Assembly (NCBI GenBank): GCA_041662205.1
Contig: JBAZSZ010000001.1
Location: forward strand, 226,494 to 290,493
Length of the DNA: 64,000 bases
DNA from: Minisyncoccota bacterium
GTDB taxonomy: Bacteria; Patescibacteriota; Minisyncoccia; Phycocordibacterales; UBA9973
Direction: 5' to 3'
Shown here: positions 1 to 64,000 of the stretch, piece by piece
How positions within the stretch are numbered: position 1 is the stretch's first letter
How the letters are laid out: each line of letters begins with the position of its first letter
The notes under the pieces: generated by a model
Seen by the model: the letters and a program-made list of their open reading frames with translations, nothing else
The model's database searches: none
What the model was told of the DNA's origin: nothing
Made by a program: the position numbers and the translations under genes

Positions 1-2
1 CT

Positions 3-689
3 ATGGCAAAAACCAAGATAGCTGTTATAGACGATAGAGTAGATGCACGAGCACTTGTTGCTAGTGTCATTGATGATGCTATAACAAACCTTGAAATAAC
101 CGATAAATGGTCTGTTTTGGAAGCGTCTCCTTTGCCAAAACTCAAAGACTATCTTAATTGGGTTAGCGATAAAAAAGTTGGAATTTTAATCATTGATGAA
201 CGTCTTGGTGAGGTTCCTGATGATGCGGGTAAAGCCGCTAGTTACAAGGGCAGTGATCTGGTTAATTTATTGAGAAAACAATATAAGGATATGCCTATCT
301 ATGGCGTTACATCCTACCCTGATGATGGCTCTTTACAAAAACACTTTGCCTTATTTGATGAAGTTGTAAAAAGAGATGACTTTACTTCTAAAGCAGCCCA
401 ATATGTAGACCGATTCTTGAGAACGTATAAAAACTTTCTTGAAGATAATGAAAAAGAGCTAACCGAGCTTTCTGTCATCTCAAAGAAGATAGCTTTAGGT
501 AAGGCAAGTCGATCAGAAAAGAAAAGAGCCGAAGCCATTCAGAAAAACCTTGAAATTCCTGTTACAACTTTAGCGATTGGTAGTCGGAAAGAATGGATTG
601 ATGACTATGAAAAAGTCATTGCTGATCTCAAAAAAACTCAAAGCGATGTAGGAAAGTTTTTAAAAAAGAGCACTAAGAAAAAGAAATGA
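3..689 (+). CDS. CheY-like receiver (REC)-like domain protein with coiled-coil C-terminus; first gene of 3-gene overlapping cassette
   Basis: ATG at 3. N-terminus KIAVIDD..., acidic residue in GILIIDE, YGVTS and VVKRD resemble REC D/T/K positions. C-terminal half is charged/helical. Stop overlaps next start (ATGA at 686-689). Confidence 0.45.
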   Translation: MAKTKIAVIDDRVDARALVASVIDDAITNLEITDKWSVLEASPLPKLKDYLNWVSDKKVGILIIDERLGEVPDDAGKAASYKGSDLVNLLRKQYKDMPIYGVTSYPDDGSLQKHFALFDEVVKRDDFTSKAAQYVDRFLRTYKNFLEDNEKELTELSVISKKIALGKASRSEKKRAEAIQKNLEIPVTTLAIGSRKEWIDDYEKVIADLKKTQSDVGKFLKKSTKKKK

Positions 690-1333
690 AATGGACTTTA
701 ATTCAAAAAACACCCAACCCTACTATCGAAGCCTATGGATACGAGGACAAGCGAGTCAAAGAATTTTTAAGGCAAGAAGGCGGTCTTAGATGTGTATATT
801 GTGCTGTACATGAAAATGCTCTCGGTGGAGTACAAGGATTTCATGTTGAGCATTACAAACCAAAAAGACGATTCCCAGTATTAATTAATAGTCTCAATAA
901 TCTTTTTTACTCTTGTCCAATCTGTAATCGATTTAAATCTAGTGATTGGCCAGCAGAACCAAATAAGAAGTTTGGAAACAGTTCATATCCTAATCCTTCT
1001 CAAGTTGACTACGCTATTCTTTTTGAAGTTGACCAAAAGAGTGGTTCGGTTAACGGAAAATTTGTAGCTTCAAAGTATATAGTTGAACGTCTATATTTTA
1101 ACCGCCCACAGTTAATATTGGAACGTCGACAGTATTTTCTTGACGAGCAACTTAATTCGCTGAATGAAAAAAATAAAGACCTAATCAAGGAACTAAAAAC
1201 TAGGAGCGATAAGAGATCACTTGCATATTTAGCCAAACTTGCGGATTTTAGCATTAAGTTAAACGAGTTGTTTCTTACCCTAAAGAAAATACCATCTTAT
1301 GAGATTAGTGACGTAACTAAACAAAGATCATGA
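686..1333 (+). CDS. HNH family endonuclease
   Basis: HNH core: CVYCAVHE...GFHVEHYKPK...INSLNNLFYSCPICNRFK (His-Asn-Asn plus Cys ligands). Translationally coupled on both sides (ATGA overlaps). Confidence 0.7.
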   Translation: MKWTLIQKTPNPTIEAYGYEDKRVKEFLRQEGGLRCVYCAVHENALGGVQGFHVEHYKPKRRFPVLINSLNNLFYSCPICNRFKSSDWPAEPNKKFGNSSYPNPSQVDYAILFEVDQKSGSVNGKFVASKYIVERLYFNRPQLILERRQYFLDEQLNSLNEKNKDLIKELKTRSDKRSLAYLAKLADFSIKLNELFLTLKKIPSYEISDVTKQRS

Positions 1334-2958
1334 GAACTCGAAAGGAAAATGGTTCATACTACACCCCAGAAATCATCGCTGATTTTATTATTAAGCGAGT
1401 TTTTGATAATAAACACTACTTTCTGCCCAGAGACATAAGCGTATTAGAATCAAGCGTGGGAGACGGGATCTTCGTTCGCTCTCTGTTGAGTAGCCCCAAA
1501 GTTAAAACTAAGAAACTGACCCTAGAGGTGGTAGAGAGAGAAGGCAAAGAACTAAAGAAAGCCTTAGTCATTGCTGATGGACTAAAGTCAAAACAAACCA
1601 AAATTATTTCTCACCATAGAGATTATCTTGAGTTTGAAAAGACTAATAAAAATAAATACGACCTGATTATCGGTAATCCACCTTATATTAAAAAGAATCA
1701 TCTATCAAAAAAGCAGCTCAGTTTATGTGAAAATATTCATAAGAGAGCCAAACTATCTGATAAAAAAATAAAAAATATTTGGACAGCATTCCTTATAGGA
1801 GCAGTAGAATCACTCAATGAGAACGGTGTTATTTCTTTGGTCTTACCAGCCGAATTATTACAGGTCTCATATACGAAAGAGCTTAGAAATTATTTGCGTA
1901 ATACTCTTAATAAAATCGAGATATTTGCATTTAATGAGCTCGTATTCGAAGGCATTGAACAGGATGTAATAATCATTATTGGAACAAAATCATCAAAGAA
2001 TAAGGGCGTTTCTTTTTTTCAAGCAAATAAATTAGTTGATCTAAAGAAGCCTGATCTTATCCCGGGTAATACAAACATTGATCGAGAAACACTTGATAAA
2101 TGGACTAACTACATTTTATCTGAAAAAGAGCTTTCTTTTCTTGATAGCCTAAAGAAGAAGCTCAAAGAAGTGAGAGATTACTCAAAGGTGCAAGTTGGAA
2201 TTGTGACCGCTGTAAATAACTTTTTTATTATTAATGAAGATATTGTAAAAAACTTCAAGCTCAATTCTAACTGTACGCCAATTTTACAAAAAAGTTCTTT
2301 CGTCCCTGTGGCTTTAACGATAAGAAAAAATGATTTTTTCTCACTCAAGAAAAGAGGTAAGCCAGTTTTTCTGCTATCTCTTCCTGATAAACCAGAAGAT
2401 TTTCTATCTAAAAATGTTAAGAAGTATATAAAAAGTGGAGTGGATGAAGGAATTCATAAAGGTTACAAATGCTCGATCAGAAACCACTGGTATCACGTTC
2501 CAAGTGTTTGGCCTCCAGAAGGTGTCTTTATTAAAAGAAGTAATATCTTTCCAAGAATCATGACGAATGAGGCAAAAGTTAATGTCACTGATGCTTTTTA
2601 TCGTATATCAATGAAAGATGGTTATAATATTAAGAGCTTAGCATTTTCCTTCTGTAATTCTCTCAGCCTTATTTTTGCTGAGCTTGAGGGTAGATTTTAT
2701 GGAGGAGGCGTATTAGAGCTTATCCCAAACGAGTTTAAGAGTATACCAATACCTTACTCAGATGTTAAAGAAAAAGATTTTGAGTACCTGGATCGGATGT
2801 TAAGGAAAAAAGAACCAATTGACACTATCTTAGATTACACCGACAGAGTGATTTTAAAAAAAACACTGAAGTTAGCTAATAAAGATATTAAAAATATTAG
2901 GAAAATTTATTCCAAACTAGTTAATCGAAGAATGAAGGTTTCGCTCAATAAAAATTAA
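1330..2958 (+). CDS. gamma-class N6-adenine DNA methyltransferase (TaqI/Eco57I-like) with C-terminal target-recognition region
   Basis: Motif I VLESSVGDGIF then motif IV DLIIGNPPY, in gamma order. Roughly 350 aa C-terminal extension. ATGA overlap with upstream HNH gene. Confidence 0.8.
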   Translation: MRTRKENGSYYTPEIIADFIIKRVFDNKHYFLPRDISVLESSVGDGIFVRSLLSSPKVKTKKLTLEVVEREGKELKKALVIADGLKSKQTKIISHHRDYLEFEKTNKNKYDLIIGNPPYIKKNHLSKKQLSLCENIHKRAKLSDKKIKNIWTAFLIGAVESLNENGVISLVLPAELLQVSYTKELRNYLRNTLNKIEIFAFNELVFEGIEQDVIIIIGTKSSKNKGVSFFQANKLVDLKKPDLIPGNTNIDRETLDKWTNYILSEKELSFLDSLKKKLKEVRDYSKVQVGIVTAVNNFFIINEDIVKNFKLNSNCTPILQKSSFVPVALTIRKNDFFSLKKRGKPVFLLSLPDKPEDFLSKNVKKYIKSGVDEGIHKGYKCSIRNHWYHVPSVWPPEGVFIKRSNIFPRIMTNEAKVNVTDAFYRISMKDGYNIKSLAFSFCNSLSLIFAELEGRFYGGGVLELIPNEFKSIPIPYSDVKEKDFEYLDRMLRKKEPIDTILDYTDRVILKKTLKLANKDIKNIRKIYSKLVNRRMKVSLNKN

Positions 2959-4355
2959 TTCTTTAAGTAAAGTAGTACTTTCTTTTCTTCGAGTGCAAGC
3001 TTGCTTTTCAGACACCCTAGTAAATCTCTTTTCTCAAATATTGATCCTTCTACAAGAAGGTATTTGGTGTAATTTCTTATATCAGCATCCTTCACGTAGT
3101 ATTCCTCTTGAGCCTTGCCCATAATTCCGGAGTGGAATTTCTTATGCCTTTCAATTTCAACTTCCAATTTTTTCTTTAAACCGGATTTATCCAAATCAAT
3201 TTGATCAAGGATTTCTGTAAGTTGGTTTATTAATACTTTTTCTTCAATGTATCCCTCTTTGCAATTAATATCTCGGGCTCTAGTACAACCGTAATAAATA
3301 TATTTATTAACGGAACCGTCTTTGAGAGTTTTATATTTCTCTTGCCCTGTGATGCCAGAACCGCAACGGCCACATATAAACATTCTAGTAAAAGCAAACT
3401 CCTTATTTCTGCTGTGCGATTTTACTTGCAGGTGCAATTGTTTTTGCACGTCATCAAATAAATCTTTAGAAATTAATGGTATATGTTTACCTTGAAACCA
3501 TCTTCCACTCCCTTTGGGATACTCAAATGTTCCATAATAAAAATGGTTATTAAGAATTATGTAAATATTACTAAGAGTTAGAGGTTTGCCGGATTTTGTT
3601 TTAAATTTTAAATCATCCTTTAACCACCTGAATACTTTTCTTCCGCTCCACGCTTCATGTCCCACTTTCTTAAATACTTCTTTCATAACCTGTGCTCGAT
3701 CCGGGTCAACGAATACTTGGCATTTCTGATCTTTATTTTTAGCATTTAGATATCCAGTTGGTGCAACGCTCGGCCATAATCCCATTTCACATTGTGTTTT
3801 GAGTCCACGCTTTACATTTATACTTTTATTATCATTTTCAAGTTTAGCTTGGGATCCAAGAATCATTAAAAGGAATTTCTCATTTGGATTATTAGAAAAG
3901 TGTTGGCTGTATGTTTTTATTTCAACTAATTTCTTTTGGTCCAGTAAATCTACTATCGCACCAAGGTCTCCAGCATTCCTGCTGAGTCTGTCTGGATGCC
4001 ACACAAGAATTCCATTAAATTTTCCTTCTCGGATATCAATAAGCATTTTGTTAAAGACTGGTCGTTGCCCACAATCTTTTGCTGAATGAGATTCTCTATA
4101 AATATCCACGATCTGAAGATTGTCTCGAGTCGCGATCGTCAACATTTCTTTTATCTGGGAATCTATTGATAATGCCTGCTTTTCTTCGGCTTCGCTTGAT
4201 TTACGGGCATACAAACAGTACTTGATTCGTTCTTGTGTTACCGTAGCTGGAAAACCTATTTGGGCTCCATATTGCGTTGTCTTATCCATACGAACAACAA
4301 CATACTCTGAACAAAAATTAAGTCTAGTCATAAAGTGGATAACTTCACTACACAA
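2955..4355 (-). CDS. large serine recombinase (resolvase/integrase family); true start may be the internal Met (MDKTT..., ~4289)
   Basis: N-terminal catalytic motif LYARKSSEAEEKQALSIDSQ; HPDRLSRN; Cys-rich zinc-ribbon/recombinase domain (CGRCGSG...YYGC). Convergent 4-nt overlap with MTase stop. Confidence 0.85.
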   Translation of the reverse strand: MCSEVIHFMTRLNFCSEYVVVRMDKTTQYGAQIGFPATVTQERIKYCLYARKSSEAEEKQALSIDSQIKEMLTIATRDNLQIVDIYRESHSAKDCGQRPVFNKMLIDIREGKFNGILVWHPDRLSRNAGDLGAIVDLLDQKKLVEIKTYSQHFSNNPNEKFLLMILGSQAKLENDNKSINVKRGLKTQCEMGLWPSVAPTGYLNAKNKDQKCQVFVDPDRAQVMKEVFKKVGHEAWSGRKVFRWLKDDLKFKTKSGKPLTLSNIYIILNNHFYYGTFEYPKGSGRWFQGKHIPLISKDLFDDVQKQLHLQVKSHSRNKEFAFTRMFICGRCGSGITGQEKYKTLKDGSVNKYIYYGCTRARDINCKEGYIEEKVLINQLTEILDQIDLDKSGLKKKLEVEIERHKKFHSGIMGKAQEEYYVKDADIRNYTKYLLVEGSIFEKRDLLGCLKSKLALEEKKVLLYLKN

Positions 4356-4465
4356 TAATTTAAAAGGAAGCTAGGCTACACAAGCCTCCCAAAAGGAGGT
4401 ATAATCTCATTACAAGTTAATAAGCGACCTAACCCCTAAATTTATTTAAGGTATGGTCATAAAGT

Positions 4466-4507
4466 CGTATGAAGCATAAAGAACCCGTCATGGGGTCGCT
4501 TCATACG
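4466..4507. repeat. perfect 10-bp inverted repeat (cgtatgaagc / gcttcatacg) enclosing a 22-nt loop
   Basis: Read directly: 4466-4475 and 4498-4507 are reverse complements. Confidence 0.8.
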
Positions 4508-4508
4508 C

Positions 4509-4544
4509 CGTATAGGGAAACCTATATGAGAGGCTTCGGTCTCT
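4509..4544. other. two adjacent tetraloop hairpins (GAAA-capped 8-bp stem; cUUCGg-capped stem)
   Basis: cgtatagg-gaaa-cctatatg (4509-4528) and agaggc-ttcg-gtctct (4529-4544). Both are classic stable RNA tetraloops. Confidence 0.6.
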
Positions 4545-4558
4545 ACCCGTGATGGGCT

Positions 4559-4599
4559 TTTTGCGTCTTATCACCGGTATTTATCAATAAGACGCAAAA
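4559..4599. repeat. perfect 13-bp inverted repeat (ttttgcgtcttat / ataagacgcaaaa), 15-nt loop, just upstream of ORF 4609
   Basis: Read directly from sequence. Confidence 0.8.
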
Positions 4600-4608
4600 G
4601 AAAAAGTT

Positions 4609-4902
4609 ATGTCGAACTTGATCTATGAAGGAATATTTAAAGCAGTTCTGTTTGGTTTAACTCTATCAATTGCCGTTGCTGTTTTTTCAATAGCTAAACA
4701 AGTTGCGAAAAAAGAATTTATTGGAGTACCAACCTGGGAATTTATTTTAAGATTAATTTATTACTTAGGTGGAATAGCTCTCGCTTCTTTTTTACTCGCT
4801 GGTTTGATAGATAATGGCCACAATCAAATTTTAGCTGTAGCAACTTATTTATTTTTAATAATGTCGGGTGCATGGGTGTATGGCCTTCGCGCATCTAACT
4901 AA
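4609..4902 (+). CDS. small hydrophobic membrane protein, hypothetical
   Basis: 97-aa ORF with three predicted TM-like hydrophobic stretches. Confidence 0.4.
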   Translation: MSNLIYEGIFKAVLFGLTLSIAVAVFSIAKQVAKKEFIGVPTWEFILRLIYYLGGIALASFLLAGLIDNGHNQILAVATYLFLIMSGAWVYGLRASN

Positions 4903-4911
4903 TTTAATTTT

Positions 4912-5181
4912 ATGACCAAAAAACAATTTATTGTGTTGATAGTTGCGATCCTACTTATCCCTATAATGTACCTCTACAATGTTCGTTCTGTAAGTGCCGC
5001 TAGAAAAAGGTGCGCTGAATATGCGATGCCTTTAGTCGGAGCATCTTTCCCAGATGCTTTTGCCGAAAGCGGGTATAATTTTCCGCCGAAGAGAATCAAA
5101 GCAGAATACTCACAAGATTTCAAAGCCAATTATGATATATTCTTTAATTTCTGTATGGATCATTTTGAAGTTAAAGGCTAA
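4912..5181 (+). CDS. small protein with N-terminal TM/signal, hypothetical
   Basis: 89-aa ORF with hydrophobic N-terminus, 10 nt after the previous gene. Confidence 0.35.
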   Translation: MTKKQFIVLIVAILLIPIMYLYNVRSVSAARKRCAEYAMPLVGASFPDAFAESGYNFPPKRIKAEYSQDFKANYDIFFNFCMDHFEVKG

Positions 5182-5532
5182 TTATAGATTTTTCAATACG
5201 CCAGATTTAGCCAAAGCTTTGGTTGGTAATTTTTTGCTATATCTGGGACTTTTTTCACCTGGCTCTCTAGCTTTACCCATGGTAAGATCAAAGTACATCC
5301 TAGCTGATCTGACATCACCCTGAATTGCTTGTTTACGCAAAGAATCTAAAACAATTATCCCAATTTTTTTCTTTACTCTTCGTACCTGACCATGTCTTTG
5401 TTCTTTGACAACAATTTCTTTCAAAAAGAATTCATTCATAAATCTACGCTGTTCCTTGTAGGGTCGTCCAGCACCGGCACGAGCTCCACCATTCTTACGA
5501 CGGCCATCTTTGTTTTTCTTTGGAAAGCGCAT
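5182..5532 (-). CDS. phage terminase small subunit-like / basic DNA-binding protein
   Basis: Very basic N-terminus (KKNKDGRRKNGGARAGAGRP). Motif QAIQGDVRSARMYFDL resembles the TerS (Terminase_2-like) 'GNVxAAIFWLK' region. Confidence 0.4.
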   Translation of the reverse strand: MRFPKKNKDGRRKNGGARAGAGRPYKEQRRFMNEFFLKEIVVKEQRHGQVRRVKKKIGIIVLDSLRKQAIQGDVRSARMYFDLTMGKAREPGEKSPRYSKKLPTKALAKSGVLKNL

Positions 5533-5631
5533 TAAATTTGATTAAATATTTAGGTTAAATAATATCCTTATAATATAACACTTTTTATTTTCAAAAACGA
5601 CATATTCAATCTTTTTTAGACCCTTTTTGAC

Positions 5632-5648
5632 CCGACCTAGACAGGTCA
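5632..5648. repeat. 17-bp direct repeat copy 1 (ccgacctagacaggtca)
   Basis: Matches 6006-6022 with one mismatch. Confidence 0.7.
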
Positions 5649-5681
5649 GAGTCCAAGATTCGAAAGTGATATAATATACTA

Positions 5682-6005
5682 ATGCAAATAAAAGATATAT
5701 TTAACGTAGGTCCAGTGGGCTCAATGGGAAGACGATTGCAGTCATATTTAAATGGTGGCAATTGTCAGATTATTAATAAAACCTTAAATGAAGATCGAGT
5801 AGATTTTCGATTAAGAAGAGAATCTGATGGAATGGAGGGAGACTCATTTATCAAAGTTAGGGATGAATTTAAAGAAAGGAATAAGGAATTGCTAAACTGG
5901 ATTTTTGTAAATAAGGAAATAATGGGACTTACAATAGATCAGTTAGCTCAAATGGAAACAAACCTAAAGATGGAGATTTTTAACGGACATGTTCAAATTA
6001 AATAG
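5682..6005 (+). CDS. hypothetical protein flanked by 17-bp direct repeats
   Basis: 107-aa ORF. An extended -10 (tgatataat) lies ~10 nt upstream. Confidence 0.4.
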   Translation: MQIKDIFNVGPVGSMGRRLQSYLNGGNCQIINKTLNEDRVDFRLRRESDGMEGDSFIKVRDEFKERNKELLNWIFVNKEIMGLTIDQLAQMETNLKMEIFNGHVQIK

Positions 6006-6022
6006 CCGACCTAGACGGGTCA
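6006..6022. repeat. 17-bp direct repeat copy 2 (ccgacctagacgggtca)
   Basis: See copy 1 at 5632-5648. Confidence 0.7.
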
Positions 6023-6461
6023 TCTAGTTAATGTATTTAGTGCTAGAATATCCTTACGACATCTAGTGTGGTACGTACCAGACCAGACATCGCAGCAAAA
6101 ACGAGTGCAGCGATGTTTTTGATGGGAGAAATGAGCAAACTTCTTTGCTCATGGCTAGGAAGCGAAAAGCTTTTCATTATTTACTGAAAGTAAATTGAAA
6201 AGGTATACTGGTCATGTAATGACCGATAAGTGTACTCACGGTCCTAGTCTCCCAGCTTTGCGTGGAAGTTATCGTTTTTAGAAAAATTTTGAGCGACGCA
6301 AAGCGTCGCGTATGGAGTTTCCGCCAGAATTCGCCAAGGGTTTTTGAAATCCAAAAGAAGCGAGCGGGACGCGAGGCGGGGGTTCGAGCCAATCTTTTTA
6401 AGAAAATCTCTTTTAGCTTCACTCGAGATACATTGAGTTATTAGTTAATAAAAAAATATTT

Positions 6462-6869
6462 ATGAATCAAAGTATCTTAATAGCAATAATATCGACAGGC
6501 AGCACACTATTAGGTATTAGTGTTGGGTCTGTGTTAAATCATATTCTTGAAAGAAAAACTGTAAGAGGAAGGTTGTTTTTTGAAGCAAGAAAAATTTCTT
6601 ACGGAAAATTTATAGGTCTTACAAGAAACATAATACTAGAACCAGCAACAGAAAAAGATACATTAGAATTCAATAATATAGCTAGTGAGGCATTATTAAT
6701 TTCTAATTCTATTTTAAGAGAGGAGCTGGTTGATTTATGTAATTCAATAAGTCTTCTAAAGCGAACATCTTTGGGAGCTGGTTCTTCTTTTGATATAAAA
6801 GATCAAAATATTTTAATAGAAAAATTAAAGAAAATTGAACTTTCAATGACAAAAGAATTAAAAATATAA
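6462..6869 (+). CDS. hypothetical protein with N-terminal TM helix
   Basis: 135-aa ORF with hydrophobic N-terminus. Confidence 0.4.
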   Translation: MNQSILIAIISTGSTLLGISVGSVLNHILERKTVRGRLFFEARKISYGKFIGLTRNIILEPATEKDTLEFNNIASEALLISNSILREELVDLCNSISLLKRTSLGAGSSFDIKDQNILIEKLKKIELSMTKELKI

Positions 6870-6909
6870 AAACTAATTATTTTAGTAATCTAACCAACTT
6901 TTAAGTTAA

Positions 6910-7236
6910 ATGGTAAATTTTTTAAATAACCCTTGGACAATTGGAGTAGGCGTCACGGTTTTAGGAGGATTAATTCTATATTACCTTTTTGGCATAGGAA
7001 AACCTAAAAAAGAAAGTGCGGACACACGAAAAGCAGGTGTAATAGATGAAGGTATTAATTCAACTTATATAGATTGTGAAGGAGCTGGACCAGATGCAGG
7101 ATTAATAAGCAAGGGAAAGGGTTTGAAATCAATTAATAGTAAGTGGAGTTCAAGAGATGAGGTTGTGGAAGCTCAAAAACAAAGATTTGAAGAAAATAAG
7201 AAAAACCACTTTGACCCAAGAAATTCAAATAAATAG
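6910..7236 (+). CDS. hypothetical membrane-anchored protein
   Basis: 108-aa ORF with N-terminal TM and charged C-terminus. Confidence 0.4.
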   Translation: MVNFLNNPWTIGVGVTVLGGLILYYLFGIGKPKKESADTRKAGVIDEGINSTYIDCEGAGPDAGLISKGKGLKSINSKWSSRDEVVEAQKQRFEENKKNHFDPRNSNK

Positions 7237-7244
7237 CCCCACAG

Positions 7245-7259
7245 TAAACTGACAGAAAG
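7245..7259. repeat. 15-bp terminal inverted repeat, left copy (taaactgacagaaag)
   Basis: Exact reverse complement of 7611-7625. Confidence 0.8.
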
Positions 7260-7279
7260 TTACTAAAATCTATATTCGA

Positions 7280-7468
7280 TTAATAATTTAACCTATAGAC
7301 TTTAGCTCCAGGCGCAAGTGATTTAACTAAATTGATACCATTCAAAGCAGATTGTTCTGAAGTATAACTCTCAGCGCTATCAGCAATAATTTTGCCGTTT
7401 CCAGCATTTAGATGCCAACGATATTCACCTGACCTATCTTTATAAATTTCAAATTTTGCTTCGTGCAT
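7280..7468 (-). CDS. YegP/DUF1508-like small protein
   Basis: 62 aa; KFEIYKDRSGEYRWHL...NGKIIADS..Y resembles the UPF0339 (YegP) repeat unit. Confidence 0.5.
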   Translation of the reverse strand: MHEAKFEIYKDRSGEYRWHLNAGNGKIIADSAESYTSEQSALNGINLVKSLAPGAKVYRLNY

Positions 7469-7514
7469 ATATTTAAATTCTTTAAAGATTATTCTTCTAA
7501 CGGGGAAATCGACC

Positions 7515-7575
7515 TTAGAGTGGGTTCCCGGACAAAAACCTATTTACATCAAGTTTCTGTCCGGAACCCTCTAAG
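7515..7575. other. long imperfect hairpin (~23-bp stem, 15-nt loop)
   Basis: cttagagtgggttcccggacaaaaa / tttctgtccggaaccctctaag pair with 2-3 mismatches or bulges. Confidence 0.7.
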
Positions 7576-7610
7576 TGATTGATCCACACAAAAAGGGGGT
7601 AGGAGTTTTT

Positions 7611-7625
7611 CTTTCTGTCAGTTTA
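7611..7625. repeat. 15-bp terminal inverted repeat, right copy (ctttctgtcagttta)
   Basis: Reverse complement of 7245-7259. Confidence 0.8.
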
Positions 7626-7785
7626 TTAAGGAGCTATCTTGATATTATATTACTAGATTTAACTATTACAAGATGCTCGAGACGCGTCGTTTTGGTATAA
7701 TAAAATTGTTAGCAATCACCTTATGGGGTAAGGAGCCAATTGGTTCTAACTCGAGTCTCCCAGCAAATTCTAGTAGAATAAATAC

Positions 7786-8304
7786 ATGAGCAGTAGATTC
7801 ATTTGTGAAAATAATAAATATAAAATTGGAGGTGAAAAAGAAGATACAATCTATCTACCAGTATCTTTTAGTAATCTACCAGAAGAAATAAAAGTTCAAG
7901 AACAAACTTTGTATTTATTTAACTCTTTTCATGTCAGTTTAATTTATATTGGAAAAATAATTGAGAAATATAATATCACAATTCCTGATTTTTTAAATAA
8001 AATAGAAAATGATTTTTGTGAATTTATAAAGACAAATAATGTAGAAGTTGTTCGTTATAACAATGAATTCAAGTTTGTTGCAAGAAATGATAAAAAAACT
8101 GTAGTTGTTATGTGTGAAGTCTCAAACTTAAACAAATTCTTCGATTTAATAAACCAAAAGTATGAGCTACCTCTCAAGTATATGCCAACCCATGTTACTT
8201 TGTATGGTAATTTAAAAAACAAACCTGGCATTTGGTTAATGAATGAAGACGATATTAAAAACTTTACTATCCCTATTGAAAACCCGATAGGTCGTTTACT
8301 TTAG
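7786..8304 (+). CDS. hypothetical protein
   Basis: 172-aa ORF, AT-rich, no recognisable motifs. Confidence 0.45.
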   Translation: MSSRFICENNKYKIGGEKEDTIYLPVSFSNLPEEIKVQEQTLYLFNSFHVSLIYIGKIIEKYNITIPDFLNKIENDFCEFIKTNNVEVVRYNNEFKFVARNDKKTVVVMCEVSNLNKFFDLINQKYELPLKYMPTHVTLYGNLKNKPGIWLMNEDDIKNFTIPIENPIGRLL

Positions 8305-8370
8305 TTCCAACTTCGCGTCATTATTTTTGTTTGAATTAAGGTTCTAGGTTTGCAACAAATACCCAAGCTA

Positions 8371-8400
8371 TTGACAAATAGCTATTAGGTAGTGTATAAT
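8371..8400 (+). promoter_or_regulatory. near-consensus sigma70 promoter (TTGACA-N18-tgTATAAT)
   Basis: TTGACA at 8371-8376 and TATAAT at 8395-8400 with TG at -15/-14. Located ~70 nt upstream of ORF 8470. Confidence 0.6.
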
Positions 8401-8469
8401 CCCAATAGAAATTAGCCTTTTCTGGTGGGGCTTAAAATAACATCAGAGGTTTTTTGAAAGGAAAGAATC

Positions 8470-8931
8470 ATGGAAAAGAAGAAGTTCTACGTATGTAGCA
8501 ACAACGGAGTTACAGCTGTTGTTACAGAGCAGACGCATAAGGATTTACAGAAGTATTGTGCTATTGGTTCTTGGTTTGATGAGACTGATGCAGAAAAACT
8601 GTACGAAGAGCGCAGGCTTCGCAGGACAGCAATAAGTTCTGCACTTGGGCATTTGTGTACTCCAACCTTTACGTTCACCCGTCCTGAACGTGCGAGTGTT
8701 TCCCCTTGGTTTACGGGCGACTCTGAGTTGTTTTGGGCACTAACTAAACACGTTGAGAACAACGGTGGAGTTTTATTGGACGGGAGTTGTTATGTCCCGT
8801 TCAGTAATGGAAGCGAGGTTGGGTTACATGGACATGAGGCATTGAAAGATGAACTCAGCTACGTAACCACAGAACAGCAGTTCCAGGAAACTTTCGGAAT
8901 CTCCATCTCGGAATTGATTAACAAAAAGTAG
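8470..8931 (+). CDS. hypothetical protein, visibly more GC-rich than surroundings (likely horizontally acquired)
   Basis: 153-aa ORF with its own consensus promoter and a strong terminator. Codon usage looks G/C-richer than neighbours (GC not computed). Confidence 0.5.
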   Translation: MEKKKFYVCSNNGVTAVVTEQTHKDLQKYCAIGSWFDETDAEKLYEERRLRRTAISSALGHLCTPTFTFTRPERASVSPWFTGDSELFWALTKHVENNGGVLLDGSCYVPFSNGSEVGLHGHEALKDELSYVTTEQQFQETFGISISELINKK

Positions 8932-8943
8932 AGATCCCTATCA

Positions 8944-8991
8944 CCCCGTATTAGACAAAGCCCCGTGCTCGTCTATACGGGGTTTTGTTTT
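8944..8991 (+). terminator. rho-independent terminator
   Basis: ccccgtat(tagac)...(gtcta)tacgggg stem followed by ttttgtttt. Confidence 0.7.
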
Positions 8992-9019
8992 GTAATATTA
9001 TTTTTAGTACCATAGAAGA

Positions 9020-9268
9020 ATGTATTATCTTTATATTCTTGAATGTGCTGACAAAACTCTATATACTGAAATTACCACAGATTTAAAAAGAAGGGCTGTA
9101 GAACATAATAATACAAGGTTGGGAGCAAAATATACTGTTTCTAGAAGACCGGTAAAGATTGTTTATTCTAAGAAATTCAAAAATAGATCTACCGCTTCAA
9201 AAGAAGAAGCTAGAATTAAAAAATTAAGGAAAAATAAAAAATTAGAATTAATAAATAATGGAAAGTAA
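9020..9268 (+). CDS. GIY-YIG nuclease domain protein (YhbQ/UPF0213-like)
   Basis: YYLYILECADKTLYTEIT...RRAVEHNN matches the GIY-YIG core. Confidence 0.7.
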   Translation: MYYLYILECADKTLYTEITTDLKRRAVEHNNTRLGAKYTVSRRPVKIVYSKKFKNRSTASKEEARIKKLRKNKKLELINNGK

Positions 9269-9671
9269 TTTTATGATTGAAGACATTTATCCAGAAGAAT
9301 GGCAAGAAACACGAGGTATTTATTCACCAGCCAAAAAGATTGATCTTGGAAGTACTTTTTTAATATTTGTGTCGGGTCAACAAGTTGAGAAAAATGAAAA
9401 CCACGAAGCTATAACGGACGATATTGAGGAACAAACAGAACTCGTATTTCAGGCTATTGAGAAAATATTAAAAGCTGCTAATGCTTCAATGGATGATGTA
9501 GTAAAAGCCCAGATATTTTTAACTAACATAAGTGACCTTCCAAAGGTTTCAGCCATCCGTGACAAATGGTTTGCGAAAAGTAAGCCAGCAAGCACCTTGG
9601 TTGAGGTTAAGGGAATGACTCGTAAGGGTGCGAAGGTTGAAATTGAAGTAACTGCGATTATTAAGAAATAA
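9258..9671 (+). CDS. RidA/YjgF/L-PSP family protein
   Basis: FVSGQ...VKAQIFL...PASTLVEV...VEIEVTA is the characteristic RidA pattern. Confidence 0.7.
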   Translation: MESNFMIEDIYPEEWQETRGIYSPAKKIDLGSTFLIFVSGQQVEKNENHEAITDDIEEQTELVFQAIEKILKAANASMDDVVKAQIFLTNISDLPKVSAIRDKWFAKSKPASTLVEVKGMTRKGAKVEIEVTAIIKK

Positions 9672-9685
9672 TTATAATAAAAAAA

Positions 9686-10405
9686 ATGCGAAAAGAAATT
9701 CAATTAACAACTAAAGACGGACATATTATTTATGGAACATTCGATTCAGCCCAAAAGAGTAAAACTCTATTGATTTTTGTTCATGGATTTACGGGACATA
9801 GAAATGAACACCATTATTTTAACGCTGCTTCTTTTTTCCCAGAAAAAGGTTTTGATACATTCAGGTTTGATTTTTATGGAGGTAAGTTGAACGCACGTTT
9901 GCTAAGTAAAGTTTCTTTACAGGAACACATTTCTGACTTAAAACTTGTTATTGACACTTTCAAAGAAAAATACGATGACATCATTCTGATTGGACATAGT
10001 CTAGGATGTATAGTTGTATTAAATACTGATTTATCAGATATTTCAAAAATTGTTTTGTGGGATCCTTCAAGTAAATTAAAAAATTTAAAAGAAAAAAATG
10101 CTGAATATAACGCTGATTTAGATAAATATATTTTTAATTCAAGATTAAGTATAATTGTTTCTAAAGAATTAGTTAAGGAGTGGCAAGATGTTAATATAGG
10201 TAATTTAGCTGAAAAAATAAATGTCCCTTGTAAATTTATTTTTGCTGGAAATCATAATAAACTTGAAGTATGGAAACCATTTTTAAGTAAAATAAAGGTG
10301 GCTAATGAATTTGCAATAGTTGAAGGTGCTAGTCATGTATTTATTGAAGAAGGCGTTGAACAAAAACTTTTCGAAGAAACCCTTAATTACATTAAGGTAC
10401 AATAA
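9686..10405 (+). CDS. alpha/beta-fold hydrolase (serine esterase/lipase-like)
   Basis: FVHGFTGH and nucleophile elbow GHSLG. Confidence 0.7.
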   Translation: MRKEIQLTTKDGHIIYGTFDSAQKSKTLLIFVHGFTGHRNEHHYFNAASFFPEKGFDTFRFDFYGGKLNARLLSKVSLQEHISDLKLVIDTFKEKYDDIILIGHSLGCIVVLNTDLSDISKIVLWDPSSKLKNLKEKNAEYNADLDKYIFNSRLSIIVSKELVKEWQDVNIGNLAEKINVPCKFIFAGNHNKLEVWKPFLSKIKVANEFAIVEGASHVFIEEGVEQKLFEETLNYIKVQ

Positions 10406-10409
10406 AACT

Positions 10410-10877
10410 ATGAAACTGATCCTTGGTTCAGATTTTAGTTTTTTATTCAAATACGGTTACGGTCTAACTGGTATTCCTAAAGACCAAATAAAAATTGGAT
10501 ACATCACTACCGCCTCAAATGCTTTTCCTAATAGGGATTATATAAAAATCTTTAAAAAACAAATAGAAGAAAATGGTTATAATATTGAGGAAATTGATAT
10601 TGAAAAATTAAAAGGTACACCGTTTCAAAAAAGAGTTTGGGTAGCGTTAACTAAAATAAAAAAGGGAAGTACTATTACATACAAAGAACTTGCAAAAAAG
10701 ATAGGTAGACCTAACGCTGTGAGGGCAGTAGCAAATGCTGTTAGCTATAATCCTTTACCCGTTTCTATTCCTTGTCATAGAGTAATCCGAAGTGATGGAA
10801 CTCTCGGTGGATATTCGGGTAGGGGTGGCATAAAAATGAAACGTGCCCTACTTGTTAAGGAAGGAGTAAAATTATAG
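10410..10877 (+). CDS. ogt: methylated-DNA--protein-cysteine methyltransferase (Ogt/MGMT)
   Basis: C-terminal IPCHRVI active-site motif and NAVSYNPLP helix. The ATG at 10410 is chosen over the overlapping 10320 start. Confidence 0.8.
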   Translation: MKLILGSDFSFLFKYGYGLTGIPKDQIKIGYITTASNAFPNRDYIKIFKKQIEENGYNIEEIDIEKLKGTPFQKRVWVALTKIKKGSTITYKELAKKIGRPNAVRAVANAVSYNPLPVSIPCHRVIRSDGTLGGYSGRGGIKMKRALLVKEGVKL

Positions 10878-10906
10878 TTGTAAAATAAAAATGCTATACT
10901 TTAAAT

Positions 10907-12115
10907 ATGAAAAATAATTTAAAGATAACCATCATAGTACTTGCTTTTATTATCATTGGTGTTTTTATTTATTATTACAAAACAAAAATTACACCCTTTA
11001 ATGAAGGAACTCCAACGACAACGGAAAGCTCAATAATTAGCTTACCTGGTTTTCAAATACCGGAAGGTTTTTTATTTAGTATTTTTGCTAAGAATGTTCC
11101 TGGAGCTCGAGCGATAGAGCTCGACCCCAAAGGTCGTGTCGTAGTAAGTGAGACAGGCGAAGGCAAGATAGTCATGCTTTCTGACACAAATAATGATTTT
11201 ATTACTGACGAACAGAAAACACTTTTGAGTGGTTTGGAAAAACCACATGGTCTAGCGTTTAATTGTAATAATCTTAATGATGCATGTTTCTTATATGTCG
11301 CTGAGGCTAGCACTTTATCTAGATATTCTTATGATGCCCAAACTTTAATTCTCGGACCCAAAGAAAAACTTATGGAGATAAGCTCTTCTTTAGGAGATAG
11401 ACATTTTACTCGTTCACTCTTATTTTTACCTTCACCAAACGAGAATACGTTACTCGTTTCTGTCGGGTCTTCATGTGATGTCTGTCATGAAAAAGATGCT
11501 GAGCACGCGACGGTATTGTCTTATAATATAAAAACGGGGAAAAAAGAAGTGTATGCGAAGGGGCTTCGTAATTCAGTATTTATGACCCTAAATCCTGTTT
11601 CTGGTAAAGTTTTTGCCACGGAAATGGGTCGCGACAATCTAGGTGATAATCTACCACCAGATGAAATAAATATTATTGAAAAAGGAAATAATTATGGTTG
11701 GCCTATTTGTTATGGTAAAAATATTCATGACACCAAGTTTGATAAAAATACATATATCAGAAACCCATGTATGGAACCGTTCGAGACTTCTTCTTTTATA
11801 GATTTACAAGCACACTCTGCGCCACTTGGTCTTTCTTTTATACCTAAAGTTGGATGGCCAAAAGAATACCAACACAATCTCTTGGTTGCTTATCATGGTT
11901 CTTGGAATCGTAGTATACCCACTGGCTATAAAATAGTTCGCTTAAAAATGGATGCGCAAGGAAAATATCTTGGCGTTGAAGACTTTATTACTGGTTGGAT
12001 GACAAATGAAGGAAAGAAAATTGGTCGTCCCGTAGATATAGAAATTCTACCCAATGGGACTGCCTATATCTCAGACGATAGTTCTGGAGCTATTTATGTT
12101 CTACGTGTTAAATAA
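10907..12115 (+). CDS. PQQ-dependent sugar (glucose/sorbosone) dehydrogenase-like beta-propeller protein, membrane-anchored
   Basis: N-terminal TM; NNYGWP motif; PHGLAF; propeller-like repeats. Confidence 0.6.
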   Translation: MKNNLKITIIVLAFIIIGVFIYYYKTKITPFNEGTPTTTESSIISLPGFQIPEGFLFSIFAKNVPGARAIELDPKGRVVVSETGEGKIVMLSDTNNDFITDEQKTLLSGLEKPHGLAFNCNNLNDACFLYVAEASTLSRYSYDAQTLILGPKEKLMEISSSLGDRHFTRSLLFLPSPNENTLLVSVGSSCDVCHEKDAEHATVLSYNIKTGKKEVYAKGLRNSVFMTLNPVSGKVFATEMGRDNLGDNLPPDEINIIEKGNNYGWPICYGKNIHDTKFDKNTYIRNPCMEPFETSSFIDLQAHSAPLGLSFIPKVGWPKEYQHNLLVAYHGSWNRSIPTGYKIVRLKMDAQGKYLGVEDFITGWMTNEGKKIGRPVDIEILPNGTAYISDDSSGAIYVLRVK

Positions 12116-12152
12116 TTGTTATTTTATAAAACAATTTTAGATAAAAATCTAT

Positions 12153-13301
12153 TTATCTCCACCCTTTTACCACTTGCCACTTTATATTAAGTGCAGCACC
12201 GAGAGTTATGGCTGAGGAAACGCATATTATAATCCAACCTAGGAAAGGTATTAATCCAAGAAGAGAACAAATTATTACACCCAATAAGATAGTTTTCCAA
12301 TTAACAACATAGACAGATTTTTTAAATATCCATTTGTAAATGAGAGCACCTAGGAATATCGGAGTTATTATGCCCGTATAGATAAAAAGCATAATGAAAG
12401 AAAGTAATCCGAGGATACCGAAGGGGATTCCAATGATGCTAATAAGGAGAATAATTGAAAGCACAGGAAGAACGATAATAGTAATAATGCCCCGTCCTAG
12501 TTCTTTGAGAGGGTTTGCGGTAGCTTTTTCTACGAGTTCTTGGCTGTAACGTCGGAAAATAAGTCCGACAATGAGGGCTGTGGCTAATAACATAAGGAAT
12601 TTAGCTATAAGTACAAAGGTAAAGAATCCAAGCATCCATGTAGCTATATTTTTATTCGCTCTATCACTTACCTTTAATTGAGTGAAAATAGTTTCCCCAC
12701 GTACTTTGCCTCTTTCTTCAATAGTGATAGGATTTGCTGCCTCATAATTAAGATTGCCTTTTATGTTAGCATTTGGCCCTAAGGTTAATTTTTTTGTTTT
12801 AATATTCACATTGCCTTCTATAGGAGCATTGATGTAAATTTCTCCACCAGCCATTTTTACACTTCCTTTAACTTCAGAATCCATCCTAATTGTTCCGCCT
12901 GCTACTGTTAGATCTCCACCTATTGATTTACCAGATAATATTATCTGTCCTCCACCTACAACTACGTCACCTAAAACATTTCCACTTATAATGATATTTC
13001 CACCACCTATGCGAACGTCTCCAGAAACTTGATTAGAAACTGTGATATTGCCACCTACGACAAATAGATCTTCTGTAACCAATCCAGATACGAGTACTGT
13101 GCCACCAGCAATTAAAAGATCCTTGTTTGCATTTCCAGCACTAACAGCAGTTCCACCCGCCATATAAAGATTACCCTCTGTTTTTTCTAAAGAGGTGAGA
13201 GATATTTGTTGCCCAGCTCTGAACTCGGCAGCAAACCCTAAAACAGGAAACACTAATAAAATTAATATTAATACTACAAGAACCCTGTTAAAGTTTTTCA
13301 T
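12153..13301 (-). CDS. membrane protein with N-terminal signal, bactofilin-like beta-helical GG-repeat domain and C-terminal multi-TM domain
   Basis: Seven or more tandem ~19-aa repeats of the form G(D/N)hxhxGGxIxhSG, followed by 4-5 TM helices. Confidence 0.5.
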   Translation of the reverse strand: MKNFNRVLVVLILILLVFPVLGFAAEFRAGQQISLTSLEKTEGNLYMAGGTAVSAGNANKDLLIAGGTVLVSGLVTEDLFVVGGNITVSNQVSGDVRIGGGNIIISGNVLGDVVVGGGQIILSGKSIGGDLTVAGGTIRMDSEVKGSVKMAGGEIYINAPIEGNVNIKTKKLTLGPNANIKGNLNYEAANPITIEERGKVRGETIFTQLKVSDRANKNIATWMLGFFTFVLIAKFLMLLATALIVGLIFRRYSQELVEKATANPLKELGRGIITIIVLPVLSIILLISIIGIPFGILGLLSFIMLFIYTGIITPIFLGALIYKWIFKKSVYVVNWKTILLGVIICSLLGLIPFLGWIIICVSSAITLGAALNIKWQVVKGWR

Positions 13302-13387
13302 ATGTATATATTATACAACGCATATTTCTCACTGCAACATTACAATCTCGCATTGATATATTTATATTTTTATATTAGAATTTATCA

Positions 13388-13978
13388 ATGGAACCTAAAA
13401 ACGCATTGCCTCACAAAGGAAAAAGATTAATCATAACTGGAATTCCTACTATTGGTAAAACTAGTTTAGCCAAACGTCTCGCAGAAGCAACTGGAGGAAT
13501 TTTTGTTTCCGCTGATGATGTTCGCCACGAGCTTCGGCCAGACCCAAAATATACAGATGCTACAAATTTTTGGAAAAATAAAAACAAGAGAACCTATTAT
13601 ATAAAAACATCCTATGCTCAACAATGGAAAAATATTGTCTCTCAATCTGAAAAATTATGGGAAGGAATGCTGAATAAAATAAATAGTTATGCAAATGAAG
13701 AAAAACCTGTTATTTTTGAAGGGGTTAGTTTTTTGCCACATTTAGTACATAAGGATTTGAATATTCCTTGTATGGTGATAGCCGGTGCTACCCTTGAAGA
13801 GGTGGTAGAAAAAAATAAAGACAAACCTGTTTGGGAAAATACAGAGTTAGAATTACAATCTGCCGCTTTTTTCCTAGGTGATCAGCCATATTTTAAAGCA
13901 GAAGCTGAAAAATATAATTACCCAGTGTTTACAAACAATGACATAGCTTTTAAAGAAGCTCTTAAGATTCTAGAATAG
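13388..13978 (+). CDS. P-loop NTPase (kinase-like)
   Basis: Walker A GIPTIGKTSLAKRL. Confidence 0.55.
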   Translation: MEPKNALPHKGKRLIITGIPTIGKTSLAKRLAEATGGIFVSADDVRHELRPDPKYTDATNFWKNKNKRTYYIKTSYAQQWKNIVSQSEKLWEGMLNKINSYANEEKPVIFEGVSFLPHLVHKDLNIPCMVIAGATLEEVVEKNKDKPVWENTELELQSAAFFLGDQPYFKAEAEKYNYPVFTNNDIAFKEALKILE

Positions 13979-13980
13979 TT

Positions 13981-14316
13981 ATGGCAACGATAGAAGATTT
14001 TGAAAAATTAGATATACGGGTTGGTAAAATTATTGAGGTTGAGGACCATCCAGAAGCCAGAAAGCCCGGATATAAATTAAAAATAGATTTTGGTCCTGAA
14101 GTTGGAATCAAAAATTCATTTTCTCAAATAGCGATATTTTATGAAAAAGAAGCTTTGATGGGGAAGCTGGTCTTAGGTGTGGTAAATTTTCCAATTAGGA
14201 AAATCGGATCTTTCGAATCTGAAGCCCTGACCCTCGGCGTGCCTGACGCAGAAGGCAAAGTTGTTCTATTGGTACCAGACAAAGACAACGCAGTGATAGG
14301 AGGGAAGTTGTATTAA
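13981..14316 (+). CDS. tRNA-binding domain protein (CsaA/EMAP-like)
   Basis: DIRVGKIIEVEDHPEA..KL.KLKIDFG is typical of the CsaA/MetG C-terminal tRNA-binding OB fold. Confidence 0.7.
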   Translation: MATIEDFEKLDIRVGKIIEVEDHPEARKPGYKLKIDFGPEVGIKNSFSQIAIFYEKEALMGKLVLGVVNFPIRKIGSFESEALTLGVPDAEGKVVLLVPDKDNAVIGGKLY

Positions 14317-14329
14317 TTCTAAATAAAAA

Positions 14330-14367
14330 AGGGGCTGTTGCGATTGTTGCAAAAGCCCCTGATCTTT
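14330..14367. terminator. bidirectional rho-independent terminator between convergent genes
   Basis: aggggct...agcccct stem with an A-run upstream and T-rich run downstream. Confidence 0.65.
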
Positions 14368-14372
14368 TGATA

Positions 14373-14894
14373 CTATTCCTCCTTTCTATTTTTCCCGACA
14401 ATTCTATCTAGTACGCCGACTGTCGTTGAATCATCAAGAACGTTCTTTAGAACCACAGCATTGGCTCCGATTTTTACATTGTTCCCAATGTTAATATTGC
14501 CGAGTATCTTTGCACCGGCTCCAACTTCAACATTGTTACCAAGAGTAGGATGCCTCTTACCTTTTTCCTTACCAGTACCTCCAAGAGTTGCCCCTTGGTA
14601 AATGAGACAATTCTCTCCGATCTCAGCAGTTTCTCCTATGACCACACCCATGCCATGGTCAATCACAAGTCCGTCGCCTATTTGTGCTGCAGGATGTATT
14701 TCTACACCCGTTAGGAATCTAATAAACTGAGAAATTATTCTTGCTATCAGCTTAAAGTTTTTTCCCCATACCCAGTGCGATACTTTATAACCAAGTATCG
14801 CGTGCAAACCTGGGTAGCACAATAATACTTCCAGCACCGTTCGAGCCGCTGGATCCCTCTCAAAAATTGCCTCAATCTCTCTTTTGATGAACAT
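14373..14894 (-). CDS. cysE: serine O-acetyltransferase
   Basis: Hexapeptide repeats [35 protein letters not shown] and the conserved N-terminal SAT region. Confidence 0.8.
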
Positions 14895-15164
14895 ACCCTC
14901 ATCCTCCTTTTTATTTTGTTTTCAATTTGCAATGTTTTTACAAGAAAACACCAGTCTTTTTAAAAGGCTGGTGTTTGGGTTGTAAGTTTTTTAGAGATTA
15001 TATTTACAGTTCAAAAATCAGCCTTTTAAATTTAAAGCTGAGCAACAACAAAAAAGTGTAGTAGTGAAAGAAAAAGTGTTTTGTAATAATTCCCGATCCA
15101 TGATTTATATATAGCATTAATTAGATTATGTGTAAAGAGTTTCTACTAGTGCTATAATTAATTC

Positions 15165-16361
15165 ATGACAAATGATGATTATGGAATTTGGCTCGAAGGG
15201 TTAGAACGCGCAAATTATCCACGGGGTGTTTTGCCTGATGAAACAGAAATTTTAATCATAGGTGGAGGTATCACAGGAGTAACTGGTGCATATTTATTAG
15301 CAAAAGAGGGAAAACAAGTAGTTTTATTAGAAAAGAAAAAATTAGGAGAATGGGTTACTTATTGTACGACTGGTTTTTTGACGCAAGCGTTAGACACCGA
15401 TCCTATTAAATTAATTAAATTGTTTGGGAAAGAAAAAGCTCGTAATATTTTAGCATCACACCTTGAAGCCATTGATAGCATAGAAAATATAATAAAAACC
15501 GAAATGATAGAGTGTGAATTCGAACGTTGTAATAATTATATTTATGCTAACAGTGAAAGGGAAGAAAAAAAACTTATAAAAATAGCTGAGGCTTTTTTGG
15601 AGTTAAATGTAAAATGTGAATATAAAAAAGATAATAATTTAAAATTCTCTAAGTTTGGTTATATTGAAATGCCTAATCAGGCAAAATTTCACGTGATGAA
15701 GTATTTAACCATGCTCGCTAAAAAAGCAAGCAAATATGGTGCTACAATAGCTGAGGACACAGAGGTTTTAAATTTAAATGATAAAAAAGATTTTGTGGAA
15801 ATAGTTGTTAAGGAAAGTGGAACAATTAAAGCTAAAAAAGTTTTTTCTGTTACCCATAATCCCTTTGGAAAACCACCCTATTTATTACGTAAATTCAAAA
15901 TGTATCGCACTTATGTTCTTGAATATAAAATACCTTCAAATTCTCTTATGCAAGGCACCTATCAAGACAATTTAGAGCCATATCATTATTTTAGAATTGA
16001 TCAAAAAAATGGTTTTGATCGAATGATAATAGGTGGAGCTGACCATTTGAATGAAAAGAAAATGGATCGAGAATTAAATTTTATAGAATTAAGAAATTAT
16101 ACAAAAGAAATGTTTGGATATTTATCATACGAAGAAATTCGTCATTGGTCTGGAGTGATACCAGAACCTATTGATGAATTACCTTTTATTGGGGAATTAA
16201 AAAGTAGTAATATTTTTCAGGCTTTCGCTTTTTCTGGAAGTGGTATGACTTACAGCTACATTGCTAGCAAAATATTCTTAGATCAATTAACCTTACAAGA
16301 TAATATTTATTCAAAAATTTATAACATTAAACGCAATGTTTTTCATACACCCAATTCGTAA
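15165..16361 (+). CDS. FAD-dependent oxidoreductase (DadA/glycine oxidase-like)
   Basis: Rossmann dinucleotide motif ILIIGGGITG...LEKK. Confidence 0.65.
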   Translation: MTNDDYGIWLEGLERANYPRGVLPDETEILIIGGGITGVTGAYLLAKEGKQVVLLEKKKLGEWVTYCTTGFLTQALDTDPIKLIKLFGKEKARNILASHLEAIDSIENIIKTEMIECEFERCNNYIYANSEREEKKLIKIAEAFLELNVKCEYKKDNNLKFSKFGYIEMPNQAKFHVMKYLTMLAKKASKYGATIAEDTEVLNLNDKKDFVEIVVKESGTIKAKKVFSVTHNPFGKPPYLLRKFKMYRTYVLEYKIPSNSLMQGTYQDNLEPYHYFRIDQKNGFDRMIIGGADHLNEKKMDRELNFIELRNYTKEMFGYLSYEEIRHWSGVIPEPIDELPFIGELKSSNIFQAFAFSGSGMTYSYIASKIFLDQLTLQDNIYSKIYNIKRNVFHTPNS

Positions 16362-17424
16362 TTTTTATGGCAGATTTGAGCGCCCGATTTCCTCTTTATC
16401 TCTTATTTCGGGTTTCGTATTTGACGCGCTCACGCTCAAGAGGGTAGACACCCTTTGGGAAAATATTTGGATTCTGGGACATCTTCTTATCGTTGGTATT
16501 TTTATTACCTTGATTCATCTTCAAGAAAATGAAGAGGGGGGTGAAAGAAATCCTAAAAAAGCGCATTTTTGGTATGTAAATATTTTACAGTTTTTCTTTG
16601 GGGGAATTCTCTCGACCTATTTAGTCTTTTATTTTCGTAGCGCGGACATCTTTGTCACTTGGCCATTTATTGCTCTGCTGGTTCTAGCTTTTGTTGCTAA
16701 TGAATCATTAAAAAGGCATTACATAAGACTTAGTTTTCAGATTAGCTTATTTTTTCTTTCTATTTATTCTTTTGCTATTTTCCTAGTCCCAGTGATTTTA
16801 CATAAGATCGGTGCTTGGGTATTTCTACTTTCAGGATTTCTTAGTTTAATCTTTATTGTGGTATTTTTACTAATTTTGTTTCATTTTATCAAAGACAAGT
16901 TTTCTGAGAGCAAAAAATTAATTATATCTCTAATTTTAGGGATTTTTATTTTAATTAATTTTCTATATTTTACCAATTTAATTCCACCGATCCCGCTTTC
17001 CTTAAAAGATGCTGTAGTGTATCACTCAATCCAAAAAAATACGAGAGGGAATTATGATGTAACTTATGAAGACCATGGCTGGAGAGGGTATTTTAATTTA
17101 TATCCAGACTTCAACCAAGTTGGGGGAGTTCCCGTATATGCTTTTAGCGCCATTTTTTCTCCAAAGAATTTAAATCTTACCATCATTCACGAATGGCAAC
17201 ACTATGATGAAGTTCGAAAGAAATGGATGACTGAGAGCACAATAAATTTGCCTGTAATAGGTGGTAGAGACGGTGGTTTCCGTACATATTCAATGCGTTA
17301 TGGTCTAGACACTGGCAAATGGCGAGTGAATGTAAAAACAAAGCAAGGTCAAACGATAGGTGTTATAAGATTTAAAATCATTCAATCAGATACAGTGCCT
17401 GCGCTTACTGAGGGGGTAAAATAG
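16336..17424 (+). CDS. multi-pass membrane protein, hypothetical
   Basis: 362-aa ORF with ~7 hydrophobic helices and a soluble C-terminal domain. Confidence 0.45.
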   Translation: MFFIHPIRNFYGRFERPISSLSLISGFVFDALTLKRVDTLWENIWILGHLLIVGIFITLIHLQENEEGGERNPKKAHFWYVNILQFFFGGILSTYLVFYFRSADIFVTWPFIALLVLAFVANESLKRHYIRLSFQISLFFLSIYSFAIFLVPVILHKIGAWVFLLSGFLSLIFIVVFLLILFHFIKDKFSESKKLIISLILGIFILINFLYFTNLIPPIPLSLKDAVVYHSIQKNTRGNYDVTYEDHGWRGYFNLYPDFNQVGGVPVYAFSAIFSPKNLNLTIIHEWQHYDEVRKKWMTESTINLPVIGGRDGGFRTYSMRYGLDTGKWRVNVKTKQGQTIGVIRFKIIQSDTVPALTEGVK

Positions 17425-18010
17425 AAATGAGTTTCTCTAAACCTTGTTCATCATAAAGTATTGTTTGTAAATTTGGATATTTTTTGAAATCTAGGTCTTC
17501 AAAATATTGGACTTTATCATCTATAAATATTACTTTTTCCTCCCTGAATCTCTCGCATATATTTTCTACCGCCGTTTTTTTACTTCCTTGCAATATAATA
17601 ATTTCAGAAAATAGCGGAGTAGCACCAATTCTTTCTATTTTGTCATTTTGGAATTCTGTACCACCATGAGTTATCAAAAAACAATTTTCTTTCCCAATTT
17701 TTTTTATTTTTTCAAGCAATTCTGTATTTATAAAATTTTTATTTTCCTCCATTATTTCTTCATATAATTTTTCTTGAATTTCTTTATCTGAAAGAAAGTG
17801 AGCTAACATACTTTTTAATGAAAGTCCTTCTAGTCGTGCTTTTTTATAATACTTTTCAATTTCAAAAAGGGGTATACCAGCTTTTTGCAGTAAAACAAAC
17901 ATATGTTCCTTGCGATGTTTAGTGGTTTGGAATAAAACATCATCGAAATCAAAAATATATTTCATATATTTAATATAACATAAAAAAAATAAGCCCACTT
18001 GTAACAACAT
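17405..18010 (-). CDS. HAD superfamily hydrolase
   Basis: N-terminal motif I FDFDDVL. Confidence 0.6.
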   Translation of the reverse strand: MLLQVGLFFLCYIKYMKYIFDFDDVLFQTTKHRKEHMFVLLQKAGIPLFEIEKYYKKARLEGLSLKSMLAHFLSDKEIQEKLYEEIMEENKNFINTELLEKIKKIGKENCFLITHGGTEFQNDKIERIGATPLFSEIIILQGSKKTAVENICERFREEKVIFIDDKVQYFEDLDFKKYPNLQTILYDEQGLEKLISILPPQ

Positions 18011-18051
18011 AGTCGTGCAAAGTGGGCTTAAATTGTGTGATGATATTCCAA

Positions 18052-19008
18052 CTATCGGAGTTGGTGCCGTGAGGGACCGTTCCCTCCGCCTGGGATCGTA
18101 ACCTTTTTTCCGGCCACTTTGGCGGCAAATGAAATAATTTCTGAGAATTTTTGTGAGTTAATCACAATAGATGCTGACTCTTTAAGCCTTATCAGCTCAG
18201 AGACTAAGGCGCCTAGGAACCAGTCCCCAGCACCAGTTTCATATATTCCTCCAGGATAAGATACTGCCTTCCATTCTTCCCAATAATGAGACCATAGTAT
18301 CGGGGATAAAGAAAATAATCCTCCTTTATCCGCTGCAGTGACCACTATAATTCGTGGCCCGTACGAGTGGATTTTGCGTAAATCCATACCAGTTTCATCA
18401 AACTCGCGCTTATTCAGCACGAGAATGTCCACCAACGGAAGAATCTTCTTGAACTCTTTGCTTGCGCAAAGAGTATCCTTCGCGTTCAGCAAGCGATACC
18501 CAGGCTGTGCCTGAAAGAGAAGTGCTTCAGCAAACGGCATCTCTACCGCTCTGAGACCCGTGATAACGACGAAGGTATTCGGGCCAATACCTACTTCTGG
18601 TCCAGCAAGATCCTGTAATGTTTCAGACACCACAGAATGAACTAAGTTACCTTTTTTCCCCCAAACCTCGCCGTTGCTTTCACTAATAACTGGAATCACA
18701 GCGTGATTTGTTTCGCTGAGAACTTCAAGTGGGGTGAACGGCACACCACCTTTTTCTATTACGTTACGTAAAAGTATGTCTTCAACCTTTTTTGAAGACT
18801 GAAACTCCGTCCCCACTAAGCCAACAAGGTGAGGACATCCTCCTAAACACTTAATCGCTGTAGCTGTGTTGCCCGAAGATCCACTCAAGCAACAAGTCAT
18901 ACACCTTAGGGTCTTTTTCGGCCCTGCAGTGTTTTCAACTGTCAATTCCATCTCAGGGTTCACAGAAACCCCAACTACTGCATCGTAATACGTTCCTTTT
19001 TTTTTCAT
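18052..19008 (-). CDS. pfkB-family carbohydrate/ribokinase-like kinase
   Basis: N-terminal GGSSGNTATAIKCLG and C-terminal ETGAGDWFLGA (pfkB signature 2-like). Confidence 0.6.
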   Translation of the reverse strand: MKKKGTYYDAVVGVSVNPEMELTVENTAGPKKTLRCMTCCLSGSSGNTATAIKCLGGCPHLVGLVGTEFQSSKKVEDILLRNVIEKGGVPFTPLEVLSETNHAVIPVISESNGEVWGKKGNLVHSVVSETLQDLAGPEVGIGPNTFVVITGLRAVEMPFAEALLFQAQPGYRLLNAKDTLCASKEFKKILPLVDILVLNKREFDETGMDLRKIHSYGPRIIVVTAADKGGLFSLSPILWSHYWEEWKAVSYPGGIYETGAGDWFLGALVSELIRLKESASIVINSQKFSEIISFAAKVAGKKVTIPGGGNGPSRHQLR

Positions 19009-19205
19009 AACTTCCTCCTTATGTATTCTTCAACCACCAAAGTGGCTGTTTTTCTTTTGTTTACGATTTGCTTTTTAATCTAAGCCTAGAATACTAAAAA
19101 GATAAATAAAGTGTCAAATGTGTAGAAAACTTACTTTAGGTTTTTAGTTTAAAACCTAATAAATAAAGGTTAATTATATAATAACAACAAACTGTAGGAG
19201 AAAAA

Positions 19206-19234
19206 TTGACAAATTAGCGATAAAAACATAATAT
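19206..19234 (+). promoter_or_regulatory. sigma70-like promoter (TTGACA-N17-TAATAT) for the TrmB-like gene
   Basis: TTGACA at 19206-19211 and TAATAT at 19229-19234; ATG at 19243. Confidence 0.5.
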
Positions 19235-19242
19235 ATAAAAAT

Positions 19243-20001
19243 ATGCAGATCCAAGTAGTCCTGAAAAACTTTGGTCTTTCAGAAAAAGAAATAGCGGTAT
19301 ATCTGGCTTTGATTGAGCTCGGGGCTTCTTCGGTGCGAACGATATCACTGAAAGCAAAAATAAATCGTGGGACTACTTATGACATTTTGAAATCCTTAAT
19401 TAATCTTGGAATTATTTCCTATTACAATAAAGAATCAAAACAATATTTTATCGCTGAACGACCAGAAACACTACTTGCGGTAATAGATAAAAAACAAGAA
19501 GAACTAAAAGAGGTAAAAGAAAATATTGAAGAAAGTTTACCTTTATTTAAAACTATTTTTGAAAAACAAGGAGGGAAGCCAGTGGTGAAATTATACGAAG
19601 GAGTAATCGGTATTCGACATATTCTCGAAGATGTCCTAAAAAGTATGGATAGAGTCAAAGATAAAACTTACTATGTCTATTCTTCTTCAACAGTTAGAAA
19701 AAATGTGCATCAAGCGATGAAGGATTTTAGTAATAAAAGAATCCACAGAAAAATAAAAGTAAAAACTATTGCTCTAGGCGAAGGGGGAGATACCGTTGGC
19801 CTTGATGAAAGAAAATGGATGCAATTACCAGATACAAAAGGACAGGAAAATCTAAGATCAACATATGAAATAATCTATTGTGGAAAAGTGGCCCATATAA
19901 GTCTAGACAATGCAGAGAATCCAGTCGGAGTAGTGATAGAAAATCAAGAAATTTATCATACTCAAAAATTGATCTTTGAATATAATTGGAAAAAATTATA
20001 A
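19243..20001 (+). CDS. TrmB-family transcriptional regulator
   Basis: N-terminal wHTH LGLSEKEIAVYLALIELGASSVRTIS...RGTTYDILKSL is typical of TrmB. Confidence 0.65.
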   Translation: MQIQVVLKNFGLSEKEIAVYLALIELGASSVRTISLKAKINRGTTYDILKSLINLGIISYYNKESKQYFIAERPETLLAVIDKKQEELKEVKENIEESLPLFKTIFEKQGGKPVVKLYEGVIGIRHILEDVLKSMDRVKDKTYYVYSSSTVRKNVHQAMKDFSNKRIHRKIKVKTIALGEGGDTVGLDERKWMQLPDTKGQENLRSTYEIIYCGKVAHISLDNAENPVGVVIENQEIYHTQKLIFEYNWKKL

Positions 20002-20049
20002 AAAAAATGTTAGGGAAAGCAAGGCTCTCCCTAACGAGTGTGCGCGATA

Positions 20050-20283
20050 TTAAAATATATAACTTTCTTCCTTTCTTTTTTTCGCTCTTTCCCATCGAGA
20101 GAGAGCATTTTCCCCAGCCCTTTCCTTGGACTGGCAAAAAACTCCAGGGGACATTGTCCCCGTGACAGGACTCAAAAAGGCTATTCTTACTCCTTTGGAG
20201 GTCCTGTGTAGTTCTGCTTTTGGTAAACGATCCATGGCTTTTTGAGCGATGGGTCCTAAACCAAAATAATCATTCTTTTTCAT
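20050..20283 (-). CDS. small hypothetical protein with a strong Shine-Dalgarno, GC-richer than neighbours
   Basis: The minus-strand reading has AAGGAGGTG 5 nt upstream of the ATG. 77-aa ORF. Confidence 0.4.
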   Translation of the reverse strand: MKKNDYFGLGPIAQKAMDRLPKAELHRTSKGVRIAFLSPVTGTMSPGVFCQSKERAGENALSRWERAKKRKEESYIF

Positions 20284-20397
20284 AAGAACACCTCCTTAAA
20301 ATTTTTTATACTATACAACAACTCTTGATATAAAACAATAGCCTAAAAAGCTATATTTTTATTTGTCTTTAATTCTTAGATATTATAATATGTATCT

Positions 20398-23319
20398 ATG
20401 ATTTCCCGTATATATGTGGCACCTAAAGGAAAAACTGATTTCATTAATTCTTACTTAATTTCACATAAGTTGGGAGTCGAAAAAATCCTAAAAATAGCTC
20501 AAGCTCTGACGAATCCAATCCTCGAAGAATTTTCTATAAATAAATTTCCCGATGTCGGACATCTGGCATCAAAATTTACTTATGCTATTGAAATAGGTTT
20601 TAAACCCGGGGTCACAGACAATGTAGGTCATACAGTGGAGGAAACTATTCTGGATTTATTGCATCTGAAAGATAAAAATGATTTAGCAGTCTACACTTCT
20701 AAAATTTATTTGGTTTCAAATTCTAAATTGGAAGATGTAGAAAAAATTGCTCTTACACTACACAATCCTTTAATTGAACGTTCTTATATCGCTAGTTTTG
20801 CTGAAATCAAAAAAGAAGGACTACCTTTAAAAGTTCCAAAAGTTATTCTCAAGAAAAATACCCCTGTCATTAATGTTTCTCTAAAAGTGCCTGATGAGGA
20901 ACTTGTAAAAATCGGTAAAGAAGGGATTTTGGGCAAGACAAACAGTAAGATAAAAGAAAGAAGGGGCCCGCTCGCTTTAGACTTGGCTTCAATGAAAGTA
21001 ATCCAAGAACATTTTAAAAAATTAAAAAGAGATCCGACTGATATTGAACTCGAATCTCTAGCGCAAACATGGTCTGAGCATTGCAAGCACACTATTTTTG
21101 CCAATCCTATCGAAGACATCAAGGATGGTTTGTATAAAACATATATAAAAGGCGCGACAAATTTAATACGCAAACAAAAAGGGAAGAAAGATTTTTGTGT
21201 CTCAGTGTTTAGTGATAATTCCGGTGGGATTATTTTTGATAAAGATTATTTAATAACGCATAAAGTTGAAACACACAATAGCCCTTCGGCTCTTGATCCA
21301 TTTGGAGGAGCTATCACGGGAATTGTGGGGGTGAATCGAGATACTATAGGCTTTGGCCTAGGCGCAAAACCAGTAGCCAATGCTTATGGTTTTTGTTTTG
21401 GTAATCCAGAAGACAAAAGGGCTCTTTTCCGCGATAAAAATTTAAGTCAAAAAATGCTTTCACCTAAACGCATAATGGAAGGAGTAGTAAAAGGAATAAA
21501 CGTAGGCGGAAATTGTTCTGGGATACCGACGCTTTCTGGTTTTGTTCATTATGATGAAAGGTATAGAGGCAAACCCTTGGTTTTTGCCGGAACAGTAGGA
21601 TTAATTCCAAGAAATTTACCCGCCTCTGGAGGGAATAATCGACCATCACACGAAAAACAGGCGCAAGTAGGAGATCACATTGTGGTAGTCGGAGGTAGAG
21701 TAGGGCTCGATGGCATCCATGGAGCAACTTTTTCTTCTGTAGTGATGGATTCGAGTTCTCCGGCTACTGCGGTGCAAATCGGTGACCCAATTACTCAAAA
21801 AAAATTAAGCGATGCAATAATCAAAGAAGCGCGAGATCTGAATTTATATAACAGTATCACAGACAATGGCGCAGGGGGGATTTCTTGTTCGGTTGCGGAA
21901 ATGGCAAAAGAATGCGGAGGAGCAAAAGTTTCGTTAGAAAAAGTTCCGTTAAAATACCCCGATCTTCGTCCGTGGGAAATTTGGATTTCAGAATCACAAG
22001 AACGTATGACTTTGTCAGTACCCAAGAAAAAATGGGAAGTATTTAAAAAATTAATGAATAGTCGGGGAGTAGAAGCGACTGTGATAGGTGAATTCACAAG
22101 TTCTGGAAAATGTATTGTGGATTATAGAAGTAAAAAGATAATGGATATCCCTATGGATTTTTTGCACGATGGCTTGCCGGAACAAAATTTAGTTACAGAA
22201 CCATTTATTTACAAAAATAATGAAATTAAACCTGAAACAAAAAAATCTTTTACTGAGATTTTGGAAAATTTACTTAGCAGTAAAAACATTAGTGGATTTT
22301 CCTTTATTTCCGAGCAGTATGATCACGAAGTGCAAGGATCTTCTGTTTTAAAACCTCTTTCCGGACGGGGTCGTATCAATACCGAAGCGCAAGTTTTAAA
22401 GCCAGTTTTAAATTCAAATAAAGGAGCTGTTTTATCTTCTAGCACTTATCCTTCTTATGGAGATATCAGCACTTATCACATGGCTGCTTGTGCGATAGAT
22501 ACTGCTATCAGAAATACTCTTTGCGCTGGTGGAACACTTTCGCATTTAGCTATTCTAGATAATTTCTGCTGGTGTTCATCTAATGATCCAAAACGCTTAG
22601 CTCAACTCATAGACTCAGTAAAGGCTTGCTACGACTACGCTGTAGGATACGGAACACCATTTATTTCTGGTAAAGATAGTATGTTTAATGACTTCAAAGG
22701 TTATGATGAAAAGGGTAATCCTGTGGCCGTCTCTATTCCACCGACACTTCTCATCTCAGCGATTAGCGTCATGTCTGATTTAAATAAAACTATTTCTCCT
22801 GAATTTAAAAATACAGGTGATGTGATTTATCTATTGGGAGAAACGAATGATGAACTAGGCGGAGGAGAGTATTTAAAAATGTTTGGCGTAGTAGGGGAAG
22901 ATGTACCCAAAGTAGATTTAAAGAAAAATATAAAAATATATCGTGCGTTAGAAAAAGTAATTCAAAAAGGATTAATTGCTTCAGCCATATCTCTTAATTC
23001 TGGCGGACTTGCGATTGCTCTCTCCAAAGCCTGTGTCGGAGGAATGGTAGGATGCAAAGTCTCCCTTGATCATATAGGAAATTCCTTTGGGATAGATGTA
23101 AAATTATTTTCTGAAAGCCAGGGAAGAGTTTTAATTTCTGTGTCTCCTCGAAATATCTCAGAATTTGAAAAAATAATAAAAAATATTCCTTATACTAAGT
23201 TAGGCAAAATAACTAAAGATGAGAAATTGATAATCACAAATGGTAAAAGTAAAGTGATAGAAACGAATGTTAAAAAATTACACAATGCTTACCATAAATT
23301 TTCTAATTCACAAAAATGA
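20398..23319 (+). CDS. purL: phosphoribosylformylglycinamidine synthase subunit PurL with ~190-aa N-terminal extension
   Basis: Canonical small-PurL core starts near residue ~190 (LAQTWSEHCKHTIF). The repeated AIRS-like domains are present. Confidence 0.9.
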   Translation: MISRIYVAPKGKTDFINSYLISHKLGVEKILKIAQALTNPILEEFSINKFPDVGHLASKFTYAIEIGFKPGVTDNVGHTVEETILDLLHLKDKNDLAVYTSKIYLVSNSKLEDVEKIALTLHNPLIERSYIASFAEIKKEGLPLKVPKVILKKNTPVINVSLKVPDEELVKIGKEGILGKTNSKIKERRGPLALDLASMKVIQEHFKKLKRDPTDIELESLAQTWSEHCKHTIFANPIEDIKDGLYKTYIKGATNLIRKQKGKKDFCVSVFSDNSGGIIFDKDYLITHKVETHNSPSALDPFGGAITGIVGVNRDTIGFGLGAKPVANAYGFCFGNPEDKRALFRDKNLSQKMLSPKRIMEGVVKGINVGGNCSGIPTLSGFVHYDERYRGKPLVFAGTVGLIPRNLPASGGNNRPSHEKQAQVGDHIVVVGGRVGLDGIHGATFSSVVMDSSSPATAVQIGDPITQKKLSDAIIKEARDLNLYNSITDNGAGGISCSVAEMAKECGGAKVSLEKVPLKYPDLRPWEIWISESQERMTLSVPKKKWEVFKKLMNSRGVEATVIGEFTSSGKCIVDYRSKKIMDIPMDFLHDGLPEQNLVTEPFIYKNNEIKPETKKSFTEILENLLSSKNISGFSFISEQYDHEVQGSSVLKPLSGRGRINTEAQVLKPVLNSNKGAVLSSSTYPSYGDISTYHMAACAIDTAIRNTLCAGGTLSHLAILDNFCWCSSNDPKRLAQLIDSVKACYDYAVGYGTPFISGKDSMFNDFKGYDEKGNPVAVSIPPTLLISAISVMSDLNKTISPEFKNTGDVIYLLGETNDELGGGEYLKMFGVVGEDVPKVDLKKNIKIYRALEKVIQKGLIASAISLNSGGLAIALSKACVGGMVGCKVSLDHIGNSFGIDVKLFSESQGRVLISVSPRNISEFEKIIKNIPYTKLGKITKDEKLIITNGKSKVIETNVKKLHNAYHKFSNSQK

Positions 23320-25073
23320 AAACTGAAACTAAGCAATGCCAAAACTGTAAGGAAAACTTCGTGATAGAGCAGGAAGATTTTAATTTTTACGAAAAAATAA
23401 AAGTCCCAACTCCGACTTTTTGTCCGCTATGTCGCGCGCAAAGAAGATTTGTTTTTAGAAATGAACGTAAACTTTTTAAAATCAAAGATGCTTTTACGGG
23501 TAAAAATATTTTTTCACTTTTTCCAGCAGAAAGTGGCAGAAAAGTCATTACTCAAGAAGAATGGTATGGAGACAGCTGGGATGCTATGGAATATGGGAGA
23601 GATTATGATTTTTCTAAAACATTCTTTGAACAATTTTTTGAACTTGAAAAAAAAGTGCCTATCTATAACCTAAATGTGCAGAGAATGATCAACAGCCCAT
23701 ATTCAGGAAATGCAACAGCCTTAAAGAATTGCTATCTTTGTTTTCATTCTAATTATTCTGAGGACTGTATGTATGGCAGTGCTAATGATTTTTGTAGAGA
23801 CTGTGTGGATACTTCTCATATTCAACATTCAGAACGTTGCTATGAATCTTTTTGGCTTAATAAATGTTATCAATGCTATTTCACCATAAAATCTGAAGAC
23901 TCTCGTAATTTGTATTTTTGCAGAGATTGCGTAGGTTGTAATGATTGTTTTGGTTGCGCAAATCTACGTAAGTCTTCCTATTGCATTTTTAATAAACAAT
24001 ACACGAAAGAAGAATACCAAAAAGAATTAGAAAAGATGAAACTGGAAACTATTTCAGGCACAAAAGAAGCGAGAGAGAAAGTTAGAGTATTTTGGAATAC
24101 TCAACCTATTAAAAATCACCAAGGACTTAAAAATTTAAATTCAACAGGATCTTTTGTGACAAATTGTAAAAATGTTAATGATGGTTATTTAATTCGAGAA
24201 GGTGAAAATATGCGCTACTGTCAATCCATGCAAGTACCTGCAAATAAAGATTGTTACGATACTTTTGCTTGGGGAGAAAATACAGAGCTTTCTTATGAAA
24301 CTGCAATATGTGGTGAAAATTCTTACAATATGAAATTTAGTTTTAATTGCTGGCCCACCTGTAGAGATAGTGAATATTGCATGGATCTTTTTAGTTGTTC
24401 AGATTGTTTTGGTTGTGTGGGTTTGAAAAAAAAGCAATATTGCATTTTTAATAAACAATTTACAAAAGAAGAATATCAAAAAATTGTGGGAAAAATTAAA
24501 GAACAAATGGATGAAGTTCCTTATGTAGATAAACAAGGTGTTATTTATAAATACGGAGAATTTTTTCCAGCTGAATTTTCTCAACTTGGGTATAATAATA
24601 CTGTAGCTCCTCAACATTTTCCACTGACAAAAGTAGAGGCAGAAAAGAAAGGATATTTATGGGTAGAAGCACCGCAAAGTGAGTATAAAATGACCATTAA
24701 GTCTTCCGAACTCCCAACCTCCATTCCAGAAGAAGATGAGATTCTAAAAGAAATCATAGAATGCGAGAACTGTAAAAAAGCTTATCGCATAATGGAAAAT
24801 GAATTGATTTTCTTGCGCAAGGAAAAACTACCTCTACCTAATTTGTGTCATGATTGCAGATATGATAGAAGAATAAAGGATAGGCTGACTATCAAATTAT
24901 ACGAAAGGTCATGTATGTGCGCAGGTGCTAAAGATGAAACTGGGATTTATAAAAATACAGTAAAACATCTTCATGGAGGTGAGCCATGTAGAGAGAAATT
25001 TAAGACTGGATATGCTCCAGAAAATAAAGAGGTAGTATATTGTGAAAAATGTTATCAGCAGGAAGTTTATTAA
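23316..25073 (+). CDS. Cys-rich zinc-ribbon-repeat protein, paralog family member A (unknown function), embedded in the pur operon
   Basis: N-terminus CQNCKENF..FYEKIKVPTPTFCPLCRAQRR. Internal CxxC-rich repeats (CRDCVGCNDCFGC..YCIFNKQYTKEEYQK occurs twice). C-terminus VYCEKCYQQEVY is identical in the paralogs at 54810 and 56041. Confidence 0.6.
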   Translation: MKTETKQCQNCKENFVIEQEDFNFYEKIKVPTPTFCPLCRAQRRFVFRNERKLFKIKDAFTGKNIFSLFPAESGRKVITQEEWYGDSWDAMEYGRDYDFSKTFFEQFFELEKKVPIYNLNVQRMINSPYSGNATALKNCYLCFHSNYSEDCMYGSANDFCRDCVDTSHIQHSERCYESFWLNKCYQCYFTIKSEDSRNLYFCRDCVGCNDCFGCANLRKSSYCIFNKQYTKEEYQKELEKMKLETISGTKEAREKVRVFWNTQPIKNHQGLKNLNSTGSFVTNCKNVNDGYLIREGENMRYCQSMQVPANKDCYDTFAWGENTELSYETAICGENSYNMKFSFNCWPTCRDSEYCMDLFSCSDCFGCVGLKKKQYCIFNKQFTKEEYQKIVGKIKEQMDEVPYVDKQGVIYKYGEFFPAEFSQLGYNNTVAPQHFPLTKVEAEKKGYLWVEAPQSEYKMTIKSSELPTSIPEEDEILKEIIECENCKKAYRIMENELIFLRKEKLPLPNLCHDCRYDRRIKDRLTIKLYERSCMCAGAKDETGIYKNTVKHLHGGEPCREKFKTGYAPENKEVVYCEKCYQQEVY

Positions 25074-25078
25074 AAAAA

Positions 25079-25831
25079 ATGAAAAAACCAAAAATAATAA
25101 TAATGTCGGGGTATGGATTAAATTGTGAAGAAGAAACAAAATTCGCTTTTGAAAAAGCGGGAGGAAATGCCGACATCATACATATTAATGATTTAATAAA
25201 AAAACCTAAAATGCTTTCAGGGTATCAAATTTTAGTTTTTCCTGGAGGATTTTCTTTTGGTGATGATACAGGTAGCGGAAAAGCTTATGCTAATAAATTT
25301 AAAAATCATTTAGCAAAAGAATTAGCAGAATTTTTATCTCGTGATACTTTAGCTTTAGGTATTTGTAATGGATTTCAAATAATAACTAATTTAGGAATAT
25401 TGCCTGGTGGACTTACTTATAATAAAAAAGGAAAATATTTAGACAGATGGGTGGATTTAAAAGCCAAAGGGGATAGTCCTTGGTTGAAAAATATTGGAAA
25501 AATATCATTACCAATAGCGCATGGTGAAGGACGTTATATAATTTCCTCTAAAGAATACAAAAAAATGAAAGAGAATAATGAAATTGCTTTCATATACTCA
25601 AATGGAGAAATTTGCGAGTTTCAAAACCTAGAAAAAAACCCAAATGGATCAGAACATGACATCGCAGGAGTTTTGGCATATAATGGGAGAGTTCTAGGTA
25701 TGATGCCACATCCGGAGAGAGCAATGTTTTCACATCAAAATCCAATGTGGCAAATGAATAAAAAAGTTTCCAAAGAAGGAGTAGGATTACAAATTTTTAA
25801 AAACGGTATTAATTATTTTTTAAATTCATGA
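25079..25831 (+). CDS. purQ: phosphoribosylformylglycinamidine synthase glutamine amidotransferase subunit PurQ
   Basis: Class I GATase: nucleophile LGICNGFQ and catalytic HPE near the C-terminus. ATG at 25079 chosen over the overlapping upstream start. Confidence 0.85.
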   Translation: MKKPKIIIMSGYGLNCEEETKFAFEKAGGNADIIHINDLIKKPKMLSGYQILVFPGGFSFGDDTGSGKAYANKFKNHLAKELAEFLSRDTLALGICNGFQIITNLGILPGGLTYNKKGKYLDRWVDLKAKGDSPWLKNIGKISLPIAHGEGRYIISSKEYKKMKENNEIAFIYSNGEICEFQNLEKNPNGSEHDIAGVLAYNGRVLGMMPHPERAMFSHQNPMWQMNKKVSKEGVGLQIFKNGINYFLNS

Positions 25832-27225
25832 GCGAATTAAAAGAAAAGTGTGGAATCGTAGGAATATACGGTAAGGATTTACCTATTGCTCGGTTAGCAT
25901 TTTTTGCCTTATTTGCATTACAACACAGAGGACAAGAAGCATCAGGAATAACCACAAATGATGGTAAAAAGTTTCGTACCCATAAAGGAGCAGGGCTCGT
26001 ATCTCAAGTATATACAGAAAAAACAATCAAAAAACTGACTGGATATGTAGCCATAGGACACAATAGATATTCTACCTCCAAAGGAGGAGCGCTAAATCAC
26101 GCACAACCAGTTGTAAATAATGATAAGTCTTTTGCTCTAGCGCACAATGGCAATTTGCCAAGCACTAAAGCATTAGAGAATTTTCTCTCTTCAAAAAAAG
26201 TATTGAAAAAAGATCGCAATGATTCAGAGCTCATGGCTGATGCAATTGATTTTTATCTCAAAGAAGGTAACTCAATTTCAAAATCTGTAGAAAAATCCTT
26301 TCCTTTATTTACTGGAGCTTTTTCTTTAGTAATGATGACTAAAGATACCTTGGTCGCCGTGCGAGACGCTTATGGAATGCGTCCGCTAGCTATAGGAAAG
26401 CTCAGCCTTGGTTATGTTGTTGCTTCCGAGACTTGCGCTCTTCAAACTGTCGGCGCAACATTTTTAAGAGAAGTAAAACCTGGAGAAATGATTATTATAA
26501 ATAAAAGTGGTCTTAAAAGTGTCCAACTCGCACCACCCAATCCAAAACACGATATATTTGAATATGTTTATTTCGCTCGACCAGATAGTGTGCTGAACGG
26601 CAAATTAATTTATGATGTTAGAAGAAATTTTGGAAAAGTTTTAGCTAGTGAATTTAAGAAAAAAGTTGATATTATCGTACCGGTACCCGATACGGCAATG
26701 CCGGTGGCCATAGGGTATAGTCAAGCTTCAGGTATTCCAATGGAGATGGCTTTGGTGAAAAATCGTTATGTTCATAGAACTTTTATCGAGCCCGACCAAA
26801 AATCCAGACGAAATAGTGTGGCACTCAAACTCATACCTTTACCACAAATTTTAAAAGGTAAAAAAATTATAGTAATAGATGATTCTATTGTCAGGGGACA
26901 TACCTGTAGAAAATTAGTTAAAACACTTTTTAAATCAGGCGCCAAGGAAGTGCATCTTTTAATTTCTTCCCCACCTGTTCGTTTTCCAGACTTTTATGGC
27001 ATGGATACTCCTAACCAAGATGAATTAATTGCTTCTTATAAAACAACGGAAGAAGTACGCAAATTCATGGGTGCTACATCACTCCATTATCTTTCTCTCG
27101 ATGGATTAATAAAAGCTATTGGACTACCAAAAGATAAATTATCTACTTCGTGCTTTACCGGTATTTATCCAATTGACTTAAAAGAACGCAAAGATGAAGT
27201 GGATTACGATGTTTCAAGGGAATAA
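25828..27225 (+). CDS. purF: amidophosphoribosyltransferase
   Basis: N-terminal nucleophile CGIVGIYG; PRTase motif VIDDSIVRG. Confidence 0.9.
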   Translation: MSELKEKCGIVGIYGKDLPIARLAFFALFALQHRGQEASGITTNDGKKFRTHKGAGLVSQVYTEKTIKKLTGYVAIGHNRYSTSKGGALNHAQPVVNNDKSFALAHNGNLPSTKALENFLSSKKVLKKDRNDSELMADAIDFYLKEGNSISKSVEKSFPLFTGAFSLVMMTKDTLVAVRDAYGMRPLAIGKLSLGYVVASETCALQTVGATFLREVKPGEMIIINKSGLKSVQLAPPNPKHDIFEYVYFARPDSVLNGKLIYDVRRNFGKVLASEFKKKVDIIVPVPDTAMPVAIGYSQASGIPMEMALVKNRYVHRTFIEPDQKSRRNSVALKLIPLPQILKGKKIIVIDDSIVRGHTCRKLVKTLFKSGAKEVHLLISSPPVRFPDFYGMDTPNQDELIASYKTTEEVRKFMGATSLHYLSLDGLIKAIGLPKDKLSTSCFTGIYPIDLKERKDEVDYDVSRE

Positions 27226-27236
27226 AAATAAATATT

Positions 27237-27851
27237 ATGGGCACGAAAATAAAATTGGCAATATTAATTTCTGATGCCGGTACTGGCACTAATTTAAAAG
27301 CTATTATCGATGGAGTTAATTCCGGTACAATCAACGCTGAAATTTGCGCAGTAATTTCAGATACTATAAATGCAAAAGGACTAGAACATGCTAAGGCAAA
27401 TAATTTAAAAATTGAAATTTGTGAAAATAAAAAAGACTTACTGCCACTTTTAAAAAAAATAGAGTCGGATTATGTTTGCTTGGCTGGCTGGAAACAAATT
27501 ATTCTAGATGAAGTGATTCTCGCTTTTCCAAATAAGATTTTAAATTTACACCCTGGACTAATTCCTGACACTGTTGAAGTAAACTATAAAAATCCTGATG
27601 GGACAGATGCTCTTTGGAATAAAGGCATGATGACCAATAAAGCAATCAAGAATTTCTTTGATCAAAAGTCTACTTTTGCCGGTTCGAGTGTCCATTTTTT
27701 AACTTTAAATTTTGATTTTGGGCCAGTCCTAGGAAGAACTTTTGAGAAAATTGAAGAGAGTGACAATATCGAATCCTTATACGAAAGATTAAAGAAAAAA
27801 GAAAACAAGCTATATATAGAAGTTTTAGAAAAATTGTGTCAAAATGAATAA
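27237..27851 (+). CDS. purN: phosphoribosylglycinamide formyltransferase
   Basis: SDAGTGTNLKAIID N-terminus and LNLHPGLIP; sits between purF and purD. Confidence 0.7.
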   Translation: MGTKIKLAILISDAGTGTNLKAIIDGVNSGTINAEICAVISDTINAKGLEHAKANNLKIEICENKKDLLPLLKKIESDYVCLAGWKQIILDEVILAFPNKILNLHPGLIPDTVEVNYKNPDGTDALWNKGMMTNKAIKNFFDQKSTFAGSSVHFLTLNFDFGPVLGRTFEKIEESDNIESLYERLKKKENKLYIEVLEKLCQNE

Positions 27852-29136
27852 TATGCAAAAAATTTTAATTATAGGTTCTGGCGGAAGGGAACACGCTATC
27901 GGGTGGAAAGTAGCGCAATCACCAAAAGCTGGACAGATCTTTTTCGCCCCTGGAAATGGCGGAACTAGCGATATCGGCATCAATGTAGATATAAAAGCGA
28001 CAGATATTTCTGGATTATTAGAATTTGCTCAAAAAGAAAAAATAGATTTGACATTGGCCTTGCCTGATGACCCGCTCGCACTTGGAATTGCAGACGAATT
28101 TAAAAAAAGCAATTTGCGTATTTTTGGTCCGACTCAAAATGCCAGCAAAATAGAATGGTCAAAGGCTTTTTCCAAAGACTTTATGCATCGACACAATCTT
28201 TCAACTGCAAAATTTGAAACATTTGGTGATTTTGAAAAAGCCAAAGATTACGTTAGAAGGCAATCAATGCCGATTGTTATAAAAGCGAGCGGTCTGGCCT
28301 TAGGCAAAGGTGTAATCATTTGCCAGAATCTAGAAGAAGCAAATAAAGCGCTCGAGGATATGTTTGTAAAAAAAGTTTTTGGAGATGCTGGCACTACCAT
28401 AGTGATAGAAGAATTTTTAATCGGACCAGAAATTTCTATTCATGCTTTTACGGACGGTCAGAATTATAAAATGTTTCCTACTTCACAGGATCATAAGAAA
28501 ATAGGTGAAAATGATACTGGGTTGAATACCGGCGGAATGGGTACGATTGCACCACTTCCTTTTGTAACAGATGAACTTTTGGAAAATATTGAGAAAAATA
28601 TCGTCGCTCCAACTGTTGACGCCATGAGCAAAGACGGCAATCCATTTTTAGGTGTGATTTATCCCGGACTCATGCTCACCCAAAATGGTCCTAAAATTCT
28701 TGAATATAATGCGCGTTTTGGTGACCCAGAAACACAAACCTATATGCGACTTTTAGATACGGATATCTTAGACATTTTTAACGCCTGTGTTGATGGGAAG
28801 CTCGATCAAATACAAATAAATTGGAGTAAAAAATTTGCTTGCACGATAGTCCTGGCTTCTGGAGGGTATCCGGAAAATTACGAAAAGGGGAAAGTAATTT
28901 CAGGAATTGAAGAAGCAGAAATGCAACCAGATATTGTAGTCTTCCATGCTGGTACAAAAATACAGAATAATCAGCTTGTTACAAACGGCGGACGAGTGCT
29001 AGGGGTTACTGCTACTGGCGACACCCTAGAAGAAGCGCTTGAAAAAGCTTACAAAGCCATAGAAAAAATTTCTTTTGAAGGTATGCAATACCGAAAAGAT
29101 ATAGGCAAAGGTGCACTAAAAATAAAAAATTTCTAA
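27844..29136 (+). CDS. purD: phosphoribosylamine--glycine ligase
   Basis: ILIIGSGGREHAI start and ATP-grasp core. Confidence 0.9.
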   Translation: MNNMQKILIIGSGGREHAIGWKVAQSPKAGQIFFAPGNGGTSDIGINVDIKATDISGLLEFAQKEKIDLTLALPDDPLALGIADEFKKSNLRIFGPTQNASKIEWSKAFSKDFMHRHNLSTAKFETFGDFEKAKDYVRRQSMPIVIKASGLALGKGVIICQNLEEANKALEDMFVKKVFGDAGTTIVIEEFLIGPEISIHAFTDGQNYKMFPTSQDHKKIGENDTGLNTGGMGTIAPLPFVTDELLENIEKNIVAPTVDAMSKDGNPFLGVIYPGLMLTQNGPKILEYNARFGDPETQTYMRLLDTDILDIFNACVDGKLDQIQINWSKKFACTIVLASGGYPENYEKGKVISGIEEAEMQPDIVVFHAGTKIQNNQLVTNGGRVLGVTATGDTLEEALEKAYKAIEKISFEGMQYRKDIGKGALKIKNF

Positions 29137-30515
29137 TTATCCCAATTGAAAAATTGTTCTCGGTCTGGGCCGGTACCGACGGAGATGATCTTTATATTAA
29201 GGTCGGAGAGTTTATTTTTTATATATTTTAAATAGGAGACGAGTTCTTTGGAAACTTTCTTTTTATTGTTTACGCCGTAATTTTTTTCTCCCCAGCCGTG
29301 GATATCTTCTGTCACCACATTCGTTACTTTACTTAAATAAAGTGGAAACTCTTTTAAAATTTTATTTTTATTTTTCTCTTTTACTTTGTATCCCGTGACC
29401 ACTTTTATTTTATCACTCAAACAAATATCAGCTTTGTTTATAAAAATTCTATTTGCACCCGAAAGCTCTATGGCATGGCGCAAAGCAAATAAATCAAGCC
29501 AACCGCACATCCGCGGACGGCCAGTAGTCGCTCCGAATTCTTGCCCCGCATTCTGAAAAAGCTTTTCCAATGCTTCATCTTTTATTCTAGCAGGGAAGTT
29601 TCCACCGCCTACTTTAGTAGTATAAGCCTTGATCACTCCATAGATATTTCGCAAATAAGTATGAGGCACGCCCAAACCCAAGCAAACGTTGGCTGGTAGG
29701 GTATTACTGCTTGTAACATTAGGATAATCACCAAAATCAACATCCAACATCACCGCTTGTGCGCCTTCGGCTAAAATATTTTTTCCGTCTTTCAGTCTTT
29801 TTTGAATTAAAGATGATACGTCACAAATTTTAAGTTTCTTTATTTCTTTTACTACTTTCAACCATTTTTTCTTTGATTTTTTTATTTTTTTTAGATCAAT
29901 TTCAAAACCATATTTTTCTCGGTACATATTCAAAAGATTCATATGAAATTCAGACAAAATCTTTTCTTTCTTTTCAAAATCCGGTAATAATATATCACCC
30001 ATCAAAAATGCTCTCCTGTTTCGCACATCAGCATAAGCTGGACCAATACCTCTAGATGTCGTACCTATCTTTGTTCCTAGTTTATCGTTTAATTTACTTC
30101 GGCGATGTTCTTCGGCTTGATCTAAAAAAGGATGTAAGTATGAAACTAATTTTGCTCGATTAGAAATAAAAAGACGAGGAACAACATTGAATCCTAAATT
30201 TTTTAATTGAGCAATTTCTGAAATCAAAGACACAGCATCTACCACAACACCATTGCCAATAAATAATTCAATTTTTTTGTGAAGGCAACCAGACGGAACA
30301 ATGTGCCCAATAAAAGTAGTTTTGCCTATTTTGAGAGTGTGTCCAGCATTAGCACCCCCTTGAAAACGAGCTACTCCAGAATAGATACCAGAAGATAAAA
30401 GTTGGTCTATATTTTTACCTTTTCCTTCGTCTCCCCATTGAAGGCCGACAACCACGTCGATAAATCCTTTATTGCCCAACACTGTAGTTAGGAGATTCTT
30501 TAGTAATGACGACAT
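29133..30515 (-). CDS. purA: adenylosuccinate synthetase
   Basis: [12 protein letters not shown]-loop and GIGPAY. Confidence 0.9.
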
Positions 30516-31983
30516 CGTGAGGATGACTTTCTTTTATACCAGAATTAGTGATACGAACAAATCTTACATTATCTTGAAGAGTTTTTATATTTTCGGTTCC
30601 ACAATATCCCATGCCAGCACGGAGGCCTCCAACAAGCTGATAAATTACTTCCGCTAAGACACCCTTGAAAGAAACTCTACCGACTATTCCTTCGGGTACA
30701 AGTTTTTTAATATCTTCTTCCATGTCTTGAAAATATCGGTCTTTAGAGCCGAGCTGCATAGCCTCGATAGAACCCATGCCACGATAAGTTTTATATTTTC
30801 TGGATTCAAAAATAATTATTTCACCAGGGGATTCTTCAACTCCAGCAAAGAGGGAACCAGCCATAACAGAACTTGCTCCAGCCGCGATGGCTTTGGTAAT
30901 GTCGCCTGTATATCTGATACCTCCATCAGCAATAATTGGCACATTTGTACCTTTTAAAGCTTGTGCTACTTCATACACAGCAGAAAATTGAGGATAACCC
31001 ACGCCAGTGATTACTCTAGTAGTGCAAATTGATCCTGGTCCAATGCCGACTTTCACTGCATCTGCTCCAGCTTTGACTAAAGCCAGTGCTGCCTCTCCTG
31101 TAGCAATATTTCCGGCAATAACTTCTAATTGAGGAAATTCTTTTTTTATTTTTTTTAACATTTCGATCACCCCTTTTGAATGACCGTGAGCAGTATCGAT
31201 AGCTACCACATCTACCCCATTTTGCACTAAAGCTCTAACTCTTTCCAAGGTATCATTTGATATCCCGACTGCGGCACCGACACGCAGACGACCCAAATTA
31301 TCTCGAGAAGATTTTGGACGAGATTTTACTTTCATTATATCTTTATAAGTGATGAGACCAATAAGTTTATTTTTACTATCAACCAATGGCAATTTCTCAA
31401 CTTTGTGTTCAGTTAATATTTTTTCAGCTTCTTTCAGATCAGTGCGAATATTTCCGGTTATCAAATTTTCTTTGGTCATGATTTCACCCACTGAAAGTTC
31501 TAGATTTTCCTGAAATCGTAAATCACGATTGGTCAAAATTCCTTTTAATTCCATATTTTTATCTACGATTGGAATCCCGCCAATTTTGTTTTCCTTCATA
31601 ATAGAAAAAGCCTCACTAAGCAAGGATTCCGGTGTTAAAGTTATAGGGTCATGAATCATGCCACTTTCAGAACGTTTCACTTTGCGTACTTCAGCGGCTT
31701 GTTTTTCAATACTCATATTCTTATGAATAATTCCTATGCCTCCTTCTTGAGCCATTGCTATAGCCATCGCTCCTTCAGTAACCATATCCATGGCGGCAGA
31801 AACAATGGGGATGCTGAGTGTTATTTTTTTAGTAAGCTTTGAAGAAATATCTACATCTCGAGGCAAGACTTCTGAATATTGTGGTACCAGTAAAACATCA
31901 TCATAAGCCAAACCTTCTTTAAAGTTTTCTTTATCTTTTTTAACTTTATTTAATACTTTATTTTTTATTACTTTCAAAGCCAT
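30469..31983 (-). CDS. guaB: IMP dehydrogenase
   Basis: CBS pair plus TIM barrel; [11 protein letters not shown] catalytic loop. Confidence 0.9.
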
Positions 31984-32008
31984 AATATATCGTGTATACT
32001 ACCATATT

Positions 32009-33535
32009 ATGAATGATATACAAATACTGATTGTGGACTATGGGTCGCAATATACATTGGTTATTGGTAGAACTCTGCGTGAGCTTGGCATACGAAGCAT
32101 AATATTACCACCGAATAAAGCGGACAACTGGCTAAAAAATAATACTCCTAAAGCAGTTATCCTCTCTGGAAGCAACTGGAGTGTTCACAACCAAGGAGCA
32201 CCAAGTATTCCCCAAATACTTGATACTACAGGTAAAAAATATTTAATTTTAGGAATATGTTACGGTATGCAACTCTTGGCATATAAAAAGGGAGGCAAAG
32301 TAGAACGACCACTCGGACATAGAGAATATGGACCAGCTACAGTAACGCTAAAAACTACACATCCTCTTTTTAATACAGTTTCTAAAAAAACTCAAGTCTG
32401 GGCAAGTCATGGAGACACTGTCACGAAACTTCCAAAAGGTTTTTTTTCTATCGCGACGTCCGGCGGGAATGCAGCAATGAGTGACAAGACTAATCGCGTG
32501 CTCGGAATTCAATTTCATCCAGAAGTCGTAGACACAAAAGAAGGTAAAAAGATATTGCAAAATTTTTTAGATATGGCTAATTGTAAAAAAGACTGGAACC
32601 CCACAAATTTAATCCACGAAATTCAAAAAGAAGTTTTGGAAATTGTGGGCGAGAAAGAAAAAGTTATTTTAGGGGTTTCTGGCGGAGTGGACTCTACTAC
32701 TTTGGCTGCTGTACTCGCTCCAGTTTTGGGCAAAAGATTAATTTGTGTAGCTATTGATACCGGAGGTTTAAGACAAAATGAAGTAGCAGAATTGAAAAAT
32801 AATACTAAAAGTACTGGCATTAAAAATCTAAATATAATTTCAGCCGGAGATGAATTTATAAAAAATATTGGTACAACAATTGACGGAGAGAAAAAAAGAG
32901 CAAAGTTCCGTACTGTTTACAAGAGAATTTTTGAAGAACAAATAAAAAAAGCAGGCGCAAAATTTATTGTTCAAGGAACTTTAGCGACTGACATCATCGA
33001 AAGTGGAAAAGCAGGGGAGTCAGCTATGATCAAAACGCATCACAATGTAGGTCTCAACTGGAAAGTAGAAGACTTACATCCTTTTCGTAATTTATTTAAA
33101 TATGAAGTTCGAGAGCTTGCTCGAGTGCTCAAACTTCCAAAAGCTATTTCAGAACGTAACCCTTTCCCAGGTCCAGGTTTATTTTTGAGAATTGTCGGCA
33201 CGCCAGTTTCTAAAGAAAAACTCGAACTCGTACGGGAAGCAGATAAAACTGTAACAGATATATTAAAAAAACATGATGTCGCCAAAGATATTTCTCAGCT
33301 AATTGTTGCGCTTCTTGGTGTCGATTCTGTTGGAGTAAAAGGAGATGAACGAGTTTACGGTCATTCTATTGCAATTCGTGCTGTGCAAACAGTAGATTTT
33401 ATGACTGCTAAAGGTTACTATTTTCCAGAAGTAGTGATGGAAGAAATTACAAACGCTCTCACTAAACATAAAGGCATAGTCCGGGTATTTTTTGACATGA
33501 CCCCTAAACCTCCGGCTACAACGGAGTTTGAGTAA
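32009..33535 (+). CDS. guaA: GMP synthase (glutamine-hydrolysing)
   Basis: GATase domain (GICYGMQ) plus PP-loop SGGVDS. Confidence 0.9.
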   Translation: MNDIQILIVDYGSQYTLVIGRTLRELGIRSIILPPNKADNWLKNNTPKAVILSGSNWSVHNQGAPSIPQILDTTGKKYLILGICYGMQLLAYKKGGKVERPLGHREYGPATVTLKTTHPLFNTVSKKTQVWASHGDTVTKLPKGFFSIATSGGNAAMSDKTNRVLGIQFHPEVVDTKEGKKILQNFLDMANCKKDWNPTNLIHEIQKEVLEIVGEKEKVILGVSGGVDSTTLAAVLAPVLGKRLICVAIDTGGLRQNEVAELKNNTKSTGIKNLNIISAGDEFIKNIGTTIDGEKKRAKFRTVYKRIFEEQIKKAGAKFIVQGTLATDIIESGKAGESAMIKTHHNVGLNWKVEDLHPFRNLFKYEVRELARVLKLPKAISERNPFPGPGLFLRIVGTPVSKEKLELVREADKTVTDILKKHDVAKDISQLIVALLGVDSVGVKGDERVYGHSIAIRAVQTVDFMTAKGYYFPEVVMEEITNALTKHKGIVRVFFDMTPKPPATTEFE

Positions 33536-33547
33536 AAAAATAAATTT

Positions 33548-35047
33548 ATGAATAAAAAAATAACAAAAAAAATTCAGAGTGCTTTAATTTCAGTTTTTAA
33601 TAAAGATGGACTGGAAGAAATAGTTAAACTACTTGCTAAGCATAATGTGAAAATTATTTCGACTGGCGGTACTGCGGAATTTATCCGCAAGCTCAATGTG
33701 CCGGTAACTGAAGTGGAGAAAATCACAAATTATCCTGCATTATTTGGAGGTAGAGTAAAAACACTGCAACCGCAAATTTTTGGCGGGATTTTAAATCGCC
33801 GGGATAACCAAAATGATCAAAAAGAAAAAACAGAGCATAAAATAGAAGATATCGATCTAGTAATAGTGGACTTATATCCTTTTGAAGAAACTCTCGCTAG
33901 TGGCGCAGATGAAGAAGAAATCATAGAAAAAATAGACATCGGAGGAATATCATTAATTCGCGCAGCCGCAAAAAATTTTAATGATGTAGTTGTAATTTCT
34001 TCAAAGAATCAATATAAAGAACTTTTGCAAATACTAGAAAATGGTAATGAAACTAGTTTAGAAGAAAGAAAAAAATTCGCAGGCAATGCTTTTGAAGTGA
34101 CGAGTCTTTACGATAGTGCTATACGTGGATATTTCCAAGGCAAAAAACTTCGTTACGGGGAAAACCCTCACCAAAAATCAGAATTCATAGGTAGTCTCGA
34201 AGAAAGTTTCATCCAACTTCACGGTAAAGAACTTTCATATAATAATTTAATAGATACTGAGGCGGCCATTATGGCTGTTTATGATTTCAAGGACCCTGCT
34301 TTTGGTATAGTCAAACATATGAATACTTGTGGTTTAGCTGTTAGACCCGAAGGACATTTATTTGAGGCATACGAGGCGGCTTATAATGCCGATCCACTTT
34401 CAGCTTTTGGTGGCATACTTGCAGCCAATAGAATTATCGAGGAAGATATCGCTAGGCTCATAAAAGAACAAAAACTTTTTGTAGAAGTTATCATCGCGCC
34501 AGATTTTTCCAGGGAAGCTTTAAATATATTAATGGAGAAAAAAGATTGTAGAATTTTAAAATGGAAAAATCCAAATCTTTCAGCAAAACAAAACCGAACT
34601 TGTTTTACAGGAATTCTTTCGCAAGATCGAGACACTCATATAGAAACTGAAGGAGATTTTAAAATAGTCACAAAACGTGAACCAACAAATCAAGAAAAAA
34701 AAGATTTACTCATAGCCGCAGTGATAACAAAGCATTTAAAATCAAATGCCATAGCCCTAGTGAAAGATGGCACACTTATTTCTATGGGGTGCGGGCAAAC
34801 ATCACGCATTGATGCATTAAAGCAAGCCATCGATAAAGCTAGGAAATTTAATTTTTCGCTCAAGGGCGCAGTGATGTCATCAGAAGCATTTTTCCCATTT
34901 CCTGACTGCGTAGAGCTAGCGGGAGAAGAAGGTATCACCGCGGTACTTCATCCTGGAGGTTCGAAAAATGACCAAACGTCAATCGACATGGCGGACAAAT
35001 ATAATATAGCAATGGTAACAACTAGTTTCAGACATTTTAAACACTAA
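33548..35047 (+). CDS. purH: bifunctional AICAR transformylase / IMP cyclohydrolase
   Basis: MGS-like N-domain (ISTGGTA) and AICARFT C-domain. Confidence 0.9.
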   Translation: MNKKITKKIQSALISVFNKDGLEEIVKLLAKHNVKIISTGGTAEFIRKLNVPVTEVEKITNYPALFGGRVKTLQPQIFGGILNRRDNQNDQKEKTEHKIEDIDLVIVDLYPFEETLASGADEEEIIEKIDIGGISLIRAAAKNFNDVVVISSKNQYKELLQILENGNETSLEERKKFAGNAFEVTSLYDSAIRGYFQGKKLRYGENPHQKSEFIGSLEESFIQLHGKELSYNNLIDTEAAIMAVYDFKDPAFGIVKHMNTCGLAVRPEGHLFEAYEAAYNADPLSAFGGILAANRIIEEDIARLIKEQKLFVEVIIAPDFSREALNILMEKKDCRILKWKNPNLSAKQNRTCFTGILSQDRDTHIETEGDFKIVTKREPTNQEKKDLLIAAVITKHLKSNAIALVKDGTLISMGCGQTSRIDALKQAIDKARKFNFSLKGAVMSSEAFFPFPDCVELAGEEGITAVLHPGGSKNDQTSIDMADKYNIAMVTTSFRHFKH

Positions 35048-35165
35048 AATAGTAAAGTTGACAAGTCCTTCTCAGAGTGTATCCTTTAAAGGAATCTAAT
35101 AAAAAAATTTGTTTAGGATTTGCTTTGTAAATCCTTTTGAAAAATCAATATTAAAGGAGGCATAT

Positions 35166-35546
35166 ATGCTAAAGTTAGAATTAGAAGTCAAAAATTTGTT
35201 GCGATTTTATTGTAACAAATCTTTTCGAGAAGTATGTAAATTATTAATCAATGACACATGCCCTGTACTTACTGATGATATAGTAGCGGGCATGTATATT
35301 GTAGCATTCTCCAGATACGAATCTAGAACCGAAGTGTTTGAGGACCTGCCCACAGAGGAATGCAGAGAGCATTTTATAAAAATTAGGGGAGGGAGCTTCA
35401 AAAGATTTATCCTCTTCAAAAAAGAAGACGACAATGGTGTTCTCGTAGGACAAGGTGTCGATGAGAATTACTACGTTGTCCTCAGCTGGGACAGAAATGG
35501 TTATGATCTTTGGGAACCGGAAGTGCTGTTTCCAAGTAACAGATGA
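35166..35546 (+). CDS. small hypothetical protein, tandem paralog 1
   Basis: SD AAGGAGG 5 nt upstream of ATG 35166. C-terminus VVLSWDRNGYDLWEP is homologous to the next gene. Confidence 0.5.
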   Translation: MLKLELEVKNLLRFYCNKSFREVCKLLINDTCPVLTDDIVAGMYIVAFSRYESRTEVFEDLPTEECREHFIKIRGGSFKRFILFKKEDDNGVLVGQGVDENYYVVLSWDRNGYDLWEPEVLFPSNR

Positions 35547-35591
35547 ATGCTTGAAAAATAGCAAAAAACATTTAACTTGGGAGGTCAAACG

Positions 35592-35975
35592 ATGAACAAA
35601 GAAGGTTATTCTTTTTTAAAAGTAACTTCGATGCGTGAACTATGTAATGCTCTGGTTGTAAACGAAACACCTTTTCTCGACATAAACTTGTTGAGAATGT
35701 TTTCTGCAGTTTCAACATCAACGTTTGAATCGCAGTATTGGATTTCTGTAAATATTCCAAAGAAATCCAAAAAACATTTCAGGATAATTCAGAAGCTCGG
35801 GGGTATCATAAATCCATTCTTCACAAGATTTACACTTTTTTTAAAATCATCTGATGGAATAATCGTAGGTTTCAGAGACGATAAAACTTATTTTGTTGTC
35901 GCCGCTTGGGACAAAAATGGAATTGATCTTTGGACTCCAAAGATTGATGTTCCTGAAGGAATAAGTAGTAGTTGA
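35592..35975 (+). CDS. small hypothetical protein, tandem paralog 2
   Basis: SD GGGAGG upstream of ATG 35592. C-terminus VVAAWDKNGIDLWTP matches paralog 1. Confidence 0.5.
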   Translation: MNKEGYSFLKVTSMRELCNALVVNETPFLDINLLRMFSAVSTSTFESQYWISVNIPKKSKKHFRIIQKLGGIINPFFTRFTLFLKSSDGIIVGFRDDKTYFVVAAWDKNGIDLWTPKIDVPEGISSS

Positions 35976-35995
35976 TGGATCCGAACCTACTATCA

Positions 35996-36048
35996 AAAGG
36001 CCAACATGCTCCGGGAGGAAAGTGTGTTGGCCTTTAGCATTTGTTTTA
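35996..36048 (+). terminator. rho-independent terminator (11-bp perfect stem aaaggccaaca / tgttggccttt, T-rich tail)
   Basis: Read directly; lies between paralog 2 and purE. Confidence 0.7.
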
Positions 36049-36073
36049 AATTAAAAAAATGATAAGATAAAAT

Positions 36074-36595
36074 ATGGAAAAAAATCCTATTGTTGGTATA
36101 GTCATGGGCTCAGATTCTGATTTAGAAGTGATGGCAGAAGCAGCGAAAGTTTTCGAAGAATTTAATGTGCCTTTTGATCTGACTGTGGCTTCAGCGCATC
36201 GCAGTCCTGACTTAGTGCACAAATATACAACTAGCGCAAAATCCCGCGGATTAAAAATTATTATCGCAGGTGCAGGTGGAGCAGCGCATCTAGCTGGGGT
36301 CATCGCATCACTCACGACTCTTCCAGTCATTGGTGTACCTATTAAAACAAAGAACCTAGACGGTCTCGATTCAATTCTTTCTACTATCAATATGCCCCCA
36401 GGCATACCTGTCGCAACTGTCGGAATTAACTCTGCAAAAAATGCTGGGTTGTTAGCTATTACCATACTTGCCATAAATGATAAAAATTTAGAAAAAAAAT
36501 TAATTGCCTATAAAAATAAAATGAAAGTGGAGGTGAAAATAAAAGGAGAGAAACTTTTAAAAGTTGGATATAAAAAATATTTAAATAATAAATAA
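36074..36595 (+). CDS. purE: PurE-family mutase/carboxylase (N5-CAIR mutase or AIR carboxylase)
   Basis: IVGIVMGSDSD...IAGAGGAAHLAG...PVIGVP is the PurE fold signature. Confidence 0.85.
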   Translation: MEKNPIVGIVMGSDSDLEVMAEAAKVFEEFNVPFDLTVASAHRSPDLVHKYTTSAKSRGLKIIIAGAGGAAHLAGVIASLTTLPVIGVPIKTKNLDGLDSILSTINMPPGIPVATVGINSAKNAGLLAITILAINDKNLEKKLIAYKNKMKVEVKIKGEKLLKVGYKKYLNNK

Positions 36596-36599
36596 AAAA

Positions 36600-37640
36600 A
36601 TGAGCGACTTGTATAAACAAGCTGGTGTAAATATTGAAGCTGGAAACGAAGTTGTAAGGCGGATCAAAGAAAGTGTGGCGAGTACTCACACTAATGCTGT
36701 ACTTACAAATATCGGACACTTTGGAGGACTATATGATTTAGGAGAAATTATTAAAAATTATAAACATCCGATCTTAGTACAAAGCATCGATGGTGTAGGA
36801 ACAAAACTTTTAGTAGCGAAAATGGCAAACAAATACGACTCCGTAGGTGAAGATATGGTCGGACATAGTTGTGGGGATATTCTCGCAATGGGTGCACGGC
36901 CTATTACATTTCTAGACTATGTCGCCAATGAGACACTTATACCAGAAGAAATGGAACAAATGGTTAGAGGTATGGCAAAGGCCTGCAAAGATGCGGGAGT
37001 CGCCATTATTGGCGGCGAAACCGCTGAAATGCCAGGTGTATACATGAAAGGCGAACATGATATCGCTGGATGTATTTCTGGTATAGTAGAAAAAGATAAA
37101 ATAATAACAGGAGAGAAAATTACAGAAGGAGATATTATTTTTGGCCTTGCCTCATCAGGACTACATACAAATGGATTTTCTCTTGCCAGAAAATTAATTT
37201 TTGAAAAAGCCTCACATACGGTAGAAGAAAAAATTCCAGAACTTGGCATGACAGTAGGGGAAGCGCTTTTGCAAGTTCACACTAATTATACAAAGCCAAT
37301 ACTAGAAATACTTGATTCTGAAATTGAAATAAAAGGCATCGCGCATATTACTGGCGGAGGATTTGTAGAAAATATTCCTCGCATACTTCCTAAAAATTTG
37401 AATGCAGAAATAAAAAAGGGTTCTTGGCCCGTCCTTCCAATTTTCTCTTTTATGCAAAAAATTGGTACTATTAGTGAACAGGAAATGTACACTGCATTCA
37501 ATATGGGTATTGGTATGGTTCTGGTTTCCAAAATATCAGAGAAAACAAGAATTGAAGAAATTTTAAAAAAATATCAAAATTATAAAATTTATGAAATTGG
37601 AAAAATTATTAATGGAGAAGGAAAAGTAATTTTTATATAA
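36600..37640 (+). CDS. purM: phosphoribosylformylglycinamidine cyclo-ligase
   Basis: YKQAGVNIEAGNE N-terminus and AIRS domains. Confidence 0.9.
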   Translation: MSDLYKQAGVNIEAGNEVVRRIKESVASTHTNAVLTNIGHFGGLYDLGEIIKNYKHPILVQSIDGVGTKLLVAKMANKYDSVGEDMVGHSCGDILAMGARPITFLDYVANETLIPEEMEQMVRGMAKACKDAGVAIIGGETAEMPGVYMKGEHDIAGCISGIVEKDKIITGEKITEGDIIFGLASSGLHTNGFSLARKLIFEKASHTVEEKIPELGMTVGEALLQVHTNYTKPILEILDSEIEIKGIAHITGGGFVENIPRILPKNLNAEIKKGSWPVLPIFSFMQKIGTISEQEMYTAFNMGIGMVLVSKISEKTRIEEILKKYQNYKIYEIGKIINGEGKVIFI

Positions 37641-37641
37641 A

Positions 37642-38577
37642 ATGAATCTACTAAAAGAAACAAATTTTACAGACTTAGGAGAAAAATATATTGGGAAGGT
37701 ACGAGATGTTTACATACAAAATGATAAAGTTATTATGATTTCTACTGATAGATATTCAGCTTTTGATCGCAATTTAGCTCTCATACCTTGTAAAGGGCAA
37801 GTTTTAACTCAAACAAGTAAATTTTGGTTTGAAAATACAAAAGATATAGTAAAAAATCATGTTCTAGACTTTCCAGACCCAAATGTGGTCGTAGGTAGAA
37901 AATGTAAAGTTTTACCAGTGGAAGTAGTGCCAAGAGGATATATATCTGGAGTTACAGGAACTTCTCTATGGACTTTATACCAAAAAGGAATGAGAGATTT
38001 TGGAGATTTTATTTTGCCTGATGGTATGCATAAAAATCAAAAATTGGATAAGGTTGTATTGACGCCCACCACTAAGCATGAAGAACATGACCGGCCACTT
38101 TCAAGCAAAGATGTAATTGATGGCGGATATATGACAAAAGATCAATGGGAAAAAGTTGCGGATATTTCTTTAAAACTTTTTGCCCGTGGACAAGAGATAG
38201 CTCTAACACATGGACTCATATTAGTAGATACTAAATACGAATTTGGCTTGGATGAAAACAACGAAATAATTTTAATTGATGAAATTCATACTCCAGACTC
38301 TTCTAGATATTGGCAAGCAGATTCTTACCAAACCAAAATAGACCAAGGTCTTGAGCCAGAAAATTTTGATAAGGAATTTTTACGTTTATGGTTTAAGAAA
38401 AATTGTGATCCCTATAAAGACAAGGTATTACCTGAAGCACCGATAGAGATGATAAAAGAGTTATCTAGCCGATACATCCGAATCTGCGAACAAATAACTG
38501 GTATTCCTTTTAAGGTTCAAATAGGGAATATAGCCAAACGAATAGAAAATAATCTTAAAAAATACGAAATAAAATGA
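37642..38577 (+). CDS. purC: SAICAR synthetase
   Basis: GKVRDVY...DRYSAFD (SAICAR_synt motifs). Confidence 0.9.
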   Translation: MNLLKETNFTDLGEKYIGKVRDVYIQNDKVIMISTDRYSAFDRNLALIPCKGQVLTQTSKFWFENTKDIVKNHVLDFPDPNVVVGRKCKVLPVEVVPRGYISGVTGTSLWTLYQKGMRDFGDFILPDGMHKNQKLDKVVLTPTTKHEEHDRPLSSKDVIDGGYMTKDQWEKVADISLKLFARGQEIALTHGLILVDTKYEFGLDENNEIILIDEIHTPDSSRYWQADSYQTKIDQGLEPENFDKEFLRLWFKKNCDPYKDKVLPEAPIEMIKELSSRYIRICEQITGIPFKVQIGNIAKRIENNLKKYEIK

Positions 38578-39947
38578 GCTCTAATATAATTAAAAACGCC
38601 ATAAATCCTTTAGACGGAAGATATTTTGACAAGAATCGGGCTTTAGCGCCTTATTTTTCTGAAGAGGCTTTGATGAAATACAGGGTGATGGTGGAGGTAG
38701 AATATTTAATCGCTTTATCCGAGAATAAAATATTTCGTAAATTAGCGCCAAATGAAATAAAAATAATCAGAAATCTTTATGAAAAATTTGATAATATTTC
38801 ATATCAAAAAATAAAAGAAATAGAAGCCACGACGAATCATGATGTAAAGGCAGTTGAATATTTTATAAAAAAAGAACTTTCAGAAACATCTTTAAAAGAT
38901 ATTACTGAGTGGGTGCATTTTGCCCTTACTTCCGAGGATACAAATAATTTAGCTTACGGATTGATATTAAGCGAAGCTGTGGCAAAAGTTTTAACGCCTA
39001 AATTAAAAGAAATAAATAATGAACTTGAAATTTTAGCTAAACGCTATAAGAATTTACCCATGCTCGCTCGTACTCACGGCCAACCAGCCAGCCCTACAAC
39101 TTTCGGCAAAGAAATTAATGTATTTGCCTGCAGACTTGAACGAGGCTTAAGTCATCTACTCGGACAAAAAATAATGGTTAAAATGAATGGTGCTTCTGGA
39201 AATTACAACGCTCACACAGTAGCTTTTCCAAAAATTGACTGGTTAAGGTTTACTAAAAATTTCATTTTAGATTTAAATAGAAAATTAATTTTTAAACTTG
39301 AGCTAAGTGAAGTAACAACACAAATCGAACCCCATGATTCCTATATCGAACTATTTGACCGTTTTAAAAGAATGAACTATATGCTTGTCGACCTCAACCA
39401 AGACATTTGGAGATATATTTCTGATAATTGGATAACTCAAAAAGCCAAGGAAGGAGAAGTCGGTTCTTCTACTATGCCACATAAAATAAATCCGATTGAT
39501 TTTGAAAATAGCGAAGGAAATCTAGGCCTCGCAAATACACTTTTTGAATTTTTTGCTAGAAAATTACCAATTTCACGTCTTCAGCGTGATCTTTCGGACT
39601 CTACAGTAGAACGCTCTTTTGGAACAGCTTTTGGACATTCGTATTTAGCTTATACTTCACTTCTAAATGGATTAAGTAAAATCAACGTAAACGAAACAAA
39701 AATAAAAGAAGATTTAAATAATCATCCTGAAATAATCACTGAAGCTATCCAAACTATTCTCAGGCGTGAAGGTATAGCTATGCCATATGAGAAATTAAAA
39801 GAATTAACACGTGGCAAACAAGTTACCCTAGAAGATATTCATAATTTTATTAAAGCACTCAAAATTAACGACAAACTTAAAAAAGAACTTTTGGCAATTA
39901 CTCCTGAAAATTATATAGGTCTTGCTTCAAAACTCGCTTCAAAGTAA
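38574..39947 (+). CDS. purB: adenylosuccinate lyase
   Basis: Fumarate-lyase signature GSSTMPHKINP. Confidence 0.9.
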   Translation: MSSNIIKNAINPLDGRYFDKNRALAPYFSEEALMKYRVMVEVEYLIALSENKIFRKLAPNEIKIIRNLYEKFDNISYQKIKEIEATTNHDVKAVEYFIKKELSETSLKDITEWVHFALTSEDTNNLAYGLILSEAVAKVLTPKLKEINNELEILAKRYKNLPMLARTHGQPASPTTFGKEINVFACRLERGLSHLLGQKIMVKMNGASGNYNAHTVAFPKIDWLRFTKNFILDLNRKLIFKLELSEVTTQIEPHDSYIELFDRFKRMNYMLVDLNQDIWRYISDNWITQKAKEGEVGSSTMPHKINPIDFENSEGNLGLANTLFEFFARKLPISRLQRDLSDSTVERSFGTAFGHSYLAYTSLLNGLSKINVNETKIKEDLNNHPEIITEAIQTILRREGIAMPYEKLKELTRGKQVTLEDIHNFIKALKINDKLKKELLAITPENYIGLASKLASK

Positions 39948-39956
39948 GATAGGGGA

Positions 39957-40229
39957 ATGGTATATAGAATTTCAGCTTCCGTTTTACTTTTATTTTCTAT
40001 CCTTTTCTTACCATTTTGGATGTCGATCATTTTAGCGTTAGCTCTAATGATTTATTTTAATGTTTTTTTGGAAGCAATTGTTTTATTTCTTTTATCAGAT
40101 TTTCTTTTTGGAGTAAAAGAAGCAAAATTTCACAATATGATTTTTATTTCTTTTATTATTATAACTATCATTTTAATAATAATAGAAATTACAAAAAAGA
40201 AACTAAAATTCTATCCTAACCACACTTAA
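39957..40229 (+). CDS. small hydrophobic membrane protein
   Basis: 90-aa ORF with three TM-like segments. Confidence 0.35.
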   Translation: MVYRISASVLLLFSILFLPFWMSIILALALMIYFNVFLEAIVLFLLSDFLFGVKEAKFHNMIFISFIIITIILIIIEITKKKLKFYPNHT

Positions 40230-40263
40230 AGGGTGGTTGTGCGGTATGATTTCGTAAAATCAA

Positions 40264-41991
40264 ATGATCACAAGAATGATAAAAAAGAATAAATTAAAAC
40301 ATAAAAATTCCTTTGTCGAACCCGATGAAATTTTTCTTGATTCAAAAAATTTACAAAATTTTGATCGTCAGCAATTTGAGGGACGAATAGAAAGACCGAT
40401 CTTGAAAAAAACTATTATAATGCTAGGTATTTCATTTTTGTTTTTTACTGGAATTTTTGGCACTCGCCTAGTTTATCTTCAAATAGGAAAAGGAGAGGTA
40501 TATTTTAATCGAAGCCAAAACAATATGTTAGAAAAAACCATTATTTTTACTGATAGAGGGATAATTTACGACCGAAATAAAAAAGAATTAGTGTGGAATA
40601 AAAAAGAAGACTTAGGGGCTATTGTTTCTACAGAGGACTCAATTTCTAATCCTCCCACTCGAGCATATTTATCTCCAGGATTTTCACATCTTCTAGGCTA
40701 CGTGAGCTATCCATCACAAGATAAAACGGGAAATTATTGGCAAGGTGAATTTATAGGCAAAGATGGATTAGAAAAACAATATAATGACATACTGAAAGGT
40801 GAAAATGGAGCCAAAATAATAGAAACTGATGCCTTTAAAAAAATATATTCAGAAAATATTGTAGATACTCCAAAACAAGGAACAGACTTAGTGACAACAA
40901 TAGACGCGCGGATACAAGGGGAATTATTCAACCTTATTAAAAATCTATCAGTTGATAGAACTTTTGCCGGTGGAGGAGGAGTAATAATGGATACTACTAA
41001 CGGAGAAATAATAACTACTACGAGTTTCCCTGAATATAATTCGGAAGTTTTATCATTTGGAAAAGATGTATCAACAATAAACAATTATCTTACTGATAAA
41101 AGAAAAGTTTTTGTAGATAAAAATATCTCAGGACTCTATACTCCTGGATCAATCGTAAAACCTTTTTTTGCTTTAGGAGCTCTTGCTGAAGGTGTGATTG
41201 ATCCATATAAAAAAATCCTTTCAACGGGCTCTATTTCTATTCCTAATCCATATTTCAAAGATCAAAAAACTATTTTTAAAGACTGGCAAGTAAACGGCTG
41301 GACAAATATGATGGAGGCAATAGCTGTGTCTTCAGATATTTATTTTTATGAAATTGGAGGAGGATTTGAAAATCAAAAAGGACTTGGTATAACAAATATA
41401 GAAAAATATGCAAAACTTTTTGGCTTTGGGGATAAAACCGGAATAGATCTTCCGGACGAAAAAAAGGGAATAATCCCCAGCCCAGAGTGGAAAGCTTCAA
41501 ACTTCAAAAACGATTCTTGGCGCATTGGAGATACTTATCATACCGCCATCGGACAATATGGTTTTCAAGTAACTCCGATGGAAATGGCTAGAGCAGTGGG
41601 GGCTATTGCAAATAATGGCAAATTATTAACTCCACATTTGATATTAAATGATACTGAAAAAGAAAATCAAAATACTATAATAAATTTAGATAAAGAATAT
41701 TTTGATACTGTCCACCAAGGAATGAGGCTCGCTGTAACTGCTGGAACTGCTATCTCGCTCAATGTACCATATGTTCAGGCCGCTGCTAAAACTGGTACCG
41801 CCCAAGTCGGTCTAGCAAAAAATAAGATAAACTCTTGGATCATAGGTTTTTTCCCTTACGATAATCCTAAATACGCTTTTGCGATTATGATGGAAGCAGG
41901 ACCATCTATTACGGGAAGTGGCGCAGCTGCATCTATCATGCGTCAACTCCTTGACTGGATGTCTTTAAATACTCCTGAATACTTCCAATAA
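40264..41991 (+). CDS. class B penicillin-binding protein (PBP2-type transpeptidase)
   Basis: N-terminal TM, PBP dimerisation domain, transpeptidase motifs (S..K in PGSIVKP, SSD, KTGTA). Confidence 0.8.
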   Translation: MITRMIKKNKLKHKNSFVEPDEIFLDSKNLQNFDRQQFEGRIERPILKKTIIMLGISFLFFTGIFGTRLVYLQIGKGEVYFNRSQNNMLEKTIIFTDRGIIYDRNKKELVWNKKEDLGAIVSTEDSISNPPTRAYLSPGFSHLLGYVSYPSQDKTGNYWQGEFIGKDGLEKQYNDILKGENGAKIIETDAFKKIYSENIVDTPKQGTDLVTTIDARIQGELFNLIKNLSVDRTFAGGGGVIMDTTNGEIITTTSFPEYNSEVLSFGKDVSTINNYLTDKRKVFVDKNISGLYTPGSIVKPFFALGALAEGVIDPYKKILSTGSISIPNPYFKDQKTIFKDWQVNGWTNMMEAIAVSSDIYFYEIGGGFENQKGLGITNIEKYAKLFGFGDKTGIDLPDEKKGIIPSPEWKASNFKNDSWRIGDTYHTAIGQYGFQVTPMEMARAVGAIANNGKLLTPHLILNDTEKENQNTIINLDKEYFDTVHQGMRLAVTAGTAISLNVPYVQAAAKTGTAQVGLAKNKINSWIIGFFPYDNPKYAFAIMMEAGPSITGSGAAASIMRQLLDWMSLNTPEYFQ

Positions 41992-41999
41992 ATGGTTTT

Positions 42000-42995
42000 A
42001 TGTTGTACTATATAAGCATGTTTTCTTGGCTAAAAAAGCATTTTATACCGCATGAGGGGAATGAACATCGTCCCCATATATTACGTAGTGAAAATATCCG
42101 TAAGATTGTTGTTTTAATTATTTTTTTAGAAATAATAACTTTTCTTTTACCGACATTCACTCACGTTAATACGACAGGGAATATGGCGACAGTTTTACCT
42201 GCAGTCTTGGCGGGCCTTACTAATGTTGAACGACAATCACAAAATCTTCCTGTGCTTACTGAAAGTCCAATCTTAAACAAGGCGGCAGAAATGAAAGCAG
42301 AAGATATGGCCACAAAAAGTTATTTTGCCCACACTAGCCCAGAAGGAAAAACTCCTTGGTATTGGCTCACCCAAGTTGAATATAAATATCAATACGCCGG
42401 TGAAAATTTAGCAATCAATTTTAGTGATTCAAGAGATGTCACCAATGCGTGGATGGCAAGTCCTACTCATAAAGCGAATATTGTAAAAGGAAATTATACT
42501 GAAATAGGTACTGGTGTTGCGCGTGGTATCTATGAAGGCAAAGAAACGATATTCGTAGCACAAGTCTATGCCAATCCTTTACCTAAAGAAATAAGTCAAA
42601 TTCAACCTAAGAAAATAATAACTGAACCAAAAACAACACCTAAAATTGTAAGCATAGAAAAACCCACAAATGTTCTTGGAACAGAAACGATCGTAACTAC
42701 CGAAAACATCCCTGATACTCAGAGTATTTCACTAAATCCCATTCAAAATCCTACCTTCTGGCAGAAATTATTGGCTTCTCCTCGTAATACGATAAATATA
42801 ATTCTTTATATTATTTTGGGAACAATCCTTATAGCATTACTCCTCTATGTCATTTTTAAAATAGAAAATTATCATCTCGACCTAATAACAAATGGATTAA
42901 TTGTCTTCGCTATCATCGGAGCAATTTTTACTACAAATTATTATTTAAGTCATCACAATATGGTAATCACTCAAAGTTTAGATTATTCAATTTAA
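42000..42995 (+). CDS. CAP/SCP/PR-1 domain protein with TM anchors
   Basis: YFAHTSPEG and GENLA CAP-domain motifs; N- and C-terminal TM helices. Confidence 0.6.
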   Translation: MLYYISMFSWLKKHFIPHEGNEHRPHILRSENIRKIVVLIIFLEIITFLLPTFTHVNTTGNMATVLPAVLAGLTNVERQSQNLPVLTESPILNKAAEMKAEDMATKSYFAHTSPEGKTPWYWLTQVEYKYQYAGENLAINFSDSRDVTNAWMASPTHKANIVKGNYTEIGTGVARGIYEGKETIFVAQVYANPLPKEISQIQPKKIITEPKTTPKIVSIEKPTNVLGTETIVTTENIPDTQSISLNPIQNPTFWQKLLASPRNTINIILYIILGTILIALLLYVIFKIENYHLDLITNGLIVFAIIGAIFTTNYYLSHHNMVITQSLDYSI

Positions 42996-43026
42996 AACTA
43001 GACCTATTTGTGTTACAATTAGAATA

Positions 43027-43803
43027 ATGAAGAAATATATTTTTACATTACTTTTTCTTTTTGCTTTACTGATATTTTCCTTGGTTTTTTACTATAAATT
43101 TGATCCATCTGTGCTCACCAGACTTTCTTTTTATATGAGTTTGGCGAATCCTTCTATGCGCATCGTTAAGGTAGAAGAAGGTCTACGTAAAGAAGAGGTG
43201 GCGCAAGTAGTTGCAAATAAACTTGGTTGGAATACACAAGAAAAAGAGGATTTTATAAAAAGTGCAAATGTTGAAGGATATTTTTTCCCAAAAACTTATT
43301 TAATTTACAAGGATGATAATCCATCTACGGTTAAAACGACCATGCTTGATGAATTCAATAAACAAGTGAGTAAAGTTAAAAAACCAAAATCAAAACAAAC
43401 AATAAACGAAGATACTGCTATTAAAATCGCTTCTATCATTCAGCGTGAAGCAGCCGGCAAGAAAGATATGAATTTAATCTCAGGAATAATCTGGAATCGT
43501 ATTTTCAACGGTATGAAACTGCAAATAGATGCGACTCTGCAATATGCAAAAGGTAGTGAAGAAAATGGTTGGTGGCAACAAGTTGATTCTAAAGACAAAA
43601 AAATTGATTCTTCTTATAATACTTATCTGCATGCTGGATTACCACCTGGACCCATCGCTAGTCCTGGACTCGCTGCTATTTCTGCCGCTTATAATCCGCA
43701 AAAAACAAAATGTCTATTTTATTTACACGATAAAAACAGAAAAATTCACTGTACATCAACCTACGAAGAGCATAAAAAAAATATCGAAACTTACCTTAAA
43801 TAA
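43027..43803 (+). CDS. mltG: endolytic murein transglycosylase MltG (YceG family)
   Basis: GLPPGPIASPG motif and N-terminal TM. Confidence 0.75.
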   Translation: MKKYIFTLLFLFALLIFSLVFYYKFDPSVLTRLSFYMSLANPSMRIVKVEEGLRKEEVAQVVANKLGWNTQEKEDFIKSANVEGYFFPKTYLIYKDDNPSTVKTTMLDEFNKQVSKVKKPKSKQTINEDTAIKIASIIQREAAGKKDMNLISGIIWNRIFNGMKLQIDATLQYAKGSEENGWWQQVDSKDKKIDSSYNTYLHAGLPPGPIASPGLAAISAAYNPQKTKCLFYLHDKNRKIHCTSTYEEHKKNIETYLK

Positions 43804-43853
43804 AGAAAAGAACTAGCTTGCATATATTAGTCCTTTATTGATACAATATACCT

Positions 43854-44072
43854 ATGCAAAAGGCACGTATATTTTTAATTTTGGGTATTTGGATAACCAT
43901 ATTGCCATATTTAGGTTTCCCATATTCTTGGAAAGATATTCTAACAACTCTTTCTGGACTTGGAATTATTTTTGGAAGTTATTTATTGTATAAGGAATCT
44001 AAAAAAGAAGGGATAGGGAAAGGAAAAACTTTTGATAATTTTAGAGAGAATGAATTTAAAGGTGGAGAATAA
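43854..44072 (+). CDS. small membrane protein
   Basis: 72 aa, two TM segments. Confidence 0.35.
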   Translation: MQKARIFLILGIWITILPYLGFPYSWKDILTTLSGLGIIFGSYLLYKESKKEGIGKGKTFDNFRENEFKGGE

Positions 44073-44092
44073 AAATAATAAATATTAATTTA

Positions 44093-45331
44093 ATGCAAAA
44101 TTTTTTTGATTTTCTAAAAGCAAAACGTGTCACTACTATTATTTTAATAGTTTTTTTATTTATCACTACTTTTTTAGGAGGCGTATATGTTGGTGATTCC
44201 AATCGACCAGAAATAGATAAGGTTTTAGGTATTTCTAATAAAGAAACAGAGATCGCGATAAAAACCGACTTTTCCCCATTTTGGAAGGTCTGGAATACTA
44301 TTAATGAAAAAAATCCATCCGCCAGCAGTGTAACTGACCAGGACAAGATATATGGGGCAATTGGAGGGCTTGTAAGCTCATTAAATGACCCTTACAGTGT
44401 GTTTTTCAACCCAGATGAGACGAAGTCCTTTGAAGAAGAAATCGCTGGTAATTTTGATGGTATTGGCATGGAGGTAGGCATAAAAGACAAAATACTCACC
44501 GTCATCGCACCACTTAAAGATACTCCTGCTTATAAAGCGAACATAAAGTCTGGTGATAAAATTCTTAAAATTAATGAAAAAGTTACTTCCGATTTAAGTA
44601 TAGAAGAAGCAATTAAATTAATACGAGGACCAAAAGGAACAACTGTCACACTTACAATTTTTAGAGAGGGAAGTCAAAAACCAGAAGAAATAAAAATAGT
44701 GCGAGATACCATTAATATACCGACTTTAGATACAGAGCTAAGAAAAGATGGAATTTTTGTAATTAAACTCTATAGTTTTTCAGCCAATTCTGCCAATCTT
44801 TTCAGGAACGCAATGAAACAATTTGCCGAATCTGGAACAGACAAGCTTTTACTTGATTTAAGAGGAAATCCTGGGGGATATTTAGATGCATCAGTAGACA
44901 TGGCGAGCTGGTTCTTACCTGAAAGAAAAACTGTCGTAATCGAAGACTATGGCAATAACAAAACAGCCAAGACATTTCGAAGTAAAGGTTATAATATTTT
45001 CAATGACAAATTAAAATTTATAATTTTAATAGATGACGGTTCAGCTTCAGCTTCTGAGATTCTTGCGGGCGCCTTACAAGACAATGGACGAGCAAAATTA
45101 GTAGGAAGTAGAAGTTTCGGTAAGGGATCAGTACAAGAAGTCGTCAATGTAACTCCTAACACGATTTTAAAAATTACTGTAGCAAAATGGCTCACCCCTA
45201 ATGGAACTTCTATTTCTGAAAAAGGTTTAACCCCTGATTACCCTGTAGAAATTACTCAAAAAGATTTAGATGCAAAAATAGATTCACAATTAAATAAAGC
45301 TGTACAATTATTATTATCGCCCAGCAACTAA
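44093..45331 (+). CDS. C-terminal processing peptidase (S41) with PDZ domain
   Basis: GNPGGY...DDGSASASEILAGALQ...GKGSVQ are S41 catalytic motifs. Confidence 0.8.
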   Translation: MQNFFDFLKAKRVTTIILIVFLFITTFLGGVYVGDSNRPEIDKVLGISNKETEIAIKTDFSPFWKVWNTINEKNPSASSVTDQDKIYGAIGGLVSSLNDPYSVFFNPDETKSFEEEIAGNFDGIGMEVGIKDKILTVIAPLKDTPAYKANIKSGDKILKINEKVTSDLSIEEAIKLIRGPKGTTVTLTIFREGSQKPEEIKIVRDTINIPTLDTELRKDGIFVIKLYSFSANSANLFRNAMKQFAESGTDKLLLDLRGNPGGYLDASVDMASWFLPERKTVVIEDYGNNKTAKTFRSKGYNIFNDKLKFIILIDDGSASASEILAGALQDNGRAKLVGSRSFGKGSVQEVVNVTPNTILKITVAKWLTPNGTSISEKGLTPDYPVEITQKDLDAKIDSQLNKAVQLLLSPSN

Positions 45332-45349
45332 AAGCTTAATATCTAATTT

Positions 45350-45793
45350 ATGAAAGTCATCTTTTTACAAGACGTCCCAAGGGTAGGGAGAAGGCATGAT
45401 ACAAAAGAAGTGAATGACGGTTATGCCTTAAATTTTCTGATTCCTAGAAAGCTAGCTGAAATGGCCACTCCCACTACAATTGCTTTACTCGAGACAAGAA
45501 TGAAAAATATTAAAATAGAAAGAGAGATGCAAGAAGATCTTTTGTTAAAAAATTTAGAAAAAATAAAAGGAAAAGTCATCACCATAAAAGCCAAGGCAGA
45601 TGAGAAAGGGCATTTATTCTCTGGAATAAAAAATAAAGAAATTATAAAAGAAATGAAGGCTCAACATAACGCTGAGCTTAGTGAAGAATCTATCGTTTTA
45701 GAAAAACCAATTAAAGAAATAGGGGAGTTTGAAATCCCTATTTCTATTCAAGGCAAAAAATCTTCTTTTAAGTTAATGATAGAGAAAGCTTAG
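45350..45793 (+). CDS. rplI: 50S ribosomal protein L9
   Basis: MKVIFLQDVPRVGRRHDTKEVNDGYALNFLIP. Confidence 0.85.
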   Translation: MKVIFLQDVPRVGRRHDTKEVNDGYALNFLIPRKLAEMATPTTIALLETRMKNIKIEREMQEDLLLKNLEKIKGKVITIKAKADEKGHLFSGIKNKEIIKEMKAQHNAELSEESIVLEKPIKEIGEFEIPISIQGKKSSFKLMIEKA

Positions 45794-45794
45794 C

Positions 45795-46067
45795 TTACAC
45801 TACATTAACTACTTTTTTAACTGCTGTTTTGCCGTTAAAGGAAGTTTTACGTTTTATACCAAATTTAACTATACCGTCTTTTAGAGCGAAAAGGGTATGA
45901 TCCTTGCCTGCAGAAACGTTTGTACCAGCCATAATAGCTGTACCACGCTGACGAACGATAATAGAGCCAGATTGAGCCTTTTGGCCGTCAGTAAGCTTTA
46001 TTCCAAGGTATTGTGGATTAGAATCTCTTAAGTTTTTCGCGGTTCCGCCCGCTTTTCTATGTGCCAT
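45795..46067 (-). CDS. rpmA: 50S ribosomal protein L27
   Basis: [19 protein letters not shown]...[11 protein letters not shown]...[13 protein letters not shown]. Confidence 0.9.
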
Positions 46068-46167
46068 AAAATACAGTATAATTTATTTTATTAAAAAAAT
46101 CAAGTTATTTCTTTAAAAATACGATACATTGATAATAAATTATCAATCACATATAATGTAAAAATGC

Positions 46168-46581
46168 TTGGAGAAATCGAAAATTTTTATGGAAAAAATT
46201 AAGCAATTTTTTAATGTAACTATTCAAAGTGAAAAAGGAAAAGATATCCTAATAGTTGTCATCGTAATTTTAGTAGGCCTAGGCTCATTTGAACTAGGTA
46301 GACTATCAAAAGAAAACACCTCTAAGGGCATAAAAATTGAATATTCAGACCAAAATACATCGCAGGCGAGTGCTAATGCAATTTCAACAATTTCGGATTT
46401 TCAACGTCCGAATTCTGATAATTTTTCAGGTAAAACTTTTTTTGCCTCTAGAAAGGGAAGTAAATATTATTCTTTAGGATGTTCTGCTGGTAAAACTATA
46501 AAACAAGAAAATAGAGTTTACTTTACGACAGGGGAAGAGGCAGAAGTAGCCGGCTATGCGCTTTCTAGCTCATGTAGATAA
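46168..46581 (+). CDS. membrane-anchored protein with C-terminal Ada-like Cys metal-binding domain
   Basis: FFASRKGSKYYSLGCSAGKTIKQENRVYFTTGEEAEVAGYALSSSC resembles the Ada_Zn_binding fold. Confidence 0.5.
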   Translation: MEKSKIFMEKIKQFFNVTIQSEKGKDILIVVIVILVGLGSFELGRLSKENTSKGIKIEYSDQNTSQASANAISTISDFQRPNSDNFSGKTFFASRKGSKYYSLGCSAGKTIKQENRVYFTTGEEAEVAGYALSSSCR

Positions 46582-46667
46582 TATATACTTGTGTCGCACA
46601 ATATATGTTTGCGGTATGTTGTTTATTATATATAGATAAAAACTATACAGAAGGACTGCCCCGACTT

Positions 46668-46991
46668 TTACTGAATTTTTAGATTATTAACTGCGTTGTC
46701 AAAATCGGTGGGCTTTCCATCACGCATATTTTCCATATTTGAAATAAAATCTTTCCAAATAATATTTACCAAAACATCATTCCAAAAAAAAGATATCGGT
46801 TTTGCAAAATAAGTGCTCCATACTCTTTTTGCCTCTCCCCTAACATAGTTTACATTTTCTTGTCCTGCGGGACTTTCTACGACAGACTTGATGCTAATAT
46901 GAAAATAGCTAAGAATCAAAATAAGAATAAATCCAAAAACAAGAACTCCTAGGATGCTTATTCCATCTTGTTTGTTGTTTTTGTTTTTCAT
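46668..46991 (-). CDS. hypothetical membrane protein
   Basis: 107-aa ORF with N-terminal TM. Confidence 0.35.
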   Translation of the reverse strand: MKNKNNKQDGISILGVLVFGFILILILSYFHISIKSVVESPAGQENVNYVRGEAKRVWSTYFAKPISFFWNDVLVNIIWKDFISNMENMRDGKPTDFDNAVNNLKIQ

Positions 46992-47224
46992 AAAATGATT
47001 TATTTTAAAACACTTCTAAAAATTGAGATGAACCAATCGAAAACCCCAGAAACAGTTATTCCAAAATATTTCATTATAAGCAAAGCCAAAACAATAAGAA
47101 TTATTATCTGCAAAAAACCACTTTGCTTTCCACCACGACGGGTAAAATTTTTTATTTCATTTTTCATACTTATATTTTACCATACTAAATTTAGTTAAGG
47201 CAATAAATATTTGCATATCAAGGG

Positions 47225-48526
47225 TCACTTAAACATGCTTGAATTAGTTGAGGGTAAATAATACATTGGATCAAGATAAGCGTTTGTAGGCGCGATAGGT
47301 TGAGTCAAGGATTTTCCAGGACAAGACTTACTTGGAAGATTCTTTACCTCAGCTGCGTTAGGGGCATAAACAGAGACATGTAAATGCGGACCTGTAGAAT
47401 AACCTGTATTACCACTATAAGCCACCACCGTACCTCTCGCTACTCTTTCCCCCACGTTTGCTTTGATTAAGGATAGATGCCCAAAAGCACTAGATAAGCC
47501 ATTATCATATTTAATAAAAACAAATTTACCGAAAGAAGCACCTGGGCACTGTACATCCGTATCTCCAATACCTGCTACCACGCCAGCAGCCATGGCTTTG
47601 ACTGGTGTGCCTACGGAAGCACGAAAGTCTACTCCACCATGAGAACCAGACACATAAAGTCTTTTTGAATCAACTGTTTTCCCAAAAAGCTGAGTGATAA
47701 ATACATAATCAAGAGGCCAAGAAAATACCCCAGCATTCGGTAGTTTTGAGGGATCTAAAATATATTTTAATTGGGATTCATAATCTCGCAATTCTTTTTC
47801 AATTGCATTTTTTTGAGCAAGCTTATCTTTTAAAATTTTCTGATAATTAGCCTCGCTATTTTTTGTTTGCGCTAAAAGCTTACTCTTTTCTTTTGTATTT
47901 TGCGCCACTATCTTTTGCTGATCTGAAAGTTTAGATTTAAGTTTTGAAAGTTCATTTTTTGCGTCAATTGTAACCTTTCTTGTATCTTCCAAAATCCCTT
48001 TCGTTTGTTTGAGTACTATTATATCCGCTCTGAGTCTTTCACGAATAGTGACTATATTATCTATATCATTCCAAATCACACTCATATCATTACTAGATAA
48101 CATATTTTCTACTAAACTAGTCTGTTCAAATTCTTCTATATTTTTAATTTCAAATTTAATAGAATTTATATTATTTTCAATAGAATCTTCTTTATTACTT
48201 ATGTCTGAACTTAAATTTTGTATGGTAAAATTTGTTTTATCAATTTTTTTCTGAGTAATAGTGATATCTGCATTTAATTTTTTTTTATTTAAATCAAGGG
48301 CTTTTAAGGAACTATTTAGAGAACTCTTTTGTTGCCCTAAGTTATCGAGCTGTGATTGATAAATAGCTATTTCTTGTTCTATTTTTTTTATATCAGCATC
48401 CTTTTGATTGATCTGGCTTTGAATTTCAGCAGCCGTTTGAGCATAAGAAAAAGCAATGGGGATTACCAGTAAAATTATTAACAATAATATCTTAAATTGC
48501 TTTTTGTAGTCGTAATAAAGTTTCAT
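47225..48526 (-). CDS. M23 family metallopeptidase with N-terminal coiled coil (EnvC-like)
   Basis: HGGVDFRASVGTPVKA and GNTGYSTGPHLH; long coiled-coil N-terminal half. Confidence 0.8.
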   Translation of the reverse strand: MKLYYDYKKQFKILLLIILLVIPIAFSYAQTAAEIQSQINQKDADIKKIEQEIAIYQSQLDNLGQQKSSLNSSLKALDLNKKKLNADITITQKKIDKTNFTIQNLSSDISNKEDSIENNINSIKFEIKNIEEFEQTSLVENMLSSNDMSVIWNDIDNIVTIRERLRADIIVLKQTKGILEDTRKVTIDAKNELSKLKSKLSDQQKIVAQNTKEKSKLLAQTKNSEANYQKILKDKLAQKNAIEKELRDYESQLKYILDPSKLPNAGVFSWPLDYVFITQLFGKTVDSKRLYVSGSHGGVDFRASVGTPVKAMAAGVVAGIGDTDVQCPGASFGKFVFIKYDNGLSSAFGHLSLIKANVGERVARGTVVAYSGNTGYSTGPHLHVSVYAPNAAEVKNLPSKSCPGKSLTQPIAPTNAYLDPMYYLPSTNSSMFK

Positions 48527-49937
48527 TTTTACCTATTATAGAAGCTATAGTAAAAGGATCAGGTGATTTATCTAATCCAGACAAAGCAAAACGTATTGGA
48601 TGTAGGAGCTCTCCCCTACTGTCCAATTTATCTGCTATCGTCATCAATACATTTTTAATATTTTCGACAGTAAAATTTTCTTCTTCTATCCCCCCTAATG
48701 CTTTTATTGCCTGATTTAAATTTTCAGATATTTTTTCGGGTAAAGTATTTTTAAAAATTAATTTTTCTTTAGAATAACTTGGTTGCTTGAAGAAAAAATC
48801 CAATTCCCCTTTTTCTACCATTTCTTTTACATCCCCCCACTTAGAAATTCTCTCTAAGACTACATGAACAAGTTTTGGATTACGCATTTTCTCAGGCAAC
48901 CATTCTAAAATATTTTTTTCTATTTCAGCTTGGGAAAGTAATTTTATATGTTCTTTATTGAGCCAATTTAATTTATCATCACTCCATTTTGCTCCAGAAT
49001 GTTGAATTTTAGTCAGATCAAAAACGTTTATCAATTCGTCACGTGTGTATACTTCTTTTTCTCCCCCCGGATTAAAACCAAGAAACGCTAAGTAGTTTAT
49101 CATTGCGTCTGGTAAATATCCTTCTTTTTCATATTCTAAAATGTCTTTTGCTCCATCTCTTTTGCTTAACTTTTTTTTTCCTTCTATCCCCATTATCGGT
49201 GGAGTAGTCACAAAATACGGAGGCATAACACCCAATGCTTTGTAGACAGCCAAAAATTTAGGAGTCGAAGAAATAAATTCCTGTCCTCGCACGACATGAG
49301 TCACCCCCATCTCTATATCGTCCACAATATGCGCAAAATTATATGTAGGATATCCATCACTTTTAATTAAAATAAAATCATCCAAAGCTTCAGGCCCCGC
49401 AGAAAGTTCTCCCCAAACAAGATCATTCCAAACTGCTTGTTTTAATTCTGACACTTTAAATCTTAGTGGCATAGTTCCATCCCAGACAGGTGGATTTTCA
49501 GGCCGATGTTCGCGATACAAAAAAGGTTTTTTCTCTATTTCTGCTTTTTTTTTAAATTCTTCAATCTCTTTTTCAGCATAAGGGTCAGCATATGCCGAGC
49601 CTTTTTTTATTAAAATCTCTGCATATTTTTTATATAATTCCAATCTCTCTGATTGAATATACGGTGCAAAAGGTCCACCGATGTCCGGCCCTTGATCCCA
49701 ATTCAAACCAAGCCATTTTAGTGATTTTTGAATATGCTCTATAGAACCTGCCACTTCCCTTTCCTTGTCAGTATCTTCTATGCGCAGAATAAATTGCCCG
49801 TTATTTTTTCTAGCAAAAAGCCACGCATAAAGCGCCGTGCGAACTCCTCCCACATGCATAAAACCAGTAGGCGATGGCGCAAACCGAGTTACAACTTTTT
49901 TTGTAGCTTTTTCTAACATACTATTATATTTTAGCAT
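48492..49937 (-). CDS. gltX: glutamyl-tRNA synthetase
   Basis: RFAPSPTGFMHVGG (HIGH region) and KLSKR. Confidence 0.9.
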   Translation of the reverse strand: MLKYNSMLEKATKKVVTRFAPSPTGFMHVGGVRTALYAWLFARKNNGQFILRIEDTDKEREVAGSIEHIQKSLKWLGLNWDQGPDIGGPFAPYIQSERLELYKKYAEILIKKGSAYADPYAEKEIEEFKKKAEIEKKPFLYREHRPENPPVWDGTMPLRFKVSELKQAVWNDLVWGELSAGPEALDDFILIKSDGYPTYNFAHIVDDIEMGVTHVVRGQEFISSTPKFLAVYKALGVMPPYFVTTPPIMGIEGKKKLSKRDGAKDILEYEKEGYLPDAMINYLAFLGFNPGGEKEVYTRDELINVFDLTKIQHSGAKWSDDKLNWLNKEHIKLLSQAEIEKNILEWLPEKMRNPKLVHVVLERISKWGDVKEMVEKGELDFFFKQPSYSKEKLIFKNTLPEKISENLNQAIKALGGIEEENFTVENIKNVLMTIADKLDSRGELLHPIRFALSGLDKSPDPFTIASIIGKNETLLRLQKAI

Positions 49938-49943
49938 ATTTTT

Positions 49944-51074
49944 TTATCTTTCGTGGTTCAAAGCTATATCTACTAATTCTTGAGCTATTTTTTCGGCAGC
50001 ACCTTCTTTACCAAAAGCTTTTGCATTTTGTGTCATTTTTTCATAGCTTATCTTGTCTTTTATTATTCTTTCAATTTCTAAACTTAAAATATTAGCTGTC
50101 ATATTATCCTCTTCGATAACACTACAAGCTCCAGCTCGGGCATAACAAAAAGCGTTTTTTCTTGAGTGATCAGCATTTGAATTCTTAAAAGGAACTAAAA
50201 TTGACGGCACACCCCAAGAGGATATCTCAAATAGAGTAGATCCAGCCCGAGAAACAATTATAGTCGCTGCGCCAGCAACCATTTTTATTTGTAGAGTATT
50301 TAAAAAAGGAAAAGGTAAATACCTTGCTTTGTTATTATTATTTGCCAATATAACTTCAGCTTCTCCGGAAACTGTTTTAAATTTCTGAACTCCAGTTTGG
50401 TGAATAATATAATAATTTTTTATCAATACTGGCAACGCGTCCAAGATAACATTATTTATGAGTTCTGCCCCTTGAGAGCCACCGAGGATAACGATAATGG
50501 GTATTTTTTCTTCTAATTTAAAATATTTTAATGCTTCATTTGGTGACGCCTTGTGTTCTATTTCTGTTCTAATAGGCTGTCCCACCCAAGCAACGTTTTC
50601 TTTTGGAAAAAAACCAGCGGCCTCAGCAAAAGAAACGGCGACTTTTTTAGCAAAATGTCCTGCCCAAAGATTCACTCTTCCTGGAGCAGAATCTGATTCA
50701 TGGATTAAAACAGGGATGCGTAAAATTCTAGCTGCAAAAATAGTCGGAAATGATGCGTAACCTCCCTTGCCAAAAACAACATCAGGATAAATTGAAAACA
50801 ATTTATAAATTGCATTAATAGTACCAAAAAAAATTTTAAAAACATCAATAAAATTTAAAAAAGAAAAATAAGTACGCATTTTTCCGGAGCCCACTTCTTC
50901 ATACAAGAGTCCATTTTCAACAAGCATTTTTTTATCATAGGGACTATCAGAAAAATAATAAAGTTTCGCTCCTACGAGATGTTCTTTATCTATTATTTGA
51001 TTAACTTTTTGAGCGACAGCAATGAGTGGATAAAAATGTCCACCTGTTCCCCCACCCGTAAAAACTATTTTCAT
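49944..51074 (-). CDS. murG: undecaprenyldiphospho-muramoylpentapeptide beta-N-acetylglucosaminyltransferase
   Basis: FTGGGTGGHFYP N-terminus; GT28 fold. Confidence 0.85.
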   Translation of the reverse strand: MKIVFTGGGTGGHFYPLIAVAQKVNQIIDKEHLVGAKLYYFSDSPYDKKMLVENGLLYEEVGSGKMRTYFSFLNFIDVFKIFFGTINAIYKLFSIYPDVVFGKGGYASFPTIFAARILRIPVLIHESDSAPGRVNLWAGHFAKKVAVSFAEAAGFFPKENVAWVGQPIRTEIEHKASPNEALKYFKLEEKIPIIVILGGSQGAELINNVILDALPVLIKNYYIIHQTGVQKFKTVSGEAEVILANNNNKARYLPFPFLNTLQIKMVAGAATIIVSRAGSTLFEISSWGVPSILVPFKNSNADHSRKNAFCYARAGACSVIEEDNMTANILSLEIERIIKDKISYEKMTQNAKAFGKEGAAEKIAQELVDIALNHER

Positions 51075-51083
51075 ATATTTATT

Positions 51084-52187
51084 TTAATTATTTTTACGCT
51101 GAAATCTGGATATATTAAGCACAATACCCATTGTTATCATATAAACCATAAGTGAAGTACCTCCTTGACTCATAAAAACCAATGGAACTCCTGTCAGAGG
51201 AAAAACACCAATTACAGAAGCAATATGCATAAACGACTGCGCTGTAATTAGTATAACAATTCCATAAACTAAAAGTCCACTAAACGCATCTGGGGAACGA
51301 TTGGCAATACGAAAACCACGTAAAATAAAAAATAAATAAAGAAAAATAGTAATAGTTGATCCAATAAAGCCAAATTCCTCCCCCAAAACAGCAAAAATAG
51401 AATCCCCTTGTGGTTCTGGGAGATAACTAAACTTTTGAATACTTTGACCAAATCCTCGTCCAAAAATACCTCCGGATCCCAAAGCAATAAGCGATTGTTG
51501 AATTTGATAAGAAGATCCCTGCGCATCTGCTGATGGATTAATAAAAGTTTTCACTCGTTCTTGCAAATAAGGCGTAAAATAAACGAGAGTTCCGAGCAGT
51601 AACACAGCTCCAAGAATTGTACCTAAAATGTATTTTATAGGAACGCTGGCGATAAAAAGCATTGAGATTCCAGTAATAGTAATCAAAATAAAACTTTTTG
51701 TATCTGGTTGCTTTAATAAAACAAAAGCAATAACTGCGATCATTATTAAAAAGGGTAAAATTCCAAATTTAAAATCCTGTACTTTGTTTTTTATCCAAGA
51801 CAACCATGCTGCAAGATAAATCACAAAAGCAAATTTTAAAAATTCTACTGGTTGAAAATTAAATCCACCTATTTGTATCCACCTTTGCGCTCCACCATGA
51901 CTCCAACCGATAGAAGGAATAAAAACCGCTGCAGTTAATAATATAGATCCTAAAAAAATTATAAAAGAAAATTTACGCCAAAATTTATAATTTATTTTGG
52001 AACAAATATACATACCCACCAAGCCGAGACCCAGACCGAGAACTAGCTGACTAAAAAGAACTGAATAAAATATTTTTTCATTTTTTGCTAAAACTCCAAG
52101 AGATGCAGAAATAAACATAGCAACTCCAAGTGCTAGTAAAATAAATATAATTATAAGAAAAAATTTATCAACCTTTTTTTCTTTCAT
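51084..52187 (-). CDS. ftsW: SEDS family peptidoglycan glycosyltransferase (FtsW/RodA)
   Basis: 10-TM SEDS topology, conserved C-terminal motifs; located between mraY and murG. Confidence 0.8.
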   Translation of the reverse strand: MKEKKVDKFFLIIIFILLALGVAMFISASLGVLAKNEKIFYSVLFSQLVLGLGLGLVGMYICSKINYKFWRKFSFIIFLGSILLTAAVFIPSIGWSHGGAQRWIQIGGFNFQPVEFLKFAFVIYLAAWLSWIKNKVQDFKFGILPFLIMIAVIAFVLLKQPDTKSFILITITGISMLFIASVPIKYILGTILGAVLLLGTLVYFTPYLQERVKTFINPSADAQGSSYQIQQSLIALGSGGIFGRGFGQSIQKFSYLPEPQGDSIFAVLGEEFGFIGSTITIFLYLFFILRGFRIANRSPDAFSGLLVYGIVILITAQSFMHIASVIGVFPLTGVPLVFMSQGGTSLMVYMITMGIVLNISRFQRKNN

Positions 52188-52189
52188 AT

Positions 52190-53245
52190 TTACCGACTAA
52201 TAATTGCTAAGATCACACCTACGATGGCAAACATAATTGAAAGAACCCAAAAGCGCATTGTCACTTTATAAGATGGCCAACCAAGCGCTTGAAAATGATG
52301 ATGAATCGGTGCAAGCCTAAATATCCTTTTACCTCCTCTAAATTTTTTTGAAATAAATTGTAAAATAACTGATCCAGATGTGATGACAAGCATTAGAGCT
52401 ACTATAGGAAGGATTAAGACCGAATCAGTCAGAAATGCTAAAGTAGCCAAAGTAATAGTAAGCCCCATGATACCTGTTTCTCCCATATAAAATCTTGCAG
52501 GTGGAATATTAAACCAAAGAAACGCGAGTATCGCTCCAGTAGCAACTCCAGAGAAAACAGCTAGATCTATTTGATTATTGGCAAAAGCAACCGCTGAATA
52601 CGCAGCAAAAATAGAAGCCATTACTCCCCCCGAAAGTCCATCTATGCCATCTATGACCCCGCCAGAGAAAGTGGCTAGTGCCACTATTATGAAAAATGGA
52701 ATGATTAAAATACCTAAATAAATCTCCCCACCAAACGGTATATGGATGGAATTCATTCCTAATTTATAAAAAAACCAGTATCCAATTAAAAAAGATATTA
52801 GAATCACAAAAAAAGCTTTCCATTTACGCCAAGACGCATCATCTCTAGCCGCCTTACTATTTCCATAGATCTGAAGTAAGTCATCCCAAAGCCCAATCAG
52901 TGAACCTAAAAGTAAAGTAAAAAATGGTATTAATGTCTGATTACGAGAAAGAAAATTCATTTTTTCTGTATTAATAGAAGGAAATATAATTGATGTCAGA
53001 AAAAAAATAAGGGTGGTAAGTAAAACAGAAAACCAAATTATTATTCCTCCGACACGGGGGGTATTTATTTCTTCTTTTTCATTGTGAATTTTATGAAAAT
53101 CTGATGCAGAAGTATCTATATTCCTAGAATATTTTTTCCACATTTTATATTTATAGAAAAAATGTGTAGCAAAAGGAGTAATTAAAAGGCCTAAAAAAAA
53201 TGCAAATACTGTCGGAACAAAAATTTTAACTAAATTAAAAAGCAT
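52190..53245 (-). CDS. mraY: phospho-N-acetylmuramoyl-pentapeptide transferase
   Basis: MraY motifs (DDxxD region, HHHF). Confidence 0.9.
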   Translation of the reverse strand: MLFNLVKIFVPTVFAFFLGLLITPFATHFFYKYKMWKKYSRNIDTSASDFHKIHNEKEEINTPRVGGIIIWFSVLLTTLIFFLTSIIFPSINTEKMNFLSRNQTLIPFFTLLLGSLIGLWDDLLQIYGNSKAARDDASWRKWKAFFVILISFLIGYWFFYKLGMNSIHIPFGGEIYLGILIIPFFIIVALATFSGGVIDGIDGLSGGVMASIFAAYSAVAFANNQIDLAVFSGVATGAILAFLWFNIPPARFYMGETGIMGLTITLATLAFLTDSVLILPIVALMLVITSGSVILQFISKKFRGGKRIFRLAPIHHHFQALGWPSYKVTMRFWVLSIMFAIVGVILAIISR

Positions 53246-53305
53246 ATAGTTAGTATAACATTAATTTTTTTTGATTAAAACGTATGCCTGTGTTATTGTT
53301 TTCAG

Positions 53306-54133
53306 GTGAATAAAATTAATTTTAAATTAATATTTTCCTTAATTTTTCTAATTTTTGTATCTTTCCCGATATTTACTTTTTCTCTCTTGAATTTTAGAGA
53401 AGGAAAAATAAATGAAATAAATTACCAAAAATTTTTACAAAAAGAAAGAGAAGCTCAAGAAAAAATAGAAAAGAAAAATTATTTAATGGGTAAATTTAAC
53501 CCTAGCACCAGAGAAGATTTTGTTTTAATACCAACAGAATACACGACAGATAAAAGTACGATGTATTTAAGAAAAGAAACCTTAGATGCCTTTTTAAAAA
53601 TGCATGATGCAGCCGCTAAGGATAAAATAGATTTAAAAATAGCTTCTGCGACAAGAAATTTTAATTATCAAAAAGATTTTTGGAATAAAATATGGACTGG
53701 AGCTTCGTTATTAAATAAAGAAAATTTAGCAAAAAGCATACTTGATAATCAAAAAAGATTTAAAAAAATATTAGAGTATGTCGCTGTTCCTGGAACATCT
53801 CGCCACCACTTCGGTACAGATATAGATCTAAATGGTGGTAATGCTTCTTATTTTAATTCGGAAGTAGGCAAAAAAGAATATGCTTGGCTTGTAAAAAATG
53901 CCTTCTTGTTTGGTTTTTGCCAACCATACAATTTAAAAGGAGAAGATAGAACGACTGGTTATAATGAAGAAAAATGGCATTGGTCCTATTTCCCTCTGGC
54001 AAAAAATTTTACGCAAGAATATAAAAATCTAGTGAAGGACGAAGATATAAAAGGATTCCTAGGAGACGAAAATGTAGCTGGAAAAGATTTGATAAATAAT
54101 TATGTGCTTGATATTAATCCAGATTGTTTTTAA
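53306..54133 (+). CDS. M15-family D-alanyl-D-alanine carboxypeptidase (VanY-like)
   Basis: PGTSRHHFGTDIDLN metal-binding motif. Confidence 0.7.
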   Translation: MNKINFKLIFSLIFLIFVSFPIFTFSLLNFREGKINEINYQKFLQKEREAQEKIEKKNYLMGKFNPSTREDFVLIPTEYTTDKSTMYLRKETLDAFLKMHDAAAKDKIDLKIASATRNFNYQKDFWNKIWTGASLLNKENLAKSILDNQKRFKKILEYVAVPGTSRHHFGTDIDLNGGNASYFNSEVGKKEYAWLVKNAFLFGFCQPYNLKGEDRTTGYNEEKWHWSYFPLAKNFTQEYKNLVKDEDIKGFLGDENVAGKDLINNYVLDINPDCF

Positions 54134-54746
54134 TTTTAAAATATCTTTTATAAAGACCAAATTCTGATAATATTTCCCGTAAGGTTAGTGTTACCGCTAT
54201 GGAAACAATTATAGCCAAATTGATATTTAAAAACATTAAAAAATAAAAAGTTGTAGCACCAGCAAAAACAGCCATTATATAACCAGATTTTTTTTGAAAA
54301 GCAAAAGGTGCATCCCCCATCACTGCATCACGAAGAATTCCTCCGCCAAAACCAGTAATCATACCCATAAAAATACAAGCGAGTGCAGTCATAATTCCAT
54401 TACCAACGTTATGAAACAAAAAATTATAAGTTATAGAAGTTCCAATAATTGCAAAAGCAGCTAATCCGACAGAATCTAGAAAACGAAAAAAGGTGAACCA
54501 TTTCTTAAAAACATGTGGCACTAAATATGTAGCAATGCCACCAACGATAGCAAGTAAAAGATAGTTTGGATCTTTTAGATAAAAAAGTGGCGTCCGCCCA
54601 ATAACCAAATCACGAAAAGTTCCCCCTCCCACCGCTGTAATCACACCCAAAAGCACCACCCCAAAAACATTTAGCTCGCGTCCTCTTGCCTTAAATGCCC
54701 CCGCGACCGCAAAAGCTAACGTTCCAATGAGATCTAGAATGTACAT
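54114..54746 (-). CDS. UPF0126/TRIC-like membrane protein
   Basis: Duplicated GGxxRD glycine-rich motifs (GGGTFRDLV; GGGILRDAV). Confidence 0.6.
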   Translation of the reverse strand: MYILDLIGTLAFAVAGAFKARGRELNVFGVVLLGVITAVGGGTFRDLVIGRTPLFYLKDPNYLLLAIVGGIATYLVPHVFKKWFTFFRFLDSVGLAAFAIIGTSITYNFLFHNVGNGIMTALACIFMGMITGFGGGILRDAVMGDAPFAFQKKSGYIMAVFAGATTFYFLMFLNINLAIIVSIAVTLTLREILSEFGLYKRYFKIKNNLD

Positions 54747-54809
54747 AAATTTATTTTATCATAATCCTACCTCACCCCCAACCCCCTCTCCTTAATAAAG
54801 TAGAGGGAG

Positions 54810-55988
54810 CTAATAAACCTCCTGCTGATAACATTTCTCACAATAAACTATCTCAGGCCTATTTGGCGCATAGCTGGTTTCGAATTCATTCTGGCACCCA
54901 ATATTCATGCATTTTCTATGCCAAAGTTTAAGTGAATTCTCTAATTTTAAACGATCACTATTTCTGCAGAAAAAACATTTACGTGGTATTGGAATAGAAT
55001 ATTTTTTGTAAAAGGTAAATTCATTTTGGATAATTTTATAATTTCTACCACATTCTACACAAGTAAGTACTTCATTTAAAATATTTTCCGAAATATCTAA
55101 AATAGAATCCGGTATATGTTCTGACTTTAATGTCTCTTTATTAATAGTTTTTTGAATTTTGTCCCACCATTTATAGCCCCCTTTTTTAGCTTCTTCTTTT
55201 GATAGTGGAAAATATTCCATCGCCATAGTTTCATTATAACCAAAATTAGACATTGAAGCTGGAAAAAATTCTCCATATTCCCCAGTTTTCTTCATATGCT
55301 CAATCAATTTATCTCGCAATTTAAAATATTCTTCCTTAGAATATTCTTTGTTCAAAATACAATATTGGCCATGCTTTATAGCACAACAACCAAAAAGATG
55401 TTTTGAAGAATGACAATATGAAGTAGCACAACGAATGCACTCATACAAGAACTCATTTTTTGATCGAAGATTCATGCAATCCACAATGTCTTTACCCGCT
55501 AAACTAAAAAAACAATACATTGCATTTTCAGCATGCCAGCCAGAAAAACACATATAACAGTTTTTTGAAAACCACCAATCGTGTGTATATTCGCAGTTTA
55601 AACTAGCAATACCATCGTCGTTTACTACTGACATATGAGGAACTTTTCTTATAAGTTCTCTGAATTGAGAAAAAAATGTTTTTGAAAAATCATAATCAGA
55701 ACCATAGCTTTTTGCATCCCATTTATCACTCCACCAACATTTATTGCAGTAAATAGTAAGACCCGAATCTGGAGCATAAATAGACACTACTCCTTTTCCA
55801 CATAAATCACATTTTCTGTTAAAAAGAGACATTTTATTTCTCCACGCCCAGCGTCTTTGTCTACGACAATCTGTACAAAAAGTTGGAAGAGGAACTTTTA
55901 TTTTTTCATAAAATCCAAAATCGTCCGGCTCTATTACGAAATCTTTTTCACAATTCTGACATATTTTGTTTTCACTTTTATCTTTCAT
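54810..55988 (-). CDS. Cys-rich zinc-ribbon-repeat protein, paralog family member B
   Basis: CQNCEKDFVIEPDDFGFYEKIKVPLPTFCTDCRRQRR N-terminus; C-terminus ...PEIVYCEKCYQQEVY is identical to members A and C. Confidence 0.6.
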   Translation of the reverse strand: MKDKSENKICQNCEKDFVIEPDDFGFYEKIKVPLPTFCTDCRRQRRWAWRNKMSLFNRKCDLCGKGVVSIYAPDSGLTIYCNKCWWSDKWDAKSYGSDYDFSKTFFSQFRELIRKVPHMSVVNDDGIASLNCEYTHDWWFSKNCYMCFSGWHAENAMYCFFSLAGKDIVDCMNLRSKNEFLYECIRCATSYCHSSKHLFGCCAIKHGQYCILNKEYSKEEYFKLRDKLIEHMKKTGEYGEFFPASMSNFGYNETMAMEYFPLSKEEAKKGGYKWWDKIQKTINKETLKSEHIPDSILDISENILNEVLTCVECGRNYKIIQNEFTFYKKYSIPIPRKCFFCRNSDRLKLENSLKLWHRKCMNIGCQNEFETSYAPNRPEIVYCEKCYQQEVY

Positions 55989-55997
55989 ATTTTTAAT

Positions 55998-56017
55998 CTA
56001 CTTTAGTTAAGTAAAGT
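55998..56017. promoter_or_regulatory. palindromic motif TACTTTA-N6-TAAAGTA between the two tandem Cys-rich genes
   Basis: The same 7-N6-7 palindrome recurs at 61405-61424 and 62389-62407. Confidence 0.5.
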
Positions 56018-56040
56018 AATTAAAATACACTAGCCACAGG

Positions 56041-57744
56041 CTAATAAACCTCTTGCTGGTAACATTTCTCACAATAAACTATCTCTGGCCTATCTGGTGC
56101 ATAACTTGTCTCAAATTCTACTTCACATTTTTTATCTACGTGAAAATGCCCAGCTTTGTTGCACATACACTGTCTGCGCCAAAGCTTGTTTGGTCCTCTA
56201 TTTTTATAACGTTTAATGTGACGGCATTCAGGGCAATTGCGCGGTATTGGTATTTCCATTCTTTTATAAAAAGCCAGCTCATCTTCTATAATTCGATAAT
56301 TTTTATTGCACTCTGTACACAAAAAGACTTCTTTGTTTACATCAAAATCTTTTAATAAATTCATTATAGAATCTGGGAAACTTTTCCAATCTATTGTTTC
56401 TTTGCCATACGTCCCCCGAGGAGTATCTTCCCATTTAAAACCTTGAGCTAGCGCTTCTTCTTTGGTGAGTGGGAGTTCGTCCATAACAGAAGATTCATTG
56501 TAACCGAATGGTGAAATATCCTTTGGAAAAAAGTCACCATAAATACCACCTTCTTTCATTTTTGAAATAATTTCTGCGCGCAATTTTTTATAATCTTCTT
56601 TGCTATATTGTTTATTTAAAATACAATAAGAACCCTTTATTAAAGAAACGCATCCAAAACAATTATTAGAATTTGGGCAATTTAAACAATATTCCATAAA
56701 TTGTGAGCCCCAGCAATATTGAGAACAAATAATATTTGACGCTTCGAGACCAGTATTAAGGGTATTATAAATTAATTCTGATGTGCGTCCTGCAGTGTTG
56801 CAATCCATGCAATCTTTCGCTCCACGCCAAACATGCATAGAATAAGCATTATCTTCCGCATCATAAGAATGGAAACATTGACGATTATTTTTTACATTTG
56901 TCATATAGTTTCCAGTAGAATTTACGGCATTGAAAATCTCAGCGAACTTTCTAGGTTTGTCTTTTATAAAATTTTGAAATTCTTTTTTAAAAGATTCCAC
57001 TCCGGAATGCGTATCTAATCTAAAAGATTTTAATTTCTTTTCATATTCCTCTTTTGTGTATGATTCATTAAAAATACAATTTTTTTGTCCACGCAGATTT
57101 ATACATCCTAAACAACTTGTACAATTTCGGCAATCAAGAAGAAAAGAACTATCAAGACAACTATGGCACCCTTTAGAAAATCGTAGATTATTGCAGTCAT
57201 AACAATCATCAACTTCATATGACAATTCTACTTTGTTTGTAAAAGAACAATCAACTAAATCTTTTGAAAGCTGGATCCAATAGCAATTAATACAATTCTC
57301 ATTATTTGAACTTTCTATGATCACATAGCAGTTTTTATTATCAGCTGTAAAATTTAAATAATGACAATTAACATTCCTTAAACCAGTTAAGGCTGGTTTT
57401 GGAGTTTTTTCCCAAAGCTTCCTAAATTGTTCAAAGAATGATTTTTTAGAGTCATAATCTTCCGCATATTTTTTAGCTTCTAAATCGTCGCCATACCAAC
57501 AATTAGAACACCAACTTGGATAAGTTTTGTTTGGGCTAAAAACTGAAATGGTATCTTTTTTACAATTATCACAAATGCGTTTATAAAAACATCTTTCATT
57601 TTTATAACAAAGTCGAAGTTGCATTCGACACTCTGGACAAATTTTGGGAGAAAGCACACCAATCTTTTCATAAAATCCAAAATCATCCGGCTCTATTAGG
57701 AAATCTTTTTCACAATTCTGACATTGCTTAGTTTGTGCTTCCAT
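56041..57744 (-). CDS. Cys-rich zinc-ribbon-repeat protein, paralog family member C
   Basis: TKQCQNCEKDFLIEPDDFGFYEKI N-terminus; two internal C..C.GC..L....YCI.N..Y.KE.Y modules; C-terminus PEIVYCEKCYQQEVY. Confidence 0.6.
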   Translation of the reverse strand: MEAQTKQCQNCEKDFLIEPDDFGFYEKIGVLSPKICPECRMQLRLCYKNERCFYKRICDNCKKDTISVFSPNKTYPSWCSNCWYGDDLEAKKYAEDYDSKKSFFEQFRKLWEKTPKPALTGLRNVNCHYLNFTADNKNCYVIIESSNNENCINCYWIQLSKDLVDCSFTNKVELSYEVDDCYDCNNLRFSKGCHSCLDSSFLLDCRNCTSCLGCINLRGQKNCIFNESYTKEEYEKKLKSFRLDTHSGVESFKKEFQNFIKDKPRKFAEIFNAVNSTGNYMTNVKNNRQCFHSYDAEDNAYSMHVWRGAKDCMDCNTAGRTSELIYNTLNTGLEASNIICSQYCWGSQFMEYCLNCPNSNNCFGCVSLIKGSYCILNKQYSKEDYKKLRAEIISKMKEGGIYGDFFPKDISPFGYNESSVMDELPLTKEEALAQGFKWEDTPRGTYGKETIDWKSFPDSIMNLLKDFDVNKEVFLCTECNKNYRIIEDELAFYKRMEIPIPRNCPECRHIKRYKNRGPNKLWRRQCMCNKAGHFHVDKKCEVEFETSYAPDRPEIVYCEKCYQQEVY

Positions 57745-58309
57745 TTTCTTCTTTTAAATCCCCCGCTTCGACGGATAAATCTTCTAAATTCTTTGATGCG
57801 ACATTTATAGAATTACTAACTTCCGCATAATCTGGTAATTCTTCTACAGATTTTACTCCCATAAAAGACAATAACTCAAAACTAGGTTTGTAAATATATT
57901 TTCTACTATCTTTCATATCTGTAGTTTTCTCTATGAGTCCACGAATAGATAATGCACGTAAAGTAAAACTGGAGTTTACTCCTCTGATATAGTCAATCTC
58001 TGCGCGAGAAACTCCATTTTTATAAAGAATAATAGAAAGGGTTTCTAGGCTTGCTTTTGAAAGATCTTTATTCAATTCTTCTTTTTGTAAGTCTTCGATG
58101 AGCTTACTGCATTCCGAAGCTGTGCCAAGCATAATTTCTTCATCATTTTCAATAAGTACTATTCCTCTATTTTCTAAACTTGTTTTTAAATTTATAATTG
58201 CTGATTGAATTTCTTCTCCTGAAACTTTCAAAATTTCAGAAAGTTTTTTTCGTGACATCGGCTCTCCTTTCCAAAACAATATTGCTTCTATTTTTTGTTC
58301 TAAATTCAT
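57728..58309 (-). CDS. scpB: segregation and condensation protein B
   Basis: Tandem winged-helix EAILF..GEP...L.EIL pattern; directly downstream of and overlapping scpA. Confidence 0.8.
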   Translation of the reverse strand: MNLEQKIEAILFWKGEPMSRKKLSEILKVSGEEIQSAIINLKTSLENRGIVLIENDEEIMLGTASECSKLIEDLQKEELNKDLSKASLETLSIILYKNGVSRAEIDYIRGVNSSFTLRALSIRGLIEKTTDMKDSRKYIYKPSFELLSFMGVKSVEELPDYAEVSNSINVASKNLEDLSVEAGDLKEENGSTN

Positions 58310-59022
58310 ATTTTTTCAATTATAATATCCTGAAAATTCTCATTTTGTGTCGCATCCATTATACCATTTCTAACAAGCTCTAACATGGCCAAAAAACCAA
58401 CTATCACAACAATTTTCTCTTCTTTAGATTCGGCTTTTCCTGCAAAATCTTTAAAATTCATTTTCAGAGAATTTTGAATCCTCTCCGTCAATTTATCTAT
58501 CATTTCTTCCAAACTGATTACTTTTCGTACTTCTACTTTTGGTAAAAATACTTTTTGAGGCATGGCGCCTATTGCGTTTCGAGCGAAAGTCATCATAGAA
58601 TCTCGAGTGATTTGAGCATCTGGCAAAAATACTAGCACATCACTCTTTCTTTCAAGTGGCGCGAAAATTATTTTCTGACCAAAATTATTTTTTACATGAA
58701 CGCCAAGTTTGGTAAAAAGTTCATAAAGTCGAAGTCTTTCTTCCAAATTCTTTATATCTCCTTCCTCCTCATTTGTCAGATCTAAATTCGGTAACAATGA
58801 TTTTGATTTGATTAAAAGCAAAGTAGATGCCACAGAAACAAAACTAGAAACTTCAGAATAATGCAGACCTCCTAATCTATTCATATAATTCAAATAATCC
58901 TCAGTCACCACAGAAAGAGAAACATCATTGATATGAAGCTTCCTTTTTTCAATCAAAGTCAAAAGCAGTCCAAACGGTCCCTCAAAACCAGCTGTTTTTA
59001 TTGTGTAATTTTCTGTTTCCAC
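58306..59022 (-). CDS. scpA: segregation and condensation protein A
   Basis: ScpA kleisin N-terminus (FEGPFGLLLTLIEKRKL). Confidence 0.8.
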   Translation of the reverse strand: METENYTIKTAGFEGPFGLLLTLIEKRKLHINDVSLSVVTEDYLNYMNRLGGLHYSEVSSFVSVASTLLLIKSKSLLPNLDLTNEEEGDIKNLEERLRLYELFTKLGVHVKNNFGQKIIFAPLERKSDVLVFLPDAQITRDSMMTFARNAIGAMPQKVFLPKVEVRKVISLEEMIDKLTERIQNSLKMNFKDFAGKAESKEEKIVVIVGFLAMLELVRNGIMDATQNENFQDIIIEKI

Positions 59023-59067
59023 CTTTATATTATATAACTATTTTAAAATTTTAACTAATTAAATAAT

Positions 59068-59901
59068 TTAAATCATTAAAAATATTAAACCAACAACAAT
59101 AAAAATAAATGAAATAATTTTAATTAATACATGTTTTTCATGAAAATATTTATTCCCTGAAATGATTGACCATAAAATAGAAAAGGCTCTTTTGCCACTT
59201 GTGATTATTGAAGCAGGAGCATAGACATACGCAACACCTACGATAGCACCACCGATACCATTTGAGAAAGATTGAATGAAAAAATTTTTCTTAAAAATAA
59301 ATCCAAAAGGATTTTCTTTAAATTTCCAAACAGACATTATAAATAAAAAAGATAATAAAAAAATATGAGTAATGATCTGCTGAGCTTCAACAGAATTATA
59401 ATAAGTAATGCAATATTTATAAATAGAAATAGTCGCTACTGCATTGATTGTGGAAAATACAACGTAACCAATCCCTTTTTTATTAATACCATGATTAATG
59501 AGTAAAATAATAAGACCTAAAACTATTATAAAAATCCCAAATAAACTTAAAATATTTATACTATACCCTAGGATTATATCCACCACGAGTAAAAGAGGTA
59601 TCGTGCCAATCATTAAAAACCCAAAGGTACTGCGGTCAGCCTCAACTATCGCATGAAGAGTAGAATAAATTTGAGCCATTTCCAAAATTATTAATAAAGA
59701 AAAAATTGGTATTGATGCAGGATTAAATATAAAATTATTTTTCAAAAGAGCAAAAACAATAAATATTATTAAACTCCAAAAAATATTCAAAAAACCAAAA
59801 GTATAAATATTTTCTTTTTTATTTAAAACTTCCCACTTTCCAAAAGATGAAGATATTTCACTAAAAAAAGTTCCTATCGCGGTTAAGATTAAGCCAATCA
59901 T
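59068..59901 (-). CDS. multi-TM membrane protein (DMT/EamA-like), hypothetical
   Basis: ~10 TM helices. Start placed at the internal Met to avoid a 50-nt overlap with pepA. Confidence 0.4.
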   Translation of the reverse strand: MIGLILTAIGTFFSEISSSFGKWEVLNKKENIYTFGFLNIFWSLIIFIVFALLKNNFIFNPASIPIFSLLIILEMAQIYSTLHAIVEADRSTFGFLMIGTIPLLLVVDIILGYSINILSLFGIFIIVLGLIILLINHGINKKGIGYVVFSTINAVATISIYKYCITYYNSVEAQQIITHIFLLSFLFIMSVWKFKENPFGFIFKKNFFIQSFSNGIGGAIVGVAYVYAPASIITSGKRAFSILWSIISGNKYFHEKHVLIKIISFIFIVVGLIFLMI

Positions 59902-59902
59902 G

Positions 59903-61315
59903 TTAGGAATTATATTCCTCAATAAATTTATACAAAAGCCGTACTGGAGTACCAAGAGCGCCGATAGCTAGATTTTCCCCTGACATAGGTGTCATCCTAG
60001 AAGCAATGTCTACATGTGCCCATTTGGGAGTTTTTTTATTTTCATCTTTATTTTTTATAAATTGATATAAGAAGATTGCGCCATAGATAGCTCCACCATA
60101 ACGAGAATCTTTATTATGAACATTTGTAAAGTCACCTATGGATCCTTTTATTTCATTTTCATATTCTTCCCACATGGGTAAACGCCAAACATAGTCTCCA
60201 GTTTTTTCTCCTGTTTCTTCAAGTTTTTTTGCCAATTCATCATCATTACTAAAAATTGCCGAAGCTCTCTCTCCGAGGGCTACCGCTGCAGCACCAGTCA
60301 AAGTTGCAACATCTATCACCACATCTGCATTATATTTTCCTGCATAAGTTAACGCATCTGCGAGAATCACCCTTCCCTCTGCGTCAGTATTCAAAACTTC
60401 AATTGTTTGCCCCGACATTGAACGAATCACATCTCCAGGACGATAACTTTTTCCCGAAGTCATATTTTCTACAGCAGGAATAAGTGCAATTACATTCTTT
60501 TTTAATTTCATTTTCGCAGCTAAAGCAATAGTATGTATTACTGCCGCGCCACCAGACATGTCCATATTCATTCCAAGAAGCGAAGACGATGGTTTCAAAT
60601 TTATACCACCCGCATCAAAAGTCACCCCTTTGCCTACGAGAACAATTGGCTTTTCATTTTTACTACTACCCCAGTATTCCATAATAATAAATTTTGATTC
60701 TTCATCTGAACCTCGCCCCACTGAAAGAATAGCTTGCATTTTTTGTTTCTCCATTTCTTTCTCACCCAGCACTGTGACTTTTACCGGTAAATTTTTTACT
60801 GTATACTTTGCTTTTTTTGCTAAAATTTGTGGAGTCATGTCTCCTCCGGGAATATTTGATAGTGTTCGAGTTTTGTTTACCTCTTCTGCTATTGTGTGAC
60901 CTTTCAAAATAGCTTTTTCTATTTCAGTATTTGTTCCAGAAATTATTATTTCTTTGATTAAGTTAAATCCTTCTTTGGGTGGAGTTTTATATTCATTAAA
61001 TTCATAATTAGCAAAATCCAGTTGAGAACCTATTACTTCTGCCAATTCTGCTTCAGAAAGTTTTATATTTTTAAATACAAAATCATTAAAATCAAAAGCT
61101 AACTTTTCTGCTTTTATGTTTTTTGCATTTACAATCATCTTACGCACAAGCAAAAAAAGCTTTCGCAAGTTCATTTTTTCTGCTTCATCGCATTTTAAAT
61201 AGAGTGACTTTATTCCACTCTCCTTCATAATTTCGTCTTTATTTTTTGAGCCAACAGAGACAAAAAGTGCCTCCTCTTTTACATCTTTTGCATTATCCTT
61301 AAAAGTTATTTTCAT
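59903..61315 (-). CDS. pepA: leucyl aminopeptidase (M17)
   Basis: NTDAEGRVILADAL signature; M17 catalytic domain. Confidence 0.85.
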   Translation of the reverse strand: MKITFKDNAKDVKEEALFVSVGSKNKDEIMKESGIKSLYLKCDEAEKMNLRKLFLLVRKMIVNAKNIKAEKLAFDFNDFVFKNIKLSEAELAEVIGSQLDFANYEFNEYKTPPKEGFNLIKEIIISGTNTEIEKAILKGHTIAEEVNKTRTLSNIPGGDMTPQILAKKAKYTVKNLPVKVTVLGEKEMEKQKMQAILSVGRGSDEESKFIIMEYWGSSKNEKPIVLVGKGVTFDAGGINLKPSSSLLGMNMDMSGGAAVIHTIALAAKMKLKKNVIALIPAVENMTSGKSYRPGDVIRSMSGQTIEVLNTDAEGRVILADALTYAGKYNADVVIDVATLTGAAAVALGERASAIFSNDDELAKKLEETGEKTGDYVWRLPMWEEYENEIKGSIGDFTNVHNKDSRYGGAIYGAIFLYQFIKNKDENKKTPKWAHVDIASRMTPMSGENLAIGALGTPVRLLYKFIEEYNS

Positions 61316-61404
61316 GCTTAGATTATATACCTTTTTAGAAAAAATTCAAAAAATAGCATTTTATTAAAAATATCAATAAAAAAGTTTTCCACACCTCTAT
61401 TAAC

Positions 61405-61443
61405 TACTTTACTTGACTAAAGTACTTTAGTTTGATAAAGTAG
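61405..61443. promoter_or_regulatory. nested palindromes (TACTTTA-N6-TAAAGTA plus perfect 14-bp CTAAAGTACTTTAG) overlapping a TTGACT -35-like hexamer upstream of the TrpR-like gene
   Basis: Read directly; ATG of the downstream gene at 61448. Confidence 0.55.
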
Positions 61444-61447
61444 CTGT

Positions 61448-61843
61448 ATGAGTAAAGGAATGAATAAAAATACATCAATCGAAACAGTTAAGCTAATTCA
61501 GGGAATTGGTTCAGGAATGAACTGGAACGATAAGAAAAATAAACAATTTATTGAAGCTATTTTGGTCTTAAAGAATGAAAATGAAGCTAAACTCTTTTTA
61601 CGTGATTTAATGACTGAGAGCGAAATAAAAGAATTTGCTAATCGTCTAGAAGCTGCTCGCCTGCTCTCAAGAGATGTGCAATATAATGCCATTATCGAAA
61701 GCACCGGTCTTTCTTCTGCAACCATCGCACGAATAGCAAAATGGCTGAAAGGGTCGCTTGGTGGATATCGTTTAATTCTATTTCGCCTATCAAACAACCA
61801 TCACAACTCTTCCAAACTTGGGAAAGGGTTACTTTTGAGCTGA
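61448..61843 (+). CDS. YerC/YecD (TrpR-like) family DNA-binding protein
   Basis: LFLRDLMTESEIKEFANRLEAARLL...ATIARIAKWLK is typical of TrpR-like YerC proteins. Confidence 0.6.
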   Translation: MSKGMNKNTSIETVKLIQGIGSGMNWNDKKNKQFIEAILVLKNENEAKLFLRDLMTESEIKEFANRLEAARLLSRDVQYNAIIESTGLSSATIARIAKWLKGSLGGYRLILFRLSNNHHNSSKLGKGLLLS

Positions 61844-61974
61844 TAATTATATTTTAAATTTTTTTTTGAAATTAACCCCTTCCTAAGTTTACTAGGAAGG
61901 GGTTTTGCGTTGTCCACTGAAACGCTATGGTTTCCCTCCATCAGGGATAAATTTGTTCTTTGAAAGGAGAAAAA

Positions 61975-62154
61975 ATGAAGAAATTAAATCCTCACACATG
62001 TATTTTGTCCCAGAGAGAAATTGAGAAATTGCTCGAACCTATTGAGGATCATGGTCATTGTTATAGTGCAATAGCTCAATCAATGATCAGAGCTGAAAAG
62101 GAGAGAAGAAAATTTAGCTGTAAGCAGTGTATAAAAGGAGAAAATTATGGATGA
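61975..62154 (+). CDS. small Cys/His-containing protein
   Basis: SD AAAGGAG 5 nt upstream of ATG 61975; 59 aa with C..H.C...C.QC. Confidence 0.35.
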   Translation: MKKLNPHTCILSQREIEKLLEPIEDHGHCYSAIAQSMIRAEKERRKFSCKQCIKGENYG

Positions 62155-62305
62155 TCGTATTTGGTGTCCCAATTGCAACAAGTGGAATTTTGTAAAAATT
62201 TTAAAAATCATAACCACGAAAGAAAATGACGGGACTTGGATTTTCAAAACAAAATGCAAATGCACTGCTTGTAAACACAAATGGACTGACATTGAAAAAT
62301 TTTAA
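62147..62305 (+). CDS. small zinc-ribbon protein (CPNC...CTAC)
   Basis: SD AAGGAG upstream of ATG 62147; 52 aa; two CxxC pairs; terminator follows. Confidence 0.35.
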   Translation: MDDRIWCPNCNKWNFVKILKIITTKENDGTWIFKTKCKCTACKHKWTDIEKF

Positions 62306-62330
62306 CATCGCGTTCATTAACGCAACAAAT

Positions 62331-62366
62331 GGGCTACTCGTAAACGAGTAGCCCATTACTATTTTT
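62331..62366 (+). terminator. rho-independent terminator (gggctactcg-taaa-cgagtagccc plus T-run)
   Basis: Perfect 10-bp stem with tetraloop followed by attactattttta. Confidence 0.75.
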
Positions 62367-62388
62367 ATCCAATTATTTATTTCTATCT

Positions 62389-62407
62389 ACTTTACTAAAC
62401 TAAAGTA
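62389..62407. promoter_or_regulatory. palindromic motif TACTTTA-N5/6-TAAAGTA
   Basis: Third copy of the recurring palindrome. Confidence 0.45.
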
Positions 62408-62425
62408 ACCAGTATTTACAAAAAA

Positions 62426-63349
62426 TTAAATTATGTTTTCCTGACTCTCACGCAACCTGGCAATTTGATAAATACTAAAGACGAGAATGATAGCGGCGAG
62501 CCATTGGGTAAATGAAAGCACCGTGTGATTGACGATAAAATCCAATAAAATAGCTACAAACGGAAAAGTTAATTCTAGGATCGTCGAAATGTGAACTGGG
62601 GTTTTTGCTAATCCTTTGTAGTAAATAAGCAAAGCAACCATGCCGGTAGAAACAGCGATCAGCGCCAGCAGACCAAATTGGGAAACATTTGGCAAAGCAA
62701 AACTTCCTTCATTAGTCCTTCCATACAAAAGCACTAATGGTAAAGCAACAACTATGGTAAAAAGAAATCGATAAAACGTACTGACTTCAGCGCGAACTTT
62801 TCCTAAAAGCATTTTAGAAAATGTCGTAGACGAACCCCAAGCAAAAGCAGCACCGAGTGCATAAAGTGCTGCTATTATTGTCCCCTCTCCAGTTTGAAAA
62901 TTCACAACGCCATTTGAAAAAGTAACAAAGTATGCAGAAACTAATGCAAGTAATGCCCATTTGATATACCTGTTATCAAATTTCTCTTTTAGAAAAATGG
63001 TAGCGGTAGTAATAGCAAATAATGGCTGAAGTTTTTGCAAAAGAAATACCACTGAGATGGTAATAAAGTGAACTTTCCCTAAAGCCGTCGTAAACCAAAG
63101 CGTACCTAAAAGTCCGCTCAAAATTGCTATCAAAATAACCAGCCACCATTCACGTTTACTAAGCCTAGTTTCTAAAACGTATTTAAGGACAAAGGGAGAT
63201 AAAATAATTAAACCAATCAAATGCTCAAAGAATATTATAGTGATCGGTGGTAGCAAATATAAATGCTGGCGAATGAGTCCGTCAAAAGCCCAAAGCAAAG
63301 CCGCAATGATAATAAAAACTGGACCTGTGTATCGAAAGTTTTTTAGCAT
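62426..63349 (-). CDS. EamA/DMT-family transporter
   Basis: 10 TM helices with duplicated EamA-like halves. Confidence 0.6.
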   Translation of the reverse strand: MLKNFRYTGPVFIIIAALLWAFDGLIRQHLYLLPPITIIFFEHLIGLIILSPFVLKYVLETRLSKREWWLVILIAILSGLLGTLWFTTALGKVHFITISVVFLLQKLQPLFAITTATIFLKEKFDNRYIKWALLALVSAYFVTFSNGVVNFQTGEGTIIAALYALGAAFAWGSSTTFSKMLLGKVRAEVSTFYRFLFTIVVALPLVLLYGRTNEGSFALPNVSQFGLLALIAVSTGMVALLIYYKGLAKTPVHISTILELTFPFVAILLDFIVNHTVLSFTQWLAAIILVFSIYQIARLRESQENII

Positions 63350-63672
63350 AAATTTATATCTTTTTTTATTTGATTAATTAATTCTTCTTCAGTATTAAAA
63401 TTTTTATATTCTCTCAAAAATTTATTTAATGTAAGTTTTACCTCTTTCCCATAAGCATCCCCATGATACCCTATCAAATGCGCATCTATCTTATTATTAG
63501 AGTCTATTGCGATACCAGCTCGATAAACAACATTATCTAAAAATACTTCACCGGCATACACCCCCGCAGGTGGTAATTCTTTTGCCTGCGTTTCCAAGTT
63601 TACCGTTGGGAAACCAATCTTTCTACCATATTGATCCCCTTTTATAACTTTGCCGAAAATTTCGTATTGCAT
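63343..63672 (-). CDS. riboflavin kinase domain protein (monofunctional RFK-like)
   Basis: GDQYGRKIGFPTVNL matches the RFK flavokinase motif. Confidence 0.6.
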   Translation of the reverse strand: MQYEIFGKVIKGDQYGRKIGFPTVNLETQAKELPPAGVYAGEVFLDNVVYRAGIAIDSNNKIDAHLIGYHGDAYGKEVKLTLNKFLREYKNFNTEEELINQIKKDINLC

Positions 63673-63681
63673 TTTTAAATT

Positions 63682-64000
63682 TTAAAACCCTTCTTCACTC
63701 AACCTCTCATCAATACGATTCATATCTCTCGGAAACATACAAGCCTCACGAATATTTTTAAGTCCCAAAAGTTGCATCGTTATACGCTCGGCACCAAAAG
63801 AAAATCCTCCTTCTGGTGGAACTCCATATTTAAAGGCTTCCAAAAACATTTTAATTTTATTTGGATCCATTTCCCAAAGCTTTACATGTTCATTCAGCTG
63901 TTCGTAATTATTTATTCTACGTCCGCCAGAGAGCCATTCAACTCCACGACAGATAAGGTCCATCCCTTCATTGTATTCAGGCTCTTCTGGATTGGGATAA
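63682..64000 (-). CDS. class IIb aminoacyl-tRNA synthetase (Asp/Asn-type) C-terminal part, continues beyond window
   Basis: Motif 3 region GVPPEGGFSFGAERITMQLLG...FPRD; ORF open to the window edge. Confidence 0.55.
   Translation of the reverse strand, partial: YPNPEEPEYNEGMDLICRGVEWLSGGRRINNYEQLNEHVKLWEMDPNKIKMFLEAFKYGVPPEGGFSFGAERITMQLLGLKNIREACMFPRDMNRIDERLSEEGF

What the first reader, a model, noticed from the sequence alone, without database searches (positions are those of the whole stretch)
3..4355. Translationally coupled REC-like / HNH nuclease / gamma N6A-methyltransferase cassette fused end-to-end with a large serine recombinase: candidate mobile R-M-like defence module with an unusual receiver-domain component
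Seen in sequence:
- Three + strand genes are linked by ATGA start/stop overlaps at 686-689 and 1330-1333.
- Gene 2 has a complete HNH core.
- Gene 3 has motif I (ESSVGDGIF) followed by motif IV (NPPY) in gamma order, plus a long C-terminal region that could be a target-recognition domain.
- Gene 1 has a CheY-like receiver-type N-terminus (KIAVIDD; acidic pocket GILIIDE; T/S and K positions) followed by a coiled coil.
- A serine recombinase (catalytic YARKSS, SRN) converges with a 4-nt overlap on the MTase stop.

Established knowledge: HNH restriction endonucleases and gamma-class MTases form Type II R-M pairs, and large serine recombinases mobilise genomic islands.

Inference: this is R-M/defence cargo on a serine-recombinase element that probably continues upstream of the window. 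A receiver-domain protein is not a known R-M controller (C-proteins are HTH). That suggests either phosphorylation-gated control of restriction or a new three-component defence type with split nuclease and MTase/TRD subunits.
Basis: partly seen in the sequence, partly recalled or inferred. Interest (0 to 1): 0.8.

Follow-up and report, generated by a model that had tools for sequence, protein, structure and literature searches.

The report
Truncated Ambrosia-like two-component nuclease/methylase defence cassette
The three coupled genes are the last three of a four-gene anti-phage cassette (a sensor kinase, cut off by the window edge, plus a receiver protein, an HNH nuclease and a DNA adenine methylase) related to the recently described 'Ambrosia' system, here in a candidate-phyla-radiation bacterium next to a serine recombinase.

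Summary
There are three translationally coupled + strand genes (3-689, 686-1333, 1330-2958) and a convergent large serine recombinase (LSR) that overlaps the methylase stop by 4 nt.

The unit is cut by the window edge. An identical contig shows a 759-aa gene 5 nt upstream that fuses a MORC/Hsp90-like GHKL ATPase to a class-I histidine kinase.

- Gene 1 is a genuine receiver domain followed by long helices. No DNA-binding domain was found.
- Gene 2 is a PtuB-type HNH nuclease.
- Gene 3 is an Eco57I-like gamma N6-adenine DNA methylase.

Kinase, receiver and HNH are homologues of AbrB, AbrC and AbrD of the experimentally validated Ambrosia defence system (bioRxiv 2025). The validated residues AbrC D60 and AbrD H60 align with D65 and H56 here.

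The order kinase-receiver-HNH recurs in many phyla. The methylase changes subfamily and position between loci, and no XRE regulator is present here. The LSR is linked to the cassette only in the Paceibacteria loci, so it is a mobility neighbour and not a system component.

Verdict: a new variant of a known kind. Moderate interest.

The parts
3..689 (+). Gene 1: AbrC-like response regulator. Receiver domain (about residues 4-129; D10/D11, D65, T103, R124) followed by three long helices (131-164, 170-182, 189-227) and a Lys-rich tail. No DNA-binding domain was detected.
686..1333 (+). Gene 2: AbrD-like, PtuB-type HNH (His-Me) nuclease with two CxxC zinc knuckles and a helical C-terminal tail.
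   Evidence: PADLOC PtuB E 6.9e-20. NCBIfam PtuB/TIGR02646 hits are sub-threshold. BLASTP to AbrD gives 33% identity and E 9e-24, with H56 aligned to the validated H60. Invariant C36, C39, H56, N72, C77, C80, N81. The nearest solved sequences are retron I-A/Septu PtuB.
1330..2958 (+). Gene 3: gamma-class N6-adenine DNA methyltransferase, Eco57I-like, with a C-terminal M_Eco57I_C (target-recognition) domain.
   Evidence: Pfam M_Eco57I_C E 1.4e-40, Eco57I E 5.3e-18, N6_Mtase E 1.7e-11. PADLOC MTase_II PDLC03267 E 6e-153 over the full length. The nearest solved sequences are the DNA adenine methylases CamA, M.BseCI and M.TaqI. Only weakly related to AbrA: 24% identity, E 3e-4.
2955..4355 (-). Large serine recombinase, convergent with the cassette; its stop overlaps the methylase stop by 4 nt. 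The likely true start is the ATG at 4286. It is a mobility neighbour, not a component of the defence system.
   Evidence: Pfam Resolvase, Recombinase and Zn_ribbon_recom. NCBIfam nearest family is CcrB, E 1e-37. Orthologous LSRs lie next to the cassette in L004/L013, L006 and L008 in different positions and orientations, and are absent from L002 and from all non-CPR loci.

Best explanation
Window 3-2958 holds the last three genes of a four-gene, Ambrosia-like anti-phage operon in a Paceibacteria (CPR) genome. The first gene lies just outside the window. It encodes a soluble protein that fuses a MORC/SMCHD1/Hsp90-like GHKL ATPase module (GHKL domain plus middle domain) through a long coiled coil to a class-I histidine-kinase core (DHp His539, CA domain).

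Proposed mechanism:
1. The MORC-like module senses an infection-linked cue, most plausibly DNA.
2. This switches the kinase core, which autophosphorylates on H539.
3. The phosphoryl group passes to D65 of the gene-1 receiver protein.
4. The receiver protein has only a helical output. It licenses the gene-2 PtuB-type HNH nuclease, probably by direct protein contact, to nick or cut DNA.
5. The gene-3 m6A DNA methylase is an obligatory but exchangeable fourth module. Its role is unresolved: it may mark self DNA or mark substrate DNA.

Shown here: the domain identities, homology to AbrB/AbrC/AbrD, conservation of the catalytic and phospho-acceptor residues, and the conserved gene order.

Inferred: what is sensed, that the nuclease is gated at the protein level rather than by transcription, and what the methylase does.

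The LSR and a tRNA gene flank the cassette, which suggests it sits in an integrative island.
For: Fourth gene:
- It lies 5 nt upstream on an identical contig.
- Pfam finds HATPase_c_3 (residues 56-174) and HATPase_c (644-758), and many NCBIfam sensor-kinase models match.
- In the AF2 model the C-terminal half matches HK853/ZraS and the N-terminal ~450 aa match MORC3, SMCHD1 and Hsp90.
- H539-E540 and both sets of ATP-binding motifs are invariant in 64 homologues.

Homology to Ambrosia (sequences taken from Table S1 of the preprint):
- AbrB: 34% identity, E 2e-66.
- AbrC: 27% identity, E 1e-11, D65=D60.
- AbrD: 33% identity, E 9e-24, H56=H60.
- In Ambrosia, point mutations in the predicted functional domains of every protein abolish defence. 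These include AbrB N40A (the N-terminal GHKL Asn), AbrC D60A and AbrD H60A (mutant list).

Conservation of the cassette:
- The four-gene cassette is present in 4 further CPR contexts (L002, L004, L006, L008) and in Chitinophaga, Marinicella and an Acidobacteria MAG.
- Among 80 GTDB species loci with a kinase relative, 42 have receiver plus HNH in the fixed order kinase-receiver-HNH, and 40 of those 42 have a methylase.

For protein-level gating:
- No strands and no HTH in the receiver protein's C-terminal part.
- ATGA coupling between receiver and HNH here, and in 15 of 42 loci by naive ORF calls.
Against: - No experiment exists for this CPR version, and sequence identity to the validated system is only 27-34%.
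- The Ambrosia authors favour transcriptional control. They report a wHTH in AbrC and infection-induced reporter expression. My no-HTH result comes from a model of the CPR protein and a Pfam scan, not from a structure of AbrC.
- The methylase belongs to a different subfamily from AbrA, and the XRE regulator AbrR is absent here.
- The receiver's conserved beta5 Lys is Arg124 in most members aligned.
- Nothing shows what the MORC-like module senses.
- A profile-profile comparison found no relationship between the helical tails of the receiver and the HNH. I could not run multimer modelling, so no contact between them has been tested.
Confidence: 0.75

Rival explanations
1. It is a classical Type II R-M pair. 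The HNH restricts unmethylated DNA and the methylase protects self DNA. The kinase and receiver act only as an accessory controller, which is essentially the first reader's reading.
For: - Nuclease and DNA methylase sit in one operon.
- The kinase's N-terminal GHKL region matches the BbrUII/HgiDII restriction-enzyme family (NCBIfam E 2e-27) and PADLOC REase_II models.
- R-M genes are enriched around related kinase/receiver pairs (PMC8011034).
Against: - The HNH is a 215-aa PtuB-type nuclease with no recognition domain.
- Closely related kinase/receiver/HNH triads carry unrelated methylase subfamilies. The methylase is upstream, downstream or on the opposite strand. That is hard to reconcile with matched sequence specificity.
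- In Ambrosia, phages grown on the methylase alone stay sensitive, and a methylase point mutant loses defence.
Confidence: 0.12
2. The receiver protein is a transcription factor, as in the Ambrosia authors' model. When phosphorylated it switches on the operon, and the nuclease and methylase are controlled only through their expression.
For: - Reporter genes replacing abrA or abrD are induced on infection, and the authors report a wHTH in AbrC.
- Autoregulated two-component operons are common (established knowledge).
Against: - The AF2 model of gene 1, built on an alignment that includes AbrC relatives, shows only long helices after the receiver domain and no wing strands.
- Pfam finds no HTH in the C-terminal parts of gene 1 or AbrC, even at E<=10.
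- The XRE regulator that could explain induction in Ambrosia is absent here.
- Receiver and HNH are translationally coupled.
Confidence: 0.25
3. It is not defence. The cassette is an addiction or stabilisation module, or an epigenetic regulator, that serves the LSR-borne island.
For: - An LSR lies next to the cassette in 4 of 5 CPR contexts.
- Relatives lie on a relaxase-bearing element (L010), between two IS256-like transposase genes (L011) and on 66 plasmid records.
- R-M modules are known to behave selfishly (established knowledge).
Against: - The homologous system protects against phages experimentally.
- The cassette occurs without any LSR in L002 and in all non-CPR loci.
- No kinase homologue was found in 50,697 phage records.
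Confidence: 0.08

Closest known systems
Ambrosia defence system (AbrR/AbrA/AbrB/AbrC/AbrD), bioRxiv 10.1101/2025.09.30.679545
   Same: - The kinase, receiver and HNH proteins are homologous.
- The order kinase-receiver-HNH is the same.
- An N6-adenine methylase is an obligatory partner.
- The validated residues AbrC D60 and AbrD H60 align with D65 and H56, and the N-terminal GHKL N-box targeted by AbrB N40A (ELVKNAYDADA) is conserved as ELVKNSYDADA.
   Different: - Identity is only 27-34%.
- The methylase is Eco57I-like (542 aa, with M_Eco57I_C) and downstream, instead of AbrA-like and upstream.
- There is no XRE AbrR gene.
- The host is a CPR bacterium, whereas Ambrosia was reported only in Gammaproteobacteria.
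- The proteins may fall below the authors' HMM cut-offs; I could not test this because their HMMs are not available here.
HEF_HK (PF19191) / Response_reg_2 (PF19192) two-component-like pairs linked to R-M systems (Bellieny-Rabelo et al. 2021, PMC8011034)
   Same: - The kinase architecture is the same: HATPase_c_3 + DHp + HATPase_c.
- The kinase is followed by a divergent receiver-like protein.
- R-M genes, including HNH nucleases, are nearby.
- A paraMORC origin was proposed.
   Different: - Neither PF19191 nor PF19192 matches the proteins here or any listed homologue.
- That family is mostly linked to C5 methylases, Vsr and HNH_2.
- It was characterised by computation only.
Septu PtuAB and retron I-A (Ec78) PtuB HNH effectors
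   Same: Gene 2 is most similar to PtuB in PADLOC, in NCBIfam and among solved structures. It is the same small CxxC/HNH nuclease with a helical tail.
   Different: No PtuA ABC-type ATPase and no retron is present. The partner here is a kinase/receiver pair. The PtuB equivalog cut-off is not reached (30.6 bits against 150).
Prokaryotic MORC/paraMORC GHKL ATPases in R-M contexts (Iyer, Abhiman, Aravind 2008, as cited in PMC8011034) and the GHKL-containing BbrUII/HgiDII restriction enzymes
   Same: The N-terminal HATPase_c_3 module plus middle domain folds like MORC3 and SMCHD1. It matches the BbrUII/HgiDII family N-terminus.
   Different: Here the module is fused to a histidine-kinase core rather than to a nuclease or helicase partner.
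Detocs (defensive two-component system). Recalled from my own knowledge; not found in the paper library
   Same: A histidine kinase and receiver domains are used for anti-phage signalling.
   Different: As I recall, Detocs has a second buffer receiver and an effector fused to a receiver (usually a nucleoside phosphorylase). It has no methylase and no MORC-like sensor. I did not test this here.

Membership tests
Ambrosia defence system | AbrB-like protein: N-terminal HATPase_c_3 GHKL plus C-terminal histidine-kinase ATPase, encoded next to the receiver gene | tested here: met
   The gene lies 5 nt upstream of gene 1, outside the window, on the identical contig L001. BLASTP to AbrB residues 1-399 gives 34% identity and E 2e-66. 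The N-box ELVKNSYDADA is conserved.
Ambrosia defence system | AbrC-like receiver protein with the phospho-acceptor Asp (D60) | tested here: met
   27% identity over 143 aa, E 1e-11, with D65 aligned to D60. D65 is invariant in 59 family members.
Ambrosia defence system | AbrD-like PtuB-type HNH nuclease with the catalytic His (H60) | tested here: met
   33% identity over 203 aa, E 9e-24, with H56 aligned to H60. H56 is invariant.
Ambrosia defence system | AbrA N6-adenine DNA methylase in the cluster | tested here: inconclusive
   An N6A DNA methylase is present, but it is of the Eco57I-like subfamily and lies downstream. Similarity to AbrA is 24% over 242 aa, E 3e-4. AbrA-like and Eco57I-like methylases alternate among relatives.
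Ambrosia defence system | AbrR HipB-like XRE regulator | tested here: not met
   The 186 nt upstream of the kinase ORF hold a tRNA 3' end, a terminator-like hairpin and a promoter-like site, but no ORF. No HTH gene is conserved upstream in the CPR loci. An HTH_3 gene is present in the Chitinophaga locus L010.
Ambrosia defence system | Scores above the authors' HMM cut-offs (AbrA 100, AbrB 500, AbrC 150, AbrD 200 bits) and demonstrated anti-phage activity | not testable with these tools
   The authors' HMMs are not available here (cut-offs quoted). No experiment is possible.
HEF_HK / Response_reg_2 two-component-like system (PMC8011034) | Matches to Pfam PF19191 (kinase) and PF19192 (receiver-like protein) | tested here: not met
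   No such hit at E<=1 for gene 1 or the kinase. None appears in the precomputed Pfam lists of 77 receiver homologues and 120 kinase homologues.
HEF_HK / Response_reg_2 two-component-like system (PMC8011034) | Architecture HATPase_c_3 + DHp (His-Glu) + HATPase_c, an adjacent receiver-like gene, and R-M genes nearby | tested here: met
   (H539-E540 invariant).
Response-regulator receiver domain (CheY-like) | (beta-alpha)5 fold with acidic pocket, phospho-Asp, beta4 Thr/Ser and beta5 Lys | tested here: met
Type II restriction-modification system | Endonuclease and methylase share one recognition sequence, and methylation protects DNA | not testable with these tools
   Indirect evidence is against it. 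No recognition domain is detected in the HNH. The methylase subfamily is exchanged among close relatives of the triad. In Ambrosia, methylation does not protect phage.
Septu / retron I-A PtuAB | PtuB HNH paired with a PtuA ATPase (or with a retron RT and msr/msd) | tested here: not met
   A PtuB-like HNH is present. None of the called neighbours carries an ABC/AAA ATPase or reverse-transcriptase Pfam family.

I did not run a PtuA model on the neighbouring genes. The kinase hit only REase_II models in PADLOC.
Large serine recombinase | Resolvase catalytic domain + Recombinase domain + zinc ribbon | tested here: met
   All three Pfam domains score above their gathering thresholds. The att sites were not found.

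The most novel reading that the evidence does not exclude
The MORC-like GHKL-histidine kinase plus receiver pair may be a general, ancient infection-sensing module with swappable outputs: HNH plus methylase here, an MBL-fold protein or receiver-fused domains of unknown type in cyanobacteria, Actinobacteria and archaea. In the Ambrosia-like branch, the receiver's helical output would gate a PtuB-type nuclease directly by phosphorylation, that is post-translationally and without a DNA-binding regulator. The MORC-like clamp would read the state of DNA that the exchangeable methylase writes.
Probability: 0.3. Interest if true: 0.65.

Novelty: new variant of a known kind. Interest (0 to 1): 0.4.

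Why it matters
- It extends a just-described defence system from Gammaproteobacteria to CPR bacteria and many other phyla.
- It shows that the kinase-receiver-HNH triad is the conserved core, while the methylase and the XRE regulator are exchangeable.
- It raises a testable doubt about the published transcription-factor model for the receiver protein.
- If the receiver gates the nuclease directly, this would be a clear case of two-component phosphotransfer acting as a post-translational switch in immunity, coupled to a MORC-type sensor whose eukaryotic relatives act on chromatin.

Tried and rejected
- Looked for PF19191/PF19192 membership. None was found.
- Tested whether the helical tails of the receiver and the HNH are related, prompted by a weak PADLOC HNH_I-A hit on the gene 1 C-terminus. 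hhalign shows no relationship.
- Looked for a DNA-binding domain in the C-terminal part of gene 1 and of AbrC. There are no Pfam hits, and the model has only helices there.
- Tried to define the island ends.
  - The tRNA 3' end is not repeated anywhere in the window.
  - The two flanks share no direct or inverted repeat of 11 nt or more.
  - The att sites remain unknown.
- Tried to fetch the 377-kb parent contig upstream of the window. Only the 6.4-kb Logan contig was returned.
- A genome scan using the receiver alignment failed, because it has no conserved stretch long enough. I used the kinase alignment instead.
- Promoter and terminator scans do not exceed shuffled controls.
- A literature search for Detocs found nothing in the library.
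- No kinase homologue was found in phage genomes.
Full report
**1. What is in the sequence**

The ORF list gives three + strand genes: 3-689 (228 aa), 686-1333 (215 aa) and 1330-2958 (542 aa). A - strand gene spans 2955-4355. Reading the bases confirms ATGA at 686-689 and at 1330-1333. It also confirms a TTAA at 2955-2958 that is shared by the two convergent stop codons.

Pfam, PADLOC and NCBIfam results:
- Gene 1 has only a sub-threshold Response_reg match (17.2 bits, gathering threshold 30.2).
- Gene 2 matches HNH at threshold. In PADLOC it is clearly PtuB-like (E 6.9e-20).
- Gene 3 is an Eco57I-like gamma N6-adenine methylase with the M_Eco57I_C domain (E 1.4e-40). It matches PADLOC MTase_II at E 6e-153.
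- Gene 4 is a large serine recombinase (LSR) with Resolvase, Recombinase and Zn_ribbon_recom.

The LSR most likely starts at the ATG at 4286, because its homologues are 433-441 aa.

**2. The window cuts the unit**

A look-up of gene 2 found an identical 6.4-kb contig, L001. On it a 759-aa gene ends 5 nt before gene 1.

Features of that upstream protein:
- It has an N-terminal HATPase_c_3 domain and a C-terminal HATPase_c domain.
- It matches many sensor histidine kinases. Its N-terminus matches the BbrUII/HgiDII restriction-enzyme family.
- In an alignment of 64 homologues, the H-box His539-Glu540 and both sets of ATP-binding motifs are invariant.
- Its AlphaFold model (pLDDT 80.4) has these parts:
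  - a GHKL domain;
  - an alpha/beta middle domain;
  - a long coiled coil that carries H539;
  - a second DHp helix;
  - a CA domain.
- Foldseek matches the C-terminal half to HK853 and ZraS. It matches the N-terminal ~450 residues to MORC3, SMCHD1 and Hsp90.

**3. Gene 1 is a real receiver**

D10, D65, E66 and P98 are invariant, and T103 is nearly so. The beta5 Lys is Arg124 in most members aligned.

No beta strands follow the receiver domain. Pfam finds no HTH in the C-terminal part, even at E<=10.

The family is uniform in length, about 215-225 aa. An exhaustive profile search finds 241 clusters at E<=1e-30 and 795 at E<=1e-3.

**4. Gene 2 and gene 3**

Nine HNH homologues share C36, C39, H56, N72, C77, C80 and N81. 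The closest solved sequences are PtuB of retron I-A and Septu.

The closest solved relatives of the methylase are the DNA adenine methylases CamA, M.BseCI and M.TaqI. An RNA or protein methylase is therefore unlikely.

**5. Conservation of the cassette**

The four genes occur together in four more Paceibacteria contexts: L002, L004, L006 and L008. They also occur together in three other phyla:
- Chitinophaga caseinilytica (L010). An HTH_3 gene lies just upstream, and relaxase genes are nearby.
- Marinicella (L011). The cassette lies between two IS256-like transposase genes.
- An Acidobacteria MAG (L012). The order there is methylase-kinase-receiver-HNH.

A scan of one genome per GTDB species found at least 587 relatives of the kinase. 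I scored the 80 loci kept with HMMs built from my own alignments. Results:
- 42 loci have receiver plus HNH, always in the order kinase-receiver-HNH.
- 40 of those 42 have a methylase.
- The layouts among those 40 are:

| Methylase type and position | Loci |
|---|---|
| Eco57I-like, downstream | 26 |
| AbrA-like, upstream | 8 |
| Eco57I-like, upstream | 4 |
| AbrA-like, downstream on the opposite strand | 2 |

- Both methylase types occur next to kinases that score equally high.
- An LSR was seen only in the Paceibacteria loci.

**6. Prior art**

Bellieny-Rabelo et al. (PMC8011034) described HATPase_c_3+HEF_HK+HATPase_c kinases paired with Response_reg_2 proteins next to R-M genes. Neither of those Pfam families matches the proteins here.

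A 2025 preprint (10.1101/2025.09.30.679545) validated 'Ambrosia' as an anti-phage system. Its components are an XRE regulator (AbrR), an N6A methylase (AbrA), a HATPase/kinase (AbrB), a REC protein (AbrC) and an HNH (AbrD). Its main findings:
- Every protein is needed for defence.
- AbrC D60A abolishes defence.
- Methylation by AbrA does not protect phages.
- Expression is induced on infection.

I took the protein sequences from its Table S1 and compared them with the proteins here:

| Protein here | Ambrosia protein | Identity | E-value | Aligned validated residue |
|---|---|---|---|---|
| Kinase | AbrB | 34% | 2e-66 | - |
| Gene 1 | AbrC | 27% | 1e-11 | D65 = D60 |
| Gene 2 | AbrD | 33% | 9e-24 | H56 = H60 |
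| Gene 3 | AbrA | 24% | 3e-4 | - |

The AbrB mutant N40A hits the N-box Asn of the MORC-like domain. That motif is conserved here.

**7. Interpretation**

This is an Ambrosia-like system. Its conserved core is the kinase-receiver-HNH triad. The methylase is exchangeable, and no XRE regulator is present in this locus.

- The exchange of methylase subfamily among close relatives argues against a matched-specificity Type II pair.
- The receiver protein has no detectable DNA-binding domain and is translationally coupled to the HNH. For these reasons I favour direct, phosphorylation-dependent licensing of the nuclease over purely transcriptional control. This is an inference. It conflicts with the preprint's wHTH annotation, which I could not test on AbrC itself.
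- What the MORC-like module senses is unknown.

**8. Wider family**

More distant GHKL-kinases (27-29% identity) occur in cyanobacteria, Actinobacteria and archaea. They are also followed by receiver proteins, but with other outputs: an MBL-fold gene, or a receiver fused to an unknown domain of about 250 aa. This suggests a modular sensor pair with interchangeable effectors. Relatives of the kinase occur on 66 plasmid records, 53 of them conjugative, and on no phage record.

**9. The recombinase and the flanks**

Nucleotide similarity to L004 runs collinearly, at about 71% identity, from the kinase start to the LSR N-terminus.

The first 27 nt of L001 look like a tRNA 3' end. ARAGORN cannot call it because it is cut by the contig end. 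A LOOT RNA lies 70 nt beyond the LSR ORF.

I found no att-like repeats. The cassette therefore probably lies in an integrative island, but the island limits are not defined.

**10. Verdict**

The finding is real and well observed. It is incomplete (four genes, not three) and already has close precedents. I rate it a new variant of a known kind, of moderate interest.

Noticed in passing
window 4426-4544 (+); also L004 13483-13607 and L006 4754-4875: A LOOT RNA (Rfam RF03000, an sRNA of unknown function; 85.8 bits against a gathering threshold of 46.4) lies 70 nt beyond the 5' end of the LSR ORF, on the opposite strand. LOOT also occurs near the LSR in two other CPR loci, always on the LSR's 5' side and 0.07-2.3 kb away. 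It is absent from L008, L002 and the non-CPR loci that were scanned (L010-L012). A TATAAT/TATCAT box about 20 nt upstream is conserved. LOOT may belong to the LSR element or may mark its integration region.
   Followed up: partly
L001 1-27 (about 2.45 kb upstream of window base 1): The start of the contig reads like a tRNA 3' end: a T-arm CTAGG-TTCGATT-CCTAG plus an acceptor strand. It is followed by a terminator-like hairpin (129-142) and a promoter-like site (168-196) before the kinase gene. The cassette would therefore lie between a tRNA gene and the LSR. In L008, two tRNA-Ser genes follow the methylase directly.
   Followed up: partly
window 4333-4374 and 6041-6099; L001 80-153: Short non-coding stretches are conserved between loci although the surrounding genes differ:
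- window 4333-4374 matches L004 13383-13424 (83% identity);
- window 6041-6099 matches L004 14766-14824 (86%);
- L001 80-153 matches L006 12188-12263 (80%).

No Rfam family matches window 4200-6600 apart from LOOT.
   Followed up: no
L060, L054, L062, L067, L085, L078, L052: Distant MORC-like GHKL-histidine kinases in cyanobacteria, Gammaproteobacteria, Firmicutes, Actinobacteria, Ignavibacteria and a Methanoperedenaceae archaeon are each followed by a receiver protein with a different output. The output is either a separate metallo-beta-lactamase-fold gene or a ~250-aa C-terminal domain with no Pfam match.
   Followed up: partly
L010 1-6900 and L011 3110-4327 / 13020-14237: In Chitinophaga the cassette sits next to Toprim, MobC and relaxase genes and an Xre_MbcA_ParS_C gene, which looks like a mobilisable element. 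In Marinicella it lies between two 405-aa IS256-like (Transposase_mut) genes in opposite orientation, which may be a composite transposon.
   Followed up: no
window 3-689, residue 124 of gene 1: The near-universal beta5 Lys of receiver domains is Arg in 7 of the 8 family members aligned, including gene 1. The validated AbrC keeps Lys.
   Followed up: no
window 5182-5532 (-): A 116-aa basic protein gives a sub-threshold DUF5681 match (23.4 bits against a gathering threshold of 27.5). The 4.6-9 kb stretch after LOOT otherwise holds small ORFs with no Pfam match.
   Followed up: no

Follow-up and report, generated by a model that had tools for sequence, protein, structure and literature searches.

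The LOOT RNA motif (Rfam family RF03000) was described by Weinberg et al. in 2017 (PMC5737381) and is catalogued as a metagenome-derived family (PMC7779021), which Rfam types as a small RNA (sRNA) with no function assigned. The literature that we searched gives no function, host or context for LOOT, an orphan since 2017 despite its strong covariation in Rfam. Its name and original description reportedly reflect a scarcity of open reading frames (ORFs) in the vicinity and an origin from ocean metagenome samples. Other described systems share individual features with LOOT. The preQ1-I, SAM-II, fluoride and ZTP riboswitches are compact 5′-leader domains with a loop-to-tail pseudoknot, the 3′ strand of which is common to an alternative helix, and their switching region includes a U-run or start-proximal sequence. 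In the temperate phage HK022, put RNA forms a structured leader close to the promoter and acts on its own transcript. The IS110 bridge RNA and further recombinase-adjacent guide RNAs are structured, non-coding and located beside the recombinase gene of a mobile element, while the attP and attB sites of phiC31 and Bxb1 lie near the integrase gene and comprise inverted repeats. Finally, group I and group II introns and RNase P harbour the GAAA tetraloop/11-nt receptor pair.

The DNA analysed here is a 64,000-nucleotide stretch of a Minisyncoccota (Patescibacteria) contig, termed the window below. A first-pass annotation had proposed that a hairpin-dense block next to a serine recombinase gene encodes a structured RNA, and had called for an Rfam scan, a covariation analysis and a folding test, all of which bear the proposal out. 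RF03000 matches positions 4426-4544 of the forward strand above threshold (85.8 bits, E 2e-16; gathering score 46.4), and the alignment covers model positions 1-121 of 121. The hairpin cluster at 4426-4544 is a copy of LOOT, i.e., of a catalogued structured RNA, and the family was already known. Across 35 sequences, pairing is kept in 95.8% of the cells, and the covariation score is 0.86 compared to 0.21 after shuffling. The RNA spanning 4412-4625 folds at -70.6 kcal/mol (z = -5.7), a stability reached by none of 200 shuffled sequences, and for the RNA 4426-4563 z is -4.5.

The features listed in the first-pass annotation are all present at the coordinates given and occur far beyond chance; three of them correspond to defined LOOT helices. 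The 10-bp perfect inverted repeat at 4466-4475 / 4498-4507 forms helix P2 (4466-4507) and closes a 22-nt loop; the GAAA-capped hairpin at 4509-4528 is the 8-bp helix P3 (loop at 4517-4520), and the UUCG-capped hairpin at 4529-4544 is the 6-bp helix P4 (loop at 4535-4538). P2 is paired in 99.4% and P3 in 99.3% of cells, with two-sided changes in 9/10 and 8/8 pairs, respectively (35 sequences). The LOOT helices tolerate G-U pairs on the forward strand but not A-C pairs. The GAAA loop of P3 is at least 90% conserved among the aligned relatives, while the P4 loop reads GCAA, GAAA or UUCG at other loci and is of the GNRA type in many.

The first-pass annotation overlooked hairpin P1 (4426-4458), which is defined by the Rfam alignment and contains an invariant CCUAA / UAUGG internal loop, formed in the window by CCUAAC (4428-4433) and UAUGG (4452-4456); CCUAA and A-GG do not vary across 34-35 sequences. 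By our comparison with the published motif CCUAAG/UAUGG, this internal loop resembles the 11-nt GAAA-tetraloop receptor. In LOOT, P3 supplies the invariant GAAA, and in P1 CCUAA(A/C) stands opposite (U/C)AUGG with a 4-nt versus 3-nt asymmetry; where the canonical receptor has a closing G-U pair, LOOT has other bases (C and U in the window). We infer that the GAAA loop may dock in the receptor-like loop of P1. The window shares with the Rfam family the helices P1-P4, the CCUAA/AUGG loop, the GAAA loop and a match from end to end. Beyond the RF03000 model it adds a predicted promoter, a 5′ leader, the 3′ strand of a pseudoknot with a U-run, alternative helices and a constant downstream ORF, and its relatives reside on serine-recombinase islands, mostly in metagenome-assembled genomes (MAGs) of Patescibacteria.

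The pseudoknot accounts for a motif that had been recorded as repeated. Its two copies, ACCCGTCATGGG at 4483-4494 and ACCCGTGATGGG at 4545-4556, are present and identical at 11/12 positions, yet they do not form a repeat per se, as they are the two strands of a covarying long-range helix. The 5′ strand CCCGUCAU (4484-4491) is located in the P2 loop and pairs with the 3′ strand GUGAUGGG (4549-4556), which is followed by a C and the U-run at 4558-4562. This 8-bp helix between the P2 loop and the 3′ tail extends the RNA beyond the Rfam model. On the MAFFT alignment A6, 92.3% of its cells are paired, and the covariation score amounts to 0.63 versus 0.25. Cognate duplexes reach a mean of -12.6 kcal/mol compared to -6.7 kcal/mol for non-cognate ones, and none of 20000 permutations was as good; the permutation tests on this and the other helices ignore phylogeny, and each helix is backed by many distinct sequence types. 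The result was replicated in 54 distinct loci of a second, LOOT-first set, and since this set was picked on the leader and P1 alone, the pseudoknot test is independent of the selection. The possibility that the two motif copies form separate local hairpins was rejected as poorly supported: the local hairpin preceding the U-run has just 3-4 bp and is 59% paired, and the long-range pseudoknot is the helix that abuts the U-run. Within the tail T135 and T137 are invariant, and CUUU(U/G)UG is conserved in 34/34 aligned sequences. A consensus scan revealed no forward-strand terminator at the LOOT tail.

The same tail has an alternative partner. Positions 4545-4553 (ACCCGUGAU) and 4570-4578 (AUCACCGGU) match in 8/9 pairs and form hairpin P5 (4545-4578, forward strand), the loop of which contains the U-run. 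As P5 and the pseudoknot both use 4549-4553, only one of them can form at a time. Cognate P5 arms pair at -12.1 versus -8.5 kcal/mol for non-cognate arms (0/20000 permutations), and in the independent set at -9.6 versus -7.4 kcal/mol (0/10000), where the hairpin is found in about half of the loci; single-sequence folds also speak for P5. A short ORF in the tail (4552-4590, MGFLRLITGIYQ) was considered and set aside: it is kept only in the subfamily of the window, its variable codons overlap a P5 arm, and it is probably incidental.

Further downstream, the 13-bp perfect inverted repeat UUUUGCGUCUUAU / AUAAGACGCAAAA is found where it had been noted (4559-4571 / 4587-4599) and is part of the minimum-free-energy fold. 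The helix joins the U-run region to the segment between -22 and -10 relative to the ATG at 4609. Its conservation is limited to the closest relatives (L141, L152, L226 and L265), which show no compensatory changes, and since no U-run follows on either strand, it is not a canonical terminator. Other loci feature a copy of the P2 5′ strand in front of the ATG. Perfect matches of 10-11 bp, locus-specific in sequence, occur in 30/81 distinct loci (about one third), where the copy sits 3-10 nt ahead of the start codon. With the P2 3′ strand this copy pairs at -8.5 versus -4.3 kcal/mol for non-cognate combinations (0/10000 permutations), and it could thus compete for that strand. The copy is missing from about 60% of the loci, including the window, and is unpaired in the minimum-free-energy folds computed with RNAfold. 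The minimum-free-energy fold of the window pairs the 5′ leader with the U-run or the start region, an interaction that was set aside, as its partners are of low complexity and conserved.

Upstream of LOOT, a predicted sigma-70-type promoter (TACACA-17-TATAAT, 4377-4405, forward strand) agrees with the consensus at 10/12 positions and has its predicted start at ~4412, ~14 nt upstream of P1. In 58/65 independent loci a TAnnAT hexamer precedes the first position of LOOT by ~29 nt. The promoter spacer contains the palindrome CCTCC-CAAAA-GGAGG (4385-4399), the arms of which, as read by eye, vary among loci yet remain complementary. Directly upstream of LOOT lies the conserved 5′ leader ACAAGUUAAUAAGC (4412-4425), and most loci carry the consensus ACAAnU(G/U)AAUA immediately 5′ of LOOT. 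A search pattern that includes this consensus retrieved 75 true LOOTs among 80 metagenome loci. An earlier pattern based on P1 and the linker had yielded 120 viral-contig matches, all due to chance, a problem cured by the addition of the leader. The LOOT module further includes an upstream block (4333-4376, forward strand) with the motifs GTGGATAAC (4335-4343), CTACACAATA (4348-4357) and AAGCTAGG (4368-4375), which recur 5′ of LOOT in a subset of loci; operators or a divergent promoter would be guesses as to its role. Module homology with L152, L141 and L226 begins at 4333-4335, and recombinase homology with L121 stops at 4344. For L141 and L226 the homology ends at the downstream start codon, from where on the cargo differs.

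The downstream gene in the window (4609-4902, forward strand) encodes a predicted small membrane protein of 97 aa with no family match. The first-pass annotation regarded the block as the 5′ leader of this gene, and the comparison of loci supports this view. The ORF starts 65 nt 3′ of LOOT, and a co-oriented ATG-initiated ORF follows LOOT at a median of ~60 nt in 82/84 loci (32/33 and 50/51 in two sets), compared to a random baseline of 44%; many loci also possess the P2-pairing sequence before the ATG. With this ORF and with sources that mostly are groundwater, sediment and wastewater or engineered systems, LOOT does not match the reported picture of an ocean RNA far from ORFs. Hydrophobic segments are predicted in 59/82 of the downstream proteins. 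Their families are diverse and mostly unannotated, and include membrane proteins, zinc-ribbon proteins and, at locus L142, a restriction-modification gene.

The gene of the large serine recombinase occupies 2955-4289 on the reverse strand, with the start probably at ATG 4289 and the ORF open up to TTG 4355. Its product comprises the Pfam domains Resolvase, Recombinase and Zn_ribbon_recom and corresponds to the PHROG integrase phrog_95 (E 1e-64); more than 569 relatives with 58-83% identity are found, mostly in Patescibacteria MAGs. The window also encodes PBP2 and a full purine pathway, an unusual trait among Patescibacteria. In 25/80 genome loci the distance between LOOT and the recombinase is at most 6 kb, and in 9/33 viral-contig loci it is at most 10 kb. 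The recombinase accompanies LOOT in each of the four LOOT-first matches among the IMG/VR viral contigs, and of the 39 LOOT-first metagenome loci whose upstream sequence extends over 1.5 kb or more, 23 have a serine recombinase. Large and small terminase and integrase genes were identified near LOOT, and the islands often contain ParB-methylase, small and large terminase, restriction-modification or defence genes. LOOT travels with phage-like islands of large serine recombinases, mostly in Patescibacteria MAGs; most loci are MAG or metagenome contigs.

From these comparisons we propose that LOOT probably serves as a switch-like 5′ leader, which is located close to a promoter and precedes accessory genes on serine-recombinase islands. 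It lies on the same strand as the ORF and downstream of a predicted promoter, and mutually exclusive helices converge on the U-run and start region; the pseudoknot/P5 alternatives, the ORF at a fixed distance and the P2 copy argue for a switch-like leader rather than a free-standing sRNA. Transcription would run rightwards from the near-consensus promoter, divergent from the recombinase gene, and LOOT would act as the sensing part of a leader that works in cis. Together with the U-run, the pseudoknot would either terminate the transcript or release a short LOOT RNA. In the read-through mRNA, the alternative helices would control how accessible the start region of the accessory gene is (in the window, the gene of the 97-aa membrane protein), and in the subfamily of the window the 13-bp helix may take the place of the P2 copy. 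A more specific version is put forward tentatively: LOOT may define a novel class of sensor RNA, acting as a riboswitch or as a leader that binds a factor. Its fold, stabilised by the tetraloop and its receptor, and its loop-to-tail pseudoknot would gate both termination and start-codon access of accessory membrane and defence genes on prophage-like serine-integrase islands of Patescibacteria. With the preQ1-I, SAM-II, fluoride and ZTP riboswitches LOOT shares the compact leader domain, the pseudoknot strand common to an alternative helix and the U-run or start-proximal sequence in the switching region. It differs from them in that it has no known ligand, has an unrelated fold and sequence according to Rfam, borders the U-run with the pseudoknot itself and precedes heterogeneous genes, unlike the coherent regulons of known riboswitches.

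Alternatively, LOOT might be a free-standing sRNA of ~150 nt (~4412-4562), which ends at a terminator made of the pseudoknot and the U-run and acts in trans or as a structural or protein-binding component of the island or phage, with the ORF a mere neighbour. The Rfam typing of the family as sRNA agrees with this account, and the U-run straight after the pseudoknot 3′ strand, kept in all sequences, could simply be a terminator; a compact fold with a tetraloop and a receptor-like loop would suit a stable particle, and terminase and integrase genes adjoin LOOT. Yet the account is doubtful: covariation links the sequence beyond the U-run to the tail (P5) and, in 30/81 loci, to P2, which implies that transcripts must read beyond the U-run, and an independent sRNA gene would not be expected to keep a co-oriented ORF at a steady ~60 nt in 82/84 loci.

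A cis-acting leader might also modify RNA polymerase and promote processive antitermination, like the put RNAs of HK022, so that transcription from the LOOT promoter would pass terminators and reach the variable cargo. LOOT shares with put a promoter-proximal position on phage-like elements and, if a leader, an action on its own transcript, and the gene array 3′ of LOOT is always co-oriented, in some cases extending over several kb and ending at the recombinase. The sequence and fold, however, are unlike put, and Rfam assigns no second family here. Antitermination moreover leaves unexplained both the pre-ATG copy of P2 and the two alternative partners of the tail, and is an unlikely mode of action.

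The first-pass annotation noted that the block lies where the element of the recombinase would be expected to have its boundary or att site; the inverted repeats would then be half-sites bound by the recombinase. Comparison of the loci does not support this assignment. Serine integrase genes often adjoin attP, and both the window and 11/25 LOOT-bearing genome loci have LOOT directly beside the 5′ end of the recombinase; homology to L121, the locus with the closest recombinase, is lost at 4344, just where LOOT-module homology begins, and some LOOT loci are without a recombinase in the available flanks. Yet the ~270-nt module occurs on both sides of the recombinase and in both orientations, at distances of 0.1-6 kb, and island-type sequence flanks LOOT on both sides in the window. 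The arms of P2, P5 and the tail differ widely among loci with 58-83% identical recombinases but stay complementary to their RNA partners, the tail to a third one, which is unexpected for the binding site of such similar enzymes and unlike the phiC31 and Bxb1 att sites; GAAA, UUCG and receptor-like loops are features of RNA. Genes for tRNA-Gln, tRNA-Tyr or tmRNA face the recombinase 3′ end, opposite to the LOOT side in the layout of the window: tRNA-Gln lies past this end in 15/40 loci, and other LOOT-carrying recombinase families likewise adjoin tRNA-Tyr, tRNA-Glu or tmRNA genes. This arrangement leaves the att-site reading without support and makes it very improbable; integration more likely took place on the side of the tRNA or tmRNA gene past the recombinase 3′ end, and the LOOT cassette would be a cargo of the islands beside such genes. 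A search of the window found no tRNA or tmRNA gene, and positions 1-12000 contain no convincing direct repeats that mark island ends. Loci L175 and L306, where LOOT abuts tRNA-Gln, had suggested LOOT as the host attB, an idea rejected as a general case in view of the tRNA-Tyr, tRNA-Glu and tmRNA neighbours of the other families. The likeness to the IS110 bridge RNA is confined to a structured non-coding RNA beside a recombinase gene, since the enzyme encoded here is a serine integrase that brings recombinase and zinc-ribbon DNA-binding domains of its own, LOOT often is kilobases away, and its variable loops pair within their own transcript, with no pairing to flanking DNA identified.

That the structure acts as single-stranded DNA, e.g., as an origin or a recombination hairpin, is extremely improbable: covariation by itself does not separate RNA from single-stranded DNA, a limit raised for other motifs by Weinberg et al. 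(2017; PMC5737381), but the conserved promoter at a set distance, the strictly fixed orientation to the downstream ORF, the RNA-specific stabilisers (GNRA, UUCG and receptor-like loops) and the strand-specific tolerance of G-U over A-C pairs all speak against it.

LOOT hence gains a context, as the window and ~100 related loci place it on phage-like islands of serine integrases, mostly in Patescibacteria. It also gains a fuller anatomy, which comprises a promoter, a leader, a pseudoknot, a U-run and alternative helices, and a concrete hypothesis amenable to mutation, i.e., a switch-like leader ahead of accessory genes. These results suggest that the Rfam LOOT model and the sRNA label merit revisiting. 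If true, the sensor-RNA reading would make LOOT one of the earliest regulatory RNAs to be linked to mobile elements in the uncultured Patescibacteria.

The hairpin block that the first-pass annotation described beside the serine recombinase start (4380-4605) is real and belongs to a known RNA family. An Rfam scan of the 64-kb window gave a sole match, the LOOT RNA (RF03000) at 4426-4544 on the plus strand, where the whole model is covered at 85.8 bits (gathering score 46.4, E 2e-16). The proposal that the tandem tetraloops denote a structured RNA thus holds, and sequence and repeat finder agree on its elements: the 10-bp perfect inverted repeat (4466-4475/4498-4507) forms helix P2, the GAAA-capped hairpin (4509-4528) is P3, the UUCG-capped hairpin (4529-4544) is P4, and a 13-bp perfect inverted repeat follows at 4559-4571/4587-4599. 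P1 (4426-4458) had been overlooked; all four helices lie on the plus strand. For RNA 4412-4625 the folding energy is -70.6 kcal/mol (z = -5.7; 0/200 shuffles equally stable), and 4426-4563 has a z of -4.5. A covariance model was built from nine LOOT copies and run over the fetched loci; over 35 sequences the core is 95.8% paired with a covariation score of 0.86, whereas shuffles score 0.21 and slid partners no more than 0.13. The classical 11-nt GAAA-tetraloop receptor motif is CCUAAG/UAUGG, and the internal loop of P1, in which CCUAAC faces UAUGG, comes close to it. Together with the invariant GAAA loop of P3, this likeness suggests a tertiary docking contact between P3 and P1.

As a member of a known family, the element is of low novelty as an object. 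LOOT is described as a motif derived from metagenomes (PMC5737381; PMC7779021); PMC7657543 gives it six helices with about 43 base pairs, and Rfam 15 added two covarying pairs to the family (PMC11701678). The literature searched on the motif yielded no function, host or context.

The Rfam model ends at P4, and a further helix lies outside it. In every locus the nine bases directly 5' of a U-run (4558-4562 in the window) pair with the P2 loop, forming a pseudoknot that in the window extends from C4484-G4556 through U4491-G4549. The motif at 4483-4495, which had been noted to recur at 4545-4557, is indeed present twice, but its two copies are the strands of this pseudoknot. Among 34 loci reached via recombinase homology, cognate strands form duplexes of -12.6 kcal/mol on average versus -6.7 for non-cognate strands (0/20000 permutations as good, kinship ignored). 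The pairing replicates in an independent set, metagenome loci found by a leader and P1 pattern, at -12.0 versus -6.9 kcal/mol (0/10000 permutations; 54 distinct sequences among the matches listed, kinship ignored). In a structure-blind MAFFT alignment the 8-bp helix is 92.3% paired versus 72% in shuffles, scores 0.63 for covariation versus 0.25 in shuffles and at most 0.25 in slid controls, and has both-side changes in 6/8 pairs. The strand types are highly dissimilar, for example CCCGUCAU/GUGAUGGG, CUGCUAGU/GCUAGCAG, CUCCUAAU/GUUAGGAG, GGUCUCAU/GUGGGACC and GACUCCUCG/CGAGGAGUC. Folding the two motif copies as separate small hairpins was poorly supported (59% paired).

LOOT is part of a discrete module of ~270 nt (4333-4602), which BLAST finds in common with the related loci L152, L141 and L226, where it lies 1-6 kb from the recombinase. 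The closest recombinase locus is devoid of a nearby LOOT, and its homology to the window stops at 4344. Alignments give the module order as -10 hexamer, conserved leader ACAAnU(G/U)AAUA, LOOT, conserved tail GGYGNGGRGC-UUU(U/G)UG and the next gene's start codon, where homology ends and beyond which the cargo differs. The window promoter TACACA-17-TATAAT (4377-4405) agrees with the consensus at 10/12 positions and thus places the predicted transcription start near 4412. Its spacer contains a palindrome, CCTCC-CAAAA-GGAGG (4385-4399), whose arms vary by locus yet remain complementary (TACCA/TGGTA, GCGC/GCGC, TAGCC/GGCTA); it looks like an operator, or alternatively the LOOT RNA may start farther upstream than assumed. 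Separately, GTCTAGTCATAAAGT at 4322-4336, in the recombinase 5' region where recombinase and module homologies meet, resembles GTATGGTCATAAAGT at 4451-4465 (P1 3' strand and linker) at 13/15 positions, which could be due to chance.

An alternative partner for the tail's 5' portion (4545-4553) is a downstream arm (4570-4578); the resulting hairpin, P5, leaves the U-run looped. As 4549-4553 is common to both, P5 and the pseudoknot are mutually exclusive. Cognate P5 duplexes average -12.1 versus -8.5 kcal/mol for non-cognate ones (0/20000 permutations as good, kinship ignored); in the pattern-derived metagenome set P5 occurs in about half of the loci, at -9.6 versus -7.4 kcal/mol (0/10000, among the matches listed, kinship ignored). 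Because the 3' arm of P5 sits 3' of the U-run and covaries, this comparison indicates that some transcripts at least must extend beyond the U-run. A 12-codon ORF (MGFLRLITGIYQ, 4552-4590) begins within the pseudoknot 3' strand and stops 19 nt short of ATG 4609. L141, L226 and a further related locus, L265, encode similar peptides, and in L265 the stop overlaps the next start codon. The ORF may be incidental, since its variable codons fall on a P5 arm.

The claim that the block is the 5' leader of the gene at 4609 finds comparative support: an ATG-initiated ORF of at least 50 aa follows in the same orientation within 210 nt (median ~60 nt) in 82 of 84 loci (32/33 and 50/51), against a random-position baseline of 44%. 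A hydrophobic segment is present in 59/82 of the encoded proteins, some of which are zinc-ribbon membrane proteins. In 30/81 distinct loci, a segment 3-10 nt 5' of the start codon shows perfect complementarity to 10-11 nt of the P2 3' strand and thus duplicates the P2 5' strand. The sequence of this copy varies by locus, and cognate duplexes reach -8.5 versus -4.3 kcal/mol for non-cognate ones (0/10000 permutations, kinship ignored). The window does not contain the copy; its subfamily (L141, L152, L226 and L265) instead has a 13-bp helix between the U-run region and positions -22 to -10 of ATG 4609, which is weakly supported because it is devoid of compensatory changes. RNAfold favours native LOOT plus P5, with the start region left open.

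At the level of sequence, the comparison thus shows a conserved predicted promoter, leader, four-helix core, pseudoknot, U-run and alternative tail helix, followed by a constant downstream ORF and, in a third of the loci, a start-proximal P2 mimic. We favour the reading that LOOT is probably a cis-acting leader. Its folded core would serve as a sensor domain, the pseudoknot set against the U-run would decide whether the transcript ends or continues, and in the longer mRNA access to the start codon would be governed by P5, by the P2 mimic and, for the window, by the 13-bp helix. That LOOT is a free-standing sRNA is possible but rather doubtful, and a put-like antiterminator is improbable.

The genomic setting bears on a further reading, that the block is the island boundary or att site. 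For the window recombinase (2955-4289, or up to 4355, minus strand; Resolvase, Recombinase and Zn-ribbon domains, integrase in PHROGs), the species-representative genome set contains over 569 relatives at 58-83% identity, almost all of them from MAGs of Patescibacteria (candidate phyla radiation); the sample as a whole derives nearly entirely from MAGs or metagenome contigs. Of 80 genome loci, 25 have a LOOT within 6 kb of the recombinase: 11 directly upstream in divergent orientation, like the window, 10 also upstream and divergent but 2-6 kb away, 1 upstream on the same strand and 3 downstream. Of 33 IMG/VR viral-contig loci, 9 have one within 10 kb. A DNA pattern comprising only leader and P1 was run on IMG/VR and metagenome contigs. 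It recovered 4 true LOOTs in IMG/VR, all four with the recombinase within 5 kb, plus 13 chance matches, all within coding sequence; metagenome contigs gave at least 75 true LOOTs (75 of the 80 matches listed). Among the 39 listed metagenome loci with at least 1.5 kb upstream, 13 are flanked by a recombinase of the window's family (identity of at least 55%), 10 by another serine recombinase (23-37% identity), 2 by a ParB-methylase only and 14 by none of these.

Clustering of genes around LOOT with PHROG and Pfam annotation revealed recurring island genes, namely a ParB-N6/N4 methylase, small and large terminases (the latter phrog_38, E 8e-81), integrase, methylases, restriction-modification systems, an OLD-family nuclease and S24 repressor-like genes. 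Typically, one strand carries methylase, small terminase, large terminase and recombinase in that order, and the other strand carries the LOOT cassette, either between large terminase and recombinase or upstream of the methylase. A tRNA-Gln on the opposite strand follows 0.1-5.5 kb past the recombinase stop in 15/40 loci, and tRNA-Tyr or tmRNA is placed likewise beside LOOT islands with other serine recombinases. This consistent position makes the recombinase 3' side the likely integration side. Since LOOT islands moreover use different targets, the first-pass expectation of an att site at the block is not supported, and LOOT as host attB or att site is very unlikely, although a distal island boundary near some cassettes is possible. 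A single-stranded DNA structure is barely credible.

In the window, three genes directly downstream of the recombinase encode a receiver-domain-like protein (3-689), an HNH protein (686-1333) and, at 1330-2958, an Eco57I-type N6 methylase together with its C-terminal domain; they look like restriction-modification or defence cargo of the island. Right of LOOT are small ORFs without family matches and, convergent with the cassette, a 116-aa DUF5681 protein (5182-5532, minus strand), which may be a packaging-module remnant as it occupies the slot of a small-terminase-like gene in related loci. A 17-nt repeat, CCGACCTAGAC(A/G)GGTCA, itself a small hairpin, flanks ORF 5682-6005 (5632-5648 and 6006-6022). 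The adjoining stretch 6006-6430 has few ORFs, is GC-richer and contains many hairpins (z for 6006-6300 = -4.1 on the plus and -5.2 on the minus strand); an Rfam search of it gave no match. Positions 6007-6165 are ~74% identical to L141 1-158, likewise ~1.4 kb downstream of a LOOT, and nhmmer finds weaker matches in L123, L307, L157 and L337; the island family may thus have another conserved non-coding element in this stretch. Chromosomal-looking genes prevail from ~9.2 kb onwards, including a complete de novo purine and GMP cluster (20398-35047; purL, purF, purD, purA, guaB, guaA, purH), PBP2 (40264-41991) and a bactofilin-like gene. A full purine pathway and PBP2 are unusual for Patescibacteria, the source of most island relatives; the host of the window may come from a different phylum, in which case the island would have been transferred between phyla. 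No tRNA gene was found within the 64-kb window. On the IMG/VR contig 3300001594_001499 (L206, 253-16475), a LOOT cassette stands at the head of a gene array in its own orientation that encodes a zinc-ribbon membrane protein and a type III restriction-modification system. An OLD-family nuclease, AAA_21 ATPases and an S24 repressor-like gene are found elsewhere on the island; hotspots of defence genes may be where LOOT cassettes occur.

The comparison adds anatomy and context for LOOT beyond the Rfam model and the literature searched, and with the probable role of a cis-acting leader an orphan RNA gains a proposed function that is testable.

Follow-up and report, generated by a model that had tools for sequence, protein, structure and literature searches.

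A putative zinc-finger solenoid protein encoded between purL and purQ belongs to a large, unnamed multi-copy family of Paceibacteria

The purL–purQ junction

The window, by which we mean the whole 64-kb stretch of DNA analysed, contains an open reading frame, here called X, that occupies the junction between two genes of the purine (pur) operon. The features of this junction are:

20398..23319, + strand: purL, small-type subunit of FGAM synthase, 973 aa, extended at the N-terminus
20398..20883, + strand: residues 1-162 of PurL, a PurS-like domain by HMM matches
23316..25073, + strand: X, 585 aa, 69 kDa, pI 6.7, as read from the ORF
25079..25831, + strand: purQ, glutaminase subunit of FGAM synthase

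The purL gene is identified by its AIRS, AIRS_C and FGAR-AT_linker domains and by TIGR01736 (E 1.5e-154), and purQ by GATase_5 (E 1.9e-71) and by TIGR01737, which it matches above the cut-off. The ATG of X (23316-23318) overlaps the stop codon of purL (23317-23319) in an ATGA arrangement, from which X is translationally coupled to purL, and its own stop codon (25071-25073) is followed by a 5-nt gap and the ATG of purQ at 25079, a start chosen to fit the GATase_5 model. Both features agree with the preliminary description of this DNA, as does the C-terminal end of X, VYCEKCYQQEVY. The same description held X to be co-transcribed with the pur operon, and the sequence features fit: besides the overlap and the gap, no terminator-like site was found on the + strand from purL to purQ. 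Promoter-like matches between the two genes are rarer than in shuffles, and no riboswitch was found upstream of purL with Rfam. X is a real ORF, far beyond chance, because it has more than 6,600 homologues and a dN/dS of about 0.09 (0.085-0.10 against its orthologues, the same as for purL). The orthologues are ~70% identical between species, and the GC content of X is like that of the neighbouring genes. An 11-nt repeat, AAAAATGAAAA, lies on both sides of X; it has five copies in the window and is a common start-codon context.

The Bacillus-type gene order is purS-purQ-purL. The remark that PurS is lacking here was right in that no separate purS-sized gene was seen, but it is misleading, as PurL residues 1-162 fit models of PurS and of the single-chain FGAM synthase N-domain. 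Taken alone, this domain hits NF005019, a PurS model, over residues 63-128 (E 2.7e-5), and among 12 orthologous PurL N-domains, six match NF005019 and seven the single-chain FGAM synthase model TIGR01857 (best E 7e-9); searches of the PDB with the domain, by sequence or profile, returned nothing. Judged by these matches, PurS is not missing: PurL carries a predicted PurS-like domain as an N-terminal fusion. Because this domain is already present and X lacks PurS similarity (no match up to E 1 in Pfam or NCBIfam, NF005019 and PF02700 included), X is not a stand-in for PurS, and its candidacy as a PurS replacement is ruled out.

Architecture of X

X is a soluble cytoplasmic protein, with no hydrophobic segment (highest 19-residue hydropathy 0.75) and a confident AF2 model of pLDDT 88.3 and pTM 0.87. 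Its parts, all on the + strand, are:

23316..23465, + strand: zfA, N-terminal treble-clef finger (C8, C11, C36, C39) with a basic helix after it
23466..23690, + strand: zfB, degenerate second ribbon, with a conserved aromatic/acidic motif (W83, D86, W88, D98, F103, Q106)
23691..24050, + strand: beta-solenoid module 1, which closes with the conserved cap C205-x2-C208-x2-C211-x2-C214 ... YCIFNKQYTKEEY and then a helix
24099..24515, + strand: beta-solenoid module 2, a homologue of module 1 that closes with FGCVGLKKKQYCIFNKQFTKEEY and a helix
24516..24743, + strand: conserved motif region YGEFFP.E.S..GYNNT.A...FPLTK
24744..24896, + strand: zfA', C-terminal treble-clef finger (C483, C486, C511, C514)
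24897..25070, + strand: zfB', C-terminal ribbon (C533, C535, H553, C558, C576, C579) of the CxxC-x17-CxxC / zf_Tbcl_2 type

The recurrence of the N-terminal CxxC...CxxC module near the C-terminus, noticed earlier by eye, is significant: residues 1-52 align with residues 476-527 at 99.4% probability (E 5e-21, profile-profile), and zfA is thus homologous to zfA'. Equally borne out is the double occurrence of C..C.GC..L....YCIFNKQ(Y/F)TKEEY, which forms the end of a longer duplication of residues ~130-241 and 278-394, spanning 112 columns (99.9% probability, E 5e-36; hhalign, module 1 against module 2). Across the family, conservation is highest at the ends and the solenoid caps; the ends of the solenoid modules are constant and their rungs differ between paralogues, and in the motif region G414, F416, P418, S422, Y426, N427 and A431 are near-invariant.

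X has 38 cysteines, rather than the ~50 given before, and 11 CxxC motifs. Only ~17 cysteines are conserved family-wide, in the terminal fingers, at C205/208/211/214 and at C367 and C376; most of those in the solenoid vary, which rules out a cysteine-ladder metal cluster along it. Paired CxxC knuckles at the spacing of known finger families (C8/C11/C36/C39, C483/C486/C511/C514, and C558/C576/C579 with C533) are 90-100% conserved; by module, among 239 family members, the figures are 98-100% for the four cysteines of zfA, 90-99% for those of zfA' and 97-99% for C533, C558, C576 and C579 of zfB'. The family consensus at zfB keeps CxxC...CxxC, whereas the subfamily of X has lost all four cysteines (that at position 58 has a frequency of 0.57 in the family against 0 in the orthogroup).

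Searches of Pfam, NCBIfam and PADLOC with X gave sub-threshold finger matches at most and none covering the whole protein, and the PDB, searched by sequence with X or the family profile, gave nothing. Among 51 relatives of X, PF13451 (zf_Tbcl) matches 16 (best E 2.5e-6) and PF23477 (zf_Tbcl_2) matches 12; on the short paralogue in the window the PF23477 match falls on residues equivalent to zfB'. In profile-profile comparison, the N-terminal ribbon of the family aligns with the TIGR04272 finger of a VirD4-like ATPase at 96.5% (E 1e-9), and the C-terminal ribbon with the same finger at 80% (E 1.4e-5, hhalign). Small Methanosarcina proteins of the CxxC-x17-CxxC type bind zinc (PMC12704099), and zinc binding by the terminal modules of X, of the zf_Tbcl and CxxC-x17-CxxC types, is plausible from their sequences. 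Of the earlier proposal of a Zn or Fe-S protein, the zinc half accordingly stands as plausible on finger type but the other half finds no classical motif: the ferredoxin-type C..C..C...C is absent from X, which has C202-x2-C205-x2-C208-x2-C211-x2-C214, and no Fe-S Pfam family matches X or the 51 relatives. Nor does the DnaJ cysteine-rich domain PF00684 (CxxCxGxG) match any of these, the motif in X being CxxCFGCxxL. No known DNA- or RNA-binding domain was matched in X or its relatives (Pfam, NCBIfam), and no transposase, integrase or nuclease motif was found in X (Pfam, NCBIfam, PADLOC). With the PADLOC defence models, X matches Csx20 only, at E 0.0022 and with no stretch passing alone, and two paralogues in the window match nothing.

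A multi-copy family and its genomic settings

X is one paralogue in a very large, previously unnamed multi-copy family, with more than 6,651 homologues of ~586 aa, all unnamed, that form 3,715 clusters at 50% identity. They come from no fewer than 576 species-level genomes, with titles such as Paceibacterota, Nomurabacteria and Staskawiczbacteria, and none was seen outside the Paceibacteria, a group of Patescibacteria made up of ultra-small "CPR" bacteria. No database holds a name for the family, a literature search found no paper describing it, and a paper on expression in Paceibacteria does not mention it (PMC10936435). Most loci have 2-10 tandem copies, and the median protein has 33 cysteines (239 members) and a pI of 6.3. 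A tblastn search of phage records with X gave no match. Two further members lie in the window:

56041..57744, - strand: second family member, 567 aa, 38% identical to X over its full length (tblastn E 1e-115)
54810..55988, - strand: third family member, 392 aa, short form with a C-terminal zf_Tbcl_2 match

The 567-aa paralogue is directly downstream of scpA-scpB (ScpB and ScpA at 57728..59022), and family copies adjoin scpA-scpB and dnaG. The 392-aa paralogue has a single central solenoid module, which aligns to both halves of X.

A survey of 57 distinct Paceibacteria pur loci shows that the purL–purQ slot is old and widespread, being filled by one to three family genes in 38 and by none in 19; the linkage to purL and purQ is no peculiarity of this window. 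The occupants come from at least five subfamilies that share only ~40% identity. Family genes have been lost from the slot time and again, and one paralogue subfamily has taken the place of another. On a PurQ+PurF tree, lineages without X are scattered, and subfamily 41, the clustering label for X, fills the slot in the window's clade alone. In all, at least five different settings are known for this subfamily, ATPase arrays of other genomes among them. X overlaps purL by ATGA in 12 of 23 complete cases, and purL and purQ overlap in the same way in 14 of the 19 loci without X, an overlap that X takes over; the spacer from X to purQ is common to loci holding different subfamilies. Recent horizontal insertion is ruled out by the age of the slot and by the GC content of X. 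So is the idea that PurL has changed to make up for a missing X, since PurL is of the same length with and without X. Family members also occupy three other junctions of pur clusters, namely purN|purD, the site after purB, and guaA|purH.

Sampled through X itself, the family has another home. In 79 species-level genome loci chosen by similarity to X, pur genes adjoin the family in only two or three, and most sampled members have no pur genes at their locus. In 35 of the 79 loci a VirD4/TraD-like ATPase is encoded within 6 kb, and no other kind of gene adjoins the family nearly as often: such ATPases account for 39 of the 181 flanking genes, spread over 28 loci. The most frequent neighbourhood runs from dnaK through a VirD4-like ATPase, an array of 2-8 X genes and another VirD4-like ATPase to dnaJ; at least 12 loci keep this order (dnaK, ATPase, X, ATPase, dnaJ) on a single strand, and in eight loci CutA1 sits inside the X array. 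The main home of the family is beside two secretion-type ATPases, between dnaK and dnaJ. One neighbouring ATPase carries a zinc ribbon, homologous to those of the family, whose TIGR04272 score reaches the cut-off, and the ATPases are apparently soluble, one inspected sequence having no N-terminal hydrophobic stretch. Patescibacteria genomes have about two T4CP homologues each, rarely near virB4 and possibly exapted (PMC12102498). No VirD4-like ATPase lies within the 64-kb window, so the partnership of X with such ATPases is drawn from other genomes only.

Possible functions

The position of X at first suggests an accessory of FGAM synthase, a protein produced along with PurL and PurQ that would bind one or both and help in the assembly, stability or regulation of the glutaminase-synthetase complex. 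The ATGA coupling to purL and short gap to purQ, the slot kept in 38 of 57 pur loci with its recurrent overlap, the additional family genes at other purine-cluster junctions and an evolutionary rate equal to that of purL are all consistent with this. However, most Paceibacteria are not known to make purines de novo, and a dedicated role of this kind, as first proposed, fits poorly with pur genes near two or three of 79 loci, with 19 pur loci that do without X at unchanged PurL length, with a slot shared by at least five dissimilar subfamilies, with the occurrence of subfamily 41 in ATPase arrays elsewhere, and with a PurS-like domain already supplied by the PurL fusion; we regard it as unlikely. 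We think it just as improbable that the treble-clef fingers and basic helices bind DNA or RNA, with X acting on the chromosome, on imported DNA or on operons together with DNA-translocase-like ATPases. A basic helix comes after each of the two zfA fingers (CRAQRRFVFRNERK, CRYDRRIKDR; segment pI ~8.4-8.5), VirD4/TraD-type ATPases are DNA-handling motors of conjugation, and copies adjoin scpA-scpB and dnaG, but X as a whole is near neutral, as is the family median, no known nucleic-acid-binding domain was matched, and the occupants of the pur slot are interchangeable, which argues against operon-specific regulators.

Could X be a self-propagating passenger that inserts between co-translated genes (purL|purQ, dnaK|dnaJ, after scpB) and hitch-hikes with little benefit to the cell? 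Its positional turnover is fast for a gene 70% identical between species, as the contexts of subfamily 41 illustrate, X adopts the overlap that X-less purL-purQ pairs already have, and the repeat AAAAATGAAAA flanks it. Against this stand the dN/dS of ~0.09 and the fact that very small genomes have long kept many paralogues, the want of a transposase, integrase or nuclease motif and of a match in phage records, a GC content like that of the neighbours, and the ordinary nature of the repeat, and we hold such a passenger to be decidedly unlikely. The earlier alternative of an accessory or selfish insertion is closer to the evidence in its first half; X is not junk, because it is under strong purifying selection. 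Least probable, and very improbable in our view, is a metal buffer or store, in which the cysteine-rich paralogues and CutA would hold zinc or other divalent cations: the cysteine content of the family, CutA1 within eight arrays and zinc binding by a related finger type (PMC12704099) point that way, but most solenoid cysteines are unconserved, a simple sink needs neither a rigid conserved architecture nor ancient, separately conserved paralogues, and the ATPase neighbourhood is left unexplained.

We tentatively favour X as a zinc-stabilised solenoid protein that works with VirD4-like ATPases and is co-expressed with the pur operon without a purine-specific role. Its place in the operon would provide steady co-expression, not purine-specific activity, and the working partners of the family would be the two soluble VirD4/TraD-like ATPases that flank X genes in a conserved module of dnaK, ATPase, two to eight X genes, sometimes CutA, ATPase and dnaJ. 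The constant zinc-finger ends may dock to the ATPase that bears the same ribbon, and the variable solenoid faces may give each paralogue its specificity; because the ends are constant and the ribbon shared while the faces vary, X could be a client (cargo) or an adaptor of the ATPases.

Some observations invite other readings. The copies at three other pur-cluster junctions and a slot filled in two thirds of lineages could mean a real link to purines or nucleotides, and the dnaK/dnaJ setting could mean proteostasis. With regard to cargo, ~70% identity between orthologues is unusually conservative for a secreted protein, and tightly folded zinc proteins are awkward for a translocating ATPase.

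A wider and doubtful proposal is that the X family, CutA and the pair of soluble VirD4-like ATPases, between dnaK and dnaJ, form an undescribed ATP-driven system of Paceibacteria, either the missing type IV secretion cargo of Patescibacteria or a cytoplasmic machine for handling zinc proteins, which the pur-cluster copies would tie to nucleotide supply in the few purine-making lineages.

Paceibacteria genomes are tiny, yet they hold up to ten tandem 1.7-kb family genes per fetched locus, each under strong purifying selection. Coupling-protein homologues had no known role (PMC12102498); the sampled Paceibacteria loci typically embed them in X arrays, from dnaK to dnaJ, and the X family offers concrete candidate partners for these ATPases. 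For purine metabolism, these bacteria have a PurS-PurL fusion and a separate PurQ, and X would be a conserved passenger of the purine operon, a new FGAM-synthase subunit being unlikely.

Comparison with known systems

X and the purS of the Bacillus-type order are both directly upstream of purQ, but X is seven times larger than PurS (~80 aa) and dissimilar to it. With zf_Tbcl (PF13451), zf_Tbcl_2 (PF23477) and TIGR04272, the terminal modules of the family share two CxxC knuckles, and relatives match these models; X itself is below threshold on all of them, with one ribbon devoid of its cysteines, and whereas those proteins are small stand-alone or appended domains, the fingers of X cap a 585-aa protein with two solenoids. 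Among the closest known beta-solenoids are curli CsgA (8c50), insect or plant antifreeze or ice-binding proteins (1ezg, 3ult, 1m8n) and left-handed hexapeptide-repeat proteins; X does not combine a signal peptide with the repeat motif proper to the curli or antifreeze families. In Bartonella, bep effector genes reportedly adjoin virD4. Unlike that system, the ATPases beside X appear soluble, are rarely near virB4 (PMC12102498) and lie between dnaK and dnaJ, and X has unusually conserved orthologues; as the bep/virD4 arrays would be, the X family is a set of tandem paralogues with constant ends and variable middles, arrayed directly beside VirD4-like ATPases.

Gene X and the purine operon

X, a 585-aa cysteine-rich ORF at the purL–purQ junction, is a real and conserved gene, placed for co-expression with the pur operon. 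Around it lies a near-complete set of de novo purine genes, uncommon in the group; this cluster and other features of the window discussed here are as follows.

Features of the window
20398..39947, purine cluster: purL, X, purQ, purF, purN, purD, purA (-), guaB (-), guaA, purH, then purM, purC, purB
20398..20883 (+), PurS-like N-terminal domain of PurL, with matches to PurS/TIGR01857 models
23316..25073 (+), X
54810..55988 (-), third X-family copy, 392 aa, single solenoid module
56041..57744 (-), second X-family copy, 567 aa, downstream of scpA-scpB

As the preliminary description had it, the ATG of X shares an ATGA with the purL stop codon and 5 bases separate X from purQ, the X TAA ending at 25073 and the purQ ATG lying at 25079 according to the glutaminase model. 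Within the purL–purQ interval, no terminator-like site was found on the + strand and promoter-like matches were fewer than in shuffled sequence. The GC content of X (~0.32) is that of the adjacent genes, and its dN/dS against orthologues in two related contigs (0.085–0.10) equals that of purL, indicating a functional gene. The 11-mer AAAAATGAAAA flanks X, one copy lying at its start codon and the other at that of purQ (23312..23322 and 25075..25085, +), with 5 copies in the window versus 1.2 expected; it could permit exact gain or loss of X or, alternatively, may be ordinary start-codon context.

X had been described as sitting where purS normally lies, but there is no PurS-shaped gap, a PurS-like domain being fused to PurL. 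The 973-aa PurL is extended at its N-terminus and includes an FGAR-AT linker domain; its residues 63–128 match the PurS model NF005019 (E 1e-3 for the whole protein, 2.7e-5 for the domain alone). Among 12 orthologous PurL N-domains, six match PurS and seven match TIGR01857, the model of single-chain FGAM synthase, with E values down to 7e-9. On these PurS-model matches, the enzyme is a PurS–PurL fusion with a separate PurQ. A fused PurS–PurL with FGAR-AT linker and free PurQ is the layout kept in all related pur loci examined.

Elsewhere in the window, the sole Rfam match at the gathering threshold is a LOOT RNA (RF03000; 4426..4544, +; 85.8 bits, E 8.5e-15), and no tRNA genes were found in the 64 kb.

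Architecture of X

Searches of Pfam, NCBIfam, PADLOC and PDB (by sequence) gave no match spanning the whole protein. An AlphaFold2 model, built from an alignment of 51 family members, is confident (pLDDT 88.3, pTM 0.87), and a Foldseek comparison with PDB and viral models gave, small zinc-ribbon overlaps aside, no match at E 1e-3 or better.

Domain order of X
1–3: zfA finger; zfB ribbon; aromatic/acidic motif
4–6: solenoid 1 with cap and helix; solenoid 2 with cap and helix; second conserved motif
7–8: zfA'; zfB' (C-terminal counterparts of zfA and zfB)

The terminal modules are treble-clef fingers, recognized in relatives by zf_Tbcl (16/51) and zf_Tbcl_2 (12/51). Both internal repeats noticed earlier proved longer than described in profile-to-profile alignments, pairing residues 1–52 with 476–527 (99.4% probability, E 5e-21) and about 130–241 with 278–394 (99.9%, E 5e-36). 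The cysteines number 38 rather than the approximately 50 first reported, with 11 CxxC motifs. Across 239 family members, the finger cysteines, the cap C205-x2-C208-x2-C211-x2-C214 and C367/C376 are kept and the majority of the other solenoid cysteines vary; in the window's subfamily, N-terminal zfB has lost all four. X has no ferredoxin-type motif. Small proteins consisting only of a CxxC-x17-CxxC finger bind zinc, as shown by ICP-MS (PMC12704099), and X probably has three or four structural zinc sites. Because it lacks a hydrophobic segment and has a near-neutral pI (6.7), X is, judging from its sequence, most likely cytoplasmic.

A large family with a recurrent place in the pur operon

The family to which X belongs is large and unnamed. 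More than 6,651 homologues, nearly all of 580–600 aa and every one without a name, were found among 5.8 billion proteins; an exhaustive HMMER search gave 3,715 clusters at 50% identity, and a scan of species-representative genomes at least 576 loci. X-bearing genomes carry titles such as Paceibacterota, Nomurabacteria, Staskawiczbacteria, Harrisonbacteria and Moranbacteria, among similar groups. Most loci hold 2–10 tandem paralogues that are 30–50% identical among themselves, and since orthologues share ~70% identity between species, the paralogues are old and each is conserved separately. The window's second and third copies lie directly downstream of scpA-scpB (57728..59022); an X-family gene adjoins ScpB in three loci in total, the window included. 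Between grpE and dnaK in one locus (L166, 6511..8166), a 305-aa and a 202-aa ORF adjoin, each with a match to the family, and look like a split or frameshifted copy.

Co-occurrence with pur genes, a check suggested earlier, was examined in reverse, starting from close homologues of PurQ (73–87% identity): 80 metagenome loci surrounding them were collected, and 57 were informative once near-duplicates were removed.

Occupancy of the purL–purQ slot (distinct loci)
X-family gene(s) immediately upstream of purQ: 38/57
complete purL-X-purQ: 23 of those 38
purL directly abutting purQ, without X: 19/57

Of the 38 occupied slots, 32 contain a single X gene, three contain two and three contain three, and an ATGA overlap joins purL to X in 12/23 complete cases and purL to purQ in 14/19 loci where X is absent; PurL length is the same with and without X. 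Clustering of 239 full-length members showed that at least five subfamilies occupy the slot, chiefly ‘71’ and ‘9’. Subfamily ‘41’, to which X of the window belongs, is found mainly in ATPase arrays elsewhere (12/28 members) and only four times in the slot. In a PurQ+PurF tree, ‘71’ and ‘9’ occupants appear throughout, X-less lineages are dispersed and ‘41’ is restricted to the window's clade. Loci with different subfamilies can share the X-to-purQ spacer (L088/L094 and L107/L156). The slot is ancient, common, dispensable and paralogue-interchangeable; the simplest history would be an old X array at purL–purQ with later repeated losses, its occupant repeatedly replaced through recombination between paralogues.

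Hairpin-like sequences are conserved in these spacers (L088 about 7683..7759 and L094 about 9942..10000; L107 about 9952..10000 and L156 about 9910..10000), and blocks of the purine cluster occur in two different orders among related contigs.

The ATPase neighbourhood

The dominant neighbourhood of the family is an ATPase module between dnaK and dnaJ. Across 79 genome loci, sampled through similarity to X, a paralogous pair of VirD4/TraD-like ATPases is much the most frequent neighbour, lying within 6 kb of X in 35/79 loci and supplying 39/181 immediately flanking genes. One of the two bears a CxxC-x17-CxxC finger, above the TIGR04272 cut-off and homologous to the zfB ribbons (N-terminal 96.5%, E 1e-9; C-terminal 80%, E 1.4e-5). 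At least 12 loci have the one-strand order dnaK, ATPase, X(2–4), ATPase, dnaJ, and other genomes have ATPase, X(2–8), CutA, ATPase, X(n). Further neighbours are mixed housekeeping genes (cytidylyltransferase-like, RsmE, EamA, PGK, DnaG, ScpB, PemK).

In the dnaK–dnaJ module (L004, L010, L013, L015–L018, L024, L025, L032 and L036), the zinc ribbon is on the dnaK-side ATPase, and the ATPase/X block separates the usual dnaK–dnaJ pair. Two loci (L083 744..21767, L084 767..18614) mix 8–10 tandem X-family genes with two ATPases and CutA1. PemK/MazF-like toxin genes flank arrays in L005, L030, L053, L060, L066, L166 and L167, with a Y1 transposase in L166 and a methyltransferase–Mrr fusion in L167; these neighbours suggest that mobile or defence genes also accumulate at the ATPase/X region.

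The 64-kb window itself holds no VirD4/TraD-like ATPase. A published survey (PMC12102498) counted about two T4CP homologues in each Patescibacteria genome, rarely beside virB4, and considered exaptation possible; it makes no mention of the X family.

Interpretation

We are highly confident of the family membership and that X is not PurS. X may be a zinc-stabilised solenoid scaffold serving as client or adaptor of VirD4-like ATPases, with the pur-operon copy placed there for the sake of its expression rather than FGAM synthesis. That X lacks a purine-specific role is somewhat favoured; the ATPase partnership, suggested by gene neighbourhood and the homologous fingers, is conceivable but doubtful, and the combined reading of an ATPase-linked scaffold that uses the pur position for expression only is offered tentatively.

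An accessory role in FGAM synthesis, as first proposed, would suit the persistence of the slot and the extra X-family copies inside the pur cluster (purN|purD, 3' of purB and guaA|purH); set beside a slot that is dispensable, it is unlikely. Nucleic-acid binding by this finger-bearing protein seems equally improbable, a self-propagating passenger, considered alongside purL-like constraint, somewhat more so, and a metal buffer, given which cysteines are kept, highly improbable.

The finding is of high value for the Patescibacteria field and modest for purine metabolism. Our literature search found no paper on the X family or its link to Patescibacteria T4CP homologues; we consider family and neighbourhood undescribed, newness being judged by absent matches and the mechanism being a proposal. 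X stands outside every characterised family or system, and only its finger modules and fold class are of known kinds.
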